Part shown: piece by piece, positions 1 to 64,000 of the stretch
Layout: each line of letters begins with the position of its first letter
How positions within the stretch are numbered: position 1 is the first letter of the stretch
Assembly: GCA_902546765.1 (NCBI GenBank)
Contig: CACCLG010000002.1
Location: 18,839 to 82,838 of the forward strand
DNA: 64,000 nucleotides
Direction of reading: 5' to 3'
From: an uncultured Pelagibacteraceae bacterium
GTDB lineage: Bacteria > Pseudomonadota > Alphaproteobacteria > Pelagibacterales > Pelagibacteraceae
Made by a program: the position numbers and the translations under genes
Notes under the pieces: model-generated
Told to the model about the DNA's origin: nothing
What the model saw: only the letters and a program-made list of their open reading frames with translations
Databases searched by the model: none

Positions 1-1
1 A

Positions 2-142
2 AAATCTTTTCATAAGAAAATTGGAGAGTTTGAATCTGCGGGAAACCCTATAAAAATGTCTACATACAAAGATGAAAAAACAAGAGGAGATATTCCAGAT
101 CTTGATGAACACCGAGATAAAATACTTAAAGAATTTAGTTAA
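2..142 (+). CDS. C-terminal end of a CoA-transferase family III (CaiB/BaiF-like) protein, truncated by the window edge
   Basis: Hand translation of frame 2: KSFHKKIGEFESAGNPIKMSTYKDEKTRGDIPDLDEHRDKILKEFS*. This resembles the 'GNPIKxS...PxLGEHxxxIL' tail of family III CoA-transferases. Confidence 0.65.
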   Translation, partial: KSFHKKIGEFESAGNPIKMSTYKDEKTRGDIPDLDEHRDKILKEFS

Positions 143-164
143 CTAATATATAAGCTATAAAATT

Positions 165-1598
165 ATGGTAGATAAAAGAAAATTTTATATTAATGGTCAA
201 TGGGTTTCACCAAGTAAACCAAATGATTATGAGGTAATTAATCCTTCAACAGAAGAAGCATTTGCAACTATATCATTAGGATCAACGGAAGATACTAATG
301 CTGCAGTCTCGGCAGCCAAAAAAGCTTTGGTTAGCTGGAGCGAAAGTTCAAAGGATGAAAGATTAAATTTATTAGAAAAATTACTTTCTATTTATAAAAA
401 AAGATATGGAGAGATGGCTGATGCTATATCTATGGAAATGGGGGCCCCAATGGATTGGGCAACAGACGTGCAAACATCAAGTGGACAATCTCATCTTGAA
501 GATTTTATAAAAAGACTAAAAGAATTTAAGTTTGATGAGCAATTTGAACCAAATTCTAATAATCATATTTGTTATGAACCAATTGGAGTTTGTGGATTAA
601 TTACTCCATGGAACTGGCCAATAAATCAAATAGCTTTAAAAGTTGTTCCTGCCTTTGCAACAGGTTGTACAATGATACATAAACCATCGGAGATAGCTCC
701 AATTTCAGCAATGTTGTTTGCGGAAATGATTGATGAAGCAGGTTTTCCAGCTGGTGTATTTAATCTAGTGAATGGTGATGGCGCTGGCGTTGGTACAGAT
801 ATTTCATCTCATCCTGATATTGATTTAGTATCTTTCACAGGATCAACAAGAGCAGGTAAATTAATTTTAAAAAATGGAGCTGATACAATCAAAAGAGTTT
901 GCCTGGAATTAGGTGGAAAAGGTGGAAATATTGTTTTCGCAGACTCCTACCCTAACGCTGTACGAGATGGTATCAGAAACGTAATGAGTAATTCAGGTCA
1001 GTCATGTGATGCACCGACAAGAATGCTCGTTGAAAAATCAATATATGAGAGAGCAGTCAAAGAGGCTGTTGAAGAAGCAAATTTGATAAAGGTAGACCAT
1101 GCTTCAAAAAAAGGAGATCATATAGGTCCTGTTGTCTCTAAAATTCAATACAATAAAATAATAAGCCTTATTCAGAGTGGAATTGACGAAGGAGCAACTC
1201 TTGCAGCAGGTGGACCAGAATTACCTAACGGTATGAACAAAGGCTATTTTATTAAACCAACTATTTTTACTGATGTTACAAATGATATGCGTATTGCAAA
1301 AGAAGAAATATTTGGTCCGGTTTTATCTATAATACCCTTTGAGACGGAAGAAGAAGCAATTCAAATTGTAAATGAAACTGAGTATGGATTAGGTAACTAT
1401 TTACAAACTGAGGATAAAGAAAAAGCAAAAAGAGTTGCCAAAAAACTTAAGGCTGGAACAATTTATGTAAATGGAAACGGTGCAGACCCTGGTGCTCCAT
1501 TTGGAGGATATAGACAATCTGGAAATGGACGTGAAGGTGGTGTTTGGGGATTACATGAATTTTTAGAAGTTAAAGCTGTAACTGGTTGGCCAAAATAA
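165..1598 (+). CDS. NAD(P)-dependent aldehyde dehydrogenase
   Basis: ALDH motifs ITPWNWP, FTGST, LELGGKG (catalytic Glu), NSGQSC (catalytic Cys), EEIFGP, PFGGYRQSG. Confidence 0.95.
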   Translation: MVDKRKFYINGQWVSPSKPNDYEVINPSTEEAFATISLGSTEDTNAAVSAAKKALVSWSESSKDERLNLLEKLLSIYKKRYGEMADAISMEMGAPMDWATDVQTSSGQSHLEDFIKRLKEFKFDEQFEPNSNNHICYEPIGVCGLITPWNWPINQIALKVVPAFATGCTMIHKPSEIAPISAMLFAEMIDEAGFPAGVFNLVNGDGAGVGTDISSHPDIDLVSFTGSTRAGKLILKNGADTIKRVCLELGGKGGNIVFADSYPNAVRDGIRNVMSNSGQSCDAPTRMLVEKSIYERAVKEAVEEANLIKVDHASKKGDHIGPVVSKIQYNKIISLIQSGIDEGATLAAGGPELPNGMNKGYFIKPTIFTDVTNDMRIAKEEIFGPVLSIIPFETEEEAIQIVNETEYGLGNYLQTEDKEKAKRVAKKLKAGTIYVNGNGADPGAPFGGYRQSGNGREGGVWGLHEFLEVKAVTGWPK

Positions 1599-1599
1599 T

Positions 1600-1983
1600 A
1601 TGATTGGTTATGTTATGGTTGGCACAAACAATTTAGATCAGTCCATTAAGTTTTATGATGAATTGTTGGGAGTTTTAGATTTAGAAAGAATTGAAAAAGA
1701 TGAAGTGTGCGCTGGATATTCTCAAAAAAATAGCAACGGAAAAATAGAATTTTACGTCACAAAACCTTTTAACAAAGAAAAAGCAACAGTTGGTAATGGA
1801 TGTCAAATTTCATTTCAAACAAGCTCAAGAGAATTGGTTGATAAGTTTCATGATGTTGGGATTAAGTTAGGAGGTGCTAGCGAAGGATCTGGTGGTGAGA
1901 GACCTGAAGGCTCTGGAGTTTACTATTCTTACATTCGTGACTTAGATGGAAATAAAATCTGCGCTTTTACAAATAATCAATAA
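1600..1983 (+). CDS. VOC/glyoxalase family protein
   Basis: 127 aa with MIGYVMVGTNNL...FYD start and YIRDLDGNKI end, typical of VOC proteins. Confidence 0.85.
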   Translation: MIGYVMVGTNNLDQSIKFYDELLGVLDLERIEKDEVCAGYSQKNSNGKIEFYVTKPFNKEKATVGNGCQISFQTSSRELVDKFHDVGIKLGGASEGSGGERPEGSGVYYSYIRDLDGNKICAFTNNQ

Positions 1984-1986
1984 TAA

Positions 1987-2904
1987 ATGTCATACAATCT
2001 TGTAGAGAAAAAATTAAATGCTAATGGTGTAGTTATTTTAGATGGTGGAAATGGAGGAGAGTTAGAAAGATCAGGCGCAAAAATGGATAAAGATCTATGG
2101 GCTGGAAAATGTGCAATAGATGACCCAGATAAAATGCTTCAAGTGCATGAAAAATATATTAATGCTGGCGCAGATATCATTACTTCTAATACCTACGCTA
2201 TTACACCGATATCAATGAAAGAGTACGGATATGATCAATTTACAAAAACTTGGAATGAAGAAAGTGTAAAATTAGCTTTAAAGGCTGCAAACCATTCTGA
2301 TAGAGAAATAGCTGTTGCAGGATCAGTTTCAACTTCAGGCAGTTGGGATAAACTATCAGAAGAGGATATTAAACCTGGTTTTAATGAACATTTAAAAATT
2401 TTAAAAGAAGCAGGAGTAGACCTAATTATTTTAGAGGCGATGACGTCAAAGGATAGAACGGTTGAAAATATAATTGAGTGCTCAAAAGATGTTAAACTAC
2501 CTATCTGGTTATCTATTTCGTGTGCAATTAATGAAGACGAAAATATATTAATGCACGGCTATCAAGAAAGCATTACTAATTCGAAAGCAAAGTTTTACGA
2601 TACTTTAGAAAATTCCCTATCTAAATTTAGTAAAATGCATGAAGGACCAATTTTAGTGGCACATTCAGATATCAAGGTTACTGGTGAAGCAGTTAAAATT
2701 TTAAAAAAAGTTCACAAAGGAATTGTAGGTGCATATCCAAATAATGGTTACTTTGAAAAACCTCATTGGAAATTAATTAATGATATATCGCCGTCTAAAT
2801 ATTTAGAGGAAGCGAAAAATTGGGTATCTAACGGAGCTCAGATTATAGGTGGATGTTGTGGAGTTGGTCCCGATAAAATAAGTGCAATCTCAGTTTTAAA
2901 ATAA
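1987..2904 (+). CDS. Homocysteine S-methyltransferase family protein
   Basis: ILDGGNGGEL, H..YINAGADIITSNTY, GVDLIILE, GAYPN, IIGGCCGVGP. Confidence 0.9.
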   Translation: MSYNLVEKKLNANGVVILDGGNGGELERSGAKMDKDLWAGKCAIDDPDKMLQVHEKYINAGADIITSNTYAITPISMKEYGYDQFTKTWNEESVKLALKAANHSDREIAVAGSVSTSGSWDKLSEEDIKPGFNEHLKILKEAGVDLIILEAMTSKDRTVENIIECSKDVKLPIWLSISCAINEDENILMHGYQESITNSKAKFYDTLENSLSKFSKMHEGPILVAHSDIKVTGEAVKILKKVHKGIVGAYPNNGYFEKPHWKLINDISPSKYLEEAKNWVSNGAQIIGGCCGVGPDKISAISVLK

Positions 2905-2914
2905 AATTTAAGAA

Positions 2915-4081
2915 ATGACAAAAGATAAAAAAATAATTAGTGAATTAAATCCTTCACTTAAAATTATAAGAGATAATAAACCAAAATGGTATTTGCCAGA
3001 AACAAGAAGAGAAGGTTACCGAAATTTACATAAAATCAACAGATATGGTCTACTTCTAAGATCTGATCATGTATTAAAATTAAACCAAAAATATAATGAC
3101 AAGATAGAAAAAATTCCATCGGTAAATAAAATGATAAATCATAAATATTTTTGCTCATTGTTGGTAGGCAAAGATCAAGACATTCTATATGAAAAATATG
3201 CAGGTGATTTTAACAAAAATACCCCACAAACAATAATGTCTATCACAAAAATGTTTATAAATTTATTTATTGGAGAACTTGTTGAAAAAAAAATTATTGA
3301 ATTAAATAAAAAAGTTTCTGACTATTTACCTAATATTGGCTCAGGATATGCATCTGCAACGATTCAAGATGTTTTAGATATGAATATTCAAAATGCTTAT
3401 AGCGAAGATTATACAGATCCATACACCTCTTCATTTTTACATGAACCAGTTTGTGGTTGGAGACTACCCGATGATTTAAATTATAAGGTTAGCCAGGAAG
3501 AATTTTTAAATTCAATTGAATCTTTCAAAGATCAAGATTTAAAAAATACTTCAGATTTATCTCACTACAAATCAGCAAATACAGATGTAATGGGTTTATT
3601 AGTTGAAAAAGTAAGTGGAAAAAAACTTAAAGAATGGTTGCTTGAGGCTGTAGAAGCAGCAGGTTTTGAAGATGCCATGTATATGGGGACAGATAGATTT
3701 AGTATGCCTTGGATTTCGGGAGGCGGATGTTTAATCTCTAGAGATTTTTTGAGATATGGTCTTCTTTTTTCAAGAAAAGGGCATGGGGTATTAAATAGAA
3801 AAATCGGCTCTGAATATTTCTTAGATGAAACATTAAAAAATAAAGGGACTAAATATATGGAATTATCAAAAAATAAATTTTTAGAGTACTCAAATTCAAC
3901 TATGAAATGTGGTAATTGGATTGGCCATTCAGGTCTTGGAGGTCAATTTTTGGCAATAAATTTAAATAATGGTGTTGTTGCAAGTTATTTCTCTGTAATT
4001 GAAACAGATTCTGGAACTGATGAAAATTATAAGAAAAATATGATTAATATGATGGACGAGATAGTTAATAATAATTTTTAA
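2915..4081 (+). CDS. Serine hydrolase, beta-lactamase/NylB-like family
   Basis: SxxK (SITK), YxS (YKSANT) and HSGLGGQ motifs. No signal peptide. Confidence 0.8.
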   Translation: MTKDKKIISELNPSLKIIRDNKPKWYLPETRREGYRNLHKINRYGLLLRSDHVLKLNQKYNDKIEKIPSVNKMINHKYFCSLLVGKDQDILYEKYAGDFNKNTPQTIMSITKMFINLFIGELVEKKIIELNKKVSDYLPNIGSGYASATIQDVLDMNIQNAYSEDYTDPYTSSFLHEPVCGWRLPDDLNYKVSQEEFLNSIESFKDQDLKNTSDLSHYKSANTDVMGLLVEKVSGKKLKEWLLEAVEAAGFEDAMYMGTDRFSMPWISGGGCLISRDFLRYGLLFSRKGHGVLNRKIGSEYFLDETLKNKGTKYMELSKNKFLEYSNSTMKCGNWIGHSGLGGQFLAINLNNGVVASYFSVIETDSGTDENYKKNMINMMDEIVNNNF

Positions 4082-4084
4082 TTG

Positions 4085-4945
4085 TTAATTTTTGTTTATT
4101 TTTTCTGCAATTAATATTTTTCTTTGCATTTCTCTTAAAACAGGTTTTTCTATAAGTTTACCATCAATGACAACTAAACCTGTATTTGACTCATTAAATT
4201 GATCTACAATTCTTTTTGCATGACTAATTTCTTCTTTAGAGGGTGTAAAAACCTCATTTAAAATTTCTATTTGTTTAGGATGGATAGAGCCTTTGCCAGT
4301 AAAACCAAGATTTTTTGAAAGCTCTGCCTCTTTTTTCATCCCATCCATATTTTCTAAGTCTAAATATGGAACATCTATGACATCAACTCCAATACTTGCA
4401 CCTGCATGAACTAATTTTGATCTTGCGTATACTAAATTTTCCCATTTATGCTCACATCTAAGTTCAGCTGCCATATCTACACCTCCAAAATACAATGCTA
4501 CCGTTCTTTTGCTGGCATGAGCAATATCATAAATACATTCTAAAGCCTCATTCGTTTCCATTATTACATGAAGATCTGTATCTAAATTACAATCTGTAAG
4601 TAGATCATCGATAAACTTTATTTCATCAGGTGTTTTAACTTTTGGAAGCATTATTGCACCTATATTAATTTTACTTGAAGCGAAGGCCTCTAAGTCTTGC
4701 AAGCCATGTTTTGTCCTTTGACAATTAACTCTTACGACTAATTCAACATCTTCTTTAACTTTAAGTGTTTTTAAAGAGTTAAGTGTATTATTTCTTGCAT
4801 CATTCTTATCCTTAAGTGCTATACCATCCTCTAATTCTATACAAACCATGTCGGCCCCTGACTCGATTGCTTTTGGAAACATCTCTGGTTTTAAACCTGG
4901 TGTAAATATAAAGCTTCTTCGTACTCTAAGTTTATTTGAACTCAT
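4085..4945 (-). CDS. CitE-like CoA-ester lyase (HpcH/HpaI aldolase/citrate lyase family)
   Basis: RRSFIFTPG, ELEDG, VRVN, MLPKV, METNEA, GFTGKGSIHPKQI, DGKLIEKP. Confidence 0.9.
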   Translation of the reverse strand: MSSNKLRVRRSFIFTPGLKPEMFPKAIESGADMVCIELEDGIALKDKNDARNNTLNSLKTLKVKEDVELVVRVNCQRTKHGLQDLEAFASSKINIGAIMLPKVKTPDEIKFIDDLLTDCNLDTDLHVIMETNEALECIYDIAHASKRTVALYFGGVDMAAELRCEHKWENLVYARSKLVHAGASIGVDVIDVPYLDLENMDGMKKEAELSKNLGFTGKGSIHPKQIEILNEVFTPSKEEISHAKRIVDQFNESNTGLVVIDGKLIEKPVLREMQRKILIAEKINKN

Positions 4946-5063
4946 TTAAATATATAATGGTATAATCTTGTTTATTAATATTTAAAGCTATCATAATAAC
5001 TAAATTGACTTCAATAAAAAAATTTAATTTTAAATTTTAAAAAATTTCGAAGTATTGATTAAT

Positions 5064-6056
5064 TTAGTCAGATATAGATTGTATAAGTCTTTTTAAATGC
5101 TTGTCGTTAACTCCACAACAGCCTCCAACAATTTGAATTTGATCATCTATTAATTCTAAAATTGAGTTTGAAAACTCTTCCTCTGTCATAGTTATTATCG
5201 CTTTATGTGTATTAGTGTCAAATTTATGTATTTCAGGATAAAACATGATTGGTCCTTTCCAATTATTCTTCAATATTTTTAAACCACTAATGCTATCTTG
5301 AAACCAAGTGTGCATTATTCCATAAACATCACCCCCTAAACTCATAAGTGATTTTATTATATCCTCTAGTAAAATTATTTTATCTTCAGGTAAGTATTTA
5401 GGTTGGTCTTTATATTTATTCTCATCGTAAATAAGTGATTTTTCTTTCTCTGCTCTAAAATTTCTTCCAATAACGGAATTATCAAATTTACTATCGCAAC
5501 AACTCAATCCAACCCATACTGGTAAACCAGTTTCGAGAGCTGCATTCAATAACATTTTAGAGTGATCTACATCCAAAAGCATTTCTAGAACCAATAAATC
5601 TGCTCCAGATTCTTTTAAAATTTTTGCAGCTTCTTTGTAATTTTCTTCTTCCTTTTTAAAGGTTGGTACAAATTTTGGATTTGGAACAAACTCATTTTCC
5701 TTTAGAGGAAAAAAGTTTGATAAGCTACCTGCTACCGCAATTATATTTTTTTTTCCAGTATTTGATATCGCTTTTCTAGCAAGCTTAATTGAGTCTGAGA
5801 TAAATTTATGTACTTGATCACCTTTGCTTAAACTTTCCAAATTATGTCTATTTGTTGCAAATGTATTAGCAGTAATAATATCACAGCCAGCATTAATAAA
5901 ATTTTCATGAACTTTAATTACGATATCTGGTGATGTTAAAGTTGCTAATGCAGAAAATGCAGGGCTCATGTCGCCTCCAAGTTTTGCTATTTCAGAACCG
6001 TTCCCTCCATCTAAAAATATTTTAGTTTTTGATTTTAGCTTTTCTTTGAAAAGCAT
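5064..6056 (-). CDS. Homocysteine S-methyltransferase family protein (second paralog)
   Basis: FLDGGNGSEI, H..FINAGCDIITANTF, GADLLVLE, IVGGCCGV. Confidence 0.88.
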   Translation of the reverse strand: MLFKEKLKSKTKIFLDGGNGSEIAKLGGDMSPAFSALATLTSPDIVIKVHENFINAGCDIITANTFATNRHNLESLSKGDQVHKFISDSIKLARKAISNTGKKNIIAVAGSLSNFFPLKENEFVPNPKFVPTFKKEEENYKEAAKILKESGADLLVLEMLLDVDHSKMLLNAALETGLPVWVGLSCCDSKFDNSVIGRNFRAEKEKSLIYDENKYKDQPKYLPEDKIILLEDIIKSLMSLGGDVYGIMHTWFQDSISGLKILKNNWKGPIMFYPEIHKFDTNTHKAIITMTEEEFSNSILELIDDQIQIVGGCCGVNDKHLKRLIQSISD

Positions 6057-6059
6057 TTA

Positions 6060-6950
6060 CTATGATTCTTTTGGGGCTAATACAACTGCAAGCACGCCCC
6101 CCAATACAATCATGGAACTACCAACAATTTCTCGCCATCCAAACGGTTCATCGGTTAAAATACCAGCAGAAACAACCCCAACAACAATTTCACTCAAATA
6201 TAGTATTGCGCAAAGTCCAGCACCTAGAACTGATGGTGACCACATTATTATTACGCCTGTAGGAATAAAATAAAATACCGAAATAAGAACCAAAAAAGTA
6301 AACATAGAGAGAAAAGCCTCTGCAGGTGGAACAGGTCCTAGGTAATCTTTTAAAATATACCCAGCGAAAATATTAAATATTGTTCCATAAAAGAAAAAAG
6401 AAAATATTACAGGAAATACTCCGTCTGTTTTAGTAATTTCTAAACGTATAAGCCCACCACCAAAAAGAACACCCCCTACTAACGCCAACCAGTCTCCAGC
6501 ATTTTGAGGTAGTGGTACAATATTTGATTTACTAAAAACAATCCATAAACCACCAAGAGCAAGACCCAATGTTAAAACTCTTTCTAAGCCAGGTCTTTTC
6601 TTTAAAAAAATTATTTCAAAAATTGTTGTCCAAACTGGTATCATATAAAACATGATTAATGCACGTACAACATCTGTTAATAAAAAACTTAAGGCATAAC
6701 ATATAAAACCACTTCCTGTTAAAAAACCAACAAATGGTATTTCTAATCCTGATGAACGACCTTTAAATTTTCTCCACAAAGAAATTGGAGTTAGTAATAA
6801 TATACCTATCATCATTTGAGAAATAGTTCCCCACCCCCCAGTTAAGCCACCATTTTCTAAATATCTTTGAGGAAGCCAATAAACTCCCCATGATCCAGCT
6901 GCAATTGCTAACATAAAAGCTATTTTAAAATGATGTCGATGTCTTACCAT
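6060..6950 (-). CDS. DMT/EamA family transporter
   Basis: 296 aa with about 10 hydrophobic segments, in an EamA-like two-repeat pattern (WGVYW...; LSEIVVG...LTDEP). Confidence 0.8.
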   Translation of the reverse strand: MVRHRHHFKIAFMLAIAAGSWGVYWLPQRYLENGGLTGGWGTISQMMIGILLLTPISLWRKFKGRSSGLEIPFVGFLTGSGFICYALSFLLTDVVRALIMFYMIPVWTTIFEIIFLKKRPGLERVLTLGLALGGLWIVFSKSNIVPLPQNAGDWLALVGGVLFGGGLIRLEITKTDGVFPVIFSFFFYGTIFNIFAGYILKDYLGPVPPAEAFLSMFTFLVLISVFYFIPTGVIIMWSPSVLGAGLCAILYLSEIVVGVVSAGILTDEPFGWREIVGSSMIVLGGVLAVVLAPKES

Positions 6951-8365
6951 TAATTTAATTTTGGTTTGTGATTTGAATTATTGTAAATTTCCTCAAAGGT
7001 TTTTGCAAATGCAAATAGTTTTAAGTCATCTTTATTTTTACCAATGATCTGCATTCCCATTGGTAAACCATTTTCATTAAAACCAACAGGAATAGTTAAA
7101 GTTGGTAGATCTAAAAGACTGGACAAAATAAAAACTTCTAGCCATCTATGATATGTATCGAGACTGGTCTCGTTAATTTTACTTGGAAATTGAATACTTT
7201 TATCAAAGGGAAACAATTGAGCAGAAGGTAAAGCTAAAAAATCAAATTTATCAAAAATTTCATTAACTTGCTCAGTACATCTTTTTTTTTGTTCAAAAGC
7301 TAATTTTAAATTATCAGATTGAATATCTTTACCTTTGTTATATTCCCAAATTGCTTCAAATGTCATGGAATTTATATCTTTAATACCCATACTTAATGTA
7401 TCTTGATAAATACTTTTAGATCTAAAGGTAGTCCAGCTGTTCCATAATGTATCAGTATCTAAGCTTGGATTTAAATATTCAATTTCAAGATTATTTTTTT
7501 CTAAATCTTTTAATTTTTTTTCACATATATTTAAAATAGATTTTTCAATATTATATTTACCATTCATATTAGATAGCCAACCAATCTTTAAATTCGAAAA
7601 TTCTTTGTCTGATAATTTTGCATCCCTAAATGTACTATTTAAATCAAACGAAATTTTATCTAATGGATTACTACCAGTTATAGCATCAATTAAAAATGTC
7701 ATATCATTTGGTGTTTTTGCAAAACATCCTGGAGTGGTCAAAATAGGTATATCAAAATTTTGATATGTTCGATCAGCAGCAATCAAACCAGGAGTTGGTC
7801 TATATCCATAAATATTTGCATATGCTGCTGGTCCTCTACAAGATCCCATTTGATCAGTACCGTCCGCAAATGGAAGTAATCCAGCTGCAACCGCTGAACT
7901 TGCCCCACCGCTAGATCCTGCTGCAGACTTTTCAAAGTTATAAACATTAGATGTAGGTCCAAAAAGACGGTTAGTAGTATGTCCGCCAACACCCAATTCT
8001 GCGGTATTTGTTTTACCAATTATTATTGCTCCATTATCTATTAGTTTTTCTACAAATAGTGAATTTTTCTTAGGGCTATTATTTTTTGATCCTGCATAAC
8101 CATATGTAGTTTTTAAACCAACAACATCCGAAAGATCTTTTACCGCTATAGGCAAACCATTTAAAATTTTTTTGCTATTTTTTAAATTATCTTTCTGTTC
8201 TGCTTCCTTAATTAATAATTCTCTATCTTTTTGTAAAACTATAGCATTAATACCTTTATTAAATTTTTCTATTCTTTCTAAGTAGTAAACTAAGACTTCT
8301 TTAATTGAGACTTGTCGGTTTTTAATATTTTTTTGAATTTCTTCAACTGATAGATGATCAAGCAT
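6950..8365 (-). CDS. Amidase-signature family protein
   Basis: GLPIAVKD (Lys), GKTNTAE, GSSGGASSAVAAG, GTDQMGSCRGPA. The Ser-cisSer-Lys triad appears intact. Confidence 0.92.
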   Translation of the reverse strand: MLDHLSVEEIQKNIKNRQVSIKEVLVYYLERIEKFNKGINAIVLQKDRELLIKEAEQKDNLKNSKKILNGLPIAVKDLSDVVGLKTTYGYAGSKNNSPKKNSLFVEKLIDNGAIIIGKTNTAELGVGGHTTNRLFGPTSNVYNFEKSAAGSSGGASSAVAAGLLPFADGTDQMGSCRGPAAYANIYGYRPTPGLIAADRTYQNFDIPILTTPGCFAKTPNDMTFLIDAITGSNPLDKISFDLNSTFRDAKLSDKEFSNLKIGWLSNMNGKYNIEKSILNICEKKLKDLEKNNLEIEYLNPSLDTDTLWNSWTTFRSKSIYQDTLSMGIKDINSMTFEAIWEYNKGKDIQSDNLKLAFEQKKRCTEQVNEIFDKFDFLALPSAQLFPFDKSIQFPSKINETSLDTYHRWLEVFILSSLLDLPTLTIPVGFNENGLPMGMQIIGKNKDDLKLFAFAKTFEEIYNNSNHKPKLN

Positions 8366-8371
8366 TAAAGC

Positions 8372-9562
8372 TTAACGAGCTTTTTTTATACTTTGTAAAA
8401 CCATTTCTTTCATTTCTTCAAAAGAGACTTTCTTAGGGTTTTGGCCATACGCTTGATCTTTCATTGCTTTCTCTGCAATTCTTGCTGCACTGTCCTCAGG
8501 AACATTTAATTCACTTAAGCTTTTAGGGATTATAACTCTATCTAACAAATCTTCCATATTTTTAATGAATGCATCAACTGAATGATCTTTATATTGCATT
8601 GCTTCAGACATTCTTTGAACTTTTTCCTCCATGCCAGGTAAATTGAAACGTAAAACTACGGGTAAAACTATTGCATTAGTTAAACCATGATGCGTATTGT
8701 ACTCAGCACCAACCACGTGAGATATAGAATGTACATTACCTAATCCTTTTAGAAATGATATTCCTGCTAAACAAGATCCAACATGCATTCCACCTCTAGC
8801 CAAAAGATTATCTGGTTGTTCTACAGCATTTACAAGTGATTTGGATATCAATGATAGACCTTCTAATGCTGCTCCATCACACAGAGGATTAAATCCTGGA
8901 ACGCAGTATCCTTCAATTGCATGAATTAATGCATCTACGCCTGTCCATGCTGTTAGATTAGCAGGTAGTCCTATTGTTAATTCTGGATCAATTAATGCTA
9001 ATGAAGGTCTTACATCTGGGTGCCACATGCAAAATTTCATTCCCTCTTTTAAATAAGTTACCATAGCTGTAATTTCTGTTTCTGCTCCTGTTCCTGCTGT
9101 TGTTGGAATAGTTATAATTTTTGGAAATGGGTTATCTTTGCTTATTATTGGAGGAGTTAACTCAAACTCAAAATCTCTTAGTGGAACATCATTATTTGCT
9201 GTTAAACAAATTAATTTACCTCCATCCATAGCACTTCCACCACCTATAGCTATAATTGCATCATGATTTCCATCTTTAAATTTTTTGCAACCAACTGAAA
9301 CTTCATCCTCTCTTGGATTAGGAGATATATCGAAAAATAAATCTGATTTTACATTAGAATTAGACAAATAACTTTGTAAATTCGAAATAAATGGCAACTT
9401 TGGACTTCCCTTGTCAGTTACTACCAAGGGATTTTTTATATTTAAGTTATTACAAATCGTTCCAATTTCTTTTAAACGTCCAGGTCCGTATGCAATATTG
9501 GTTGGGAAAGTCCAATCTTGATTTGATAAGATATCAGATTCATTTAGTTTAAAGTTACTCAT
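8372..9562 (-). CDS. Iron-containing alcohol dehydrogenase
   Basis: GGGSAMDGGK, IPTTAGTGAE, DALIHAIE, HSISH, HHGLTNA metal-ligand motifs. Confidence 0.93.
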   Translation of the reverse strand: MSNFKLNESDILSNQDWTFPTNIAYGPGRLKEIGTICNNLNIKNPLVVTDKGSPKLPFISNLQSYLSNSNVKSDLFFDISPNPREDEVSVGCKKFKDGNHDAIIAIGGGSAMDGGKLICLTANNDVPLRDFEFELTPPIISKDNPFPKIITIPTTAGTGAETEITAMVTYLKEGMKFCMWHPDVRPSLALIDPELTIGLPANLTAWTGVDALIHAIEGYCVPGFNPLCDGAALEGLSLISKSLVNAVEQPDNLLARGGMHVGSCLAGISFLKGLGNVHSISHVVGAEYNTHHGLTNAIVLPVVLRFNLPGMEEKVQRMSEAMQYKDHSVDAFIKNMEDLLDRVIIPKSLSELNVPEDSAARIAEKAMKDQAYGQNPKKVSFEEMKEMVLQSIKKAR

Positions 9563-9604
9563 TTTATTAGTAAGGTTTATACAATTTTTTAAAAGATTTT
9601 TAAA

Positions 9605-10537
9605 ATGAAATTATCATCTGAAAAAATAGATGTGAAGAAAACCTATCTTGCTGTGACTACGATGCTCATGGCTATACTTTGTGTAGATTTATACATGGTT
9701 GTAATAAAATTTCTTGGTGGTGAATATTCTGTTATTCAATTAACAGTTTTTAGAAATGCAGCAGGAATTATTCCGTTACTATTATTGATAATATTTACAA
9801 AAGAATATTTTTCAATTTTTCAAAAAATTAACAAAAAATTTATAGTCTTAAGTTTTTTTAGAGGTTTGGCATTTTTATCAATGAACATATTTATATTCAT
9901 TTCCGTAATCAATTTAGAGTTTGCAACAGCTATGACCTTAACTTTTTCATCGCCATTCTTCATTGTAATTTTATCTATATTTTTTTTAAAAGATAAAGTT
10001 GGTAAATATAGATGGTCTGCAATTTTTTTAGGCTTCTTTGGTGTCGTTCTAATTATGAAACCAACTAGTGAGATATTTAGTTTTTATTCAATATTTCCAA
10101 TTATGACTGCATTTGCATGGGCAATCAGTGTTATCATACTTAAATTTATTCCTGAGGGCCATTCCACTGCAAAAATACAATTATATTCATTGATATTTAA
10201 CGTGCTAGGTGGATTAGTATTATTTTTTATCACCAGTGGTCATGTTGAAATCAAAAATGTTCAAGACTTTTTTTTAATGACACTTACTGGGATCCTTGGC
10301 GGCACAGCTGCTATTTTATTTATTTATTCCTATAGATTAATCTCTGCAAGCAAGATGGCATCATTTGAATACTTAGGAATACCATCATCATTTGTATTAG
10401 GATGGATATTTTTTAATGAAGCACCTTGGGCACAACTTTTTCCTGGAGTTGTCTTAATAGTGCTGGCTGGTATGATAATTATTTGGAGAGATAAAGTTAA
10501 TGAGAAAAGTATTAAAAGTAATAAAAAATTTAGCTAG
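9605..10537 (+). CDS. DMT/EamA family transporter
   Basis: About 10 TM segments; FSSPFFIVILSIFFLKDKV and LGWIFFNEAP are EamA-type motifs. Confidence 0.85.
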   Translation: MKLSSEKIDVKKTYLAVTTMLMAILCVDLYMVVIKFLGGEYSVIQLTVFRNAAGIIPLLLLIIFTKEYFSIFQKINKKFIVLSFFRGLAFLSMNIFIFISVINLEFATAMTLTFSSPFFIVILSIFFLKDKVGKYRWSAIFLGFFGVVLIMKPTSEIFSFYSIFPIMTAFAWAISVIILKFIPEGHSTAKIQLYSLIFNVLGGLVLFFITSGHVEIKNVQDFFLMTLTGILGGTAAILFIYSYRLISASKMASFEYLGIPSSFVLGWIFFNEAPWAQLFPGVVLIVLAGMIIIWRDKVNEKSIKSNKKFS

Positions 10538-11576
10538 CTGATTTCATAGATTTCATAACAATAGCACGGTCTATTTCTCCCAATAATTTACCTGTATCAC
10601 TACACACAACAGGAAATGCTTTATCACTATCAACAAGTTTATCTATTAAGGTTTCAATTTTAGAGTTGTCTAAAATATAATTTTGTTTTGAGTTATAAAA
10701 TTCTTTCGTATCAGAGCAACATTCAACTCTCATTACTTTAGAAGCACTTAAAACTTTATATTTTGGCACGTCTTCACAAAAATCTTTTACATATTGATCC
10801 TTAGGATTTGCAACAATTTCCTCTGGCGTTCCTATTTGTGATACTTCGCCGTCTTTCATTATTGCAATATGATCTGCCATTTTAATAGCTTCTAAAAAGT
10901 CATGAGTAATAAACACCATAGTTTTTTTTACTTTTTCTTGAATATTTAAAAGTTCGTCTTGCATTTCTCTTCTAATAAGTGGGTCAAGTGCTGAAAAAGG
11001 TTCGTCGAATATTAAAATTTCTGGATCTACTGCCAATGCTCTTGCTAAACCGACCCGTTGTTGCATCCCGCCTGAAAGTTCTCGAGGATAATTATTTTGC
11101 CATCCATCTAAACCCACCATTTTTAAAACTTCCATTGATTTTTCAATTCTCTCAATTTTTTTGCTTCCTCTTACTTCTAAGCCGTAACCAATATTTTCTA
11201 CAACTGTCCTATGTGGAAAAAGTCCAAAATGCTGAAAAACCATACTCATTTTGTTTCTTCTTAAATCTAGCAACTCCCTATTACTCATCTTTGTTACATC
11301 TACGTCATCCATTTTTACCATTCCTGAAGTAGGCTCTATCAGTCTTGAAATGCATCTTACTAATGTTGATTTTCCACTTCCTGATAAACCCATTACAACA
11401 AAAGTTTCGCCTTTTTGTATTGAAAAACTTACATCTTTCACGGCAACTACGTGTCCAGTTTTCTCTTGCACTTCCTTAATTGATAATTTCGGATCTAGTT
11501 CCTTCATTACTCTTTTTTCATCAGGCCCAAAAAGTTTCCAAATATTTGAACAAGTTATTTTTGAAGAACTACTCAT
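10530..11576 (-). CDS. ProV/OpuAA-like quaternary-amine ABC transporter ATP-binding subunit
   Basis: Walker [44 protein letters not shown], degenerate C-terminal CBS-like region. Confidence 0.93.
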
Positions 11577-11653
11577 AATTTCAATGTATTAAGATCAAAA
11601 TAGACAATATTTTCCTTTAAATGTAAAATAATTTATTTTAATTTATAAATACA

Positions 11654-13777
11654 ATGGATGCAGTCCAAAAAACACTGAAAAATAAAAATAATACAAACAA
11701 TATTATAAAATATTCATTGGTATTATTGGTTTTTATTGGAGCTTTATTTCTTTCAACTCAAAATGACGGACCATCAAAATTTCCTAAAGTTGTAACTGAT
11801 GAATTTACTTTTACAGCATGGGTAAATGAAGGGGAAGATTATCTAAAGAAAAATTACAGATGGATTACAAAAATTTTAGCAAATTACATTAAAGCTGGTT
11901 ATTATTTTTTGGAAGATTTTTTGCTTGAGTCACCTTGGATTTTAGTCGCTGCAATTTTAACTCTTCCTTGTTTTATAGTTGGTGGGCTAAAATTAGGCTT
12001 GTTTTCTTGCTTTGTAATTTATTTTTGGGGGGCTGTTGGATTATGGGAAGCATCTCTTCAAACAGTTGCTTTAATGGGATTGTCGGTTTTCTTATGTGTA
12101 TTTTTCGGAGTATTACTTGGAATAGCCTGCTCTCAGAGTGATAGATTTGAAAATTTTATGAAACCTGTTTTGGATACTATGCAGGTTATGCCTGCTTTTG
12201 TTTATTTATTTCCTGCATTATTTTTTTTTGGAATTGGAGGGGCGCCTGCAATATTAGCTACAATGATTTATTCAATGCCACCAATCATTCGATTAACCAA
12301 CACTGGTATACGGCAAGTTTCAAAAGAAACTGTGGAGTCTGCGACTTCGTTTGGTTCAAGTAAGTTGCAATTATTATTAAAAATTAAAATTCCTATGTCT
12401 TTGCCAAGTATTATGATGGGCATCAATCAAGTTATTATGATGGCTTTAGCTCTTGTTGTATTAGCATGTTTTATTGGTGCAGAAGGAATTGGTGGACAAG
12501 TATGGCAAGCAATAAGAAGACTTGATGTGGGATGGGCAATGGAAGGTGGTCTTTGTATTTTATTCATGGCAATAATGTTTGATAGATTTAGTAAAGCTTG
12601 CAGTAATAAAGAAGTCAAACTTCCATCAAATGCAAAAAAATTTCATTTGCTTCCTCAAAATCTAGAAAAATATAAAATTGCAAGAATTTTGGAAATGCCT
12701 TTAGATATTACAAGCAAAATTATAGACTTTATATGTATTAAAATTACAAATTTTATTGCATCCTTCACAAGTATTATAATTTCAATTTTCAATAAAAATA
12801 CTGCAAATGATATTGGTGAATTTATAAGTAGAAGATTTTATTTGATTCCATCATTGATAGCTTTATTTGTTATTTCATTCATAGATTCTAATTTACATGA
12901 AATAGGGACGTTTCCTAAAGAGTGGAAGTTATCAATAAGACAACCGATTTCTAATGCTGTAGAGTCGTTGACAGTTGATCCAGGCTTTATTGCATTTTCT
13001 AAAGGATTAAGAGGATTTGTTTATCTTAATTTATTAAGGCCTTTAGACATTTTTTTAACTCATACACCATGGTGGTATACATTAGCAGTTTTTGCAAGTA
13101 TTGGTTATTTTACAGTTGGACTAAGGTTTGCAATTATTACAATAATACTTTTATTGTTTATTGGAGCTTGTGGAATATGGCCCCAATCAATGATTACGTT
13201 ATCCTCGGTTTTAGTTTCAGTATTGTTATGTTTTATAATAGGAGTTCCTCTTGGTATAATAGCTTCTTACAGCGAAAGATTTAAAAATGTTCAAGATGTT
13301 GTACTGGATGCTATGCAAACGCTTCCATATTTTTGTTATTTAATTCCAGTTTTAATGTTTTTTGGAGGTGGAATAGTTTCTGCAGTTCTGGCTACAGTAA
13401 TATATTCTATACCGCCTATAATAAGATTAACTGCGCTTGGATTAACTCAAGTATCTGGTACCTATTCAGAGGTATCAAGATCTTTTGGTGGATCCCTTTT
13501 GCAAACTCTCAATAAAGTAAAATTTCCTTTAGCTATACCAAGTTTAGTAATAGGTTTTAATCAAACTGTAATTATGGCGTTTGCAATGCAAATTGTTACT
13601 CCACTTATAGGTGGAAAAGGACTGGGTCTAGAGGTTTTTAATGGATTAGCTAGATCTGATACTGGAAGAGGATTGGCAGCAGGTGTTGGGATAGTCCTTC
13701 TAGCAATTATAATTGATAGAATAAGTCTTGCTTGGACAAAGAAACAAAGAATAGCATTAGGTTTAGCCAAAAAATAA
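11654..13777 (+). CDS. ProW/OpuAB-like ABC permease with two fused permease modules
   Basis: Two repeats: LDTMQVMPAFVYLFP...PPIIRLT...GINQ and LDAMQTLPYFCYLIP...PPIIRLT...GFNQ. Confidence 0.92.
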   Translation: MDAVQKTLKNKNNTNNIIKYSLVLLVFIGALFLSTQNDGPSKFPKVVTDEFTFTAWVNEGEDYLKKNYRWITKILANYIKAGYYFLEDFLLESPWILVAAILTLPCFIVGGLKLGLFSCFVIYFWGAVGLWEASLQTVALMGLSVFLCVFFGVLLGIACSQSDRFENFMKPVLDTMQVMPAFVYLFPALFFFGIGGAPAILATMIYSMPPIIRLTNTGIRQVSKETVESATSFGSSKLQLLLKIKIPMSLPSIMMGINQVIMMALALVVLACFIGAEGIGGQVWQAIRRLDVGWAMEGGLCILFMAIMFDRFSKACSNKEVKLPSNAKKFHLLPQNLEKYKIARILEMPLDITSKIIDFICIKITNFIASFTSIIISIFNKNTANDIGEFISRRFYLIPSLIALFVISFIDSNLHEIGTFPKEWKLSIRQPISNAVESLTVDPGFIAFSKGLRGFVYLNLLRPLDIFLTHTPWWYTLAVFASIGYFTVGLRFAIITIILLLFIGACGIWPQSMITLSSVLVSVLLCFIIGVPLGIIASYSERFKNVQDVVLDAMQTLPYFCYLIPVLMFFGGGIVSAVLATVIYSIPPIIRLTALGLTQVSGTYSEVSRSFGGSLLQTLNKVKFPLAIPSLVIGFNQTVIMAFAMQIVTPLIGGKGLGLEVFNGLARSDTGRGLAAGVGIVLLAIIIDRISLAWTKKQRIALGLAKK

Positions 13778-16108
13778 ATGACCAAAAATAAAGGTCTGCC
13801 CTTAACTAGTAACCATTGGGGTACCTACAGGGCCAAAGTTAAAAATGGCAAGCTCGAGGAACTCATTGGTTGGGAACATGACAAAGACCCATCTCCTATA
13901 GCACAAGGAATTGTTGATGTGCTCGATGGACCAACACGTATTGAAAAGCCAATGGTTAGAAAAAGTTGGCTCGAGAAAGGTCCAGGGGCAAACAATAATT
14001 TAAGAGGTGTTGAACCATTTATTGCAGTTAGTTGGGATAAAGCAGAAGAACTTGTAGCAAACGAGATTAATAGAGTAAAAGATAAATATGGGAACTCCTC
14101 AATATTTGGTGGTTCGTATGGATGGGCAAGTGCAGGCAGATTTCATCATGCTCAAAGTCAATTACATAGATTTTTAAATTGTGTTGGTGGATATACAAGA
14201 TCAAAATTTACATACAGTTTTGCTGCTGCCGAGGCAATGGTTCCTCATATACTTGGGAGTTATCGTGCTTATCTTGATACATGTACTAGTTGGGAGTCTA
14301 TTAAAAAAAATACAGAAGTTTTTCTTTGTTTTGGTGGAATACCAATTAAAAATGGTCAAATTTCTCAAGGTGGAACAGGTCATCATTATCAAAAGGAAAA
14401 TTTAATTGAATCAGCAAATTCAGGAATAGAGTTTATAAATGTTAGTCCACTTAAATCAGATTTAATTAATGAGGTTAGTGGTGAATGGATTGCAGCAAGA
14501 CCTAACACAGATACTGCTTTAATGTTAGGGCTGGCTCATACAATTTATTCTGAAGGACTTATTGATACTAATTTCTTAAAAAAATATACAGAAGGTTTTG
14601 AAATATTTTTACCATACCTATTAGGAAAAAATGATGGTGTTGAAAAAAGTGCAGAATGGGCTTCAGCCATTTGTAATATTTCAGCATCTAAAATTAAAGA
14701 GATAGCTATAAAAATTTCAAAAAAAAGAAGTATGATTTCAATAAGCTGGTCGTTAACCAGACAAGATCATGGTGAACAACCATTTTGGATGGGTATTATG
14801 CTTGCTTCTATGATTGGTCAAATAGGATTACCAGGAGGTGGGTTTGGTTTTGGTTATAGCGCTACAAATTTTATTGGTGGTCAATTCAAAGTTTTACCTG
14901 GGGCAGCATTTCCACAAACAGAAAATAAAATAGAAAATTTTATACCAGTTGCAAGAATTAGTGATCTTTTGCTTCATCCAGGAAAAAAATTTGATTTTAA
15001 TGGAAAGTCATATGTGTATCCAGATACCAAGATAGTTTACTGGGCAGGTGGAAATCCATTTCATCATCATCAAGATTTAAATAGACTGATAAAAGCTTGG
15101 GAAAAACCAGATACAATAATTTCAAACGAATGGTGTTGGAATACACTCGCAAAAAGATCCGATATTGTTTTGCCTTGCACTACTCCGCTTGAGAGAACAG
15201 ACATAATGATGACACCTAGGGATCCATTTGTTGTATCAATGGATAAAATAATAGAACCTTATGGGCAATCTAAAAATGACTTCGAAATTTTTGCAAATAT
15301 TGCAAAAAAAATGGGGATTGAGGAAAAATTTACTGAGGGAAAAAGTCAAGATGAGTGGCAAGAATGGATTTATAAACAGACATTTGATAGAGCGGCAGCT
15401 GCAAATATTGAAATACCTAAATATGAAAAGTTCAGAGAGCAAAAATGGTTTAAAATTAGCGATCCGACAGAACCAACAATAATGTTGAAGGATTTTAGAG
15501 AAGATCCTAAAAAAAATCCACTGAACACACCAAGTGGTAAAATAGAAATCTTCTCAAAGACAGTGGCTGACTTTAATTATGATGATTGTCCAGGACATCC
15601 AGTATGGTTTGAACCTTGTGAATGGCTGGGCAAAGTAAATAAAAAATATCCGATTCACTTAATATCAAATCAACCTAAAAATAAACTACACAGCCAAATG
15701 GATCATGGAAAGTATAGTAAGTCATTTAAAATAAATGAGAGAGAGCCACTTGAAATTAATCCTTTAGATGCAAAAAAACGTGATTTAAAAAATGGAGATG
15801 TAGTTAAAATGTTCAATGATAGAGGATCTTGCTTGGCTGGAATAAAGATCACAGATGATGTAATGCAGGGAGTAGTACAAATGAGTACTGGTGCTTGGTA
15901 TGATCCAGAAAATCCTAGTCAAGATGGAAGCATGTGTAAACATGGTAATCCAAATGTATTGACGCCCGACAAAGGTACATCTAAACTTGGACAAGGCCCT
16001 ATTGCACATTCTTGTCTTATTGAGATTGAAAAATACAATGATACACTTCCAGAATTAACTGCTTTTGATCCACCAACAATTTTAAGATCTAACGCAAAAA
16101 CAAACTAA
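13778..16108 (+). CDS. Molybdopterin guanine dinucleotide S/N-oxide reductase (BisC/DMSO reductase family), cytoplasmic
   Basis: SNHWG, PMVRKSWL, GGSYGWASAGRFHHAQ, TYSFAAA (Mo-ligand Ser), WAGGNPFHHHQDLN, TPSGKIEI, LHSQ. No Tat signal and no Fe-S Cys motif. Confidence 0.93.
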   Translation: MTKNKGLPLTSNHWGTYRAKVKNGKLEELIGWEHDKDPSPIAQGIVDVLDGPTRIEKPMVRKSWLEKGPGANNNLRGVEPFIAVSWDKAEELVANEINRVKDKYGNSSIFGGSYGWASAGRFHHAQSQLHRFLNCVGGYTRSKFTYSFAAAEAMVPHILGSYRAYLDTCTSWESIKKNTEVFLCFGGIPIKNGQISQGGTGHHYQKENLIESANSGIEFINVSPLKSDLINEVSGEWIAARPNTDTALMLGLAHTIYSEGLIDTNFLKKYTEGFEIFLPYLLGKNDGVEKSAEWASAICNISASKIKEIAIKISKKRSMISISWSLTRQDHGEQPFWMGIMLASMIGQIGLPGGGFGFGYSATNFIGGQFKVLPGAAFPQTENKIENFIPVARISDLLLHPGKKFDFNGKSYVYPDTKIVYWAGGNPFHHHQDLNRLIKAWEKPDTIISNEWCWNTLAKRSDIVLPCTTPLERTDIMMTPRDPFVVSMDKIIEPYGQSKNDFEIFANIAKKMGIEEKFTEGKSQDEWQEWIYKQTFDRAAAANIEIPKYEKFREQKWFKISDPTEPTIMLKDFREDPKKNPLNTPSGKIEIFSKTVADFNYDDCPGHPVWFEPCEWLGKVNKKYPIHLISNQPKNKLHSQMDHGKYSKSFKINEREPLEINPLDAKKRDLKNGDVVKMFNDRGSCLAGIKITDDVMQGVVQMSTGAWYDPENPSQDGSMCKHGNPNVLTPDKGTSKLGQGPIAHSCLIEIEKYNDTLPELTAFDPPTILRSNAKTN

Positions 16109-16118
16109 AGAGATTAAA

Positions 16119-17294
16119 TTGGGAAATCTACAAGAAGAATCTGATCTTAACAAAACCATTAAAATAAGTGCAAGAAGATTTGAAGAGTCTCCTTACATTG
16201 AAAGAACCAATAGTCCTAAAATGGTCCGTGGAGTTTATGCAGGACGATATTTTCCAATATCAATAGGTGAAGATCCAATCGAAAAATATTGGCTACTAAG
16301 ACAGAAGGCATTAATTTTTGACGTTCCAGAAAAGCCAGTGGAAATATCAGGTAAAGATGCAATTCCCTTTTTAGAAAAAATATTAACAAGAAAAATTTCA
16401 TCAATAAAAGAAGGTAGAGGTTATTATTCTTTAGCGTGTACTCCTCAAGGTGGGATTTTTATGGATGGAGTGATTTTTAAATTTAATGATAATAAATTTT
16501 GGTATGTACAAGCTGATGGTCCGTTTGAAGATTGGTTATTAGCTCATAGTGAAAATTTCGATGTAAAAATATCAGATCCGAAGTCAAGGGTTCTACAAAT
16601 TCAAGGTCCTGCATCGATTGATATTATGAAAGCAGCATCAAAAGGAAATATAGATGAAAACATGCCATATTTTAGATCAGGTTTTTTTAATCTTGGAGGA
16701 CAAGATCTATATGTTTCAAGAACTGGTTTTACTAACGAGCTTGGTTTTGAAATTTATTCTGATGGTTATAAGACAGATCACTTAGCTCTTTGGGATCATT
16801 TAATAGAATGTGGAAAGCCTTATGGGATGGAACTATCATCCTCTCGTGCGATGACTATAAGAAGAATTGAGGGAGGAATATTTGGAAATTTAACTGATAT
16901 TGATACTACTTTGACTCCATTTGAGGCTGGTTTAGGATTTTTTGTAAATATGGATAAAGGTGATTTTATTGGAAGGGAAGCATTATTAAAAAAAAACAAA
17001 GGAACATGTTTATTTGGTGTTACTTGTGAAACTGATACACCGACTTCTGGAAGTAAAGTTATAGAAGGTGATAACGTTGTAGGAAATATAACTGCGGGTG
17101 TACCCTCACCTACATTAAAACTTGGAATTGGATATGTGAGATTTTATGAACCAAAAGAATGGCCTGGTAAAAAGTTAAAGTTAGAGTTGCCCAATGGTGA
17201 AATCCATGACTGTAATGTTGTTAATTTACCATTTTTTGATCATGAAAAAAAAATTGTTAAAGGAATAGACCGTACAATCCCAAAGAAACCATAA
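16119..17294 (+). CDS. THF-dependent aminomethyltransferase family demethylase (GcvT/DmdA-like)
   Basis: IFDV, VEISGKDA, IQGP, SRTGFTNELGFEIY, RRIEGG, TPFEAGL, FIGREAL, SPTL, LPFFD. TTG start. Confidence 0.9.
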   Translation: MGNLQEESDLNKTIKISARRFEESPYIERTNSPKMVRGVYAGRYFPISIGEDPIEKYWLLRQKALIFDVPEKPVEISGKDAIPFLEKILTRKISSIKEGRGYYSLACTPQGGIFMDGVIFKFNDNKFWYVQADGPFEDWLLAHSENFDVKISDPKSRVLQIQGPASIDIMKAASKGNIDENMPYFRSGFFNLGGQDLYVSRTGFTNELGFEIYSDGYKTDHLALWDHLIECGKPYGMELSSSRAMTIRRIEGGIFGNLTDIDTTLTPFEAGLGFFVNMDKGDFIGREALLKKNKGTCLFGVTCETDTPTSGSKVIEGDNVVGNITAGVPSPTLKLGIGYVRFYEPKEWPGKKLKLELPNGEIHDCNVVNLPFFDHEKKIVKGIDRTIPKKP

Positions 17295-17354
17295 AATGGT
17301 CAATAGACCGCATTTTTAAGGTACAAATGCCCTGAGTTTTAAAATTATATACAG

Positions 17355-17408
17355 TTTACATTCGCTGAATTTTTGGGCTAAAATAATATTTTAAATTTAA
17401 AAAGAGGA
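17355..17408 (+). promoter_or_regulatory. Putative sigma70 promoter and RBS for the substrate-binding protein gene
   Basis: TTTACA (17355-17360), 18-nt spacer, TAAAAT (17379-17384); GAGGA at 17404-17408, upstream of the ATG at 17417. Confidence 0.45.
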
Positions 17409-17416
17409 TAAAACAT

Positions 17417-18427
17417 ATGAGGTTATCAAAGACAATATCAGCACTATTTTTATCTTTAGTGCTTATGGTAGGTAGTTTTGGAACAGCTAATGCTGCTAAA
17501 AGACTACATGCTGCTATTGCTGACTGGACAGGTGGAATAATTACTTGTGAAGTCGCTGTAGCAATTCTCGAAAGAGAAATGGGTTATAAGATTAAACAAA
17601 CAGTATTTCCTTCAGGGACTGGTCTATGGGAGGCTATTGCAGCTGGTGAACTAGATTTTGCTTGTGAGAGCTGGCCAAGTTATGCTGAAGCAGATGATGT
17701 AATGTTTAATGAAGATTTAATTTATGATGGCAAAGTAGTAAAATCTTACAAAGGCGATGGAACAGTTGACCTTTTAGGAACTACTGGAATTATAGGTATG
17801 TCAGATTACTGGATACCAAAGTATGCTGCAGATGAATTAGGTATCAAAACTTGGAGAGACCTAAACAAACATAAAGCTAAATTTGCAACTATTGAGACAG
17901 GTGGTAAAGGAAGATTAATTGGTTGTCCAGTAGCTGGTTGGAACTGTCATGATCAAAAAAGACTAGATCTTTTAGGAATTGATTTCCAAGCAGATGAACT
18001 AGGTACAGAAGCTGCTGCAATTGCGGAAGCAAAAGCTGCTTACATGAGAAAAGAACCTTTCTTATTATACCTATGGTCACCACATTGGTTTTTTGGAGAG
18101 TTTGATATGGTAGGTGTTCAACTTCCTGAGTATGCAACATGTGAAGGTGATACATTTACTGAAGCAAACAACTGGAAGACTTGTGGTACAAAAGGATGGC
18201 CTGCAACTGGTTGGGACAAAGACTATACCATGAACTACGGAAATCCTGCTACTTTTGCTAAAGCAGAACACTCTGATGCAAAAACTTTTTTTGAAAAAAT
18301 GAAATTAGAAAATATCGACCAAGCTAAAATGTTAGTTGAAGTAGATATCAAAAAAAGAGATGTTAAAGAAGTTGTTAACGAGTGGTTAGACAACAATCCA
18401 AATAAATGGAAAAGTTGGTTACCGTAA
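17417..18427 (+). CDS. ProX/OpuAC-like ABC substrate-binding protein
   Basis: Signal peptide ending ANA-A; DWTG, ESWP, GKGRLIGCP..GWNC, LWSPHW, and C-terminal W...N...W..W. Confidence 0.9.
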   Translation: MRLSKTISALFLSLVLMVGSFGTANAAKRLHAAIADWTGGIITCEVAVAILEREMGYKIKQTVFPSGTGLWEAIAAGELDFACESWPSYAEADDVMFNEDLIYDGKVVKSYKGDGTVDLLGTTGIIGMSDYWIPKYAADELGIKTWRDLNKHKAKFATIETGGKGRLIGCPVAGWNCHDQKRLDLLGIDFQADELGTEAAAIAEAKAAYMRKEPFLLYLWSPHWFFGEFDMVGVQLPEYATCEGDTFTEANNWKTCGTKGWPATGWDKDYTMNYGNPATFAKAEHSDAKTFFEKMKLENIDQAKMLVEVDIKKRDVKEVVNEWLDNNPNKWKSWLP

Positions 18428-18452
18428 TAATTACTTAGTAACTATTTAAATT

Positions 18453-18487
18453 AAAGGGCTTTGATTAATTTCAAGGCCCTTTTTTTT
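18453..18487. terminator. Rho-independent terminator, probably bidirectional
   Basis: AAAGGGCTTTGA-ttaatt-TCAAGGCCCTTTTTTTT between the convergent SBP and rpoZ genes. Confidence 0.85.
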
Positions 18488-19004
18488 ATTCTTGATTATT
18501 TGGGTCTTGATCGTTTGCTAGAGTTTCTTCTTCTTGCATTTCCTCTAAAGAAGCGTCACCACTTTCCTCATTTGTGTCTATTGGATCTGACGTAGGTGTT
18601 TCAGTTGAATTTTGTAATTCTTCTAAATCATCCTTAGATACTTGAATTTTTTCTGGAATTTTTCTAGCTCTTTTAGATGGTAATATTGGAACACCACTTT
18701 TAGATATTTCACCTTTGTATAAATTTTCAAAATCATCACCTATATCTTCATCTTCTTCTCCAGTATCATCAACTTGCTCTACATGTTTTCTCAATTTATA
18801 TACTGCAGCTTCGGTTAAATCTGGAACTTTGATTGTTTCTTCTGCAATTTCTCTTAAAGCGATAACTGTATTCTTATCATTGTCTCTCTCTAAAGTAGGC
18901 TCTACCCCAGAATTCAGTTGAGTAGCTCTCTCTTTTGCCACTAACACTAACTCATATGGACTTTCTACTTTATCAATACAATCTTCTACTGTTACCCTAG
19001 CCAT
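18486..19004 (-). CDS. rpoZ: RNA polymerase omega subunit with acidic C-terminal extension
   Basis: [13 protein letters not shown]...ELVLVA...[16 protein letters not shown] is the alphaproteobacterial omega signature. Confidence 0.97.
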
Positions 19005-19047
19005 GGCCGGTTATTTATACCTGGGTCTATAAAAAATCAAGCTATTT

Positions 19048-20256
19048 TTAGATATATTCAGGATTGAGTTTTTTTCTTACAAAAAAAAGCAAAACTATTG
19101 ATGAAAATATATAGATTGAAGAAACAATTGCAATTTTCTCAATTGTAAAACCAAAATCAATTAATACACCAAATAATGCTGTTCCAAATGCTGTTGAAAA
19201 AACCATCAATGCTGTGGTTAATGCCTTTATAGAACCAATGTGTTTTACACCATATAACTCAGCCCATGTGGATGAGCCTAAAACGTTAGCTAATCCATTT
19301 GAAATACCAATTAAACCTAAAAATACAAATGCAGTAAATGGAATATCAAAAAAAATAATAACAAATGTTGAAAGTAGCAAAGGTATATTCATAAAAATTA
19401 ATAATTTTCTGCTAGTAAACTTATCAATTAGGATGCCTGATATTAATAATGTAATTACTGACAGTAATGAATAAACCATAAAAGATTGTGCAATAACGTA
19501 TTCTCCCCATTCTTTGGAAGATGTAATAAATGATTGATAAACAAAAACACCAGTGGCAATCCATGGCATAGCAAGTAAATTTGCACTTATAATATAAAAT
19601 CTGTAATCCTTAATAACTTCAATTCTTGCCCATTGTTTTATGTCTTTATTCTTAACTTCATTATTTTGAGCGTTTTCTCTTGAATCTAAATTTAGTTGTT
19701 TAATTAAAAAGTAAGATGCAATTGGAAGAAAAACTAAAACCAACAATGAAATAAATATCCAAATATTTTGCCAGTTATATATGGTTAAAAGATAGATTAT
19801 TGTTACAGGTAAAATAAATTCAGCAACTGATAAACCAAACCATCCTATGCTTAAAGCTTTACCTCTAGATTTGGTAAAATATCTTGAAATTGTTGTTGAT
19901 GCCGTATGTGACATCATCCCTTGACCTGAAAATCGCATTAAAAATATAGCAATGAATAAAAATACAATTGATGAAATTTTTGAAAAGAAAAAACATGAAA
20001 AAGATAGAAGAACTGTTACATAAAGTGCAAATCTTAATACATTAATATCGTCAATTTTTTTTCCTACCCAAATGAATAAAAAACTACTTAATAATGTTGC
20101 GGTTGCATAAATTGATCCAAATTGTCCGTGGGAAATATTTAGAGCATCTCTTACACTCGGATTAAATAAACCAATAAAAAAACTCTGTCCAAAACTTGAA
20201 AAAAATGTAAAAATAAATCCAAATATAATTACTTTTAAACTTAAGCTTTTAAACAT
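19048..20256 (-). CDS. MFS transporter
   Basis: About 12 TM segments; FGQSFFIG, GKKID, RFSGQG, SRGKALS. Confidence 0.88.
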   Translation of the reverse strand: MFKSLSLKVIIFGFIFTFFSSFGQSFFIGLFNPSVRDALNISHGQFGSIYATATLLSSFLFIWVGKKIDDINVLRFALYVTVLLSFSCFFFSKISSIVFLFIAIFLMRFSGQGMMSHTASTTISRYFTKSRGKALSIGWFGLSVAEFILPVTIIYLLTIYNWQNIWIFISLLVLVFLPIASYFLIKQLNLDSRENAQNNEVKNKDIKQWARIEVIKDYRFYIISANLLAMPWIATGVFVYQSFITSSKEWGEYVIAQSFMVYSLLSVITLLISGILIDKFTSRKLLIFMNIPLLLSTFVIIFFDIPFTAFVFLGLIGISNGLANVLGSSTWAELYGVKHIGSIKALTTALMVFSTAFGTALFGVLIDFGFTIEKIAIVSSIYIFSSIVLLFFVRKKLNPEYI

Positions 20257-20264
20257 ATAAAATT

Positions 20265-21134
20265 ATGACGTGTAATGTTGCTTTTATTGGTCTGGGTGTC
20301 ATGGGTTATCCGATGGCAGGTTATATATCAAAAGGTGGTCATAATGTAACTGTTTTTAATAGAACAAAATCAAAAGCAGAAAAATGGATTAAAGATTTCA
20401 AAGGTAAAATGGCTGAAACGCCAGCTGAAGCTGCAAAGGATGCAGAATTTATTTTTACCTGTGTTGGAAATGACAATGATCTAAGAGAAGTGACCTTTGG
20501 TGACAACGGTGCTTTTAAAACTATAAAAGAAGGATCTGTTTATATTGATAACACAACTGCCTCTGCAACAATTGCAAGAGAAATTTATGATTATGCCAAA
20601 AAAAATAATTTTGGTGCATTAGATGCGCCTGTTTCAGGAGGTCAGGCTGGTGCAGAAAATGGTGCTCTCACTGTTATGATCGGTGGCGATCAATCTGATT
20701 TTGAAAAAGCTGAAGACAAAATTGATTGTTACAGTAAAAAAATGAAGTTACTTGGAAAAGCTGGATCTGGTCAACTTGCTAAGATGGTTAATCAAATTTG
20801 TATAGCAGGTTTAGTTCAAGGATTGTCTGAAGGTATAAATTTTGGGATGAAAGCTGGTTTAAATATGGAAGATGTAATTGAAGTTATCTCAAAAGGAGCA
20901 GCTCAATCGTGGCAAATGGAGAATAGATATAAAACTATGATTGATGATAAATTTGACTTTGGTTTTGCTGTTGATTGGATGAGAAAAGATTTAAAAATTG
21001 CAATGGAAGAAGCTAAAAATAATGGTTCTTTATTACCTGTTACAGAGCTAGTAGATAAATATTATGGTGATGTTCAAGAAATGGGTGGAAATCGTTGGGA
21101 TACCTCTAGCTTAATAAAAAGATTTAGAAAATAA
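20265..21134 (+). CDS. NAD(P)-dependent beta-hydroxyacid dehydrogenase (3-hydroxyisobutyrate DH/GarR family)
   Basis: FIGLGVMGYPMA, DAPVSGGQAGA, AKMVNQ, WMRKDL. Confidence 0.93.
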   Translation: MTCNVAFIGLGVMGYPMAGYISKGGHNVTVFNRTKSKAEKWIKDFKGKMAETPAEAAKDAEFIFTCVGNDNDLREVTFGDNGAFKTIKEGSVYIDNTTASATIAREIYDYAKKNNFGALDAPVSGGQAGAENGALTVMIGGDQSDFEKAEDKIDCYSKKMKLLGKAGSGQLAKMVNQICIAGLVQGLSEGINFGMKAGLNMEDVIEVISKGAAQSWQMENRYKTMIDDKFDFGFAVDWMRKDLKIAMEEAKNNGSLLPVTELVDKYYGDVQEMGGNRWDTSSLIKRFRK

Positions 21135-21137
21135 AGT

Positions 21138-21737
21138 ATGCAACCAGCATACTATGAAGACTTAGCAGAAATACAAAATAAGTACTGGTCTATGCTTGAA
21201 GATGCCGTGACCAATAGAGGTTCGCCTTTTAGAATTCCAGTTTTTATGTGCTCACACAAAGACGATATTGAGGGAAGAATAGTTGTTTTAAGGAAGTCTG
21301 ACAGAGAAAATAATTTATTACAATTTCATACTGATTTAAGGTCACCAAAAGTAGATATACTTAAAAACAATAATAAAGCTTCGTTACTTTTCTATGATAA
21401 AGAAGAAAAAATACAATTAAGAGTAAAAGTTGAATGTGAAATAAATAATCAAAATTCTGTGACAGAGGCATCTTGGAAGAAAACTCAACACATTAGTCGA
21501 AGATGTTATTTAACTGATAGTCCTCCTGGAACTGTATCTGAAAACCCTACTTCAGGTATGATTTTAAAGTTAGAAGATTTTGATTATACAATGGAACAAA
21601 GTGAGGAAGGTTATAAAAATTTTACTGTTATCAAATGTTATATTAAATCAATAGAATGGCTATATCTTGCTGCAAAAGGTCATAGACGAGCTAAATTTGA
21701 TTTCAAAACAAATAAAAATTCTTGGTTAGTTCCTTAA
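21138..21737 (+). CDS. Pyridoxamine 5'-phosphate oxidase-like FMN-binding protein
   Basis: RIVVLR, FHTDLRSPK, LLFYD...QLR, WLYL...HRRA...WLVP. Confidence 0.85.
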   Translation: MQPAYYEDLAEIQNKYWSMLEDAVTNRGSPFRIPVFMCSHKDDIEGRIVVLRKSDRENNLLQFHTDLRSPKVDILKNNNKASLLFYDKEEKIQLRVKVECEINNQNSVTEASWKKTQHISRRCYLTDSPPGTVSENPTSGMILKLEDFDYTMEQSEEGYKNFTVIKCYIKSIEWLYLAAKGHRRAKFDFKTNKNSWLVP

Positions 21738-22246
21738 AAAATCGATTTAGAATATCTCTTCCAATTATCCTGATATCTTTCTGCGTTTTTTGTAATTAAT
21801 TTTGCTTCTTCTGGTGAAACTTGTCTTACGACTTTTCCAGGCGATCCCATTACTAAAGAGTTGTCTGGAATTTCTTTATTTTCAGTTATTAAAGCTTTGG
21901 ATCCTATGATGCAATTTTTTCCAATTTTTGCATTGTTAAGAATAACTGCACCAATTCCAATTAAGCTATTATCATTTATCGTACATCCATGAAGCATAAC
22001 TAAATGTCCAATAGTTACATTTTTTCCAATTTTAAGTGGATAACCTGGGTCAGTATGCAAAACACTTCCATCTTGAACATTAGATCCCTCTCCTATCAAG
22101 ATATTTTCTATATCTCCTCTTAAAGTCGCATTGAACCACACGCTGCTATTTTTTTCTAAAGTAACATCTCCAATAACCACTGCATTAGGCGCAACCCAAT
22201 TTTCGCCAGAGTTTTTTGGTTTTTTATCTTCCAAATCGTAAAACAT
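21734..22246 (-). CDS. Gamma carbonic anhydrase family (hexapeptide repeat) protein
   Basis: LRGD, NVQDGSVLH, TIGHLVMLHGC, GSPGK. Confidence 0.93.
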   Translation of the reverse strand: MFYDLEDKKPKNSGENWVAPNAVVIGDVTLEKNSSVWFNATLRGDIENILIGEGSNVQDGSVLHTDPGYPLKIGKNVTIGHLVMLHGCTINDNSLIGIGAVILNNAKIGKNCIIGSKALITENKEIPDNSLVMGSPGKVVRQVSPEEAKLITKNAERYQDNWKRYSKSIF

Positions 22247-22263
22247 AATTTATATAATATTAT

Positions 22264-22821
22264 ATGTCTCTTACAAAAACTCCAATATGTGATTTTGGGA
22301 AAAAAGCTGACGACTTTCGTCTAAAATCAACTGAAAACAAAATTGTTTCTTTAAATGAAATAAAAGGTGAGAAAGGAACTCTCATTATGTTTATTTGCAA
22401 TCATTGTCCGTATGTAAAGGCAGTAATCAAAGATATTGCTGAGGATTGCAAAAAACTTGAAAATTTTGGAATTAAATCGATTGCAATATGCTCCAATGAT
22501 CAAATCAATTATCCAGAGGACTCATTTGAAAATATGATCATATTTGCAAAAAAGCATAATTTTAGTTTTCCATATTTAATCGATGATACTCAAAATGTTG
22601 CGAAAAAATATGAAGCTGTGTGTACTCCAGATTTTTTTGGTTATAACGAAAATTTAGAACTTCAATACAGAGGAAGAATAAGAGAGTTAAAAGAACTTAA
22701 ACCTGTAAGGTCTGGAGAAAGTGATTTGTATATAGCAATGAAACAAATATCTGAAACAGGAAATGGTCCCAAAAATCAGATACCTAGCATGGGTTGTAAT
22801 ATTAAGTGGTTGAATAATTAA
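22264..22821 (+). CDS. Thioredoxin-like AhpC/TSA family protein
   Basis: MFICNHCPYV, AVCTPDFF, YRGR, PSMGCNIKW. Confidence 0.92.
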   Translation: MSLTKTPICDFGKKADDFRLKSTENKIVSLNEIKGEKGTLIMFICNHCPYVKAVIKDIAEDCKKLENFGIKSIAICSNDQINYPEDSFENMIIFAKKHNFSFPYLIDDTQNVAKKYEAVCTPDFFGYNENLELQYRGRIRELKELKPVRSGESDLYIAMKQISETGNGPKNQIPSMGCNIKWLNN

Positions 22822-23903
22822 TGCATTTAATAATAACGAGAACTTTTCCACCTGATGTTGGTGGAATGCAAAATTTAATGTGGGGTTTAGCTAGATCTTT
22901 ATCTAAATTTTTCCTAATAAAAGTTTTTGCAGATCACACAGATGGTTTTGAAAAATTTGACAATTCAGTTTCTTTTTCAATTGAAAGAGTGAGTGGTATT
23001 AAGTTATTTAGAAAATATAGGAAATCGTATTTAATTAATGAATATTTGAAACATAATAATAATGTTCAATGTCTAATTGCAGATCATTGGAAGAGTTTGG
23101 AACTAATTCAAACCAATAAAAAAAAGATATGTTTAATACATTCTAAAGAAATTAATCATCCAAAAGGCTCAAAATTAAATACAAAAGTATTAAATGTATT
23201 GAATAATGTAGATCATGTAATAGCAAATTCTAATTTTACAAAAGATCTCGCTATCAATCTTGGTGTTGAAGAACACAGAATTTTAGTAATTAATCCAGGT
23301 GTTGATCCTTTAAAGGAAATACCAAGCAAAGATTTAAAAAAAGCTGATGAAATATTTAAGGGTAAAAAACAAAGACTTATTACTGTTTCAAGATATGATA
23401 AACGAAAAAATCACGAAAAAGTAATAATGGCTATCAGAAATCTAAAAGAAGTTTATCCAGATATTGTTTACATATGTATAGGTTATGGTGATGAAGAGGA
23501 AAATTTAAAAAAACTTGTAATTGAGCTAAAATTAGAGGATCAAGTTAAATTTTTAAAAGATGTTCCTAGTGATTTGAAAAATGCATTAATTTCAAAATCT
23601 AATGTATTTATAATGCCATCAATTATTTACAAAAAATCTGTTGAGGGATTTGGTATAGCCTATGTAGAAGCGGCTCAGTATGGAATACCTTCAATTGGAG
23701 GAAAAGATGGTGGTGCTTCAGATGCAATTATACATGAAAAAACTGGTTTAATATGTGATGGTAATAATTTGGATGATATTTATTCAAGTATAGATCAAAT
23801 ATTTAAAGAAAATAAATATTTTGAATATGGAAAAGCAGCTAATGAAAATTCTAAAAATTTTCATTGGGATAAGATTATTGAAAGCTATAAACGAATCTTA
23901 TAG
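22821..23903 (+). CDS. Glycosyltransferase family 4 (PimB-like)
   Basis: TRTFPPDVGGMQ, VSR...RK, VEGFGIAYVEA, GGASDA. Confidence 0.92.
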   Translation: MHLIITRTFPPDVGGMQNLMWGLARSLSKFFLIKVFADHTDGFEKFDNSVSFSIERVSGIKLFRKYRKSYLINEYLKHNNNVQCLIADHWKSLELIQTNKKKICLIHSKEINHPKGSKLNTKVLNVLNNVDHVIANSNFTKDLAINLGVEEHRILVINPGVDPLKEIPSKDLKKADEIFKGKKQRLITVSRYDKRKNHEKVIMAIRNLKEVYPDIVYICIGYGDEEENLKKLVIELKLEDQVKFLKDVPSDLKNALISKSNVFIMPSIIYKKSVEGFGIAYVEAAQYGIPSIGGKDGGASDAIIHEKTGLICDGNNLDDIYSSIDQIFKENKYFEYGKAANENSKNFHWDKIIESYKRIL

Positions 23904-23912
23904 GTTTAAAGT

Positions 23913-24329
23913 ATGATAGATAAATTTAACGGAATATTTTACCTTGTTGTTTTCATTGTTCATTTTCTAGGTTATGCTTTCTACGCATACAGATGTATTT
24001 TTGCTACTCAATCTTTTTTAGATCAATACGCTATGGATAAAACTGGAGCTATCATGACAAGATTTTTTGGATCATTCTTTCTTGGATCAGTTTTAATGGC
24101 TATTTACATTATGTTTATAAGATCTGGTGGTGTTGAAAATACCTGGGGATTTTTTAATTTGATATTTGTACAAAATTTAATGTCATTCTTAATTGGTATT
24201 TATGCAATTAAGATCAGTAAATTAGGTCATACAGATAAAACTTCAATTGAAGGTGTAATTGCACCTGGAGTATTAACTATTTTAAGTGCTATTCTTTGTT
24301 ATGGTTTGGCAGATAAAATCTACACTTAA
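23913..24329 (+). CDS. Hypothetical membrane protein (about 4 TM)
   Basis: 138-aa hydrophobic ORF filling the gap between genes; no family recognised. Confidence 0.7.
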   Translation: MIDKFNGIFYLVVFIVHFLGYAFYAYRCIFATQSFLDQYAMDKTGAIMTRFFGSFFLGSVLMAIYIMFIRSGGVENTWGFFNLIFVQNLMSFLIGIYAIKISKLGHTDKTSIEGVIAPGVLTILSAILCYGLADKIYT

Positions 24330-24333
24330 TTTT

Positions 24334-25275
24334 TTAGGCTAACAACTCCAACATTCTTTTAAATACCTTATCCGTGGATAATTTATTTAAATCTTCAACT
24401 TGAATTGCTCTAAATTTTTCTCTTTCTATACTTACAAGTTTTGCAGGTTTATGTGGACCAAATAATGCAAGTCCTCTAACACTTAAGTGGGCAGATATAT
24501 GAGCAGGGCCAGTATCATTTGCAATTACGAATGTACTCTCTTTTATTAGTGATGATAATTGAGTAATATTTAGAGATTTTCCATTATCCAAGATACATTC
24601 AGCGTTTATATTCGAAGCTTCCTTTATTTCTTCTGGTCCAGGTGCAACTATTATCTTGTATTCATCTTTAAATTCATTCTTAATTTTATTTGAAAGTTCA
24701 TTATAGTATGGCCATCTTTTTATTGGTAAGTGTGGTGAACAAAATGGGAAAAGCAAAATATATTTATTCAAATTGTATTTATTTTTAAGATTTGTAATAT
24801 CAGAACAAGCCCATGAAAAATCCGGGTAAAGAGTATGTTTTGAAATTAAATTACAGGTTCTAATTTGATGATCAAAACGATCTAAAACTGAAAGCTTATC
24901 AAATTCTTCTTTTGTTTTACCCTCTGGCAAAGTTGTTAAAGACGATGACCAAATATCTTTATTAGAATTTTTAAAAAGGATATTTTTATAAAAGGATGTT
25001 CTATTTGAATTTTGTAAATCATATATTTTTAAAAAATTATACTTTTTTAAACTTCTCATTAATGAATATAGGTAAAAAAGATTAAATCTTGATAATCGCC
25101 TATCTAAAATAGGCTCTTTAATATATGGATTTTTTTTAAGTAAGTCTAAATAAGGTTTTGTTGTCAAAATAAATACATCATCATCTTTATGATTTTCAGA
25201 AATGTCTTGAATTACACCACTTGCTTGAGCTATATCGCCTAATGAACCGTGTTTAATAATTAATATATTAGACAT
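24334..25275 (-). CDS. Glycosyltransferase family 9 (heptosyltransferase-like)
   Basis: ILIIKHGSLGD, YDLQ, KRWP, NDTGPAHI, LFGP. Confidence 0.9.
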   Translation of the reverse strand: MSNILIIKHGSLGDIAQASGVIQDISENHKDDDVFILTTKPYLDLLKKNPYIKEPILDRRLSRFNLFYLYSLMRSLKKYNFLKIYDLQNSNRTSFYKNILFKNSNKDIWSSSLTTLPEGKTKEEFDKLSVLDRFDHQIRTCNLISKHTLYPDFSWACSDITNLKNKYNLNKYILLFPFCSPHLPIKRWPYYNELSNKIKNEFKDEYKIIVAPGPEEIKEASNINAECILDNGKSLNITQLSSLIKESTFVIANDTGPAHISAHLSVRGLALFGPHKPAKLVSIEREKFRAIQVEDLNKLSTDKVFKRMLELLA

Positions 25276-25307
25276 ATTTGTAACAACTTAACACAGTATA
25301 AAAAATT

Positions 25308-25697
25308 ATGAATAAAATAGTAGTTGAGGTCTCTGTTGGTGAGCTTTTAGATAAAATTTCAATTTTAGAAATTAAAAAAGAAAAAATTAAGGATCCTGAA
25401 AAACTTAGATTTATAAATAATGAACATGATGTACTTAAAGATCAATTTCTCAAAAATGTAAAATCTGACGAAAAACTTGATAGCTTATTTAAATTTCTTA
25501 AAGAAATTAATAATAAGCTTTGGGTAATAGAGGATGATAAGAGGTTATGTGAAAAAAATTCAGATTTTGGTGATGAATTTATAAAACTATCAAGAGATGT
25601 ACATTTCTTAAATGATGAAAGAGCTAAAATAAAATTAGAAATAAACAATCATACAGGTTCAAAAATAAAAGAAATTAAAGAGTATACAAGTTACTAA
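25308..25697 (+). CDS. Conserved hypothetical protein (DUF6165-like)
   Basis: VSVGELLDKISILEIK...LWVIEDDKR...NDERAKIK...EIKEY. Confidence 0.75.
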   Translation: MNKIVVEVSVGELLDKISILEIKKEKIKDPEKLRFINNEHDVLKDQFLKNVKSDEKLDSLFKFLKEINNKLWVIEDDKRLCEKNSDFGDEFIKLSRDVHFLNDERAKIKLEINNHTGSKIKEIKEYTSY

Positions 25698-25700
25698 TCA

Positions 25701-26378
25701 TTAAGTTTGAAAACCGTATTTTTTTTCGAGAAACTTTATTAAATTATGCACACAAAAGGTCATAAATAGATATATACCTCCAGCAACTATGAATACCTCT
25801 ATTGGTTTAAAAGTTGTTGAAATAATATATTTTGCAACTCCTGTAAGATCCATCAATGTTACTGTACTTGCAAGTGATGTTCCTTTAAGCATTAATATAA
25901 TTTCATTTCCATAAGCAGGTAATGATTGTTTAATCGCTATAGGTATTTGGATTTTATAAAAAATTACTTTGTTAGGAATTCCAAGACTTTTTCCAGCTTC
26001 TATTAATCCTGGTTTAATAGTTTGAAAAGCTGATCTTAATATTTCTGATGTGTATGCGCCTGTATTTAATGCAAAGGCAATTATTGCACACCAGTATGGC
26101 TCTTTCAGAATCACCCATAAAAAAGTAGATCTTAAGTATTCGATTTGTCCAAGTCCAAAATAAATAATAAATATTTGAACCAATAATGGTGTACCTCTGA
26201 AAACATAAGAGTATCCATATGCAAATTTATTTATAATTAGATTTTTATTCATCCTTAAAATTGCAAAAAATAGACCAATAAACAATCCAAAAAATAAGGA
26301 TAATGACAAAAGCTTCAGAGTAATTACAGTTGCACTTAATAATTTTGGAAAGCTACCAATCATCAATTCAAAATCCAT
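25701..26378 (-). CDS. Polar amino-acid ABC permease (HisM/OccM-like)
   Basis: FRGTPLLVQ, AYTSEILR, EAG..LG, LKGTSLAS. Confidence 0.93.
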   Translation of the reverse strand: MDFELMIGSFPKLLSATVITLKLLSLSLFFGLFIGLFFAILRMNKNLIINKFAYGYSYVFRGTPLLVQIFIIYFGLGQIEYLRSTFLWVILKEPYWCAIIAFALNTGAYTSEILRSAFQTIKPGLIEAGKSLGIPNKVIFYKIQIPIAIKQSLPAYGNEIILMLKGTSLASTVTLMDLTGVAKYIISTTFKPIEVFIVAGGIYLFMTFCVHNLIKFLEKKYGFQT

Positions 26379-27071
26379 TTAAAATCCTCTACTGTATTTT
26401 ATTTCCAATTTATTTATTAGTTTCATACTCAAGTACGTTAATAATAAATACAGAACTGCTGCAAATGAGTAAAAAAATAAAGGATCTCTTGTTGATCCAG
26501 CTGCAATGTATGATTGTCTCATAATTTCAACTAACCCGGTTACTGAAATTAAAGAGGTGTCTTTTAATGTAATTTGCCAAACATTGCTTAAATTTGGAAT
26601 AGCAAGTCTTAACATTTGAGGAAGGATAATTTTATAAAATTGAATATGTTTTTTTATTCCCAAAACTTTTGAGGCTTCAAACTGACCTTTATCTATTGAC
26701 TGTATAGCCCCTCTAAAAACTTCAGTTGAATATGCACCTGAAATAATACCAATTGCAAATGAACCGGTAATAAATGCATTAATTTCAATATATTCATAAT
26801 AACCAAATATAGAAGCAACAAACATTATTGCTCCACTTCCACCAAAAAAGAAAAGATAAATTACTAATAATTCTGGAACGCCTCTTATAACTGTAGTGTA
26901 AAAATTACCAATTAAATTTAGTGATTTGTGTTTTGATAATTTTAAAGGAGTAAAAATAAGTGCGAAGAAAAATCCGATTAACATAGCTGTTATTGAAACA
27001 GCTAAAGTCATTAAGGTTGCATAAAATAACTCATCACCCCAACCAGTTTTACCAAATGCTAGAAGTTCCAT
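26379..27071 (-). CDS. Polar amino-acid ABC permease (HisQ/OccQ-like)
   Basis: IRGVPEL, AYSTEVFRGA, GQFEA, KDTSLIS. Confidence 0.93.
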   Translation of the reverse strand: MELLAFGKTGWGDELFYATLMTLAVSITAMLIGFFFALIFTPLKLSKHKSLNLIGNFYTTVIRGVPELLVIYLFFFGGSGAIMFVASIFGYYEYIEINAFITGSFAIGIISGAYSTEVFRGAIQSIDKGQFEASKVLGIKKHIQFYKIILPQMLRLAIPNLSNVWQITLKDTSLISVTGLVEIMRQSYIAAGSTRDPLFFYSFAAVLYLLLTYLSMKLINKLEIKYSRGF

Positions 27072-27107
27072 AGATTTTGGCGACTATATTATATAGTCGC
27101 CAAATCT
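27072..27107. promoter_or_regulatory. Intercistronic stem-loop (mRNA stabiliser or attenuator)
   Basis: Perfect inverted repeat TTTGGCGACTATAT (27076-27089) / ATATAGTCGCCAAA (27091-27104), extendable with a bulge. Confidence 0.75.
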
Positions 27108-27114
27108 GAAATAT

Positions 27115-27966
27115 TTACATAGAAGCGTCGAAACCAAAGTGTTTAATAGCAAGTTTGCTAATAATTCCTTGTTTTCTTGCTTTATCAATTGCTTTGTTGA
27201 AATCTTTTAGAAGTTTAGCATCTCTTTTGCCGATAGCATCATCTCCACCTTGTCTAATTCCAACACCTACTCCATTTCCAAATGCACCGCCTGAAAAAGT
27301 AGGTCCAACTAGAACAACTGGTTTACCAGATTTATCAGCATAATCAGTAAAAGCAACAGCAGCTGCTAATGCAGCATCACATCTTCCTGATGCTAGATCT
27401 AGATTAACTTCGTCTTGTGTTTTGTAAGTTCTTACATTTACACTTCCTACATCACCTGAATCTAAAAAGTTTTGGTGAATAGTAGCTGTTTGCACACAAA
27501 CTGTTTTACCAGCTAATGCACCTGTAAGTGTTTTAAGAGCTTTTTTAACATCAGATCCACCTAAAGATAAATTTATACCCTCTGGCGTATCCATTCCTTC
27601 AAGATCAGATCCTTTCATTACTGCTAAAGAAGCAACTTCATCAGCATAACCTTGAGAAAAAGTAATTGTTTTTTGTCTTTCTGCAGTTATTGACATACCG
27701 GCCATGATCGCATCAAATTTTCTCATTAATAAAGCTGGAATCATTCCATCCCAATCCTGTTCGACGATTGTACACTCCGCTTTCATGATTTTGCATAGTT
27801 CATTTGCAAGCTCAACTTCAAAACCTATTAGGTTTCCAGAAGCATCTTTAGAATTCCAAGGAGGGTAAGCTCCTTCTGTTCCAATTTTAATAGAGTCTGC
27901 ATTTGAAGATATTGTTAAGAAAAAGGAAATTAATATTCCTAATCCTAATGTTTTAAATTTATTCAT
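27115..27966 (-). CDS. Polar (basic) amino-acid ABC substrate-binding protein (HisJ/ArgT/OccT-like)
   Basis: Signal peptide, GTEGAYPPWN, QDWDGMIPAL, AGMSITAER; GGAGG RBS upstream. Confidence 0.93.
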   Translation of the reverse strand: MNKFKTLGLGILISFFLTISSNADSIKIGTEGAYPPWNSKDASGNLIGFEVELANELCKIMKAECTIVEQDWDGMIPALLMRKFDAIMAGMSITAERQKTITFSQGYADEVASLAVMKGSDLEGMDTPEGINLSLGGSDVKKALKTLTGALAGKTVCVQTATIHQNFLDSGDVGSVNVRTYKTQDEVNLDLASGRCDAALAAAVAFTDYADKSGKPVVLVGPTFSGGAFGNGVGVGIRQGGDDAIGKRDAKLLKDFNKAIDKARKQGIISKLAIKHFGFDASM

Positions 27967-28025
27967 TTTTCCTCCAAAATAATAAGATTTATTATTTCAC
28001 AAATATTGATATTTAAAAAGAAAAA

Positions 28026-29066
28026 TTAATGATTTATTGATGAAGAAAAGTTCCAAGCACAATCAAAACTTGGGATATAAACTCTTGAAAGTTGCGTATT
28101 TCCAAAATTTTCATTAAAAACATTTAACCAATTGCCAACTTGTTTTGGTTTTTTATCTTGGCTTCCAACCTGTGCTGTAATAACTCCTTTAGGTTTTAAT
28201 ATTCTTGCTAAAGAGTTCATATTTTTTGCTGCAAGATCTATACAAAATTGATCATCATTTAAATCAACAAAAATTTGATCGTAAGTGTCATCCTTGACAG
28301 ATTTTATGCTTTCAAAAGCATCTCCCCATACACATTTTACAGAATTTTTTTCAGTAGCCTTTTCACCTATTTTACTTAAATGTTTGTCACATACATCAAC
28401 TACCTCAGGATCCAATTCAAACCAATCTATAAAACCAAAGTTTTGTGAAATGCATTCTCTTGCAACTCCACCATCTCCTCCTCCAACAATTGCAGCTTTT
28501 TCTTTTTTTGGATTTAATTTAAGACCAGAGTTAACAAATGTTGAGCTATAAAGATGTTCATCGCTTTCGGCTACTTGTATTTCGTTATCAATAAATAGCG
28601 CTTTTCCAAACTGCTCCAAATCAAGAATTTCAATATATTGACCAACTTTAGATTTAAAATTTTCTAAAACTTTATTGACTACATATGCTTTATTTAAACC
28701 AGGCGAGCTGTAATTATCATGGTAAAAATCAATTGTATCTCTATTAAATTCTTTTTTAATTATATTTGTATGTTGAATTTCCTCTTTAATAATTTTCAAT
28801 GCAACTGAAGGTGAAACCTTTCCACACGTAAAGAAATCAAAGCTAATTATACCATTTTCTGGAAAAGTGTGAAAACTTATATGGCTCTCTGCAAGAAGTG
28901 CTACAAGTGTAAAACCTTGAGGTTCAAACTTATATTTTGAAATTTCTAGAACTGTTACTTTTGCGGCTTTTGCTATTTTATAAACTAATTTTTCAAAGAA
29001 ATCGGGATCGTACTCCTTATTCGTGCCAATTATATCAAGTGTTATATGTTCACCAACTTTTATCAT
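28026..29066 (-). CDS. S-adenosylmethionine decarboxylase / spermidine synthase fusion (SpeD-SpeE)
   Basis: N-domain LLAESHISFHTFPE (pyruvoyl autocleavage E-S) and DFFTCG; C-domain IVGGGDGGVARE and ELDPEVV. Start moved to the ATG at 29066 (MIKVGEH) to avoid overlap with the divergent gene. Confidence 0.88.
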   Translation of the reverse strand: MIKVGEHITLDIIGTNKEYDPDFFEKLVYKIAKAAKVTVLEISKYKFEPQGFTLVALLAESHISFHTFPENGIISFDFFTCGKVSPSVALKIIKEEIQHTNIIKKEFNRDTIDFYHDNYSSPGLNKAYVVNKVLENFKSKVGQYIEILDLEQFGKALFIDNEIQVAESDEHLYSSTFVNSGLKLNPKKEKAAIVGGGDGGVARECISQNFGFIDWFELDPEVVDVCDKHLSKIGEKATEKNSVKCVWGDAFESIKSVKDDTYDQIFVDLNDDQFCIDLAAKNMNSLARILKPKGVITAQVGSQDKKPKQVGNWLNVFNENFGNTQLSRVYIPSFDCAWNFSSSINH

Positions 29067-29139
29067 TACTTTTTCTAGTAACAAATTTTTTACTTCTTTC
29101 AAATAAAAAACTAATGTAATAGTTCTCAAGGGTTGTATC

Positions 29140-31173
29140 GTGAAAAATAATTGGTCAAATACTAAAGCTATAAAATACATTAAACACTATAAAAAACTTG
29201 GCCACTCGAAGGATATGGCTTTGAGAGTTTATACAACCAGATTACTTGGAAGAAATCCTGAATTAGTATTGCATGGTGGAGGAAATACATCGGTAAAAAC
29301 AACAGTAAGAGATGTTGATGGAAAAAATTATAAAGTTTTATGCGTAAAAGGGAGCGGGTGGGATATGGCTGAAATTGAGCCAGCTGGGCTACCAGCAGTA
29401 AAACTTGAGCCTCTATTGGCATTTAAAAATAAAAAATACCTTTCAGATGAAGACATGGTGGCCTATCAAAAGAAAAACCTTATAGATATTAAATCACCAA
29501 ACCCATCAGTGGAAACTTTTTTACATGCATTTTTGCCTTTCAAATTTGTGGATCATACACACTCAGATGCAATAATGAATGTTACCAACAGACCTAATGG
29601 AGTTCAGTTTTGTAAAAAAATATTTGGAAAAAAAGTAAGTATTGTACCTTATGTGATGCCGGGTTTTGGTTTGGCAAAAAAAATTCAAGAAGTTTATTCT
29701 AAAAATCCAAATATTAATTGTTTAATTTTATTAAATCATGGAATTTTCACTTTTGCTGATGATGCAAAAACTTCTTATAATTTAATGATTAAATATGTAT
29801 CTGACGCTGAAAAGGCAATTAATAAACTAAAAAGAAAAAAAATTACTCAAGTAAAAAAACTAAAATTTAAATTCACTCCTGAGGATGTAGCGCCAATTTT
29901 AAGAGGTTTACTCTCAGAAAATAAAGATAATAAATTTATTTTAAATTTTAGGAAAAATAATAAGTTGGATTATTTTATTAATGGAAAACATGTAAATCGA
30001 TATGCAAATGAAGGAACTGCTACTCCCGATCATGTTATAAGAGTTAAGCCTTTTCCATTAATCATCGAGCCAAAAGAAAATTGTTCATTAGAGGAATTTA
30101 AAAAAATAGCTATCAAATCTTTTAAAAACTATAGAAAAAAATACATTAATTATTTCAATGCCAATAAAAAAAAAGTAAAAGAAAAAAAGACAATCTTAGA
30201 TACCTCTCCCAGAGTAATACTTGTTCAAAATCTTGGTTTGTTTTCTGTTGGAAGCACATTGTCTGCAACCAAAATAGCTGGAGATTTAACAGAAACTAAT
30301 GCGAGGGTAATTTCATCTGTGGAAGAAACTACAAAATATAAATTTATATCAAAGAAAGATTTATTTGATGTTGAATATTGGTCATTAGAACAAGCAAAAA
30401 TTAAAAAAGTAAAAAAAGAACTACAAGGTAATGTTGTTGTAATTACTGGAAGCACTGGGGCGATTGGAACTGAGACATATAAACTGTTTAAAAAATATGG
30501 TGCTGAAGTTGTTCTTTTGGACATAAATAAGAAGAAGATTTTAGAAATGCAAAATAAGGTAAATGATCTTTGTATTTACTGCGATGTGACTAACAAAAAA
30601 AGTGTCAAAGATGCATTTAAAAAAATATCGAGAATTTATGGTGGCGTGGACATATTAATTTCAAATGCAGGTACAGCTATTGGGGGTTCAATAGCTGAAG
30701 TTGATGAAAATATTTTAAGAAAAAGTTTTGAAGAAAATTTCTTCTCTCATCAAAATTGCGCTTCAGAAGCAGTCAAAATTATGAAAAAACAAAATATAAA
30801 TGGTTGTTTGCTTTTTAATATTTCAAAACAATCAGTTAACCCTGGTAAAAATTTTGGTCCTTATGGTTTGCCTAAATCAGCACTATTAGGCTTGTGTAAA
30901 CAATATGCATTAGACTATGGAAATTTAGGTATCAGATCAAATGGAGTAAATGCTGACAGAATAAGAAGTGGCTTACTTAATGATAAAATGATCAAATCAA
31001 GAGCAAAAGCCAGAGAAGTTTCTGAAGCCCAGTACATGAGTGGAAACTTATTATTAAACGAGGTAAAAGCTGAAGATGTTGCTAAAGCTTTCTTCCATTT
31101 AGCAATATCAAAGAAAACAACTGGAGCAATATTGACTGTAGATGGTGGAAATATTGCTGCTTCTATGCGTTAA
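29140..31173 (+). CDS. Bifunctional class II aldolase / short-chain dehydrogenase
   Basis: LVLHGGGNTSVK, KGSGWD, PSVETFLH, DHTH, NHG; SDR domain TGSTGAIG, SNAG, YGLPK, VDGGN. Confidence 0.9.
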   Translation: MKNNWSNTKAIKYIKHYKKLGHSKDMALRVYTTRLLGRNPELVLHGGGNTSVKTTVRDVDGKNYKVLCVKGSGWDMAEIEPAGLPAVKLEPLLAFKNKKYLSDEDMVAYQKKNLIDIKSPNPSVETFLHAFLPFKFVDHTHSDAIMNVTNRPNGVQFCKKIFGKKVSIVPYVMPGFGLAKKIQEVYSKNPNINCLILLNHGIFTFADDAKTSYNLMIKYVSDAEKAINKLKRKKITQVKKLKFKFTPEDVAPILRGLLSENKDNKFILNFRKNNKLDYFINGKHVNRYANEGTATPDHVIRVKPFPLIIEPKENCSLEEFKKIAIKSFKNYRKKYINYFNANKKKVKEKKTILDTSPRVILVQNLGLFSVGSTLSATKIAGDLTETNARVISSVEETTKYKFISKKDLFDVEYWSLEQAKIKKVKKELQGNVVVITGSTGAIGTETYKLFKKYGAEVVLLDINKKKILEMQNKVNDLCIYCDVTNKKSVKDAFKKISRIYGGVDILISNAGTAIGGSIAEVDENILRKSFEENFFSHQNCASEAVKIMKKQNINGCLLFNISKQSVNPGKNFGPYGLPKSALLGLCKQYALDYGNLGIRSNGVNADRIRSGLLNDKMIKSRAKAREVSEAQYMSGNLLLNEVKAEDVAKAFFHLAISKKTTGAILTVDGGNIAASMR

Positions 31174-32253
31174 TTATTTATTAAATAATTTTTTTAATCC
31201 ATCTTTAGAAGCATCACATATACCTTTTTCAGTTATTAAAGATGTAACATATTTTGCTGGTGTTACATCAAAAGCTAAATTCATAGCCTTACTTTTTTTT
31301 GGATAAATTTGAACACTATCAATTTTATTTTCTCCCAACATTCCATCTATATGTGATAGTTCTTTTGTGTCTCTCTCCTCTATTGGAATATCTCTTGAAT
31401 CTTTTAAATTCCAATCAATAGTAGAACTAGGAAGAGCAACATAGAATGGAACATTATTATCGTATGCTGCTAATGCTTTTAAATACGTTCCTATCTTATT
31501 ACAAACGTCACCATTTGATAAAGTTCTATCTGTACCAACAATACACATATCAACCTGTCCCCTTTGCATTAAAATTCCACCTGTGTTATCTGCTATAATT
31601 GTATTTGGTACACCTTCTTCATTTAATTCATAAGAAGTTAAATTTGCTCCTTGATTTCTAGGTCTAGTTTCATCAACCCATATATGAATTGGAATACCTT
31701 TTTTATGTGCGTGATAAATTGGTGATGTTGCAGTTCCCCAATCAATTGTTGCTAACCACCCAGCGTTACAATGTGTAAGAATATTTATTGTATTTTTTTT
31801 CTTTTGGTAAATTTCCTCTATTATTTTAAGACCATTTTTTCCAATTTTCTCAGAAAATTTCTCATCTTCATCACAAATTAACTCAGCTTCATTTAAAGCA
31901 ACATCAAATAGCTTTTCAGATTTAATCATAGAGATCTTGTTATTTACTCTGTGAACAGCCCATTGCAGATTAATAGCAGTGGGTCTTGCTTTTACTAATT
32001 CTTCAGAACTTTTTTTTATAAAATTTAAATCATTATTTTCTTTAATAGCTAACACAATACCAAATGCTGCTGTTGCCCCTATTAAAGGAGCGCCTCTTAC
32101 CTCCATAACTTTTATTGCATTAATTGCATCCTTAACAGTTTCTAATTCTTTAATTTTAAATTCATGAGGTAGTTTTGTCTGATCAATTATTTTGACATTT
32201 TTTGAATTTTTATCAAACCAGATGGTCTTATAATTCTTTCCTTCAATTCTCAT
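31174..32253 (-). CDS. mtnA: Methylthioribose-1-phosphate isomerase
   Basis: MEVRGAPLIG, RPTAINL, LTHCNAGWLAT, ETRPRNQG, NKIGTY, AFDVTP. Confidence 0.96.
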   Translation of the reverse strand: MRIEGKNYKTIWFDKNSKNVKIIDQTKLPHEFKIKELETVKDAINAIKVMEVRGAPLIGATAAFGIVLAIKENNDLNFIKKSSEELVKARPTAINLQWAVHRVNNKISMIKSEKLFDVALNEAELICDEDEKFSEKIGKNGLKIIEEIYQKKKNTINILTHCNAGWLATIDWGTATSPIYHAHKKGIPIHIWVDETRPRNQGANLTSYELNEEGVPNTIIADNTGGILMQRGQVDMCIVGTDRTLSNGDVCNKIGTYLKALAAYDNNVPFYVALPSSTIDWNLKDSRDIPIEERDTKELSHIDGMLGENKIDSVQIYPKKSKAMNLAFDVTPAKYVTSLITEKGICDASKDGLKKLFNK

Positions 32254-33125
32254 TATTTATTTAATACTCTTCCGGCAATATACTTAAGCTTTTGTATAGT
32301 TTTTTTTGATCTCTTTTCAGGAGCAGTGATTATTGCAACATCTAAACAATTATTGGTTGGATCATTTGGATCAATATGATTTTCAAAATTCTTTATCAAA
32401 TTTTTGATCATATTTTTTGCTTTAGCAGCATTATCTAACAGGACTTTGATAACCTGTTGTACATCAACATTTTCATGATCTGGGTGCCAACAATCATAAT
32501 CTGTTACCATTGATACCGATGCATATCTTATTTCAGCTTCTCTTGCGAGTTTTGCTTCAGGCATGTTTGTCATTCCAATCACATCAGCGTTCCATGATCT
32601 ATATAAGTTAGACTCAGCTAATGTAGAAAATTGTGGGCCCTCCATAACCACATATGTGCCCCCTCTTTGATAATTTATATTTTCTAATTTAATCGCTTCT
32701 TCACAAGCATTCATTAAACCATTTGAGGTTGGATGAGCCATTGATACATGGGCTACTATCTCATCGTCAAAAAAAGTTTTATTTCTTGCAAATGTTCTAT
32801 CAATAAATTGATCAACTATTACAAATTTTCCTGGAGAGTGATCTTCTTTTAAAGATCCTACTGCTGAAACTGATACAATATCTGTAACACCTAGTTGTTT
32901 TAATGCATCTATATTAGCTCTAAAATTAATTTTTGATGGGGATATAAAATGACCTTTACCGTGGCGTGGTAAAAAATATACTTCATTATTATTATATTTT
33001 GTTTTTAAAATTTGATCAGATGGGTTTCCCCAAGGTGTATCAATATTTAACATTTCTCGATCCTTAAATTCCTCTACGTCGTAAAGACCACTTCCACCAA
33101 TTATAGCTAATTTATTATTTGCCAT
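32253..33125 (-). CDS. mtnP: S-methyl-5'-thioadenosine phosphorylase
   Basis: IIGGSGLY, PRHG, MEGPQFSTLAES, GMTNMPEAKLARE, VTDYDCW. Confidence 0.95.
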   Translation of the reverse strand: MANNKLAIIGGSGLYDVEEFKDREMLNIDTPWGNPSDQILKTKYNNNEVYFLPRHGKGHFISPSKINFRANIDALKQLGVTDIVSVSAVGSLKEDHSPGKFVIVDQFIDRTFARNKTFFDDEIVAHVSMAHPTSNGLMNACEEAIKLENINYQRGGTYVVMEGPQFSTLAESNLYRSWNADVIGMTNMPEAKLAREAEIRYASVSMVTDYDCWHPDHENVDVQQVIKVLLDNAAKAKNMIKNLIKNFENHIDPNDPTNNCLDVAIITAPEKRSKKTIQKLKYIAGRVLNK

Positions 33126-33163
33126 ATTTTTAATTATTTATTACATACTTATAATTTATAAAT

Positions 33164-33691
33164 ATGAATTTAAAAGATTATATTAGATCAATACCTGACT
33201 ATCCTAAAAAGGGTATTTTATTTCGTGACATTACTACATTAATTAAAAATGAATATGCATTTCAGGAAACTATAAATCAAATAATAGACAGATCAAAAAA
33301 ATATAAAGTAGATAAAATAGCAGCAATTGAATCTAGAGGTTTTGTATTTGCATCAGCAGTTTCATATTTAATTAAAAAACCATTTATTCTGCTTAGAAAA
33401 AAAAATAAACTTCCAGCTGATGTCTATTCAGTGGATTTTGACCTTGAATATGGCTCTGCAACCATAGAGGCTCACAAAGATTCATTTCAAAAAGGTGACT
33501 CGGTTATTATAATTGATGATCTTATAGCTACTGGTGGGAGTGCTGAAGCAGCATCAAAATTAATTAAAATGTCTGGTGCAAATATTACTGCATTTATTTT
33601 TGTAATAAACTTGTTTGATTTAGGTGGGACAGAGAAATTAACAAAACTAGGTTTCAAAGTTGAAAATTTAATTGATTTTCCTGGTCATTAA
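33164..33691 (+). CDS. apt: Adenine phosphoribosyltransferase
   Basis: DYPKKGILFRDIT, ESRGF, RKKNKLP, LEYG, IIDDLIATGGS. Confidence 0.96.
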   Translation: MNLKDYIRSIPDYPKKGILFRDITTLIKNEYAFQETINQIIDRSKKYKVDKIAAIESRGFVFASAVSYLIKKPFILLRKKNKLPADVYSVDFDLEYGSATIEAHKDSFQKGDSVIIIDDLIATGGSAEAASKLIKMSGANITAFIFVINLFDLGGTEKLTKLGFKVENLIDFPGH

Positions 33692-33692
33692 T

Positions 33693-33769
33693 TGGTAGCG
33701 GGAAGTGGGATCGAACCACTGACCTCGGGCTTATGAGTCCCGCGCTCTAACCAACTGAGCTACCCCGCC
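33693..33769 (-). tRNA. tRNA-Met (CAT), probably elongator
   Basis: 77-nt cloverleaf GGCGGGGTAGCTCAGTTGGTTAGAGCGCGGGACTCATAAGCCCGAGGTCAGTGGTTCGATCCCACTTCCCGCTACCA with encoded CCA. G at position 1 argues against an initiator tRNA; Ile2 is not formally excluded. Confidence 0.93.
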
Positions 33770-33801
33770 ATAAATTGACTAATCTTATACAAATTAAAAA
33801 A

Positions 33802-34500
33802 TTATCTTGCAAGTTTTATGAAGATATCACCCATTCCCGATTTTAATTGATTCAAAGGTGTATTGTTTCTAAACTCACAAAACTTACCAGTTACTTGGTG
33901 GGTGTTAATATAATCTAAATCAGTAGATAAGCACGGCCTGCTTTCATGCAAATAACCAATTACTAACTTATTTTCTAACACACTTACTTGGGACTTATCA
34001 AGGTTGTCACCATTGCAAAAATAATTTTTATTTACTTGGACAGGAAAATCTTTTTTTCCACAAGGGTTATCAATTGTTAATACATAAAATTCTTTTTCAA
34101 TATCAGTGAATTTATATTTCATTTTCTGAGTTTTAGAATATTTCATCAAATCACAGCTACATGGAATACAGCATCTATAATATGCGCCACATATTTTCTT
34201 TTCAGTAATATTTTCTTTTAAATATACGAATTCAGGTGTTGAATTAGGGCTTATTAGTGATCCTGATACAGCACAATATAATTTATTATATTCTACAAAA
34301 TCATTGTACGTAATATCTTTATCTAAAATATATTTAAAAAATTTTGGTCCAGCAGCATTTCTATTTTTGTCAGGAAATATTTTATTCCAATCATGTACTA
34401 TATCTTGGTAGTAGTTTTTTTCAGCTGAATTTAAATTACTAATTGAAAATAATATTAAAATAAAAACACAAAAAGGTTTTAAATTATTTTTTATTTTCAT
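33802..34500 (-). CDS. Hypothetical Cys-rich secreted protein
   Basis: N-terminal signal-like segment; YCAVSGS, CGAYYRCCIPCSCD and further Cys residues. Confidence 0.8.
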   Translation of the reverse strand: MKIKNNLKPFCVFILILFSISNLNSAEKNYYQDIVHDWNKIFPDKNRNAAGPKFFKYILDKDITYNDFVEYNKLYCAVSGSLISPNSTPEFVYLKENITEKKICGAYYRCCIPCSCDLMKYSKTQKMKYKFTDIEKEFYVLTIDNPCGKKDFPVQVNKNYFCNGDNLDKSQVSVLENKLVIGYLHESRPCLSTDLDYINTHQVTGKFCEFRNNTPLNQLKSGMGDIFIKLAR

Positions 34501-34512
34501 TAAAATTTAGTC

Positions 34513-34656
34513 TCAGAAACCCATGTTAGACCAATTTATTTGATCTTGTTTTTTGCTTTCAAATTTTGAAATTTCCTCTTTAGAAGTTTTTCTAAAAGCA
34601 AAAATCAACAATCCTGCTAACAATCCAAAAATTAATGTAAGTGAACACGTGGTCAT
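34513..34656 (-). CDS. Putative small single-pass membrane protein (47 aa, not in the ORF track)
   Basis: Hand translation MTTCSLTLIFGLLAGLLIFAFRKTSKEEISKFESKKQDQINWSNMGF*. Co-oriented with both neighbours and fills most of a 217-bp gap. Confidence 0.55.
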   Translation of the reverse strand: MTTCSLTLIFGLLAGLLIFAFRKTSKEEISKFESKKQDQINWSNMGF

Positions 34657-34717
34657 GGAATTTATATAAAAGCGTATTATTATTATTCAATAATTATAGA
34701 TGGGTACTATTGTCGTA

Positions 34718-36136
34718 CTAATTTTGTCTAACCTCGTAAGTTTTATTCAAATCTTCAATATTTAAAGAACTTTTTGATCCATTAGTCCATTTAATCTCAA
34801 CTTCAATGTCTTTTTCATTCTCTCTAATTCCATAATGAGCTACTGGTTCCATCTGACAAAGATATCCTGATCCGGCATCAATAGTTTTTGAATGAATTCT
34901 TTTATTGCTTTTTAACGTAACTGTTGATCCTCTAGCAGGTGCTCCATATTTATTCAAAGGCTTTATTCTTAAATAATTAAAATCATTAATATTTGCTTTA
35001 TAAAATGTAAGTGGCTGCAAACCTGTTTCACCATGAGATACTAATAATTCTAAAATTCCATCCCCATCAATATCTGCAACAGCAGCACCAGTTCCCAATC
35101 CAAAAGTTTCTAAACCGTTTTTAATTTTAATTTCTTTAAATTTACCATCCTCTAATATCTTAAATAATTTATTTGGCTCTCCAATATTGTTCATGAATAT
35201 TTCATCATAACCATCATTATCAAAATCTGCTGATATAACCGTTCTTATTTTTGTTGGATCACTATAAGAAGGTTGTGCGATATCTTTAAACTTATCACCA
35301 TCAAGAACATAGGCTCTATGATTTCCATCCCAATTAGATGTCAAGATATCTAATCTTCCCCGATAAAGAATATCACTTAAGGCTGTTCCTCTACCATTTT
35401 CAAATCTATCTTCTACGTGATAGTCTTTTGCTACATCAGTGAATGATCCATCAACATTATAATATAAAAAATTATCACCCCTCTCGTTTGCTGCAAAAAT
35501 ATCTGATTGATCTGATAATATATGTCCTGAAACTATTGCTCTTCCCCCAGTAATTTTATTTATTGCTAATTTTACAGCTTTATCTTTTATCCTATTATCA
35601 TTAAATTCATAAAATCTTGTGGGGCCACCATAGTTTGCAACATAAATACCATACTGACCATTTCCCTTTCTATCAACACAAACAACTGATCTACCAGCTG
35701 TTAAATTTAAATCAGCTTTATTTTTTTCTATTTCAAATAAATCAGTAAACTTGTTTTTATTTAAGTCTAAAAGTCTATCAGAGTAAATTTTATCTCCACT
35801 ATAAGTATCAGTATTTAAAAAATATATTTCTTCATAACCATCTTTATCAACATCGCAAGCAGCAACACCAATTGTTCTTCTAGTAGGATCTGCAAATATA
35901 TTTTCATCAATTATATTAATTAATTTTCCATCTTTGTATGTAAGTGCTAAATTTTTAAATCCAAAACCTGTAACAACAAAATCGAATTTGCTATCATTAT
36001 TAACATCTGTAACCGAAACACCATAACTAAGTCTAAATGCATTATCTTGAATTTGATTAGTAATATCTAAGAAAAAATCCTTAGTTTGTCCTTTGATAGG
36101 AATAACTAGTAATAAAATAATCAAAAAAGTTCTCAT
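34718..36136 (-). CDS. CRTAC1 family protein (FG-GAP-like repeats plus ASPIC/UnbV domain)
   Basis: Signal peptide; repeated DxDxDG loops (DVNNDS, DVDKDG, DFDNDG, DIDGDG); C-terminal IDAGSGYLCQMEPVAHYG. Confidence 0.9.
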   Translation of the reverse strand: MRTFLIILLLVIPIKGQTKDFFLDITNQIQDNAFRLSYGVSVTDVNNDSKFDFVVTGFGFKNLALTYKDGKLINIIDENIFADPTRRTIGVAACDVDKDGYEEIYFLNTDTYSGDKIYSDRLLDLNKNKFTDLFEIEKNKADLNLTAGRSVVCVDRKGNGQYGIYVANYGGPTRFYEFNDNRIKDKAVKLAINKITGGRAIVSGHILSDQSDIFAANERGDNFLYYNVDGSFTDVAKDYHVEDRFENGRGTALSDILYRGRLDILTSNWDGNHRAYVLDGDKFKDIAQPSYSDPTKIRTVISADFDNDGYDEIFMNNIGEPNKLFKILEDGKFKEIKIKNGLETFGLGTGAAVADIDGDGILELLVSHGETGLQPLTFYKANINDFNYLRIKPLNKYGAPARGSTVTLKSNKRIHSKTIDAGSGYLCQMEPVAHYGIRENEKDIEVEIKWTNGSKSSLNIEDLNKTYEVRQN

Positions 36137-36192
36137 ATATCAACTTAATAATAAATTGAATTCCATAAAAATGAATGTATATCTTTGCCCTT

Positions 36193-37227
36193 GTGAGAAT
36201 AGAGGAAGAACTAAAATTAGATTACTCAGATGTACTATTTAGGCCAAAAAGAAGTACTCTTCAAAGTCGTAAAGATGTAAATCTAAAAAGAACCTATAGA
36301 TTTAAATACTCAAATAATGAATGGTCAGGAATTCCTATTATGGCCGCAAATATGGATGGTGTTGGTGAGTTAGGCATTGCTGAAAAATTGTCAGAGTTTC
36401 AAATGATCACATGTCTAACAAAACAACATGATATCAAAAAAATAAAAGGTTTCAAAAAAATTAAATCTATTCATCCAAATATTGCACTTTCGATTGGTAT
36501 TAAAAAAGATGATTTTGAAAATTTAGACAATATTTTAAAAGAATATAGTTTTATAAAATTTATCTGCATTGATGTTGCAAATGGATATTCAGAGCATTTT
36601 TCCAAATTTTTAAAATCTGTAAGAGATAAATATCCAACTAAAACAATTATTGCTGGAAATGTTGTAACAGCAGACATGACCCAAGAATTAATTTTATCTG
36701 GTGCTGATATAGTTAAAGTTGGAATTGGACCTGGCTCAGTTTGTACAACAAGGTTACAGACTGGAGTTGGATATCCACAACTTAGTGCAGTAATTGAGTG
36801 TGCTGATGCTGCTCATGGATTAGGTGCACATATAATTGCTGACGGTGGATGCACTTGTCCAGGTGATGTTGCAAAAGGATTTGGAGGAGGAGCTGATTTT
36901 GTAATGTTGGGTGGTATGCTTGCTGGTCATGATGAAGGAAAAGGTAAATTAGTTAAATCAAATGGATCGAAATATATAGAATTTTATGGATCAAGTTCAG
37001 AGACAGCAAATAAAAAACATTATGGTGGTTTATCTGATTATAGAAGCAGTGAGGGCAGAACTGTAAGAGTTAAATACCGAGGAAAAATTAATGATACAAT
37101 TAAAGATATATTAGGTGGAGTTAGAAGTAGTTGTACTTATGTTGGGGCACCTTCACTTAAGCAACTTAGTAAATGTACAACATTTGTAAGGGTTACTAAG
37201 CAATTTAATGATACTTTTGTAAAATAA
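36193..37227 (+). CDS. guaC: GMP reductase
   Basis: LDYSDVLFRPKRSTL, ANMD, IDVANGYSE, KVGIGPGSVCTTR, SEGRTV. Likely GTG start at 36193 (MRIEEELKLD). Confidence 0.95.
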   Translation: MRIEEELKLDYSDVLFRPKRSTLQSRKDVNLKRTYRFKYSNNEWSGIPIMAANMDGVGELGIAEKLSEFQMITCLTKQHDIKKIKGFKKIKSIHPNIALSIGIKKDDFENLDNILKEYSFIKFICIDVANGYSEHFSKFLKSVRDKYPTKTIIAGNVVTADMTQELILSGADIVKVGIGPGSVCTTRLQTGVGYPQLSAVIECADAAHGLGAHIIADGGCTCPGDVAKGFGGGADFVMLGGMLAGHDEGKGKLVKSNGSKYIEFYGSSSETANKKHYGGLSDYRSSEGRTVRVKYRGKINDTIKDILGGVRSSCTYVGAPSLKQLSKCTTFVRVTKQFNDTFVK

Positions 37228-37229
37228 GT

Positions 37230-38993
37230 TTGTTGTATAGAAAAGAAATTGATGGTCTACGAGCGTTTGCAATAATTCCTGTAGTTTTTTTTCACTCTGG
37301 TTTAGAAATTTTTAATGGTGGATATATAGGGGTAGATATTTTTTTTGTTATAAGTGGTTATTTAATTACAAATATTATTCTTGAGGAAATAGATGAAAAC
37401 AGGTTCAGTATCTTAAATTTTTATCAAAGACGTGCTCGAAGATTATTACCGGCATTATTTAGCGTAATAATTGTATCTTTACCTTTTGCATGGTTCTGGA
37501 TGTTGCCGGACCCCCTGGAAAATTATGGACAATCTTTAATAGCAACTATTTTTTTTTCAAACAACATACTCTTATACCTTACAAGCGGATATTGGGATCT
37601 TGATTCACAATTCAAGCCTTTTCTTAATACTTGGAGTTTAGGGGTGGAAGAACAGTTTTATATTATATTTCCAATTTTGTTAGTTTTTTTTAAAAAATAT
37701 TTTAACAATAAAACTTTATTTGTTTTAACAATAATTTTTCTACTCAGTTTAATCTTGTGTGAGATTGGTTCAAAAAAATTTGAAAATGCAAATTTTTATT
37801 TAATTTTTACTCGTTCATGGGAACTTTTGTTAGGATCTTTTGGATCATTTATAAAAAAAAAAAACTATATCTCTCCTAATAAATATCTTTCAGTACTTTT
37901 TTTAATATGTCTTATTTTTTCTTTTGTTTTTTTTAATGAAAAAATTTTATTTCCAAGTCTATTGACATTAATTCCAACATTATCAGCACTTGGATTAATT
38001 ATTTTTGCTAACGAAACAAATTTAGCTGGAAGAATACTTGGTACGAAATTTTTTGTATTTGTAGGATTAATTAGTTATTCTTTATATTTATGGCACTATC
38101 CAATAATTGCTTTTACTAAGATATATCTTAAGGGAGAACCTTCGATTATATTAATAATATTTCTTATTTTTATCTCATTTTTTATATCATTCTTAAGTTG
38201 GAAGTATATTGAGAATCCATTTAGACAAAAGAAAGTTGGTAATAAGTTATTTTTATCAATAGTATTACTCTTCGGTATTCTTATCTCATTTATTGGCTAT
38301 CAGTTACATGCTAACAATGGATACGTTAATAGAGTTTTTGATCAAAATATAAATTCAAGCTCTATGCATATAAAATATAATATGAAAAATTTTGAATATA
38401 AAAATAATGATTTTAACCCCACATCAGAAAACAAAATATTAGTTATTGGAAATTCTATGGGTAGAGATATCGTAAATATTTTAAGGGAAACATATAATTT
38501 AAATAAAATAAGCTTAATTTATAGAGATGACCTACATAGTTGCAATTTAATTGAAACCAAAATAGGGGAAAAATTATTTAAAGAAGCAAATTTAATTCTT
38601 CACAGTGTGGACCAAGATCTTATTGATAAAAAATGTCTAAAAAAAATAATTAGTAATTCTGAACTATTGCAAAACAAAGTTTTATTTATTGGCACTACTT
38701 TTTTTGGTAATAATTTAAATTGGATTGCAAGGACAAAAAAAAACTCTAGATCCTATTTAAGAAACCCTATGCCTACTAATATAATAGATAATGATAAGAA
38801 ACTGATGAAATTAATTCCAAAAGGTTTTTATATTTCAATAATAAATAATTTAATTGATGAAAATAATGAAATTTTAGTTACTGATAAAATGGGTAGACTG
38901 CTTAGTGCAGATAGAAGACATCTTACACAGTATGGTGCTAAATATTTAGGAGAAAAAATATTTAAAAAATCAATAATAAATGATTTTTTTTGA
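37230..38993 (+). CDS. Acyltransferase-3 / SGNH fusion O-acyltransferase (OafA-like)
   Basis: YRKEIDGLRA, GVDIFFVISGYLI, RRARRLLP, WSLGVEEQFY, ISYSLYLWH; C-terminal IGNS...DRRHL. Confidence 0.92.
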   Translation: MLYRKEIDGLRAFAIIPVVFFHSGLEIFNGGYIGVDIFFVISGYLITNIILEEIDENRFSILNFYQRRARRLLPALFSVIIVSLPFAWFWMLPDPLENYGQSLIATIFFSNNILLYLTSGYWDLDSQFKPFLNTWSLGVEEQFYIIFPILLVFFKKYFNNKTLFVLTIIFLLSLILCEIGSKKFENANFYLIFTRSWELLLGSFGSFIKKKNYISPNKYLSVLFLICLIFSFVFFNEKILFPSLLTLIPTLSALGLIIFANETNLAGRILGTKFFVFVGLISYSLYLWHYPIIAFTKIYLKGEPSIILIIFLIFISFFISFLSWKYIENPFRQKKVGNKLFLSIVLLFGILISFIGYQLHANNGYVNRVFDQNINSSSMHIKYNMKNFEYKNNDFNPTSENKILVIGNSMGRDIVNILRETYNLNKISLIYRDDLHSCNLIETKIGEKLFKEANLILHSVDQDLIDKKCLKKIISNSELLQNKVLFIGTTFFGNNLNWIARTKKNSRSYLRNPMPTNIIDNDKKLMKLIPKGFYISIINNLIDENNEILVTDKMGRLLSADRRHLTQYGAKYLGEKIFKKSIINDFF

Positions 38994-38997
38994 ATAG

Positions 38998-41439
38998 TTA
39001 ATCCCTAAAATTTTTTTGATTTAGAGGTTTTTGCAATATATCTACTGGATATTTCCTCTTTTCAACCTCTATATAAATATTTCTATTTTTAAGTGTATTC
39101 TTTGTATTTCCAGAGTTTATATATCCAAACGATAAATTTTTATTAAAGCAAAATGAGTAGTTACCTGAAGTTGTTCTGCCAATAATTTTATTATCTAAAT
39201 AAATTGGTTCATCATGAAGTAATAAAGGTTTACCAGGTTGGTTATCCTTTAAAGTAAACATCATCATACGTTTATCTAAAGGTTTATCTTTTATTTGAGA
39301 CAATGCCTTCTTTCCAATAAAGTCTATATTCTTCTTGTAGCTAATTAAAAAATTAAGTCCCGCTTGATATTGATTTTCTTCGGGCGATATATCATGACCC
39401 CAATGTAAAAATCCTGTTTCCATACGCATTGTATCTAATGCGTGCATACCACATAGAGATAAATTAAATTCTTTTCCAACGTCATTAATTAAATTAAAAA
39501 TTTTTTTTGATTTATTTATATCCATATAAAGTTCAAAACCATTTTCACCTACATAGGACAGTCTTTGTAATATTACATTATCATTGTTTATTTGTATTTC
39601 TTTGAACGATGCAAAATGAATATTCTCTTTTGAAATATCGTCATTAGTCAATTTTTGAAGAAGATCTCTGCTTTTTGGACCAAATAAACCAAAACATGCA
39701 ATATCATCTGTTACATCTTTAAAATTTATGTCTTGAGACAAATATTTTAGAATATGAAATTTATCTCTTTCTCGATTTGCTGCTGAAGTAATAATTCTAA
39801 AATATTCTTTATCTAAGCAAACAACAGTAAGATCGGTTTCAATCCCACCATCTTCGTTTAACATTTGTGTATATGTAGTTTTGCCAGGTTCGTTTTTAAT
39901 ATTAGCTGTACAAAGTTTCTGAAGTTCAAAATGAACATTTCTACCTTTTAGGTCATATTTAGAGAAAGCTGTTAGATCAAACAAACCAACATTTTCTCTT
40001 GTATTTTTTGTCTCATACTCAACGGCTGGATACCAATTTTGATAATTATATGAGTATTCATACTCTGGTTTCTGCCCATTAGTTGCATACCACATTGGTC
40101 TCTCATAACCTGCCGAAACACCAAAGCATGCTCCTGCTTTTTTCATTTCTTGGTGATATGGGGTTAATTTTTGATCTCGAGAAGTTTTGTGTTGTTTAAA
40201 TGGCCAATGCATTCCATATAAATCGCCTAGTGTTTCAGTAATTCTCTCTTTAATAAATCCTAATTTTGAATGAAATTTTTGAAATCTTTTAATGTCGTAT
40301 GAAAATATATCTTCATTAATATGACCATTAATTAACCATTCAGCTGTAACTTTTCCAACACCTCCTCCACTTCCAATTCCAATGCTATTCAAACCACAAC
40401 ATACAAAGAAATTTTTAATCTCTGGAACTTCTCCTAAAAGAGTATTTGTATCCGGTGTAAAAGACTCAGGACCTGAAAAAAACTTTCTAATTCCAGCTGT
40501 TTCTAACACAGGAAATCTTTTAATTGCAGATTTTAAATATGGTTCAAAATGTTCAAAATTTTCTTGAAATTCACCAAAAGAAAAATTCTCTGGGACTACA
40601 TTTGTTTTATTCCACGCAGGAATTGAATTACCCTCAAAAATTCCAACCAATATTTTACCTGCATCTTCTTTAATATATGTGCGGTTATCAAAATCTCGTA
40701 TGACAGGTAAATTACTTGAAAGATTATTTATAGGTTCTGTAATAATATAAAAATGTTCTGCTGGATAAAGAGGTATGCTTACTCCGACCTTTTCTCCTAT
40801 TTGCCTGGACCACATGCCTGATGCTAGAACTATGTATTCACAATCAATGATTTGATCGTTTACTTTAACACCAGAAATTTTACCATTCTTAGTTAAAATT
40901 TCTGATACAGGTGATTTTTCATAAATCTTAGCACCTTCCATTTTTGCTGCTTTTGCAAGCATATGTGTTACGCCTGAAGGATCAGCTGAGCCATCACCAG
41001 GCATTAAAATGCCACCTAATACATCATCAGTATTTACTATTGGATATTTTTTTTTAATTTGATCTTTATCTAAAATTTGCACATCAACATTATAAAGTTG
41101 AGCTGTAGTTGCTTGTCTTTGCAACTCCTGCCACCTACCTTTATTTTCAGCAATCGAAAGAGCACCATTTAATCTAAGTCCTGGAGAGTGATCTACTTTT
41201 TTTTCAAGTTCTTTATACAAATCTAGTGTGTATTTTCTAATTTTAGTGATTGCTGCAGAAGGACCCAATTGACTTACCAACCCTGCTGCATGCCAAGTTG
41301 TGCCTGAAGTTAATTGATCTCTTTCTAGTAAAACGACATCTTTCCAACCAAATTTTGCTAAATGATATAAACACGAGGTACCCACGACACCGCCACCAAT
41401 TATAACTACTTTACAATTTTTTGGTGGTTTATTATTCAT
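38998..41439 (-). CDS. Sarcosine/dimethylglycine dehydrogenase-like FAD oxidoreductase with GcvT domain
   Basis: IIGGGVVG, LTSGTTWHAAG, GPESFTPD, YERP, followed by a GcvT domain. Likely start 41439 (ORF track gives 41451). Confidence 0.92.
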   Translation of the reverse strand: MNNKPPKNCKVVIIGGGVVGTSCLYHLAKFGWKDVVLLERDQLTSGTTWHAAGLVSQLGPSAAITKIRKYTLDLYKELEKKVDHSPGLRLNGALSIAENKGRWQELQRQATTAQLYNVDVQILDKDQIKKKYPIVNTDDVLGGILMPGDGSADPSGVTHMLAKAAKMEGAKIYEKSPVSEILTKNGKISGVKVNDQIIDCEYIVLASGMWSRQIGEKVGVSIPLYPAEHFYIITEPINNLSSNLPVIRDFDNRTYIKEDAGKILVGIFEGNSIPAWNKTNVVPENFSFGEFQENFEHFEPYLKSAIKRFPVLETAGIRKFFSGPESFTPDTNTLLGEVPEIKNFFVCCGLNSIGIGSGGGVGKVTAEWLINGHINEDIFSYDIKRFQKFHSKLGFIKERITETLGDLYGMHWPFKQHKTSRDQKLTPYHQEMKKAGACFGVSAGYERPMWYATNGQKPEYEYSYNYQNWYPAVEYETKNTRENVGLFDLTAFSKYDLKGRNVHFELQKLCTANIKNEPGKTTYTQMLNEDGGIETDLTVVCLDKEYFRIITSAANRERDKFHILKYLSQDINFKDVTDDIACFGLFGPKSRDLLQKLTNDDISKENIHFASFKEIQINNDNVILQRLSYVGENGFELYMDINKSKKIFNLINDVGKEFNLSLCGMHALDTMRMETGFLHWGHDISPEENQYQAGLNFLISYKKNIDFIGKKALSQIKDKPLDKRMMMFTLKDNQPGKPLLLHDEPIYLDNKIIGRTTSGNYSFCFNKNLSFGYINSGNTKNTLKNRNIYIEVEKRKYPVDILQKPLNQKNFRD

Positions 41440-41443
41440 TTTA

Positions 41444-41938
41444 TTAATCAAGATTAAATTTATTTTTATAATTTATTTTTAAATTTTCTAATTGTTTTTT
41501 TTTATCTAAAAAATAGTTGCCTATTACTAAATAATCTAATTCAGTTCCCATAAAACATCTGAATGCATCTAATGGTGTATTTACAATTGGCTCCCCTCTT
41601 ACATTGAAAGAAGTATTAATTAAAACTGGACAATTTTTTTTTTTATAAAATCTACTAATTAAATCGTGGTATTTTTTATTTGTTTCTTTATGAACAGTTT
41701 GAACCCTAGCAGTGTAATCAATGTGTGTTACAGCTGGAATTTCTGATCTTTTAACATTAAGTTTCTCAATACCAAATAAATTTTCAGACTCTTTTGACAT
41801 TATAAATATTTTTTCTTTTTTTACTTTTGCCACAATTAGCATGTGTGGCGAATTTTGATCTAATTCAAACCAATCAGAAACATTTTCTCTCAAAACTGAT
41901 GGGGCAAATGGTCTGAAACTCTCTCTATATTTCACTTT
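41444..41938 (-). pseudogene. C-terminal fragment of a NodU/CmcH-type O-carbamoyltransferase
   Basis: KVKYRESFRPFAPSV, IPAVTHIDYTARVQTV, LINTSFNVRGEPIV. The whole N-terminal domain is absent. Confidence 0.88.
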
Positions 41939-42026
41939 CTTTAAATAATGGCCACATTGAAATAATTAAAAAAAAAACAAAAAATACAATTCCAAAACTT
42001 CTGTTTGTTCCAATCTTAGGTTTCAT
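41925..42026 (-). pseudogene. N-terminal fragment of an SxtJ-family membrane protein (33 aa)
   Basis: Hand translation MKPKIGTNRSFGIVFFVFFLIISMWPLFKESEI*. NRSFG plus a TM helix matches my recollection of SxtJ-family N-termini. Confidence 0.7.
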
Positions 42027-42113
42027 TTTTTTATTTAAAAGTAAGTCTTAAATATCTACTAGATAATTTTAATTTTCAATCAAATTTTCGTATAACAAAT
42101 CATAGTAATAAAT

Positions 42114-43079
42114 CTATACTGTAATATATGATGATCCATTTTGACTAAAATCAAAATTAATAACTTGAAATTTATGTAAAGCTTTTTTTATTTTTTTGTG
42201 ATTTTTTGGATCAGCAAAAAATAAAAAGTAACCACCACCACCTGCACCTAATAGCTTTCCCCCAAGAGCACCTGCTTTTAATGCGTTGTCATATATTTCA
42301 TTCAAATTTTTACTAGAAACCTTCTGATGTAAATTTTTTTTTAACATCCAATTCTCATGTAATATTTCTGCAGTGTTCAAGAGATCTCCTTTGCATATTT
42401 CATACTCAAATTGGTTAGCCAGTTTTGATAATAATTCATAATTCTTATTGTGTTTTTTTTCTTTTTTTATTTTTCCTAAAATTTGATCTGCTTTTCTATT
42501 TATTCCGCTGTAAAACATAATCAGGTGTTTTTTAAAGGTAATAAGCCTTTTTTTTGATATGCTTATTTTTTTTACTTTAACAGTCTTATTTTGATTAAAT
42601 ATTATTGAATTAAATCCTCCGTATGCCGCGGAATAGTGGTCTTGCATACCTATTGGTTTTTTACATTTTTCAATTTCTATTTTTGATGCAATTTTACTTA
42701 GATTATCCTTATTTATCTCTTTTCCTTTAAATTTTTGTAATGCTTTTGTTAGACCTACACATAAAGCACTTGATGATCCAAGCCCACTTCCTGAGGATGG
42801 TATATCGGCGAGCGTTGTAATTTCAATTCCACCCTTAATTTTAAAATATTCTAAGGTTTTTCTGATTATTAAGTGATCTAAATCTTTGGTATTATTTTTA
42901 TTTTCTGTAACAGAATAAGATAATCTTACTTTATCATCATGCTTTTTATTTATATTAATGTACATATATTTATTTATTGTTGTTGAAATTACTTTGCCAG
43001 GTACAACTGACCTATAATTAAAATGGTCTGAACCTCCGCCAACAAAACTTATTCTGAAAGGTGTCTTTGAAATAATCAT
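42114..43079 (-). CDS. hddA: GHMP kinase, D-glycero-alpha-D-manno-heptose-7-phosphate kinase-like
   Basis: KTPFRISFVGGGSD, GSGLGSSS, GMQD, YGGFN, GGKLLGAGGGG. Confidence 0.85.
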   Translation of the reverse strand: MIISKTPFRISFVGGGSDHFNYRSVVPGKVISTTINKYMYININKKHDDKVRLSYSVTENKNNTKDLDHLIIRKTLEYFKIKGGIEITTLADIPSSGSGLGSSSALCVGLTKALQKFKGKEINKDNLSKIASKIEIEKCKKPIGMQDHYSAAYGGFNSIIFNQNKTVKVKKISISKKRLITFKKHLIMFYSGINRKADQILGKIKKEKKHNKNYELLSKLANQFEYEICKGDLLNTAEILHENWMLKKNLHQKVSSKNLNEIYDNALKAGALGGKLLGAGGGGYFLFFADPKNHKKIKKALHKFQVINFDFSQNGSSYITV

Positions 43080-43113
43080 TTTTTAAAATTTCTTATATTT
43101 AATTTGTAATTTA

Positions 43114-44364
43114 CTATAATATTGAATTTATAGCTTGGTTTAAATTTAAAAAATTTTTTTTATTTTTAATTTTAAATTTGTTTCCTACTAGTAAAAATTT
43201 AATGCCTGTTTTTTTAGCAGCTAAATAATCTGTGATTCTATCTCCAACCATATATGATTTTTTTATATCAATATTTAAATCTTTAATAGCTTTTAAAAAC
43301 ATTCCATTGTTTGGTTTTCTCATATTTGATTTTTTTTTATATTTTTTGACTTCTCCTTTAAATCCTCCTTTTGGATAAAAAGGGCAATAGTATATTCTAT
43401 CAAAATAACATCCCTTTTGACTAAATAAATACTCTAACTTTTTGTGATCTTTTTCAACTTTTTCAATTGTTACTGTTCCTTTAGCTACTGCAGACTGATT
43501 AGTAATAATTACCGATAAAAAGCCTTTTTCATTTATTTTCTTTAAGGCATTGAATGCACCTTCAATTAAATTTAAAGGATTTTGATAATGCTTATTTGGA
43601 TATTCCTTATTTAAAACACCATCTCTATCCAAAAAAATTGCGGGAATTTTAGTTTTAAGTGATCCATTTAAATACTTAATATTTTTTAAATGCTTGCTTA
43701 TTTTTTTTATTCTTTCAGGGGTGCCAGCATCTTTGACATATTCTCTAGTATTATATCCGTATATCCTTAATTTTTTTTTTATGAGTTTTGGCAATATATC
43801 ATTTGAAAAATCTTGAAATTTATCTTTTTTGATATATTTCAGAATTCTTTTTTTTATAATCATAATTCCAGATAAACATAAATTACCGATATTTTTTTTT
43901 TGATGAGGTTTTTTATGAAATTTTACTAATTGATCTAAATGGTTTAATTCAATTGCATCACTATCCATAATATGGTCATTTGGATGTACCAGAAAACTAA
44001 CATCACCTTTGTTTTTTTTATGAAATTTATAAAATTTTTTTATGTCAATATTGAATACTAAATCACCTGATATAATCAGGATATCGTTTTTAATATTTTT
44101 AAATTTTTCTAAATTTTTCAAACAACCAGCATTTCCCAATGGTTGTTTTTCCTCAATAATATTTATTTTTTTATCTAAAAGAGTATTATTAAATTTTTTA
44201 ATTTTGTTATTCGATAACAAATATATTCTTTTATAATTTTTAAGATGCTCTAATTGCCTTTCTATAATTGTTTTTTTATTTATTTTTAAAAAGGGTTTAG
44301 GAATATGTTTTGAAATTGTTTTTGTTCTTGATCCTTTACCACCAATTAAAATTGCGATATCCAT
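43114..44364 (-). CDS. Nucleotidyltransferase (HddC-like) fused to GmhB-like HAD phosphatase
   Basis: GGKGSR...PKP, PLGNAG, HPNDH, KDAGTPER; then FLDRDGVLN, ITNQS, RKPNNGM, MVGD...D. Confidence 0.88.
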   Translation of the reverse strand: MDIAILIGGKGSRTKTISKHIPKPFLKINKKTIIERQLEHLKNYKRIYLLSNNKIKKFNNTLLDKKINIIEEKQPLGNAGCLKNLEKFKNIKNDILIISGDLVFNIDIKKFYKFHKKNKGDVSFLVHPNDHIMDSDAIELNHLDQLVKFHKKPHQKKNIGNLCLSGIMIIKKRILKYIKKDKFQDFSNDILPKLIKKKLRIYGYNTREYVKDAGTPERIKKISKHLKNIKYLNGSLKTKIPAIFLDRDGVLNKEYPNKHYQNPLNLIEGAFNALKKINEKGFLSVIITNQSAVAKGTVTIEKVEKDHKKLEYLFSQKGCYFDRIYYCPFYPKGGFKGEVKKYKKKSNMRKPNNGMFLKAIKDLNIDIKKSYMVGDRITDYLAAKKTGIKFLLVGNKFKIKNKKNFLNLNQAINSIL

Positions 44365-45335
44365 TATTCAAAATTTTTTTTGGATAATGATCTAATAGTT
44401 TTTTTTATGGCTTGGATTGAAGATAATTTAAAATTAAATCCATTTTTTTTCATCTTTACGTTAGAGTACCTATAAGATGTTACATCACCAGGCCAACCAA
44501 ATTTCTGCTTTTGATATAATACTTCTTTTTTACAATCAAATTTTTTAATTAATAGTTCAACAATTTTTCTAACTTTAACACCTTTGTCACTTGCTCCTAT
44601 ATTAAAAAAATTAATTAGTTCTTTTTTTTTTTTATTTTTTAAAAAAATCATACAACTTATTAATTCATCAACATGAGAATAAGGTTTACATTGCTCTCCG
44701 TTACCTAAAACTTTAATTTTTTTTTGTTTGGAAAGAATTTTTTTTGTTAGATCATAAATTACACCATGTGTAAGATTTTTTCCTACAACATTAGGGAACC
44801 TAAAAATATAACTTTGAATATTATATTTATAAGAATATGCACTAATAAAGGTTTCGCATGCTGCTTTCATAGATCCATAAAAACTTTCAGGTTTTAAAGG
44901 TGATGTATTCTCATATATTGAACCTTTAACAGTGCCGTATATTGCCGAACTTGATGCAAATATAACTTTTGTGTTTTTATTTAGAAAATGATTATAGTTG
45001 TTTAAAAAATTATATGATGAGAGAAATGTATTTTTGAAATCTACATTTGGTTTCTTTACCCCTGATGCAATATCTGAGTTTGCTGCCAATAACCATATTT
45101 CAGATAATTTTTTACTGCTTAAAATCTTTAATAATTGTTTATTTTTTATTTCTTTTGAAACATCAAAATTAAGAAATTTAAAATTTTTATATTTAAATAA
45201 TGGTTTAATGTATTTTTTTTTTCCAAGTGTAAAATTATCAATTCCAATTATAAAATTATTCTTTTTCTTTATCAATTTTGATATTAATGATGATCCAACC
45301 ATTCCAGCTGCACCTGTAATCAAGATATTTTTCAT
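44364..45335 (-). CDS. NAD-dependent epimerase/dehydratase (extended SDR)
   Basis: TGAAGMVG, LAANSD, ASSSAIYG, YGSMK, RFPNVVG, GWPGD. Confidence 0.92.
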   Translation of the reverse strand: MKNILITGAAGMVGSSLISKLIKKKNNFIIGIDNFTLGKKKYIKPLFKYKNFKFLNFDVSKEIKNKQLLKILSSKKLSEIWLLAANSDIASGVKKPNVDFKNTFLSSYNFLNNYNHFLNKNTKVIFASSSAIYGTVKGSIYENTSPLKPESFYGSMKAACETFISAYSYKYNIQSYIFRFPNVVGKNLTHGVIYDLTKKILSKQKKIKVLGNGEQCKPYSHVDELISCMIFLKNKKKKELINFFNIGASDKGVKVRKIVELLIKKFDCKKEVLYQKQKFGWPGDVTSYRYSNVKMKKNGFNFKLSSIQAIKKTIRSLSKKNFE

Positions 45336-45535
45336 AAATTTAAATTACTATGGTTTATATATCATATTGTTGAGATTAAAGATTATTTTAATTTAGTTAT
45401 ATGAATTAAATATTATGTAAAAATATATTAAATTTAATATTAATAAAACGTACAAACAGTTTACTAACAAAATAATATTAAATAATTATAAATTTAAAAA
45501 TTATAATAGTTATAAATAAGATTTGTTTGAAGAAA

Positions 45536-46270
45536 TTAAGTTTTTATTTTTATAGTTTTAATATACTTAAAAAAAACAATTATAAACTTAAATGCAAAAA
45601 AATATCTTAGGAGAAAAGTTTTAGGATTATATAAAATTCTAACAAACCAACCTAAAAATAATTTATCCATATAATTTCCAATTGGAGCTTGTTCCCCAGT
45701 TAAAAAAGATATGGCTGCACCTGTGCAAATTATTTTTGTTTTAAATTTTAAATTTTCCTTTAAATATAATCCCAATACTTCTTGTGTGCCACCACCTATG
45801 TTTGTAATTATAAAATTTGGTCTGACTGCGTTTATTTTTTTTAATAGGGTCTTATCGTTTATACTTTTTAATTTATAATTAGGAGCTATATAATTGTAAA
45901 TTTTCTTTGGTCCGAAATTTTTTATTAAGAGTCTATTTGATCTTGAAAGATTTTTATTTGCATCAATGCAAAAAATAGACTTATGTTTATTTCTTTTTAG
46001 ATAATTAAGGAATAATTTTAAATATTTTAGTCCTGATAATTTATGAACTCTGATATTTTTAAATAATGCTAGTAGCAATACAAAAAGACCGCTATCAAAA
46101 AATACATAATCAGCTCTTTGTAGTGATTTATAGTAGGATTTTGCAGTTTCAATTGATGACAAACCAGGACCTGATGGAAAAAGAAATAGCCCATTTCTCT
46201 TAATCAACTTATTTATATCTTGGGTTTTGATGTCAATAAATTTTATATTATGAAAAACTATGGACCTCAT
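45536..46270 (-). CDS. WecB/TagA/CpsF family glycosyltransferase
   Basis: DSG...LSG, YIAP, IGGGTQE, CTGAAISFLTG, LGWF.R...P...RY. Confidence 0.82.
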   Translation of the reverse strand: MRSIVFHNIKFIDIKTQDINKLIKRNGLFLFPSGPGLSSIETAKSYYKSLQRADYVFFDSGLFVLLLALFKNIRVHKLSGLKYLKLFLNYLKRNKHKSIFCIDANKNLSRSNRLLIKNFGPKKIYNYIAPNYKLKSINDKTLLKKINAVRPNFIITNIGGGTQEVLGLYLKENLKFKTKIICTGAAISFLTGEQAPIGNYMDKLFLGWFVRILYNPKTFLLRYFFAFKFIIVFFKYIKTIKIKT

Positions 46271-46396
46271 TGATAATTTTTAAAATTTTAACTTATCTAA
46301 TTTTAATAAAAATGTATTAAGTTTTTATTAGTTTCGTAAAAAATTTTCTATATAAACAACTAAAACAATATTTAATAAAAGTAAAAAAGTAAATTT

Positions 46397-47782
46397 TTGA
46401 TGCCAAAAAAAATATTGATACTAGGAGATATTTTTTTAGATATTTTTGAAGAAACAAAAGCTTTTAAAATTTCTCCTGAAAGACCTGTGCCAGTCCTTAA
46501 GCCAATAGGAAAACAACTTTTGTTAGGAGGGGCAAGTAACGTAGCGGCAAACATTAAATCAATAGGTGGTGATCCATTTTTAATTTCCAAACTTTCAAAA
46601 GATAAATATTCAAACAAAATAATTTCTTTACTAAAGAAAAAAAAAATAAATCATAAAATTTTTTTTAACAAGAAATATGCTTCATCAGTTAAAAAAAGAA
46701 TAGTTGAAAATAATCATCAATTCCTGCGGATCGATAATGAAAAAATAACTAACCTTACTAGATCTGATGAAATTTCAATTATTAAATATATAAAAAAAAA
46801 CATAAAAAAATTTGAAACTTTAATTATTTCAGATTATTCAAAAGGTTTTTTTTCAAATTACTTACTCAAAAACGTTTTAAAAATATTTCATAGAAACAAA
46901 AAAAAAATCTTTACTGATCCAAAAAAAAATAATGTTGAATATTATAAATATTCCAATTTTATATGTCCAAATCAAATTGAATTTGACGAGTTTTTAAAAT
47001 ATCATAATTCTTTTCAAAATAATAAATCTTTATTGAAGATTTTTAAATTATCTAAATCAGAAGCATTTATAATTACAAGAGGTGCAATGGGCGTAAAAAT
47101 AATTTTTAAAAATGGAAAGAAAATTAATATACCTCAAAAAATTATTAATGTTTATGATGTAACTGGAGCTGGAGATACATTCATATCTTATATAACTTTT
47201 TTTCACTCAAAAAAAATAGATTTAGTTAATTCAGTTAAGATAGCAATATATGCGTGCTCCAAAATCGTCCAAAAAAAACATACATCTACACTCGAATTAG
47301 ACGAATTTAGATCAGTAATTGATAAATTTTGTCAAGAAGGAAATATTGATTTAAAATTAAAAATTAAATTATGGAAATTAGCGAAATTCAAAATTGGTAT
47401 TGCGAATGGTTGTTTTGATGTTTTGCACTCAGGTCATCTTCATCTGTTTAAACTTGCAAAAAAAAATTGTGATAAATTAATTGTATTAATTAATTCTGAT
47501 CAATCAGTTTTTAAAAATAAAGGCAGTGGAAGACCTAAATTAAAGCTTAATACTAGGATGCAATTTTTAAAAATGGTTAAAGGAATTGATTTGGTCGAAA
47601 AATTTGATGAAGTCACACCAATTAATAAGATAAATGATATAAAGCCGAATATAATTTTTAAAGGCTCAGACTACAAAAAAAAAAATGTAGTTGGGTATAA
47701 AGAAATTAAAAGTTATGGTGGAAAGGTTTTTATTATTAAAAATTATAAAAATTTCAGCTCTACAAAATTAATAGATAAATGA
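46397..47782 (+). CDS. hldE: Bifunctional heptose-7-phosphate kinase / heptose-1-phosphate adenylyltransferase
   Basis: ISPERPVP, GGASNVA, SDYSKG, DVTGAGDT (PfkB); NGCFDVLHSGH, NSDQSV...KG..RP, KGSDY. Confidence 0.92.
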   Translation: MMPKKILILGDIFLDIFEETKAFKISPERPVPVLKPIGKQLLLGGASNVAANIKSIGGDPFLISKLSKDKYSNKIISLLKKKKINHKIFFNKKYASSVKKRIVENNHQFLRIDNEKITNLTRSDEISIIKYIKKNIKKFETLIISDYSKGFFSNYLLKNVLKIFHRNKKKIFTDPKKNNVEYYKYSNFICPNQIEFDEFLKYHNSFQNNKSLLKIFKLSKSEAFIITRGAMGVKIIFKNGKKINIPQKIINVYDVTGAGDTFISYITFFHSKKIDLVNSVKIAIYACSKIVQKKHTSTLELDEFRSVIDKFCQEGNIDLKLKIKLWKLAKFKIGIANGCFDVLHSGHLHLFKLAKKNCDKLIVLINSDQSVFKNKGSGRPKLKLNTRMQFLKMVKGIDLVEKFDEVTPINKINDIKPNIIFKGSDYKKKNVVGYKEIKSYGGKVFIIKNYKNFSSTKLIDK

Positions 47783-48696
47783 TTGTTGTTACAGGAGGCG
47801 CAGGTTTTATTGGTTCTAATTTAATAAGAAAAATTAACAGTTTCGGAAAAAAAGATATAATTGTTGTTGATAGTATAAAGAAAAATAAAAAAAATATTTT
47901 TAAAATAAAATATGAAGATTATTATGATAAAGAAGATTTTATAAATAAAATTGAAAATAATAAAATAAATTGTGATATTAAACACATAATTCATTTGGGT
48001 GCTTGTTCTGATACAACAGAAACAAATTGGGATTATTTAAAATATAATAACATTTTATATTCAAAAATTCTTTATAAATTTTCTTTAAAAAAAAACGCAC
48101 AATTTTTATATGCTTCATCGGCAGCTGTGTATGGTTCTAAAAGCGGCAACAAAATTTCCAAAAAACTTGATTACAGACCTTTAAATCCATATGGAAAATC
48201 TAAGCTCAAATTAGACAATTTTTTTTTTAAATCCAATAAAAAGAAAGTGATAAGTCTGAGATATTTTAATGTTTATGGAAATTTTGAAAATCACAAAAAT
48301 AATATGAGAAGCCCTGTGAGCAAATTTTATGATGAATTAAATAGAAAAAGAAAAATTAATTTATTTAAATTTAAGGAAGAATATGAACCAAGTAGAGATT
48401 TTATATATGTAGATGATGCAGTTCATATGACTTTATTTCTGATGAAAAAAAAAAATTATGGCATCTATAATATTGGTACTGGTAAACCAGAAACTTTTAT
48501 TAAAATTGCCAAGATATTAATTAAAAAATTAAATAAAGGAAAAATTAATTTTATAAAATTCCCAAAATACTTAAAAAATAAATATCAATATTTTACAAAT
48601 GCTAATATTTCTGAATTAAAAAACTTAGGTTATAAAAAAAAAATTTATAGCATTGAAAGTGGGATAAACTTGTTTTTAAAGTCTTCACGCAAATAA
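47779..48696 (+). CDS. hldD: ADP-L-glycero-D-manno-heptose 6-epimerase-like
   Basis: MIVVTGGAGFIGSN, HLGACSDT, YASSAAVYG, YGKSK, RYFNVYG..E.HK..M.S, KYQYFT. Confidence 0.9.
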   Translation: MIVVTGGAGFIGSNLIRKINSFGKKDIIVVDSIKKNKKNIFKIKYEDYYDKEDFINKIENNKINCDIKHIIHLGACSDTTETNWDYLKYNNILYSKILYKFSLKKNAQFLYASSAAVYGSKSGNKISKKLDYRPLNPYGKSKLKLDNFFFKSNKKKVISLRYFNVYGNFENHKNNMRSPVSKFYDELNRKRKINLFKFKEEYEPSRDFIYVDDAVHMTLFLMKKKNYGIYNIGTGKPETFIKIAKILIKKLNKGKINFIKFPKYLKNKYQYFTNANISELKNLGYKKKIYSIESGINLFLKSSRK

Positions 48697-48699
48697 ATT

Positions 48700-49629
48700 T
48701 CAAATTTTTTTAATGTCCTTGAAAACTTTCGCTTTAACTAAACCAAAATTAATATTGTTTATATTATCATTATAAAATATTTTTAAGTTGGGATTTTTTG
48801 GAAACCATCTTCCCTTTTCTGCAGTGGATTTTCCAAATATAGATGTACTTTTTTTATTAAAAGCACTTGCAATATGCATGGTGCCATCATCATGAGATAT
48901 ATGATAACTACTATTACCAATAACGTTAATTAAATCTGCAATGTTTGTTCTATTACAGAGATTTATTATTTTACCAGGTTTGATTTTCGCTAAATTTTTC
49001 GCAATCTTAAACTCATAAACAGAACCAACTATTACTATTTTTATATTAGGTATTTCTGTTGTTATGCTCATAAGTAAATTTTTCCAATTTTTTTGACTCC
49101 ATTTTTTAAGTGGATGCTTTCCACCAAAACTAACCGTTATATATTTATTGTTAATAACATTTTTTTTTAAAAGTAAATATCCTTTAAGAGATAAATCTGT
49201 ATTTTTTAAATTTTTTTTAACTCGTTTACATAGATAATAAGTTTCATTAAATTTTTCATAATTAAATTTTTCATACTCGAAACCAATTTTTTTTTTTATT
49301 CCAAGGAAGTTAAATATTAAATAATCTCTTAAAAGTTTTTTTTTAGATATATAAGCGTTTAAATAATAAATTTTATCAAATTTTTTTTTTTTAATAATTT
49401 TACAAAAATTATAAAAATTAATTTTTCCATACTCAAAAAAAATAAATTTATCAATTAGTTTTTTTTTTAATGGAATATTATCAGGTCTTACAAAAGATTG
49501 TTTTTTTGAAATTTGACTTGCGAAAAATAATTTAGTATTTGGATTTTTTTTTTTAATGATATTTAAAGCAGGTAATGAAACAATAAAATCACCTAAACTA
49601 CAATTTCTATAGATTAAAATTTTTTTCAT
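48700..49629 (-). CDS. Glycosyltransferase family 9
   Basis: CSLGDF, KKWS, HDDGTMHIA, IFG...RWFP. Confidence 0.85.
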   Translation of the reverse strand: MKKILIYRNCSLGDFIVSLPALNIIKKKNPNTKLFFASQISKKQSFVRPDNIPLKKKLIDKFIFFEYGKINFYNFCKIIKKKKFDKIYYLNAYISKKKLLRDYLIFNFLGIKKKIGFEYEKFNYEKFNETYYLCKRVKKNLKNTDLSLKGYLLLKKNVINNKYITVSFGGKHPLKKWSQKNWKNLLMSITTEIPNIKIVIVGSVYEFKIAKNLAKIKPGKIINLCNRTNIADLINVIGNSSYHISHDDGTMHIASAFNKKSTSIFGKSTAEKGRWFPKNPNLKIFYNDNINNINFGLVKAKVFKDIKKI

Positions 49630-51422
49630 TTAAAAATATTTTTATACCAAATGCCATAACTGTAAGTTCTAAAAAAGACTGATTTATTTTTTTCTAAATC
49701 CTTAGTAAGATTAATCAGTTTGTTAGTATTTATTAATGGAATATCTTTAAAACTATAAAGAATAATTTCTTTAATTTTGTCTAAATTTTTATTTATGTAT
49801 CCTTCCAAGTTTCCAGGAAAACCATATTTTTTTTTAGTATTTAAAACATAGTTTGGAACTTGAGTGTGACTCCTTAAAAGTGACTTAGGACCTAATTCAA
49901 AATGGTCATTCAATTCTGTTTTCTTAGAATATTCAACCAAATTATAGTCTAAATAAGGTACTCTAGACTCAATACCATAAGACATAGAATTTTTATCTTC
50001 ATAATCTAAAAAATATGATAACCCCCAATGTGAATTATAATTTAAAACAATATTTTCAAAGTCGTCATCAAGAAATTTTTCATAATATTTTATTTCTTTC
50101 AATTTAATGTCATAATCTAAGTGGCTGGTATTTTTTGATAACTGATAATTCTTAAAATAATTTAAATATTTATAATTTATAGTTTCTTTTAAAGCTCTAA
50201 AATAAGTGTATTTATCATTTGTATAATCAGATAAAAATTTAATAGATTTAAAAAATTCCTTTAAACCCTTCTTTTTAAATACTGAGGCTAAATAACCATA
50301 TATATGTATTGGATAGCCATAGAAAATTTCATCTCCTCCTAAACCTGAAAAAAGTACCTTAAAACCATTTTTAGCAACTTCACGACATAAAACATTATGA
50401 ACAATCATTGAGGCATCAGCAGTTGGTTGATCCATGTCATCAACAGTTTTGATATGATCATCTATAAAATTGATCACATCTTCATTTATATAATGTTCAG
50501 TAAAGTTAAATTCCTTATTCAATTTAGGAATATTTTTATTCTCATCGTTCGGATTATTTAAAATTGATGAAAAAGTATGAATTTCTTTGTTTTGTGCCTG
50601 ATTTTTAAGTATTATACTTAATAAAGTCGAATCTAAACCACCAGATAAAAAACATGCAATCTTTTTATGTTCAGTTATGGATTGTTGTGAAATGATAAAA
50701 TCAAAATTTTTCTCAAAAGTATTATAATTTTTATTTTTTTTTGACTCAGATATATTATGTGAATAATTTTGAATATTAAAATTTTTTTTATTTATATCAA
50801 ACTCTAATATTTGCCCAGCCTCTAAATTGTTAATATTTTTTAATAATGTATTTTTAAATCCATGTATTTGTCTATGGCCAATAAATTTAACAACTTCATT
50901 TATATTTATAGATAAATTTTCCTTTACAGTTTTATTCTCTACCAATGCCTTGATTTCTGATGCAAAAATAAATTTTTTTGAATTCGCAAAATAATATAGT
51001 GGTTTAATCCCATATTTATCTTTAATAAGAAAAATTTTGTTTAATTTTTTTATATATAGGGCAATTGAATACATTCCATTTATGTACTCAACAAGGTTTA
51101 ATCCAAATTTATCATAAAGTTTTAATAATACCTCTGTATCAGTATTACTAGTAAACTTTTCCTTTGAAAAAATTGTCCTTTTTAATTCTTTGTAATTATA
51201 AATAGACCCATTAAAAATAATTACATTGCCAGTTTTCTTGTCAATCATTGGCTGTACCGAATTATTCGATAAATCCATAATTTTCAGTAAACTATGAATG
51301 AAGCAAAATGAATTTTCTTTATAATACTTTAAGCCATCTGGCCCTCTATGCTTAATCTTTTTAACTAAAGAATTTATTTCACTGTCATTATAATCTCCAA
51401 TAATTCCTGCAATACCACACAT
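49626..51422 (-). CDS. asnB: Asparagine synthase-like glutamine amidotransferase (likely glycan amidation)
   Basis: MCGIAG (Ntn Cys), HRGPD, SGGLDS, GLGGDE, ESRVPYLD. Confidence 0.9.
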   Translation of the reverse strand: MCGIAGIIGDYNDSEINSLVKKIKHRGPDGLKYYKENSFCFIHSLLKIMDLSNNSVQPMIDKKTGNVIIFNGSIYNYKELKRTIFSKEKFTSNTDTEVLLKLYDKFGLNLVEYINGMYSIALYIKKLNKIFLIKDKYGIKPLYYFANSKKFIFASEIKALVENKTVKENLSININEVVKFIGHRQIHGFKNTLLKNINNLEAGQILEFDINKKNFNIQNYSHNISESKKNKNYNTFEKNFDFIISQQSITEHKKIACFLSGGLDSTLLSIILKNQAQNKEIHTFSSILNNPNDENKNIPKLNKEFNFTEHYINEDVINFIDDHIKTVDDMDQPTADASMIVHNVLCREVAKNGFKVLFSGLGGDEIFYGYPIHIYGYLASVFKKKGLKEFFKSIKFLSDYTNDKYTYFRALKETINYKYLNYFKNYQLSKNTSHLDYDIKLKEIKYYEKFLDDDFENIVLNYNSHWGLSYFLDYEDKNSMSYGIESRVPYLDYNLVEYSKKTELNDHFELGPKSLLRSHTQVPNYVLNTKKKYGFPGNLEGYINKNLDKIKEIILYSFKDIPLINTNKLINLTKDLEKNKSVFFRTYSYGIWYKNIFK

Positions 51423-51591
51423 AAAATCAATATAAAAATACCTTTAGATATTTCCAAAAATTAAAAATTTTAATTTGTTCAACTGATTGAAAAAAATAAG
51501 AATTTAAATACATATTCATATAATCTATTAATATTGTAATACAATTCTAGATCAATATTTGATATAATTATTACGATTTATTTAACTTAAA

Positions 51592-53190
51592 GTGCCAATT
51601 ATTTATCCATCATATTTAGAAAATAATAAAGATTTTGTATACGATATTTGTATTATTGGTGCGGGTCTAAGTGGTCAAATAGTAGCTTCAAATATTAAAG
51701 ATAAGAAAATTATACTTATTGATAGTGGTAAAATTAACTTTTCCAAAGAAGTGCAAGATTTGAACAAGATTGAAATGGGTGGTTTAAAATTTAGAGAGGA
51801 ATTCACAAATAGAGTTAGACAATTGGGAGGTTCTGCGAATATGTGGGCTAACCAACTTATGTTTTTGGATAAATACGAAATTGAAGATAGGCATTGGCTG
51901 GGTGAGAATTTATCATGGCCAGTAGGATACGATGAATTAAAAAAAAACTATTCCGAAATAATATTTAATTTATACGGAAAATCCTTAGAAAATCCGTTTG
52001 ATAAGGTAAGTGATAGAAATTTCTATTCTACATTAGAAAATGAATTCCTTAATGAAAAAAATATTTCATTAGTAAATTGTATATGGCCAAATAAAGTTGA
52101 AAAATTTAATATTCATTCAAAATTTACAAAAAAAATAATACATAATAAGAATATACACTTTATATCTAATTTTACTGCTACTGATTTTCATATTAATGAA
52201 AATATCGAAAAATTAACTGAGGTTACTTTTCTTTCAGAAAATAAAAAGATTTCGATTAAAGCGAATACATTTGTTTTAGCTTGTGGTGCAATTGAAAATG
52301 CGAGGATATTATTAAATAATCAATCTAAATTCAAAATTTTAGATAACAAAAACATAGGTAAATATTTTATGGATCACATAAATATAAACTTAGGATATAT
52401 AAAGAGCAAAAATAAACTACCGCTAAGTATTTTATTCGGAATGAAATATCGCAAATTTGATATAAGAAAATGTATAAAATTCTCTGAAAATTTTCAGAAA
52501 GAAAAAGGCATTTTAAGTTGTCATTCTTATATCGATCCAGTTTATGAAAAAAATGATGAGGATATATTTTGGAATCTTTTAAAAGAAATAAAAAAATTTA
52601 TTAGATTAAAAGGAATACCAAAATTAGAATTAAAAAAAATGAATTTTAGAAAAACTATTGAACAATTATATTTTAGAGTACCGCCTCAAGTATCAAATTC
52701 TATTCTAAATTCTTTTTTGCGATCAATATTATGCAGTAATAAGAATTATCTTTCTTTTAATAAACTTAAAATTTTTTTTCAGGGTGAGCAATTACCAAAC
52801 GTAAACAGTAAAATTTATTTAAGTCAAAAACGTGATAGATACAATCAGAATATTGCGATTGTTGATTGGAAGTTAGATAAAATTGACTATCAAAGTCAGA
52901 ATGAATTTATAGAAATACTTAGTAAAAAATTTAAATCTCATGAGTTCTTGAATTTTGAAACAAACTCAAATATGAAAATTTTGGATGTGAGTCATCATTC
53001 TGGGACTACGAGAATGTCAAATAACAAAAATGATGGGGTGGTTGACAAAAATTGTAAATATCATGGTCTTAAAAATCTTTATATTTGTGGTAGTTCTGTG
53101 TTTAAGACTATTGGAAGTGGCAATACTGGATTATCTATAATGGCTATCTCAAATCGATTAGGTAATTACTTGAATGAAAACTTAAATTAA
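51592..53190 (+). CDS. GMC family FAD oxidoreductase
   Basis: IIGAGLSG, LGGSANMW, LACGAIENARILL, GKYFMDH, EQLPN, HHSGTTRM, GVVD. Confidence 0.88.
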   Translation: MPIIYPSYLENNKDFVYDICIIGAGLSGQIVASNIKDKKIILIDSGKINFSKEVQDLNKIEMGGLKFREEFTNRVRQLGGSANMWANQLMFLDKYEIEDRHWLGENLSWPVGYDELKKNYSEIIFNLYGKSLENPFDKVSDRNFYSTLENEFLNEKNISLVNCIWPNKVEKFNIHSKFTKKIIHNKNIHFISNFTATDFHINENIEKLTEVTFLSENKKISIKANTFVLACGAIENARILLNNQSKFKILDNKNIGKYFMDHININLGYIKSKNKLPLSILFGMKYRKFDIRKCIKFSENFQKEKGILSCHSYIDPVYEKNDEDIFWNLLKEIKKFIRLKGIPKLELKKMNFRKTIEQLYFRVPPQVSNSILNSFLRSILCSNKNYLSFNKLKIFFQGEQLPNVNSKIYLSQKRDRYNQNIAIVDWKLDKIDYQSQNEFIEILSKKFKSHEFLNFETNSNMKILDVSHHSGTTRMSNNKNDGVVDKNCKYHGLKNLYICGSSVFKTIGSGNTGLSIMAISNRLGNYLNENLN

Positions 53191-53194
53191 TGAA

Positions 53195-54001
53195 ATGCTA
53201 ACTTCAACTATAAGATTGCCATTATTTTTAAAGCCAAAATATGAAACTACATTAGTTAGAATAGGAAAAAAAAATGATGGAGGATATTCGATTGGTAAAA
53301 ATTCCCTTGAAAATACCAAAAAGCTATTTTCATTTGGTCTTAATGATGATTGGTCTTTTGATGAAGAATTTTCTTTGAAATCAAATTCAGAAGTTTTTGT
53401 TTATGACCCAAATGTAAATATGAAATTTTGGATAAGAAAATTTTTAAGAAATTTTAAAGAAATTTTACTTCTAAAAAGAAGATCATTAAAAGAAATAAAT
53501 GAAATATTCTCTTATTTAAGATACAAGAAATTTTTTAGTGGTAACAATAAAATTCACGAGCTAAAACTTATTGCGCCAAAAGATGCATCAATACCTAACT
53601 TTAAAATTGATCAAATTACCGACCTGCACTTTTTAATGAAAAATATAAGAGAGAAAAATATTTTTATGAAAATTGACATAGAGGGTAGTGAGTATAGAAT
53701 TCTGGATCAACTTATAGATTATCAACAATATATGACAGGTTTAGTAATTGAATTTCACAACTGTGATTTACATGTAGAACTAATAAGAGAATTTGTCAGT
53801 AAATTTGAACTTCAATTAGTGCATATTCATGTGAATAATTGGGGTTTAATTGATAAAAATGGATTTGCATCTTCATTAGAGATGACTTTTTCTCCAAAGG
53901 AGTTCAATGAAGAAGTTAAAGATGCTTTAAAGTCATATCCATTATTAATTGATCAGCCATGTAATCCGAAATTTCAAGACAGTAAAATAGAATTTTTTTA
54001 A
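53195..54001 (+). CDS. FkbM-like methyltransferase
   Basis: RIG..NDGGY, SFGLNDDWSFD, MKIDIEGSEY, IEFH, HIHVNN. Confidence 0.75.
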   Translation: MLTSTIRLPLFLKPKYETTLVRIGKKNDGGYSIGKNSLENTKKLFSFGLNDDWSFDEEFSLKSNSEVFVYDPNVNMKFWIRKFLRNFKEILLLKRRSLKEINEIFSYLRYKKFFSGNNKIHELKLIAPKDASIPNFKIDQITDLHFLMKNIREKNIFMKIDIEGSEYRILDQLIDYQQYMTGLVIEFHNCDLHVELIREFVSKFELQLVHIHVNNWGLIDKNGFASSLEMTFSPKEFNEEVKDALKSYPLLIDQPCNPKFQDSKIEFF

Positions 54002-54032
54002 TTTATTTTATAATTGTTGATATAATAAAATT

Positions 54033-55316
54033 CTAGTGTGCGAATAATTTTAGTTTTTTAACAAAGTAAAAATATACAGTTACTCTTAATATTATATTTG
54101 TAAATGATCCAGCAAGAATAATCTTAAATACTAGGATAATGTCATTAAAAACATTTAAATACAAAAGCGATATATATATCGTTAAATTAACTAACATGTC
54201 AAAAAAACCAATATAATTAAATTTATTTATTGTTTGTAATGGTAAAGTTATAAATTTACCAAAAATTAATAATATTGTGTCTAAAACTATTAAGATAATT
54301 AATTCTGAAGAAGCTATAAATTTACCTTTTAACCAAAACTCATAAATATAAGTTCCAAAATAATAACTAAACAGAAAAAATATAAATAATGATATTGAAA
54401 TTATGACTAGTCCATTAATATAATAAGACTTAAATTTCTTTTGATACCGATCATTTTCAAAATATCTTATTATTTCTAATAAAAATGTATTAAAAAAAAT
54501 TCCATAAGCTCTATGTGGCAAATAAAGAAACATAGTTCTTAAAGTAGTTATGAACCCAACTAATGATAAATAATCACTCATTCCTAACAAAAATATTAGT
54601 CCTGGTCCTTTAATTAAAAGTGCTATTTGCTCAAAATTAAATCCTAAGGAATATTTTATTATTTTGTTAAGTTGTTTTTTATTTACAAATTTAAAATTTA
54701 AGAATTTTTTTAAGTATTTATCATCAATTAGGAAATAAAAAATTAGTAGTTTTAAAATGCTTATAATTAGAAGTATATAAAAAGTATCTTTGAAATTATC
54801 TAAAAAGTAAAAAGAAACTGGTACTAAAAAAGCAACTAAAAGATTAGATGCTATATCAAAATAATTAAAAACTGTATAATTACCTCTGTAAGTAAGTGCT
54901 AAATATAGTGGTCCCCTACAATACATTGATATTAATGTGCTGAATATAACAACTACTATAATTTTTATATTTTCATTAATTATAGGTCTATCTATATTTA
55001 TGTAAACGTATGAAAGACAAAAAAAAAGTATTACTAAAATGTTTATTAACATTAAAAAAATAGAGTTCTGATAGATATTATTCAAGGATGTGTATTTCTT
55101 ATTTTTAAACAAAATAGCCATTTCATTTCTTGCAGGAAGAGAAATTGAAATTTGAAATATCGACAGAAAAGATGGTATAGCTAATAAAAATACCCACAAA
55201 TTAAAGTTATTTGTCCCCCATAATATTAACATAAATAAAGGAAAAAAAACCTGAATTAGTATTTTTTCGAAAAATACTGAGAAGTGACTAATCAAATTAT
55301 TTTTAAAGTTGTTCAT
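54033..55316 (-). CDS. Putative polysaccharide flippase (Wzx-like)
   Basis: 427 aa with about 12 TM segments, in a glycan cluster context. Confidence 0.6.
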   Translation of the reverse strand: MNNFKNNLISHFSVFFEKILIQVFFPLFMLILWGTNNFNLWVFLLAIPSFLSIFQISISLPARNEMAILFKNKKYTSLNNIYQNSIFLMLINILVILFFCLSYVYINIDRPIINENIKIIVVVIFSTLISMYCRGPLYLALTYRGNYTVFNYFDIASNLLVAFLVPVSFYFLDNFKDTFYILLIISILKLLIFYFLIDDKYLKKFLNFKFVNKKQLNKIIKYSLGFNFEQIALLIKGPGLIFLLGMSDYLSLVGFITTLRTMFLYLPHRAYGIFFNTFLLEIIRYFENDRYQKKFKSYYINGLVIISISLFIFFLFSYYFGTYIYEFWLKGKFIASSELIILIVLDTILLIFGKFITLPLQTINKFNYIGFFDMLVNLTIYISLLYLNVFNDIILVFKIILAGSFTNIILRVTVYFYFVKKLKLFAH

Positions 55317-55414
55317 TAAAAATATAGAATAATATATTATAGTTATTTAATACTTCTAAATGCGATATAAAAAAAGTCTTTAGAATTATTTTTATAATTA
55401 AAGGAAAATTATTA

Positions 55415-56425
55415 ATGAATAATTCACTAATTATAGGCTTTGGCAAAAGAGTAAAAAATACCGTAATACCTGCATTAAAAATTATTGATGACGGAAAAAT
55501 CTATGTTTATTCAAGAGTTTTTGAAAAAATAGTATCGGAAAAAAATAAGTATGAAATTGAACCAATCAAAGATCTTAATAATGACTTTATAAGAAATATA
55601 AAAAGAATTTTTATATGTACGCCTAATGAAATTTTTTTAAATTTAGTTCAAAAAATCTGTGAATTTGATGTAAAAAATATTAATTTATATATAGACACTC
55701 CAATACTTCCAAAAATATCAAATATAAAAATCGAAAGATACAATCAAAACTTTAAAAATATATATGTACTAGAAGATTTTTATTTTAATCCTTTAAATGA
55801 AATAATTAATAAAGTAGTTAAAAATAATAATTTAAAATCTATTAGAAAAATAGAATATATAAATAGTGGTCATTCATATCATTCTTTAGCTCAGTCAAGA
55901 TATTTGCTAAATAAATCATCGGTATATTTTGGTAATAAAAGAAATAATATTATCAAATTTTATTTAGAAGATAGTAAAATTGTAATTAACGGTAATAGAA
56001 CTGAAACCGGTTATACAATTATCGAAACTTTTGACAAAAATATAGTCATAAATAGTAAAAATCATAAATCTAACTTTAAAATAGATTACATTTTTAACGA
56101 GAATATTATTTGTGGATATAAATTAAATGAAAATAAAATTGAATTACCTGAAAATTTAAACAAGGATTTTTTACTATTAAAAAGTATTTGTAATAAATAC
56201 AACATATACCTTAGAACGCTTCAAGAGCAAATTATATCATTTGTACAATTAATTAATGAATGTGAAAAAGAATATGGGAAAAAATATCTTTTAGTAGATG
56301 GAATTAATGATGCTTTCATTTGTGCAGTAATAAATAAAATAAAAATATATATAGACCTTTATATTAAGAAAAAATCTTTTTTATTAATTATTTTAAAAAT
56401 TATTTATAGTCTAAAATCTAAATAA
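55415..56425 (+). CDS. Hypothetical protein with degenerate Gfo/Idh/MocA-like N-terminus
   Basis: LIIGFGKRV, IFICTP, IDTP where EKP is normally found. Confidence 0.55.
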   Translation: MNNSLIIGFGKRVKNTVIPALKIIDDGKIYVYSRVFEKIVSEKNKYEIEPIKDLNNDFIRNIKRIFICTPNEIFLNLVQKICEFDVKNINLYIDTPILPKISNIKIERYNQNFKNIYVLEDFYFNPLNEIINKVVKNNNLKSIRKIEYINSGHSYHSLAQSRYLLNKSSVYFGNKRNNIIKFYLEDSKIVINGNRTETGYTIIETFDKNIVINSKNHKSNFKIDYIFNENIICGYKLNENKIELPENLNKDFLLLKSICNKYNIYLRTLQEQIISFVQLINECEKEYGKKYLLVDGINDAFICAVINKIKIYIDLYIKKKSFLLIILKIIYSLKSK

Positions 56426-56430
56426 ATAAT

Positions 56431-57547
56431 TTATTTTTCTAATAAATTTGTTTCAAATATGTATTCTTGAATTACTTTTGAAACTAATGTTTCACCTCCA
56501 ATATTAAAATGACCTCCACATCTATCATATAGGATTTTAAAATTATTTTTACTTTTTTTCATTATAATCGGACCAAAATTTATGTATCGTAAATTTTTTT
56601 GCTCTAATAAATTAATCAAATTTTCATAAGGGTATTTTTTATATTTTTGGAAATATTCCAGATCTCTACAGGTTGGAAACACAGTTAGAACTGGTTTAAG
56701 TCCTAAATACTCAGCTTCAAGATAAAATGAATGCATTATTTTAAAGGTAATTTGAAGAACTTTTGATTTATGGTTAGGTGAATAAAAATCAACAAGTCTA
56801 GATAGATTTCGTGAAATTTTTTTTCTTATATGCTAATGATTAAAACTTTTTAGTACGTTTAAAGTAAATGGGAACTTTAATTTTTGAATGCCGCTTTCAT
56901 AGCCTGGTAAAAATATTCCTCACTAAGATATTTTTCAGGTTGTAAAAAAAAATCATTTATATTTTTTTTTTGAATTTGAGGAAGAGGCACTAATTCTAAT
57001 TCATCATTTTTAATTATATATCTTGGTTTGAATACAAATGATTTATTTGGATAAATAAAATTTCTAAATTGATTTATATTACGAATTATATTTTCAGAAA
57101 AATGATTTAGAAAAACAATATCGCTGTGATTTGTTTTAGACAAAAATTTCATTTGTGCTTGGTCTGAGCCGTATCCTCCAACACCGAAATTGCGAACTCT
57201 ACATTCAATAAGTTCTGACAATTGCGAGGGCCACGAAAAATCTTCGTTATCATGACCGTATGTAAAAGAATCTCCATAAAGGTCAACACAGGGTTTTGAA
57301 TTATTAAAAGTGCTTCGATCTACACGCGCACCATATTTATCGAGATTATCTTTTCCAATAAAGGTATCCCATCCTAAAATATTATCTCTTTTTTTTAAAT
57401 ATTCATCGTAGTTTTGAGTTATTTTTTTTTATCGAATAGAGCGCCTACATTTGCTAAAAAAAACTTAGATACAAAAAAACTAAGTATTTCAATGAAAATT
57501 AAATTTAATAAAATAATTAAAACATAAATTTTTACTTTCGAACTCAT
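56431..57547 (-). pseudogene. Disrupted SGNH/GDSL hydrolase-like gene (two frameshifts and one nonsense codon)
   Basis: Reconstruction gives an N-terminal TM anchor, GDSFTYG, NFGVGGYGSDQ and a C-terminal GGHFN. Lesions at 57422-57430, 56909-56913 and TAG 56833-56835. Confidence 0.85.
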
Positions 57548-57734
57548 GTAAAAATCTTAAACAGTAATCTTTGTTTTCTAATTTTTGTAGTCACACAAAT
57601 AATAATATATATATTAATAATTAGTTGTATATATGATTAAATTAATTCCTCATTTAAATATAATAATTTTTTATTTATTAATTTAAAATAATGAAATTTA
57701 GATGCTGTAATTAAAAGTTGAATTAAAATATTAT

Positions 57735-58763
57735 ATGAAAATTTTGTTTGTAGGAGTTAATAAAGGAAACTCTAAAAATACTTATACTTCACTAAAGAAA
57801 GTTTACCCAAAAACAGAGCTTTTAGATACAAGTAGGGTTTTAAATAAACTCAAGCATAAAATTTTCTACCATGCATCACCAGATTTTTTTAATAAATCAA
57901 TAAATAACTTTTATAAAAAGAATGTTAATAAATTTTATGATTTAGCTTTTTTTATGAATGTAGAGTATATAAATGATCGATCACTTGAAACTATAAAAAA
58001 ATATTGTAATAGAACCATATTTTATTGTGCTGATAATCCTTTTGTTACCAGAGATAAATATAGATGGACCTTGGTAAAAAGAATAATATCTAAATTCGAT
58101 TTAGTATTATTTCACCAAAAAAGCAGGGAAAAATACGTTAAGAAACATAAAGTTAATAATTATTTAACTATATTACCTCCTTATTATAAAAAAATTCAAT
58201 GTATATATAAAAAAAATAATAAAAAAAAAAATATAGTATTTGTTGGCACATGGTTTCCTGAAAGAGGTAAGTTTTTTTATGAGCTAAAAAGGAAAGGTTT
58301 AGAAGTTGATATATATGGATTGGGCTGGAATAAAGATAGAAAATATTACAAATATTTAAGTAAAAATATTTTCATAAAATTTTGGTCTCAAAAACAAGTA
58401 GCTAAAACTATAAGTAAATACAAAATAGCTATAGGTCTTTTGTCGAAAGGAAATGATGATGATATAACTAGACGAACTATCGAAATACCTGCTAGTGGAA
58501 CATTATTATGTTCTGAAAGAACATCTACTATTAAAAAAATTTTAAAAGAAAATAAGGAAGCTATTTATTTCAATGATGCCAATGAATGCGCACAAAATTG
58601 TAGATATTTATTAAACAATTTAAATATGCTGAATAATATAACCAATAATGGTAAAAAAAAAATAACTAAAATTTTGAGACCTGAAGCTGAAAGGATTTTT
58701 AAAAAAGTCTTAAATCAATCATTTTTAAAGAAAAATAAGAATAAATTTATATATAAATTCTAA
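57735..58763 (+). CDS. Glycosyltransferase (CgeB/YkvP-like GT-B)
   Basis: DNPF, FVGTWFPERG, YGLGW, SKGNDD..T.R..EIP. Confidence 0.82.
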   Translation: MKILFVGVNKGNSKNTYTSLKKVYPKTELLDTSRVLNKLKHKIFYHASPDFFNKSINNFYKKNVNKFYDLAFFMNVEYINDRSLETIKKYCNRTIFYCADNPFVTRDKYRWTLVKRIISKFDLVLFHQKSREKYVKKHKVNNYLTILPPYYKKIQCIYKKNNKKKNIVFVGTWFPERGKFFYELKRKGLEVDIYGLGWNKDRKYYKYLSKNIFIKFWSQKQVAKTISKYKIAIGLLSKGNDDDITRRTIEIPASGTLLCSERTSTIKKILKENKEAIYFNDANECAQNCRYLLNNLNMLNNITNNGKKKITKILRPEAERIFKKVLNQSFLKKNKNKFIYKF

Positions 58764-58782
58764 TATAAAATATTAAACAAGG

Positions 58783-60336
58783 ATGAATATTGAAATAAAT
58801 AAATTTCTACCTGAAATTTTTTTCTTCAAATTGAGAAAATTAATTTACTTTTTAACAGTTTTTTTCTCCATTATTCAATTATTTATAAGCTCATTTGATT
58901 TAAATGTTTTTTTAATTCTAATTTTTATTAATCTTGTCTCAATTTTGAATTTAGAAATTGCTTTAAATAGAGAAAAATTATTATTTTATATTATTCCTGC
59001 ATCAATAGTAATATGTACAAATTTTTTTTACCTATTGTTCCCTTTAATTATTAAAACAGTTTTGGGACAAAATATTCTCAATAACCTTGATATAGGATTT
59101 GAGAGTTTCAAAATATCAACAATTTTAGTGATTATTATAAGCTTAAGCTTTTCATTATTTGTAAAAATTACAAATTATTCAAATATAATTACTTTAAAAA
59201 GAGAACTTTTTACTAATCTGAATGTATTTAGATATTTTAATTTAAAAAGTGTAATTGTTATTTTTTTTATAACAATTTCTATTAAATCGTACTTGGTAAT
59301 TTACCAAAATAGCTTTGTTATATCTGAAGACTTTGGAAATATTTTTGTAAAGTTTTTGTTTGGTTTTGATAAATTTTTTTATTTACCATTAATACTAATT
59401 TTTAATTTATACTACACCAATAAAATAACAAAAAGTTTTTTTATAATTTTCTTATCAATTAATTTTTTACTATCTATATTTTTTGGTATATCGACAAATA
59501 GTAGGACTGAAATTTTTGAAATGTTAACAATAATTTTTTTTTGTTATTTAATTTATTTTGTTCAAGGAAAAATCAAAATTAACAGGGGAAAATTTATTTT
59601 TATAATTTTTTTATTAATTGCTTTTTCATTTGCATTAGATGCTATTAGTAAAAGAATTTTAGAATTCAGATCGTTAATGACCGAAACTACACCAATTGAA
59701 CTTTTTAAAATAACTGCAGGTTTGAGTGACGTTGATTATAAAATTGTTGATGTTAACACAGATCAAAATCAAGAATATATTTATACTGGAAATAATATTT
59801 TGGATAGATTTACGCCAATTAAACATTTGGATAAAAGTTTATACGATTCTAGTTTTTTTGGATTTTCAGATTATTTGGAATTTAGTAAATTTACGAAGAT
59901 TAAAATGCTGTCATTTTTTCCACAAAATATAACACAAATATTTATTAGAAATTACAATAAAATCGATTACCAAATCGCAACAGGATCAAAAATTGAAAGA
60001 CTCGCATACAATAGATTTGGCGGAAAAAGTAATAAAGGATCTTATATTACTGAATTACTATTATTAACAGATTCTTATTTTTTTACTTTTTTGTTAACAG
60101 CTTTAATTAATCTACTTTTTTTTTCTATTGTTTCTTTATTTCAGAAAATTGAACAAGGAAAAATAATATTATCTCCTATCATAATATTGCTTATATTTAA
60201 TATATTATACGCATCACAGTCAGACAGTATGACATCTTTCATAACTTTTTTTATAAGACAACCAATAGAAATAATATTGTTAACGAACATTTTATTAATA
60301 TTTACTTTTAAAGATTCAAAAATTTTACGGAGTTGA
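58783..60336 (+). CDS. Polytopic membrane protein, possible Wzy polymerase
   Basis: About 11-12 TM segments, an 'SR' motif, a large loop after the mid-protein helices, and glycan cluster context. Confidence 0.5.
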   Translation: MNIEINKFLPEIFFFKLRKLIYFLTVFFSIIQLFISSFDLNVFLILIFINLVSILNLEIALNREKLLFYIIPASIVICTNFFYLLFPLIIKTVLGQNILNNLDIGFESFKISTILVIIISLSFSLFVKITNYSNIITLKRELFTNLNVFRYFNLKSVIVIFFITISIKSYLVIYQNSFVISEDFGNIFVKFLFGFDKFFYLPLILIFNLYYTNKITKSFFIIFLSINFLLSIFFGISTNSRTEIFEMLTIIFFCYLIYFVQGKIKINRGKFIFIIFLLIAFSFALDAISKRILEFRSLMTETTPIELFKITAGLSDVDYKIVDVNTDQNQEYIYTGNNILDRFTPIKHLDKSLYDSSFFGFSDYLEFSKFTKIKMLSFFPQNITQIFIRNYNKIDYQIATGSKIERLAYNRFGGKSNKGSYITELLLLTDSYFFTFLLTALINLLFFSIVSLFQKIEQGKIILSPIIILLIFNILYASQSDSMTSFITFFIRQPIEIILLTNILLIFTFKDSKILRS

Positions 60337-60350
60337 TTTTGCTTTTATTT

Positions 60351-61064
60351 TTATAATTTAAAACCAATTTTTTTGTTATGAAACAAACAATCGGTCTGAT
60401 AAATATTTTTGGTTATTGATCCTTTATTTAACTCTTTTAATAAAAAAAAATTATTATTTTTCAAAAATTTAACAATATTTCTTTTTGTAGATTGTTTTTT
60501 GTATACACTAGAGGAAGAAAGTTCAACAAGAATATAATCGATTTTTTTTAGATTTTTAATAGCACCCATTAAAACTTCTTTTTCATAACCTTGAACATCT
60601 AATTTCATAATAATTTTTTGTTTTGATGGTAGTGATAATAAATCATCTAATTTTTTTACCTTCACCTCTATTTTTTGGATAACTTCATATATTGATTTTT
60701 TTAAATGTTTTGGACTTAAAAGTGATGAGCTATCTTTTTTTTTTGTAACGTTCAAATTCATTACTGAATTTTTATTTCCTAAGCATAGATTATAAAATGT
60801 AGTATTTTTTGGTAGAATCTTTCTTTGAATATACATGGCACTTCTTTGAGGTTCAAATGAGTGAATTTTTGCTCTAGGAAAGTAATTAAGTAACAATACT
60901 GAAAATTGTCCTTTATTTGAACCAACATCCAGTAAAATATCAATTTTTTTTATTGTATCAAATATTTCTTTTACCTCAAATAATGGACAAACTAAATTTA
61001 AATATGATTTATAATATTGTAAATTAATAATTGCTAAAATTATTTTTTTAAATCTTAAAAACAT
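60351..61064 (-). CDS. FkbM family methyltransferase
   Basis: DVGSNKGQF, SFEP, SSSLL, KLDVQGYE. Confidence 0.92.
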   Translation of the reverse strand: MFLRFKKIILAIINLQYYKSYLNLVCPLFEVKEIFDTIKKIDILLDVGSNKGQFSVLLLNYFPRAKIHSFEPQRSAMYIQRKILPKNTTFYNLCLGNKNSVMNLNVTKKKDSSSLLSPKHLKKSIYEVIQKIEVKVKKLDDLLSLPSKQKIIMKLDVQGYEKEVLMGAIKNLKKIDYILVELSSSSVYKKQSTKRNIVKFLKNNNFFLLKELNKGSITKNIYQTDCLFHNKKIGFKL

Positions 61065-61154
61065 TAGGATATTTAAATACTAATTGAATTTAATAGATAA
61101 AACATTTTTAAAATAACTTCAAATAATATAATAAATTTTAGAATTTAATAAAAT

Positions 61155-62072
61155 ATGATTAATAAAAAATTTAATTTTTTTAAAAACCCTAACTTTAGGA
61201 TTGTTTATATATTTGCTAGATTTAAGATCTTAAGAACACTTAATAAATACTCTAGAATTCTCCTAGAAAAATTTTCTAAAAAAGACCTTGTAATGGGCCA
61301 AATTAGAAAAAAAAATCTTATTCTAATGAGGAATAAACCAGTTGCGTCGGAAGAAAATTATGTTGAGATACAAACCGATTATTCAAAAGAAGATATCCTA
61401 AAAAAACTTAAAAAAGATGGTCTATATGAAGGTTTAAATTTAACCAAAAAAACTTGTATTAGTCTCAAAAAATTATCGGATAATTGTAAACTTATTCATA
61501 AAAGAAATAATAAAGTATTTAAAAGTTTAGATGAAGTAAATCTATTTAATAATAACAATTCAAAACCTTGTACAATTGTTGATTTAATAGACGATAGTAA
61601 AGAATCAATTTCAGATCTTGAAAAATTATTAGATCAAATTTCTAGGGATGAAGTACTTCTTTCTATCGCCAATAATTATTTAGGTTTTGTAAAGAATATT
61701 AATACAAGATTTGCATGGTCAACAGTTTGTAATTCAGACATTAAATGGAGAGCAGAAGAACAAACGATTGATTTTCATTATGATATTCATGACTTTGGTT
61801 TTGTTTATGTTTTCTTTTATCTAACCGATTGCGATGAATTATCAGGAGCTCATGAAGTTATTATTGGATCTCATAAAAAGAAAAAATTAAAACATTTAAT
61901 TAATTCAGCTAAATCTAATGAAAGTGAATTAAAAAAATATTATGATAAAGAAAACTTTAAAATTGTTAAAGGTAATTCAGGATATGGATTTATTGAGGAT
62001 ACTTCTGCATTTCATAAGGCACATGCACCAATAAAAAAACCAAGATTAGCATTACAAATTCGTTACTATTAG
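61155..62072 (+). CDS. PhyH-like Fe(II)/2-oxoglutarate dioxygenase fold protein
   Basis: FHYD (HxD), FFYLTD, GSH, DT..FHK (distal His), and a terminal R. Confidence 0.75.
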   Translation: MINKKFNFFKNPNFRIVYIFARFKILRTLNKYSRILLEKFSKKDLVMGQIRKKNLILMRNKPVASEENYVEIQTDYSKEDILKKLKKDGLYEGLNLTKKTCISLKKLSDNCKLIHKRNNKVFKSLDEVNLFNNNNSKPCTIVDLIDDSKESISDLEKLLDQISRDEVLLSIANNYLGFVKNINTRFAWSTVCNSDIKWRAEEQTIDFHYDIHDFGFVYVFFYLTDCDELSGAHEVIIGSHKKKKLKHLINSAKSNESELKKYYDKENFKIVKGNSGYGFIEDTSAFHKAHAPIKKPRLALQIRYY

Positions 62073-62077
62073 AACAA

Positions 62078-62890
62078 ATGAATGAAGCACAAATTAAAAT
62101 TGGCACTAGTTCATGGGGTTCTAAAATTGGTATAAAAGATGCGATTAATTTGGGTGAGAAAATTATTGATCTTGGATTAAACTCATTTGACACAGCACCA
62201 AATTATGGTTCTGGTTATTCACATTACATCCTGAATCAGATTGGTGAAAAGAAAGAAATATTTATAGATACTAAATATGGACAAAATATTGAACTTACTT
62301 TTAAAGAATTTTTAAAAAGACTATATCGTTTTAAAAATTTAAAATCATTTAAACGATCATTTAAAAATATAAAGATAAATAATAAAGAGAGAAATGATGA
62401 AAGTTTTTGGGATCTTAATAAAATAGAACAGGCTTTATATACATCGATTGAAGATTTGTATAATTGTAATATTCAATCATTTTATCTTCATTCACCACCT
62501 CATGGTGTATTAAATACTGATTATCTAAATGAATTTTTACGACTATTTGAACAAAAAAAAATTCTATTAGGAATATCAGAACCTGATGTAAGAGATTTAA
62601 TGTTAATAGTAAAAAATTTCCCTTCCATCAATTTACAAATCTCTTTAGATACTTTTTGGAAAAATAAAAATGATTTAATTAGTTACCCTAATAATATTAT
62701 TATTAACGGTATCTTTAGAAAATTGAAAAATGAAGATTTACAAAATAATAAAACAAAAAATATTTTTTTTGCTGATTTTTTAGATATTTTAGAAAAAAAA
62801 AAGAATTATAAAATTATTCTTGGCATAAATTCTTATTACTCGTTTGAAAAATTAAAAAAAATAATAAAAGATTTTTCGAATATTAATTAA
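62078..62890 (+). CDS. Aldo/keto reductase family protein
   Basis: IGT, FDTAPNYG (Asp, Tyr), TKYG (Lys), YLHSP (His). The C-terminal half is divergent. Confidence 0.75.
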   Translation: MNEAQIKIGTSSWGSKIGIKDAINLGEKIIDLGLNSFDTAPNYGSGYSHYILNQIGEKKEIFIDTKYGQNIELTFKEFLKRLYRFKNLKSFKRSFKNIKINNKERNDESFWDLNKIEQALYTSIEDLYNCNIQSFYLHSPPHGVLNTDYLNEFLRLFEQKKILLGISEPDVRDLMLIVKNFPSINLQISLDTFWKNKNDLISYPNNIIINGIFRKLKNEDLQNNKTKNIFFADFLDILEKKKNYKIILGINSYYSFEKLKKIIKDFSNIN

Positions 62891-64000
62891 TGAAAATGAA
62901 GAAAAGCATCAAAATATTAAGAATAATTCCAACGTTAGATCCTATGTATGGAGGTCCAAGTAAAACAATCATTGATACTTCTTTAATGATGGCAAATAAA
63001 GGTTTTGAGATTGATATTTTAACTGGATTACAAAAAAAAGGCTCTAAAGTATATAAAGCTAAAAAAAATACTTCACTTAATTCAAAAAAAATTAGAATTA
63101 TTAATATGGGCAAACACTTTTTTGGAGATTATTGTTTTAATTTAAGACAATTTACATGGCTTTACAATAATAGAGATAAATATAATTTTGTAATTGTTCA
63201 TGGATTATGGCAGTTCAGTACACTTATGGCCAGAATTCTACTCAAAAAAAATTATTTTATTTTTATTCATGGACAACTTGATCCATGGTTTAGCGAGAAT
63301 TTTCTTAAAAAGATAAAAAAACAAATTTACTGGTTTTTTTTTGAAAAACGTAATTTATTGAATTCATCCTCAATCTTAATAACATCTCAAGGAGAGAAAA
63401 AAACTTTAAAAAATACTTATGTAAACACTAGTAATATAAACAAGAAAGTTGTTCGATACGGAATTTTAAAACCAAAAATTAATAGAAAAAAGGTACTAAA
63501 TAGTTTCTATAAAAGTTTTCCCAAACTTAAAAAACATAAATTTTATTTATTTTTAGGTAGATTTCATGAAAAGAAAGGTTGTGATGTACTTATTAAATCG
63601 ATTAAGGAAGTTGAAAAAAAAGTTGACGATATATTTTTACTAGCTGGTCCGAAAACTAATAGTAATTACGAAAAAAAAATTCAAATATTAATTGATAAAT
63701 ACAAATTAAAAGAAAAAATAATATTTTCAGATATGCTTCTGGATGATGTTAAATGGGGTGCAATTCTTGCATCAAAAGCGATGGTATTATCTTCTCATGG
63801 TGAAAATTTTGGAGTTTCATTAGTCGAGTCTATGTGTTTTGGAAAACCTGTTTTGACTACAAATAAAGTGAATATTTCAAACGAGATTTTAAAACATAAA
63901 GCAGGTTTAATTTCAAATGATAGTGTTGATGATTTTTCAAAGATCATTTTAAAGTTTAATAAATATAAAAAAAAAGAATTAAATATTTTCTCTAAAAATG
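62890..64000 (+). CDS. Glycosyltransferase family 4, truncated by the window edge (not in the ORF track)
   Basis: Hand translation MKMKKSIKILRIIPTLDPMYGGP...FLGRFHEKKG...HGENFGVSLVES; the start and the ENFG motif are in the same frame. Confidence 0.88.
   Translation, partial: MKMKKSIKILRIIPTLDPMYGGPSKTIIDTSLMMANKGFEIDILTGLQKKGSKVYKAKKNTSLNSKKIRIINMGKHFFGDYCFNLRQFTWLYNNRDKYNFVIVHGLWQFSTLMARILLKKNYFIFIHGQLDPWFSENFLKKIKKQIYWFFFEKRNLLNSSSILITSQGEKKTLKNTYVNTSNINKKVVRYGILKPKINRKKVLNSFYKSFPKLKKHKFYLFLGRFHEKKGCDVLIKSIKEVEKKVDDIFLLAGPKTNSNYEKKIQILIDKYKLKEKIIFSDMLLDDVKWGAILASKAMVLSSHGENFGVSLVESMCFGKPVLTTNKVNISNEILKHKAGLISNDSVDDFSKIILKFNKYKKKELNIFSKN

Follow-up and report, generated by a model that had tools for sequence, protein, structure and literature searches.

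A Pelagibacter gene island and its probable role in a hitherto undescribed degradation of a methylated osmolyte, probably a sulfur compound

Closest described systems and layout of the island

Methyl sulfoxides are the classic substrates of BisC and DorA, and SAR11 bacteria are unable to reduce sulfate. MetE/MetH are also missing from SAR11 (PMC12478193). BisC (TIGR00509) and DorA of Rhodobacter (PDB 1EU1/1DMS) have the same three-domain bis-MGD fold as the molybdenum (Mo) enzyme analyzed here. TmoXWV plus Tdm of R. pomeroyi and SAR11 (PDB 4XZ6; PMC8918994) share with our locus an OpuAC-fold substrate-binding protein (SBP), a four-Trp cage and a fused permease; there, too, a catabolic enzyme with a tetrahydrofolate (THF)-binding GcvT module is encoded beside the transporter. 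The betIBA/gbsAB clusters have in common with it a BetI-like repressor, a GMC/Fe alcohol dehydrogenase and a BADH-like dehydrogenase beside a ProU-type importer.

The locus lies in a 64,000-nucleotide stretch (the window) from an uncultured Pelagibacteraceae bacterium. An ORF check reproduced all gene coordinates of the first-pass annotation exactly. Its description of a ProU-type permease abutting a Mo reductase, followed by a THF-enzyme gene and then the SBP gene, was confirmed for coordinates and families alike: the permease stop codon (TAA) runs directly into the Mo-enzyme ATG with 0 bp between them, and 10 nt separate the Mo-enzyme stop from the methyltransferase start. Positions 165 to 18482 are best explained as an ~18-kb accessory catabolic island, the transporter, Mo-enzyme and methyltransferase genes being its core:

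165..1598, + strand: BADH-like aldehyde dehydrogenase, island member (NCBIfam BADH, 421 bits, below cut-off)
1600..1983, + strand: small VOC/glyoxalase-family protein, 127 aa (Pfam PF00903)
4085..4945, - strand: CitE/HpcH-family C-C lyase (NCBIfam RipC_Ccl, 253 bits, below cut-off)
8372..9562, - strand: iron-type alcohol dehydrogenase (Fe-ADH), island-specific paralogue (Pfam Fe-ADH)
9605..10537, + strand: EamA-family membrane protein (Pfam EamA)
10530..11576, - strand: ABC ATPase of the ProV type, divergent from the permease operon (TIGR01186 proV)
11654..13777, + strand: fused double permease of the TmoW/ChoW type, 707 aa (two BPD_transp_1 halves; TIGR03416)
13778..16108, + strand: predicted cytoplasmic Mo-bisMGD S-/N-oxide reductase, new clade near BisC/DorA, 776 aa (Pfam, bisC_fam, 1EU1 alignment)
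16119..17294, + strand: predicted GcvT-fold THF-binding methyltransferase, stand-alone, new subfamily (Pfam GCV_T, GCV_T_C; TTG start)
17417..18427, + strand: periplasmic SBP of the OpuAC family, TmoX-like paralogue (Pfam OpuAC; PDB 4XZ6)
18453..18482, + strand: terminator-like hairpin closing the operon (12-bp stem plus T run; consensus match only)

An Rfam scan of positions 1-20500 found no riboswitch or leader, its sole match being a chance-level L20-leader overlapping the terminator, and a promoter scan remained at shuffle level (36 found, 34.7 expected from shuffled sequence). No electron-donor gene for the Mo enzyme is encoded nearby, and neither gcvH nor gcvP was identified among the island genes scanned.

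The Mo enzyme, the methyltransferase and the importer

All three domains of the Mo enzyme scored above their Pfam cut-offs (Molybdopterin_N, 48 bits; Molybdopterin, 184 bits; Molydop_binding, 91 bits). On bisC_fam (TIGR00509) the protein reached 968 bits, below the cut-off of 1017.55, and its scores on the TorA equivalogs fell far under cut-off. Public annotations name it a biotin/methionine sulfoxide reductase, and the names given to members of its sequence cluster are generic only. It aligns over its full length, from residue 9, with mature DorA (1EU1; E 6e-210), and a twin-arginine (Tat) leader is absent. Ser147 (the Mo ligand), Tyr114 and Trp116 of DMSO reductase are kept (SYGW at 113-116 and YS at 146-147, against 1EU1). 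As judged from its sequence, the Mo enzyme is cytoplasmic and carries the S-oxide-type Tyr, in agreement with its original description as a cytoplasmic S/N-oxide reductase. The genome is plausibly able to make bis-MGD, since it carries fdhF and a mobA-like gene that scores just under its cut-off (140.9 bits).

The methyltransferase had been called DmdA-like, which does not hold for the features that define DmdA; in the tree, DmdA is its nearest characterized paralogue. Domains of the GcvT-fold THF-binding superfamily are present (Pfam GCV_T, 150.8 bits; GCV_T_C, 37.5 bits), and the protein lies under every curated family cut-off: 164.7 bits against 410 on the DmdA model NF009133, 133.9 against 235.85 and 162.4 against 300 on the GcvT models, and 178.8 against 1100 on the Tdm model NF053776, of which only profile positions 389-762 were matched. 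This last match, to the THF domain of Tdm, was its best in NCBIfam, with 188-196 bits for four other clade members including the orthologue L102; the HMM preference is marginal, however, and a PDB search ranks DmdA first. In the tree, the enzyme falls inside a separate 33-row clade (support, 100/99) to which DmdA is sister (97/94, with long branches). The DMSP-specific Trp of DmdA in the RSGW motif (W171 of PMC7487153, mapped by motif match to W197 of the 3TFH chain) is Phe here (RTGFTNELG), and the GxEhY motif retains its folate-binding Glu and Tyr. An AF2 model (pLDDT 87.8) gave TM scores of 0.82 to GcvT and DmdA and 0.82-0.85 over GcvT, DmdA and DMGO, a fold search that does not separate the chemistry of the three types. 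The same genome encodes elsewhere a true DmdA (567.8 bits), GcvT proper (contig C3) and a true Tdm (C26). Identification as DmdA, GcvT or Tdm was rejected on the basis of the sub-cut-off scores, the separate clade and the Trp-to-Phe change, and a role as a stand-in for Tdm or DmdA was discarded, both being present in the genome. We assign the protein to a new GcvT-fold subfamily distinct from all three.

ProV (359.4 bits on TIGR01186 proV; cut-off, 326.6), a ProW-type permease and an OpuAC SBP are all present, as expected of a ProU/ChoXWV-type ABC importer. The permease scored 427 bits on the choline-permease model TIGR03416 (cut-off, 363) when summed over its two fused halves, and fused permeases of like length (690-692 aa) occur in relatives L058, L061, L076 and L102. 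The SBP reached 148 bits on Pfam OpuAC and remained below the ProX and choline-SBP cut-offs; its best PDB match is the trimethylamine N-oxide (TMAO) binder TmoX (4XZ6; E 7e-21). A four-Trp cage (W37/W86/W175/W220) aligns with W55/W102/W177/W222 of 4XZ6, the TmoX cage residues being taken from PMC8918994. At the column of TmoX Glu131, which binds the TMAO oxygen, the SBP and all its SAR11 orthologues have Ser129 with Asp130 adjoining, and the NWSSQ and FNW motifs are missing from the window SBP. The DMSP-specific SBP DmpX was rejected as a model, being absent among the PDB matches of the window SBP; entry 7YLE, possibly DmpX, was no more than a weak match for the L102-type SBP.

Conservation of the module within and beyond Pelagibacter

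A gene-neighborhood survey, proposed in the first-pass annotation, found the linkage conserved rather than lost, both in Pelagibacter and in non-SAR11 contigs. The order proV, then (divergently) permease-Mo enzyme-methyltransferase-SBP, is kept in all six other Pelagibacter species with the Mo enzyme, down to 76% identity. The Mo enzyme is accessory, occurring in 6 of 200 sampled Pelagibacter species (~3%), and a methyltransferase orthologue (>80%) is found only where it is present, the next paralogue being 36-38% identical. In the six other cluster-bearing genomes, proV is 87-92% conserved and the EamA gene invariably stands beside it. Of the Pelagibacter genomes compared, 5/5 with the cluster encode an aldehyde dehydrogenase orthologue (75-99%) at a distance of 4-13 kb from the Mo enzyme, whereas an orthologue occurs in only 1/5 without it. 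No Fe-ADH orthologue is present in five complete Pelagibacter genomes that lack the Mo enzyme; the closest gene in four of them is a 37-41% paralogue, and the fifth (G015) gave no match at E <= 1e-60. Methanethiol oxidase is weakly enriched in cluster-bearing Pelagibacter (3/6 versus 34/194), these being kin and not independent.

In all seven contigs outside SAR11 that carry a Mo-enzyme copy of at least 62% identity with enough flank (L134, L137, L142, L143, L147, L151 and L205; GC 0.39-0.64), the methyltransferase lies 14-68 bp downstream, and genome loci L057 and L066 show the same arrangement. In contrast, copies less than 55% identical stand alone, with adjacency in 0 of 25. L205 holds a full operon, BetI(-) followed by SBP-proV-proW-Mo enzyme-methyltransferase-FeADH-Aldedh, and the complete set is also present on a Rhodobacteraceae contig (G400:C72), where a second methyltransferase paralogue immediately precedes the Mo enzyme. 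Close methyltransferase orthologues without an adjacent Mo enzyme occur in SAR116 and Chromatiales genomes, and a 46% paralogue directly follows true Tdm in L076 and L088. Marine bacteria of SAR116-, Rhodobacteraceae- and Gammaproteobacteria-like affiliation also carry the island in modular form; the module is abundant in marine metagenomes, which contain hundreds of sequence clusters at least 80% identical, some with 100-800 members. A plasmid search returned only a 36% paralogue and no cultured carrier. Conservation between species and between phyla-level GC classes puts the gene arrangement far beyond chance. The comparisons support regarding the Mo enzyme and the methyltransferase as a true functional pair, conserved and associated with an onium-type importer.

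The module's companions are a TmoXWV-like importer, an Fe- or GMC-type alcohol dehydrogenase, a BADH-like aldehyde dehydrogenase, a BetI-like repressor, a CitE-like lyase and a small VOC protein, homologues of which lie within window positions 165-10537. The window aldehyde dehydrogenase is 53-54% identical to those adjoining the methyltransferase in L058, L066 and L102, and its Fe-ADH is 60-63% identical to the one following the methyltransferase in L057, L058, L137, L151 and L205. In L059, L142 and L147 a homologue of the CitE-like lyase (56-61%) is the gene immediately downstream of the methyltransferase, and in G400, L155 and L170 one follows the Mo enzyme; VOC homologues (44-50%) lie in an operon or cluster with both enzymes in L073, L142, L147, L152 and G400. 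A GMC enzyme scored 728 bits (NCBI choline-dehydrogenase subfamily cut-off, 605), the BetI-like repressor of L060 lies above the NF001978 cut-off, and a carnitine-type SDR-BKACE-CoA ligase set is inserted in the L054-L056 variant. Sulfur-handling genes also adjoin the module: methanethiol oxidase (SBP56) in L060, close to the methyltransferase, and in L148, next to the Mo enzyme; rhodanese in L059 and L148; and acyl-CoA ligase, acyl-CoA dehydrogenase and enoyl-CoA hydratase (DmdBCD-like) beside the Mo enzyme in L144, L146 and L148. In L162 and L166, a methyltransferase paralogue and the Mo enzyme flank a 700-aa ADP-forming CoA ligase, for which the DMSP lyase DddX (7CM9; E 1e-55) is the top PDB match.

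Proposed pathway, rival readings and relation to known systems

In the pathway that we propose, a TmoXWV-type, SBP-dependent importer would bring a methylated onium or oxide solute into the cell, with the four-tryptophan cage binding its head group. The Tat-less DorA/BisC-type Mo enzyme would remove the oxygen atom from an S-oxide in the cytoplasm, and the new GcvT-fold enzyme would pass one methyl group to THF. Methyl-THF would be formed alongside a common product, a methylthio acid, which DmdBCD-type enzymes would degrade to reduced sulfur or methanethiol; alcohol congeners would be brought to the acid level by the alcohol and aldehyde dehydrogenases of the island. The analysis shows the gene content, the active-site residues, the accessory gene set, the conserved linkage and the cytoplasmic location; we infer this chemistry, the sulfur substrate and the step order. 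The strict import-reduce-demethylate model suggested at first keeps its foundation, a conserved pair with an onium importer, but it omitted the conserved alcohol and aldehyde dehydrogenases and the BetI-like, CitE-like and VOC partners. Because of these omissions, and because methyltransferase orthologues occur without an adjacent Mo enzyme, that order is only one of several possibilities; demethylation could precede reduction, or two parallel feeders could enter one thioether.

A sulfur osmolyte is favored because methanethiol oxidase, rhodanese, DmdBCD-like genes and a DddX-like ligase neighbor the module in relatives. Of the substrates suggested originally, the sulfur class (e.g., DMSOP) fits best. 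By established chemistry, a methyl donor for SN2 transfer to THF remains only when a sulfoxonium is reduced to a sulfonium. Our preferred reading, held tentatively and with somewhat less than even confidence, is that the island serves uptake, Mo-dependent reduction and THF-dependent demethylation of an oxidized or sulfonium methylated sulfur osmolyte (DMSOP-type sulfoxonium and its sulfonium or sulfoxide relatives). It is possible, but rather doubtful, that the pair supplies the missing enzymes by which oxidized dimethylated sulfur (DMSOP, other sulfoxonium or sulfoxide osmolytes, or DMSO derived from these) yields methyl-THF together with methylthio compounds or methanethiol. Several observations run against our preferred reading. 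The nearest solved SBP relative binds TMAO, the methyltransferase has no counterpart of DmdA's DMSP-specific Trp and has orthologues free of the Mo enzyme, methanethiol oxidase enrichment is weak, and no electron donor is encoded nearby. In addition, seawater DMSOP is only ~0.14 nM (PMC10686828).

The BetI-like repressor, GMC enzyme and BADH-like dehydrogenases would be equally expected of a choline/betaine pathway. The locus could accordingly be read as a choline/carnitine-to-glycine-betaine island, whose methyltransferase would be a THF-dependent demethylase of betaine or a quaternary amine and whose Mo enzyme would offer a side entry by reducing TMAO or another N-oxide. A GMC enzyme above the choline-dehydrogenase cut-off, GbsB-like dehydrogenases, the carnitine-type insertion, TmoX-like SBPs and a permease passing the choline-permease model all fit, as does the dependence of SAR11 on BHMT in the absence of MetE/MetH (PMC12478193). 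Such a route would free betaine catabolism from homocysteine. However, N-oxide reduction yields a neutral tertiary amine, which is no methyl donor, so the tight coupling of the two enzymes would have no chemical rationale. The methanethiol oxidase, rhodanese and DmdBCD/DddX-like neighbors would be left unexplained, a genuine tmoX-tdm pair is already present on another contig of the genome, apart from the window importer, and the betaine demethylases described in PMC12478193 include no GcvT-family member. We consider a nitrogen substrate unlikely.

It is less probable still that the Mo enzyme simply salvages free methionine sulfoxide or biotin sulfoxide in the manner of BisC and is co-transcribed for economy with a methyltransferase of a separate pathway. 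Its public annotation, its bisC_fam score, the need of SAR11 for reduced sulfur (PMC12478193) and the occurrence of the methyltransferase without it agree with salvage; yet that score is below cut-off, the linkage is specific to the clade of at least 62% identity and absent from copies below 55%, and the enzyme is accessory, not housekeeping, and sits inside transporter operons in several lineages. The best NCBIfam match, the paralogue behind true Tdm and the missing electron donor gene could instead point to a split, Mo-based analogue of the TMAO demethylase, in which a redox-neutral shift of oxygen from N or S to the methyl carbon (DMSO to methanethiol, for example, or N-oxide to secondary amine) would let the GcvT-fold partner capture formaldehyde as methylene-THF. 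We know of no type III DMSO-reductase-family enzyme that hydroxylates methyl groups, and given the marginal HMM preference, the PDB ranking of DmdA and the indiscriminate fold search, we regard this as very improbable. Methylated arsenic (or selenium) oxides or onium compounds, such as arsenocholine, arsenobetaine and dimethylarsinoyl compounds, would formally suit an onium SBP, alcohol and aldehyde dehydrogenases, an oxide reductase and methyl transfer, and Pelagibacter oxidizes the methyl groups of dimethylarsenate by enzymes that are not known (PMC6426599). This argument is by analogy; no arsenic-resistance or As-specific gene was found in the loci examined, environmental concentrations are very low, and such substrates seem extremely improbable.

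Since the same pairing recurs in unrelated marine bacteria, we return to the view that the cluster probably represents a hitherto undescribed way of breaking down a methylated osmolyte, which is probably based on sulfur; literature searches found no published description of it. The source of reduced sulfur and methyl groups for SAR11 shapes ocean sulfur and carbon cycling, and the module recurs in several major bacterioplankton groups. Two unassigned enzyme clades and an orphan SBP are now defined that can be directly expressed and screened. A substrate of DMSOP- or DMSO-type sulfur would extend the DMSP/DMSO/DMS cycle by one more sink and a new branch, and a nitrogen osmolyte would add a homocysteine-independent demethylation route. 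If the oxidized-sulfur reading is true, the pair would be the first DMSOP reductase/demethylase, or would include the long-sought THF-dependent sulfonium/thioether methyltransferase, and would open a large oxidized organosulfur pool to sulfur-auxotrophic SAR11 and other bacterioplankton.

THF-dependent sulfonium demethylation, the chemistry proposed for the window enzyme, is that of trimethylsulfonium-tetrahydrofolate N-methyltransferase (EC 2.1.1.19). This is an orphan activity for which we know of no sequence, and hence of no possible comparison. DmdA of P. ubique (PDB 3TFH) is, like the window methyltransferase, a stand-alone GcvT fold of ~390 aa, whereas Tdm has a DUF1989 metal domain, absent here, fused to its GcvT module. 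The bet/gbs clusters described in PMC12478193 have neither a Mo enzyme nor a GcvT-family gene, unlike the module, whose aldehyde and Fe-alcohol dehydrogenases fall below the equivalog cut-offs. The Mo enzyme is cytoplasmic like BisC and has no counterpart of the Tat leader of DorA; in contrast to both, its clade always has a GcvT-family gene downstream of it and is set inside an importer operon.

An operon linking a molybdoenzyme and a GcvT-family protein to an importer

The locus lies in a Pelagibacter (SAR11) genome (37 contigs, 0.98 Mb, 65% complete), in surroundings of ∼31% GC. The open reading frames agree with the first-pass annotation:

10530-11576, minus strand: proV, divergent from the permease operon
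11654-13777, plus strand: fused double permease, 707 aa, operon member
13778-16108, plus strand: molybdoenzyme (Mo enzyme), 776 aa, operon member
16119-17294, plus strand: GcvT-family protein (referred to here as the methyltransferase), 391 aa, TTG start, operon member
17417-18427, plus strand: OpuAC-family binding protein (SBP), operon member

The ATG of the Mo enzyme directly abuts the TAA stop of the permease, the gap from the Mo enzyme to the methyltransferase gene is 10 bases, and a 12-bp hairpin with a T run lies 3' of the SBP gene.

The Mo enzyme carries all three domains of the DMSO reductase family and scores 968 bits on the bisC_fam model, slightly below the cut-off of 1017.55. Its full-length alignment with mature DMSO reductase of Rhodobacter (1EU1; E = 6e-210) shows Ser147, Tyr114, and Trp116 of that enzyme to be conserved. 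Since its N terminus corresponds to mature residue 9, with no twin-arginine leader, the Mo enzyme is cytoplasmic. A molybdoenzyme survey of Pelagibacteraceae (PMC12636525) lists msrPQ, yiiM/ycbX, fdh, cox, and xdh; the Mo enzyme of this cluster is absent from it.

The methyltransferase falls below every curated cut-off (178.8/1100 bits for the C-terminal half of the TMAO demethylase Tdm, 164.7/410 for DmdA, and 162.4/300 for GcvT). Genuine members of all three families are encoded in the same genome: DmdA (567.8 bits), GcvT (470.9 bits), and Tdm, the last adjacent to a tmoX fragment. In a maximum-likelihood tree, it belongs to a 33-member clade (support 100/99) apart from DmdA, GcvT, and Tdm, with DmdA as the sister of this clade on a long branch. 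Trp171 of DmdA has been reported to be DMSP specific (PMC7487153, with the numbering used there); by motif match we mapped it to Trp197 (RSGW) of the 3TFH chain, which in the methyltransferase is replaced by Phe (RTGF); the folate Glu and Tyr are retained. GcvT, DmdA, and dimethylglycine oxidase are equally good structural matches to its AlphaFold model (pLDDT 87.8). The import-reduce-demethylate interpretation proposed earlier is thus partly supported: the label "DmdA-like" is not borne out in its strict sense, given the score, the separate clade, and the Phe for Trp, whereas the pairing of the two enzymes and their link to an importer are upheld by conserved gene order.

Other GcvT-type genes were also encountered. 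Two loci from single amplified genomes of uncultured Alphaproteobacteria (L076 and L088; GC 0.35) have the order SBP-proV-fused permease-Tdm, directly followed by a 46% paralogue of the methyltransferase. Here a stand-alone GcvT-fold gene stands next to a Tdm that has a THF domain of its own. A further stand-alone paralogue, 35 to 38% identical to the window methyltransferase, occurs in L116, L117, and L119 and in ∼20% of sampled Pelagibacter genomes; it scores 196 bits on DmdA, below the cut-off, and groups with Roseobacter and SAR116 sequences in a clade apart. Within the window, a GcvT-type THF domain also occurs in an ORF of 824 aa (39115-40044, minus strand; 144.6 bits on the Tdm C-terminal model), probably a dimethylglycine or sarcosine dehydrogenase-type enzyme.

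Conservation and extent of the gene cluster

A neighborhood survey, as suggested in the first-pass annotation, showed the linkage to be conserved. Of 200 Pelagibacter species sampled, 6 carry the Mo enzyme, which was not found in any of 100 genomes from other genera of Pelagibacterales. Gene order was identical in all six, at protein identities as low as 76%, and all share the flanking EamA, Fe-type alcohol dehydrogenase (Fe-ADH), amidase, and EamA-like genes. A methyltransferase orthologue was seen only where the genome has the same cluster, the best match elsewhere in Pelagibacter being a 36 to 38% paralogue. Among five complete genomes without the Mo enzyme, the Fe-ADH is missing from all and the aldehyde dehydrogenase from four. 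The neighboring rpoZ and MFS genes are retained. The unit of gain and loss is therefore an ∼18-kb island (window 165-18482). For both the Mo enzyme and the methyltransferase, metagenomes contain hundreds of sequence clusters at 80% identity or more.

The SAR11 island has additional members. Two PF02574-type homocysteine S-methyltransferase-family genes (1987-2904, plus strand; 5064-6056, minus strand) score 123.7 and 81.4 bits on PRK09485, below the cut-off, and one of them (HMT2) also occurs in L021; these genes may use the same onium compounds as methyl sources for making methionine. An amidase of the PRK07486 subfamily (6950-8365, minus strand; 442.6 bits against a cut-off of 465) and a beta-lactamase-family serine hydrolase (2915-4081, plus strand) were not seen in non-SAR11 clusters.

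The pairing recurs outside SAR11. A profile search recovered methyltransferase orthologues (57 to 70%) in SAR116, Rhodobacteraceae, Chromatiales, other Gammaproteobacteria, and further MAGs. Among metagenome contigs defined as non-SAR11 by a GC above 0.36, all Mo-enzyme copies at least 62% identical to that of the window and with sufficient downstream sequence have the methyltransferase 14 to 68 bp downstream (L134, L137, L142, L143, L147, L151, and L205; GC 0.39 to 0.64). At 55 to 62% identity, a methyltransferase paralogue was present only in L152, upstream, and none of the 25 copies below 55% is accompanied by one. The pair is likewise present in genome loci L057 (GC 0.61) and L066 (GC 0.47). 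Close methyltransferase orthologues without an adjoining Mo enzyme occur in L058, L060, and L061; three of the four genomes with an unpaired methyltransferase nevertheless carry a full-length 53 to 58% Mo-enzyme copy somewhere in the genome, the fourth (G397) having only a 228-aa fragment. In the L102 genome, this copy and the methyltransferase belong to one cluster, ∼11 kb apart.

Recurrent partners include a TmoX-like SBP, an ATPase, the fused permease, a BetI-like repressor, and an EamA-like membrane protein, along with an Fe-type or GMC-type alcohol dehydrogenase, a BADH-like aldehyde dehydrogenase, a CitE-family lyase, and a small VOC-family protein. Every accessory gene has a homologue within window 165-10537. 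L205 is a complete operon (BetI on the minus strand, then SBP-proV-proW-Mo enzyme-methyltransferase-FeADH-Aldedh), and a Rhodobacteraceae contig (G400:C72) has the whole gene set within 16 kb; there the Mo enzyme is immediately preceded by a second paralogue of the methyltransferase (47%).

Nitrogen or sulfur in the substrate

The cluster could belong to choline-to-betaine-like metabolism, whose genes its regulators and dehydrogenases resemble: the GMC enzyme of L066 exceeds the NCBI choline-dehydrogenase subfamily cut-off, and one BetI exceeds that of NF001978. Moreover, a variant operon (the SAR11-like L054-L056, and L069; single amplified genomes of GC 0.31) has an SDR gene, a BKACE gene on the opposite strand, then the SBP, a CoA ligase, and an NAD-binding protein after the methyltransferase; SDR, BKACE, and ligase are of the carnitine type, the ligase is malonyl-CoA-synthase-like (643.8 bits, above the cut-off of 558), and the variant resembles carnitine-type beta-keto acid cleavage. 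Reduction of an N-oxide, however, yields a neutral amine, which is unable to give a methyl group to THF. Reduction of a sulfoxonium compound yields a sulfonium, a methyl donor, and demethylation of a sulfoxonium compound yields a methyl sulfoxide, the classic substrate of the Mo-enzyme family.

Sulfur-handling genes are also found nearby. The gene for methanethiol oxidase (SBP56) is close to the methyltransferase in L060 and adjoins the Mo enzyme in L148, and rhodanese occurs in L059 and L148. In L144, L146, and L148, DmdB-, DmdC-, and DmdD-like CoA ligase, acyl-CoA dehydrogenase, and enoyl-CoA hydratase genes are next to the Mo enzyme. In L162 and L166, a methyltransferase paralogue is separated from the Mo enzyme by a 700-aa ADP-forming CoA ligase, for which the DMSP/DMSOP lyase DddX is the top PDB match (7CM9; E = 1e-55). 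These neighbors, together with the chemistry of sulfoxonium versus N-oxide reduction, lead us to favor a sulfur substrate. As a separate observation, the gene for methanethiol oxidase (SBP56/MtoX) is accessory within Pelagibacter, occurring in 37 of the 200 species sampled; it was found in 0 of 100 genomes from other genera of Pelagibacterales.

We tentatively propose, as a possibility slightly short of probable, that the substrate is a DMSOP-type sulfur osmolyte, either oxidized or sulfonium (DMSOP being dimethylsulfoxonium propionate). The Mo enzyme and the methyltransferase would act on it in either order or, alternatively, serve as parallel feeders to one methylthio acid, and the island dehydrogenases would take alcohol congeners to the acid.

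Comparison with known systems

The SBP has a Sec-type leader, as judged by eye, and among solved structures TmoX, which binds TMAO, is its closest relative (4XZ6; E = 7e-21). The four-Trp cage of TmoX is retained, but Ser129-Asp130 takes the place of the Glu responsible for binding the oxygen of TMAO (PMC8918994), and the NWSSQ and FNW motifs are absent from the SBP while present in the genome's own tmoX fragment. Since that fragment and the true Tdm (1113 bits, above the cut-off) lie on a short separate contig (C26:37-3169 of the same genome, G000; L001 and L048), the window transporter is a second, paralogous system.

Literature searches covering the metabolism of C1 compounds, TMAO, DMSP, and DMSOP in SAR11, as well as SAR11 molybdoenzymes and the demethylation of betaine, turned up no account of the cluster. 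To our knowledge, neither reduction nor demethylation of DMSOP has been described, and its demethylation is posed as an open question in the DMSOP paper (PMC10686828). We conclude that this is probably an osmolyte catabolic cluster which brings together known enzyme families, including two clades without assigned function, in an undescribed combination.
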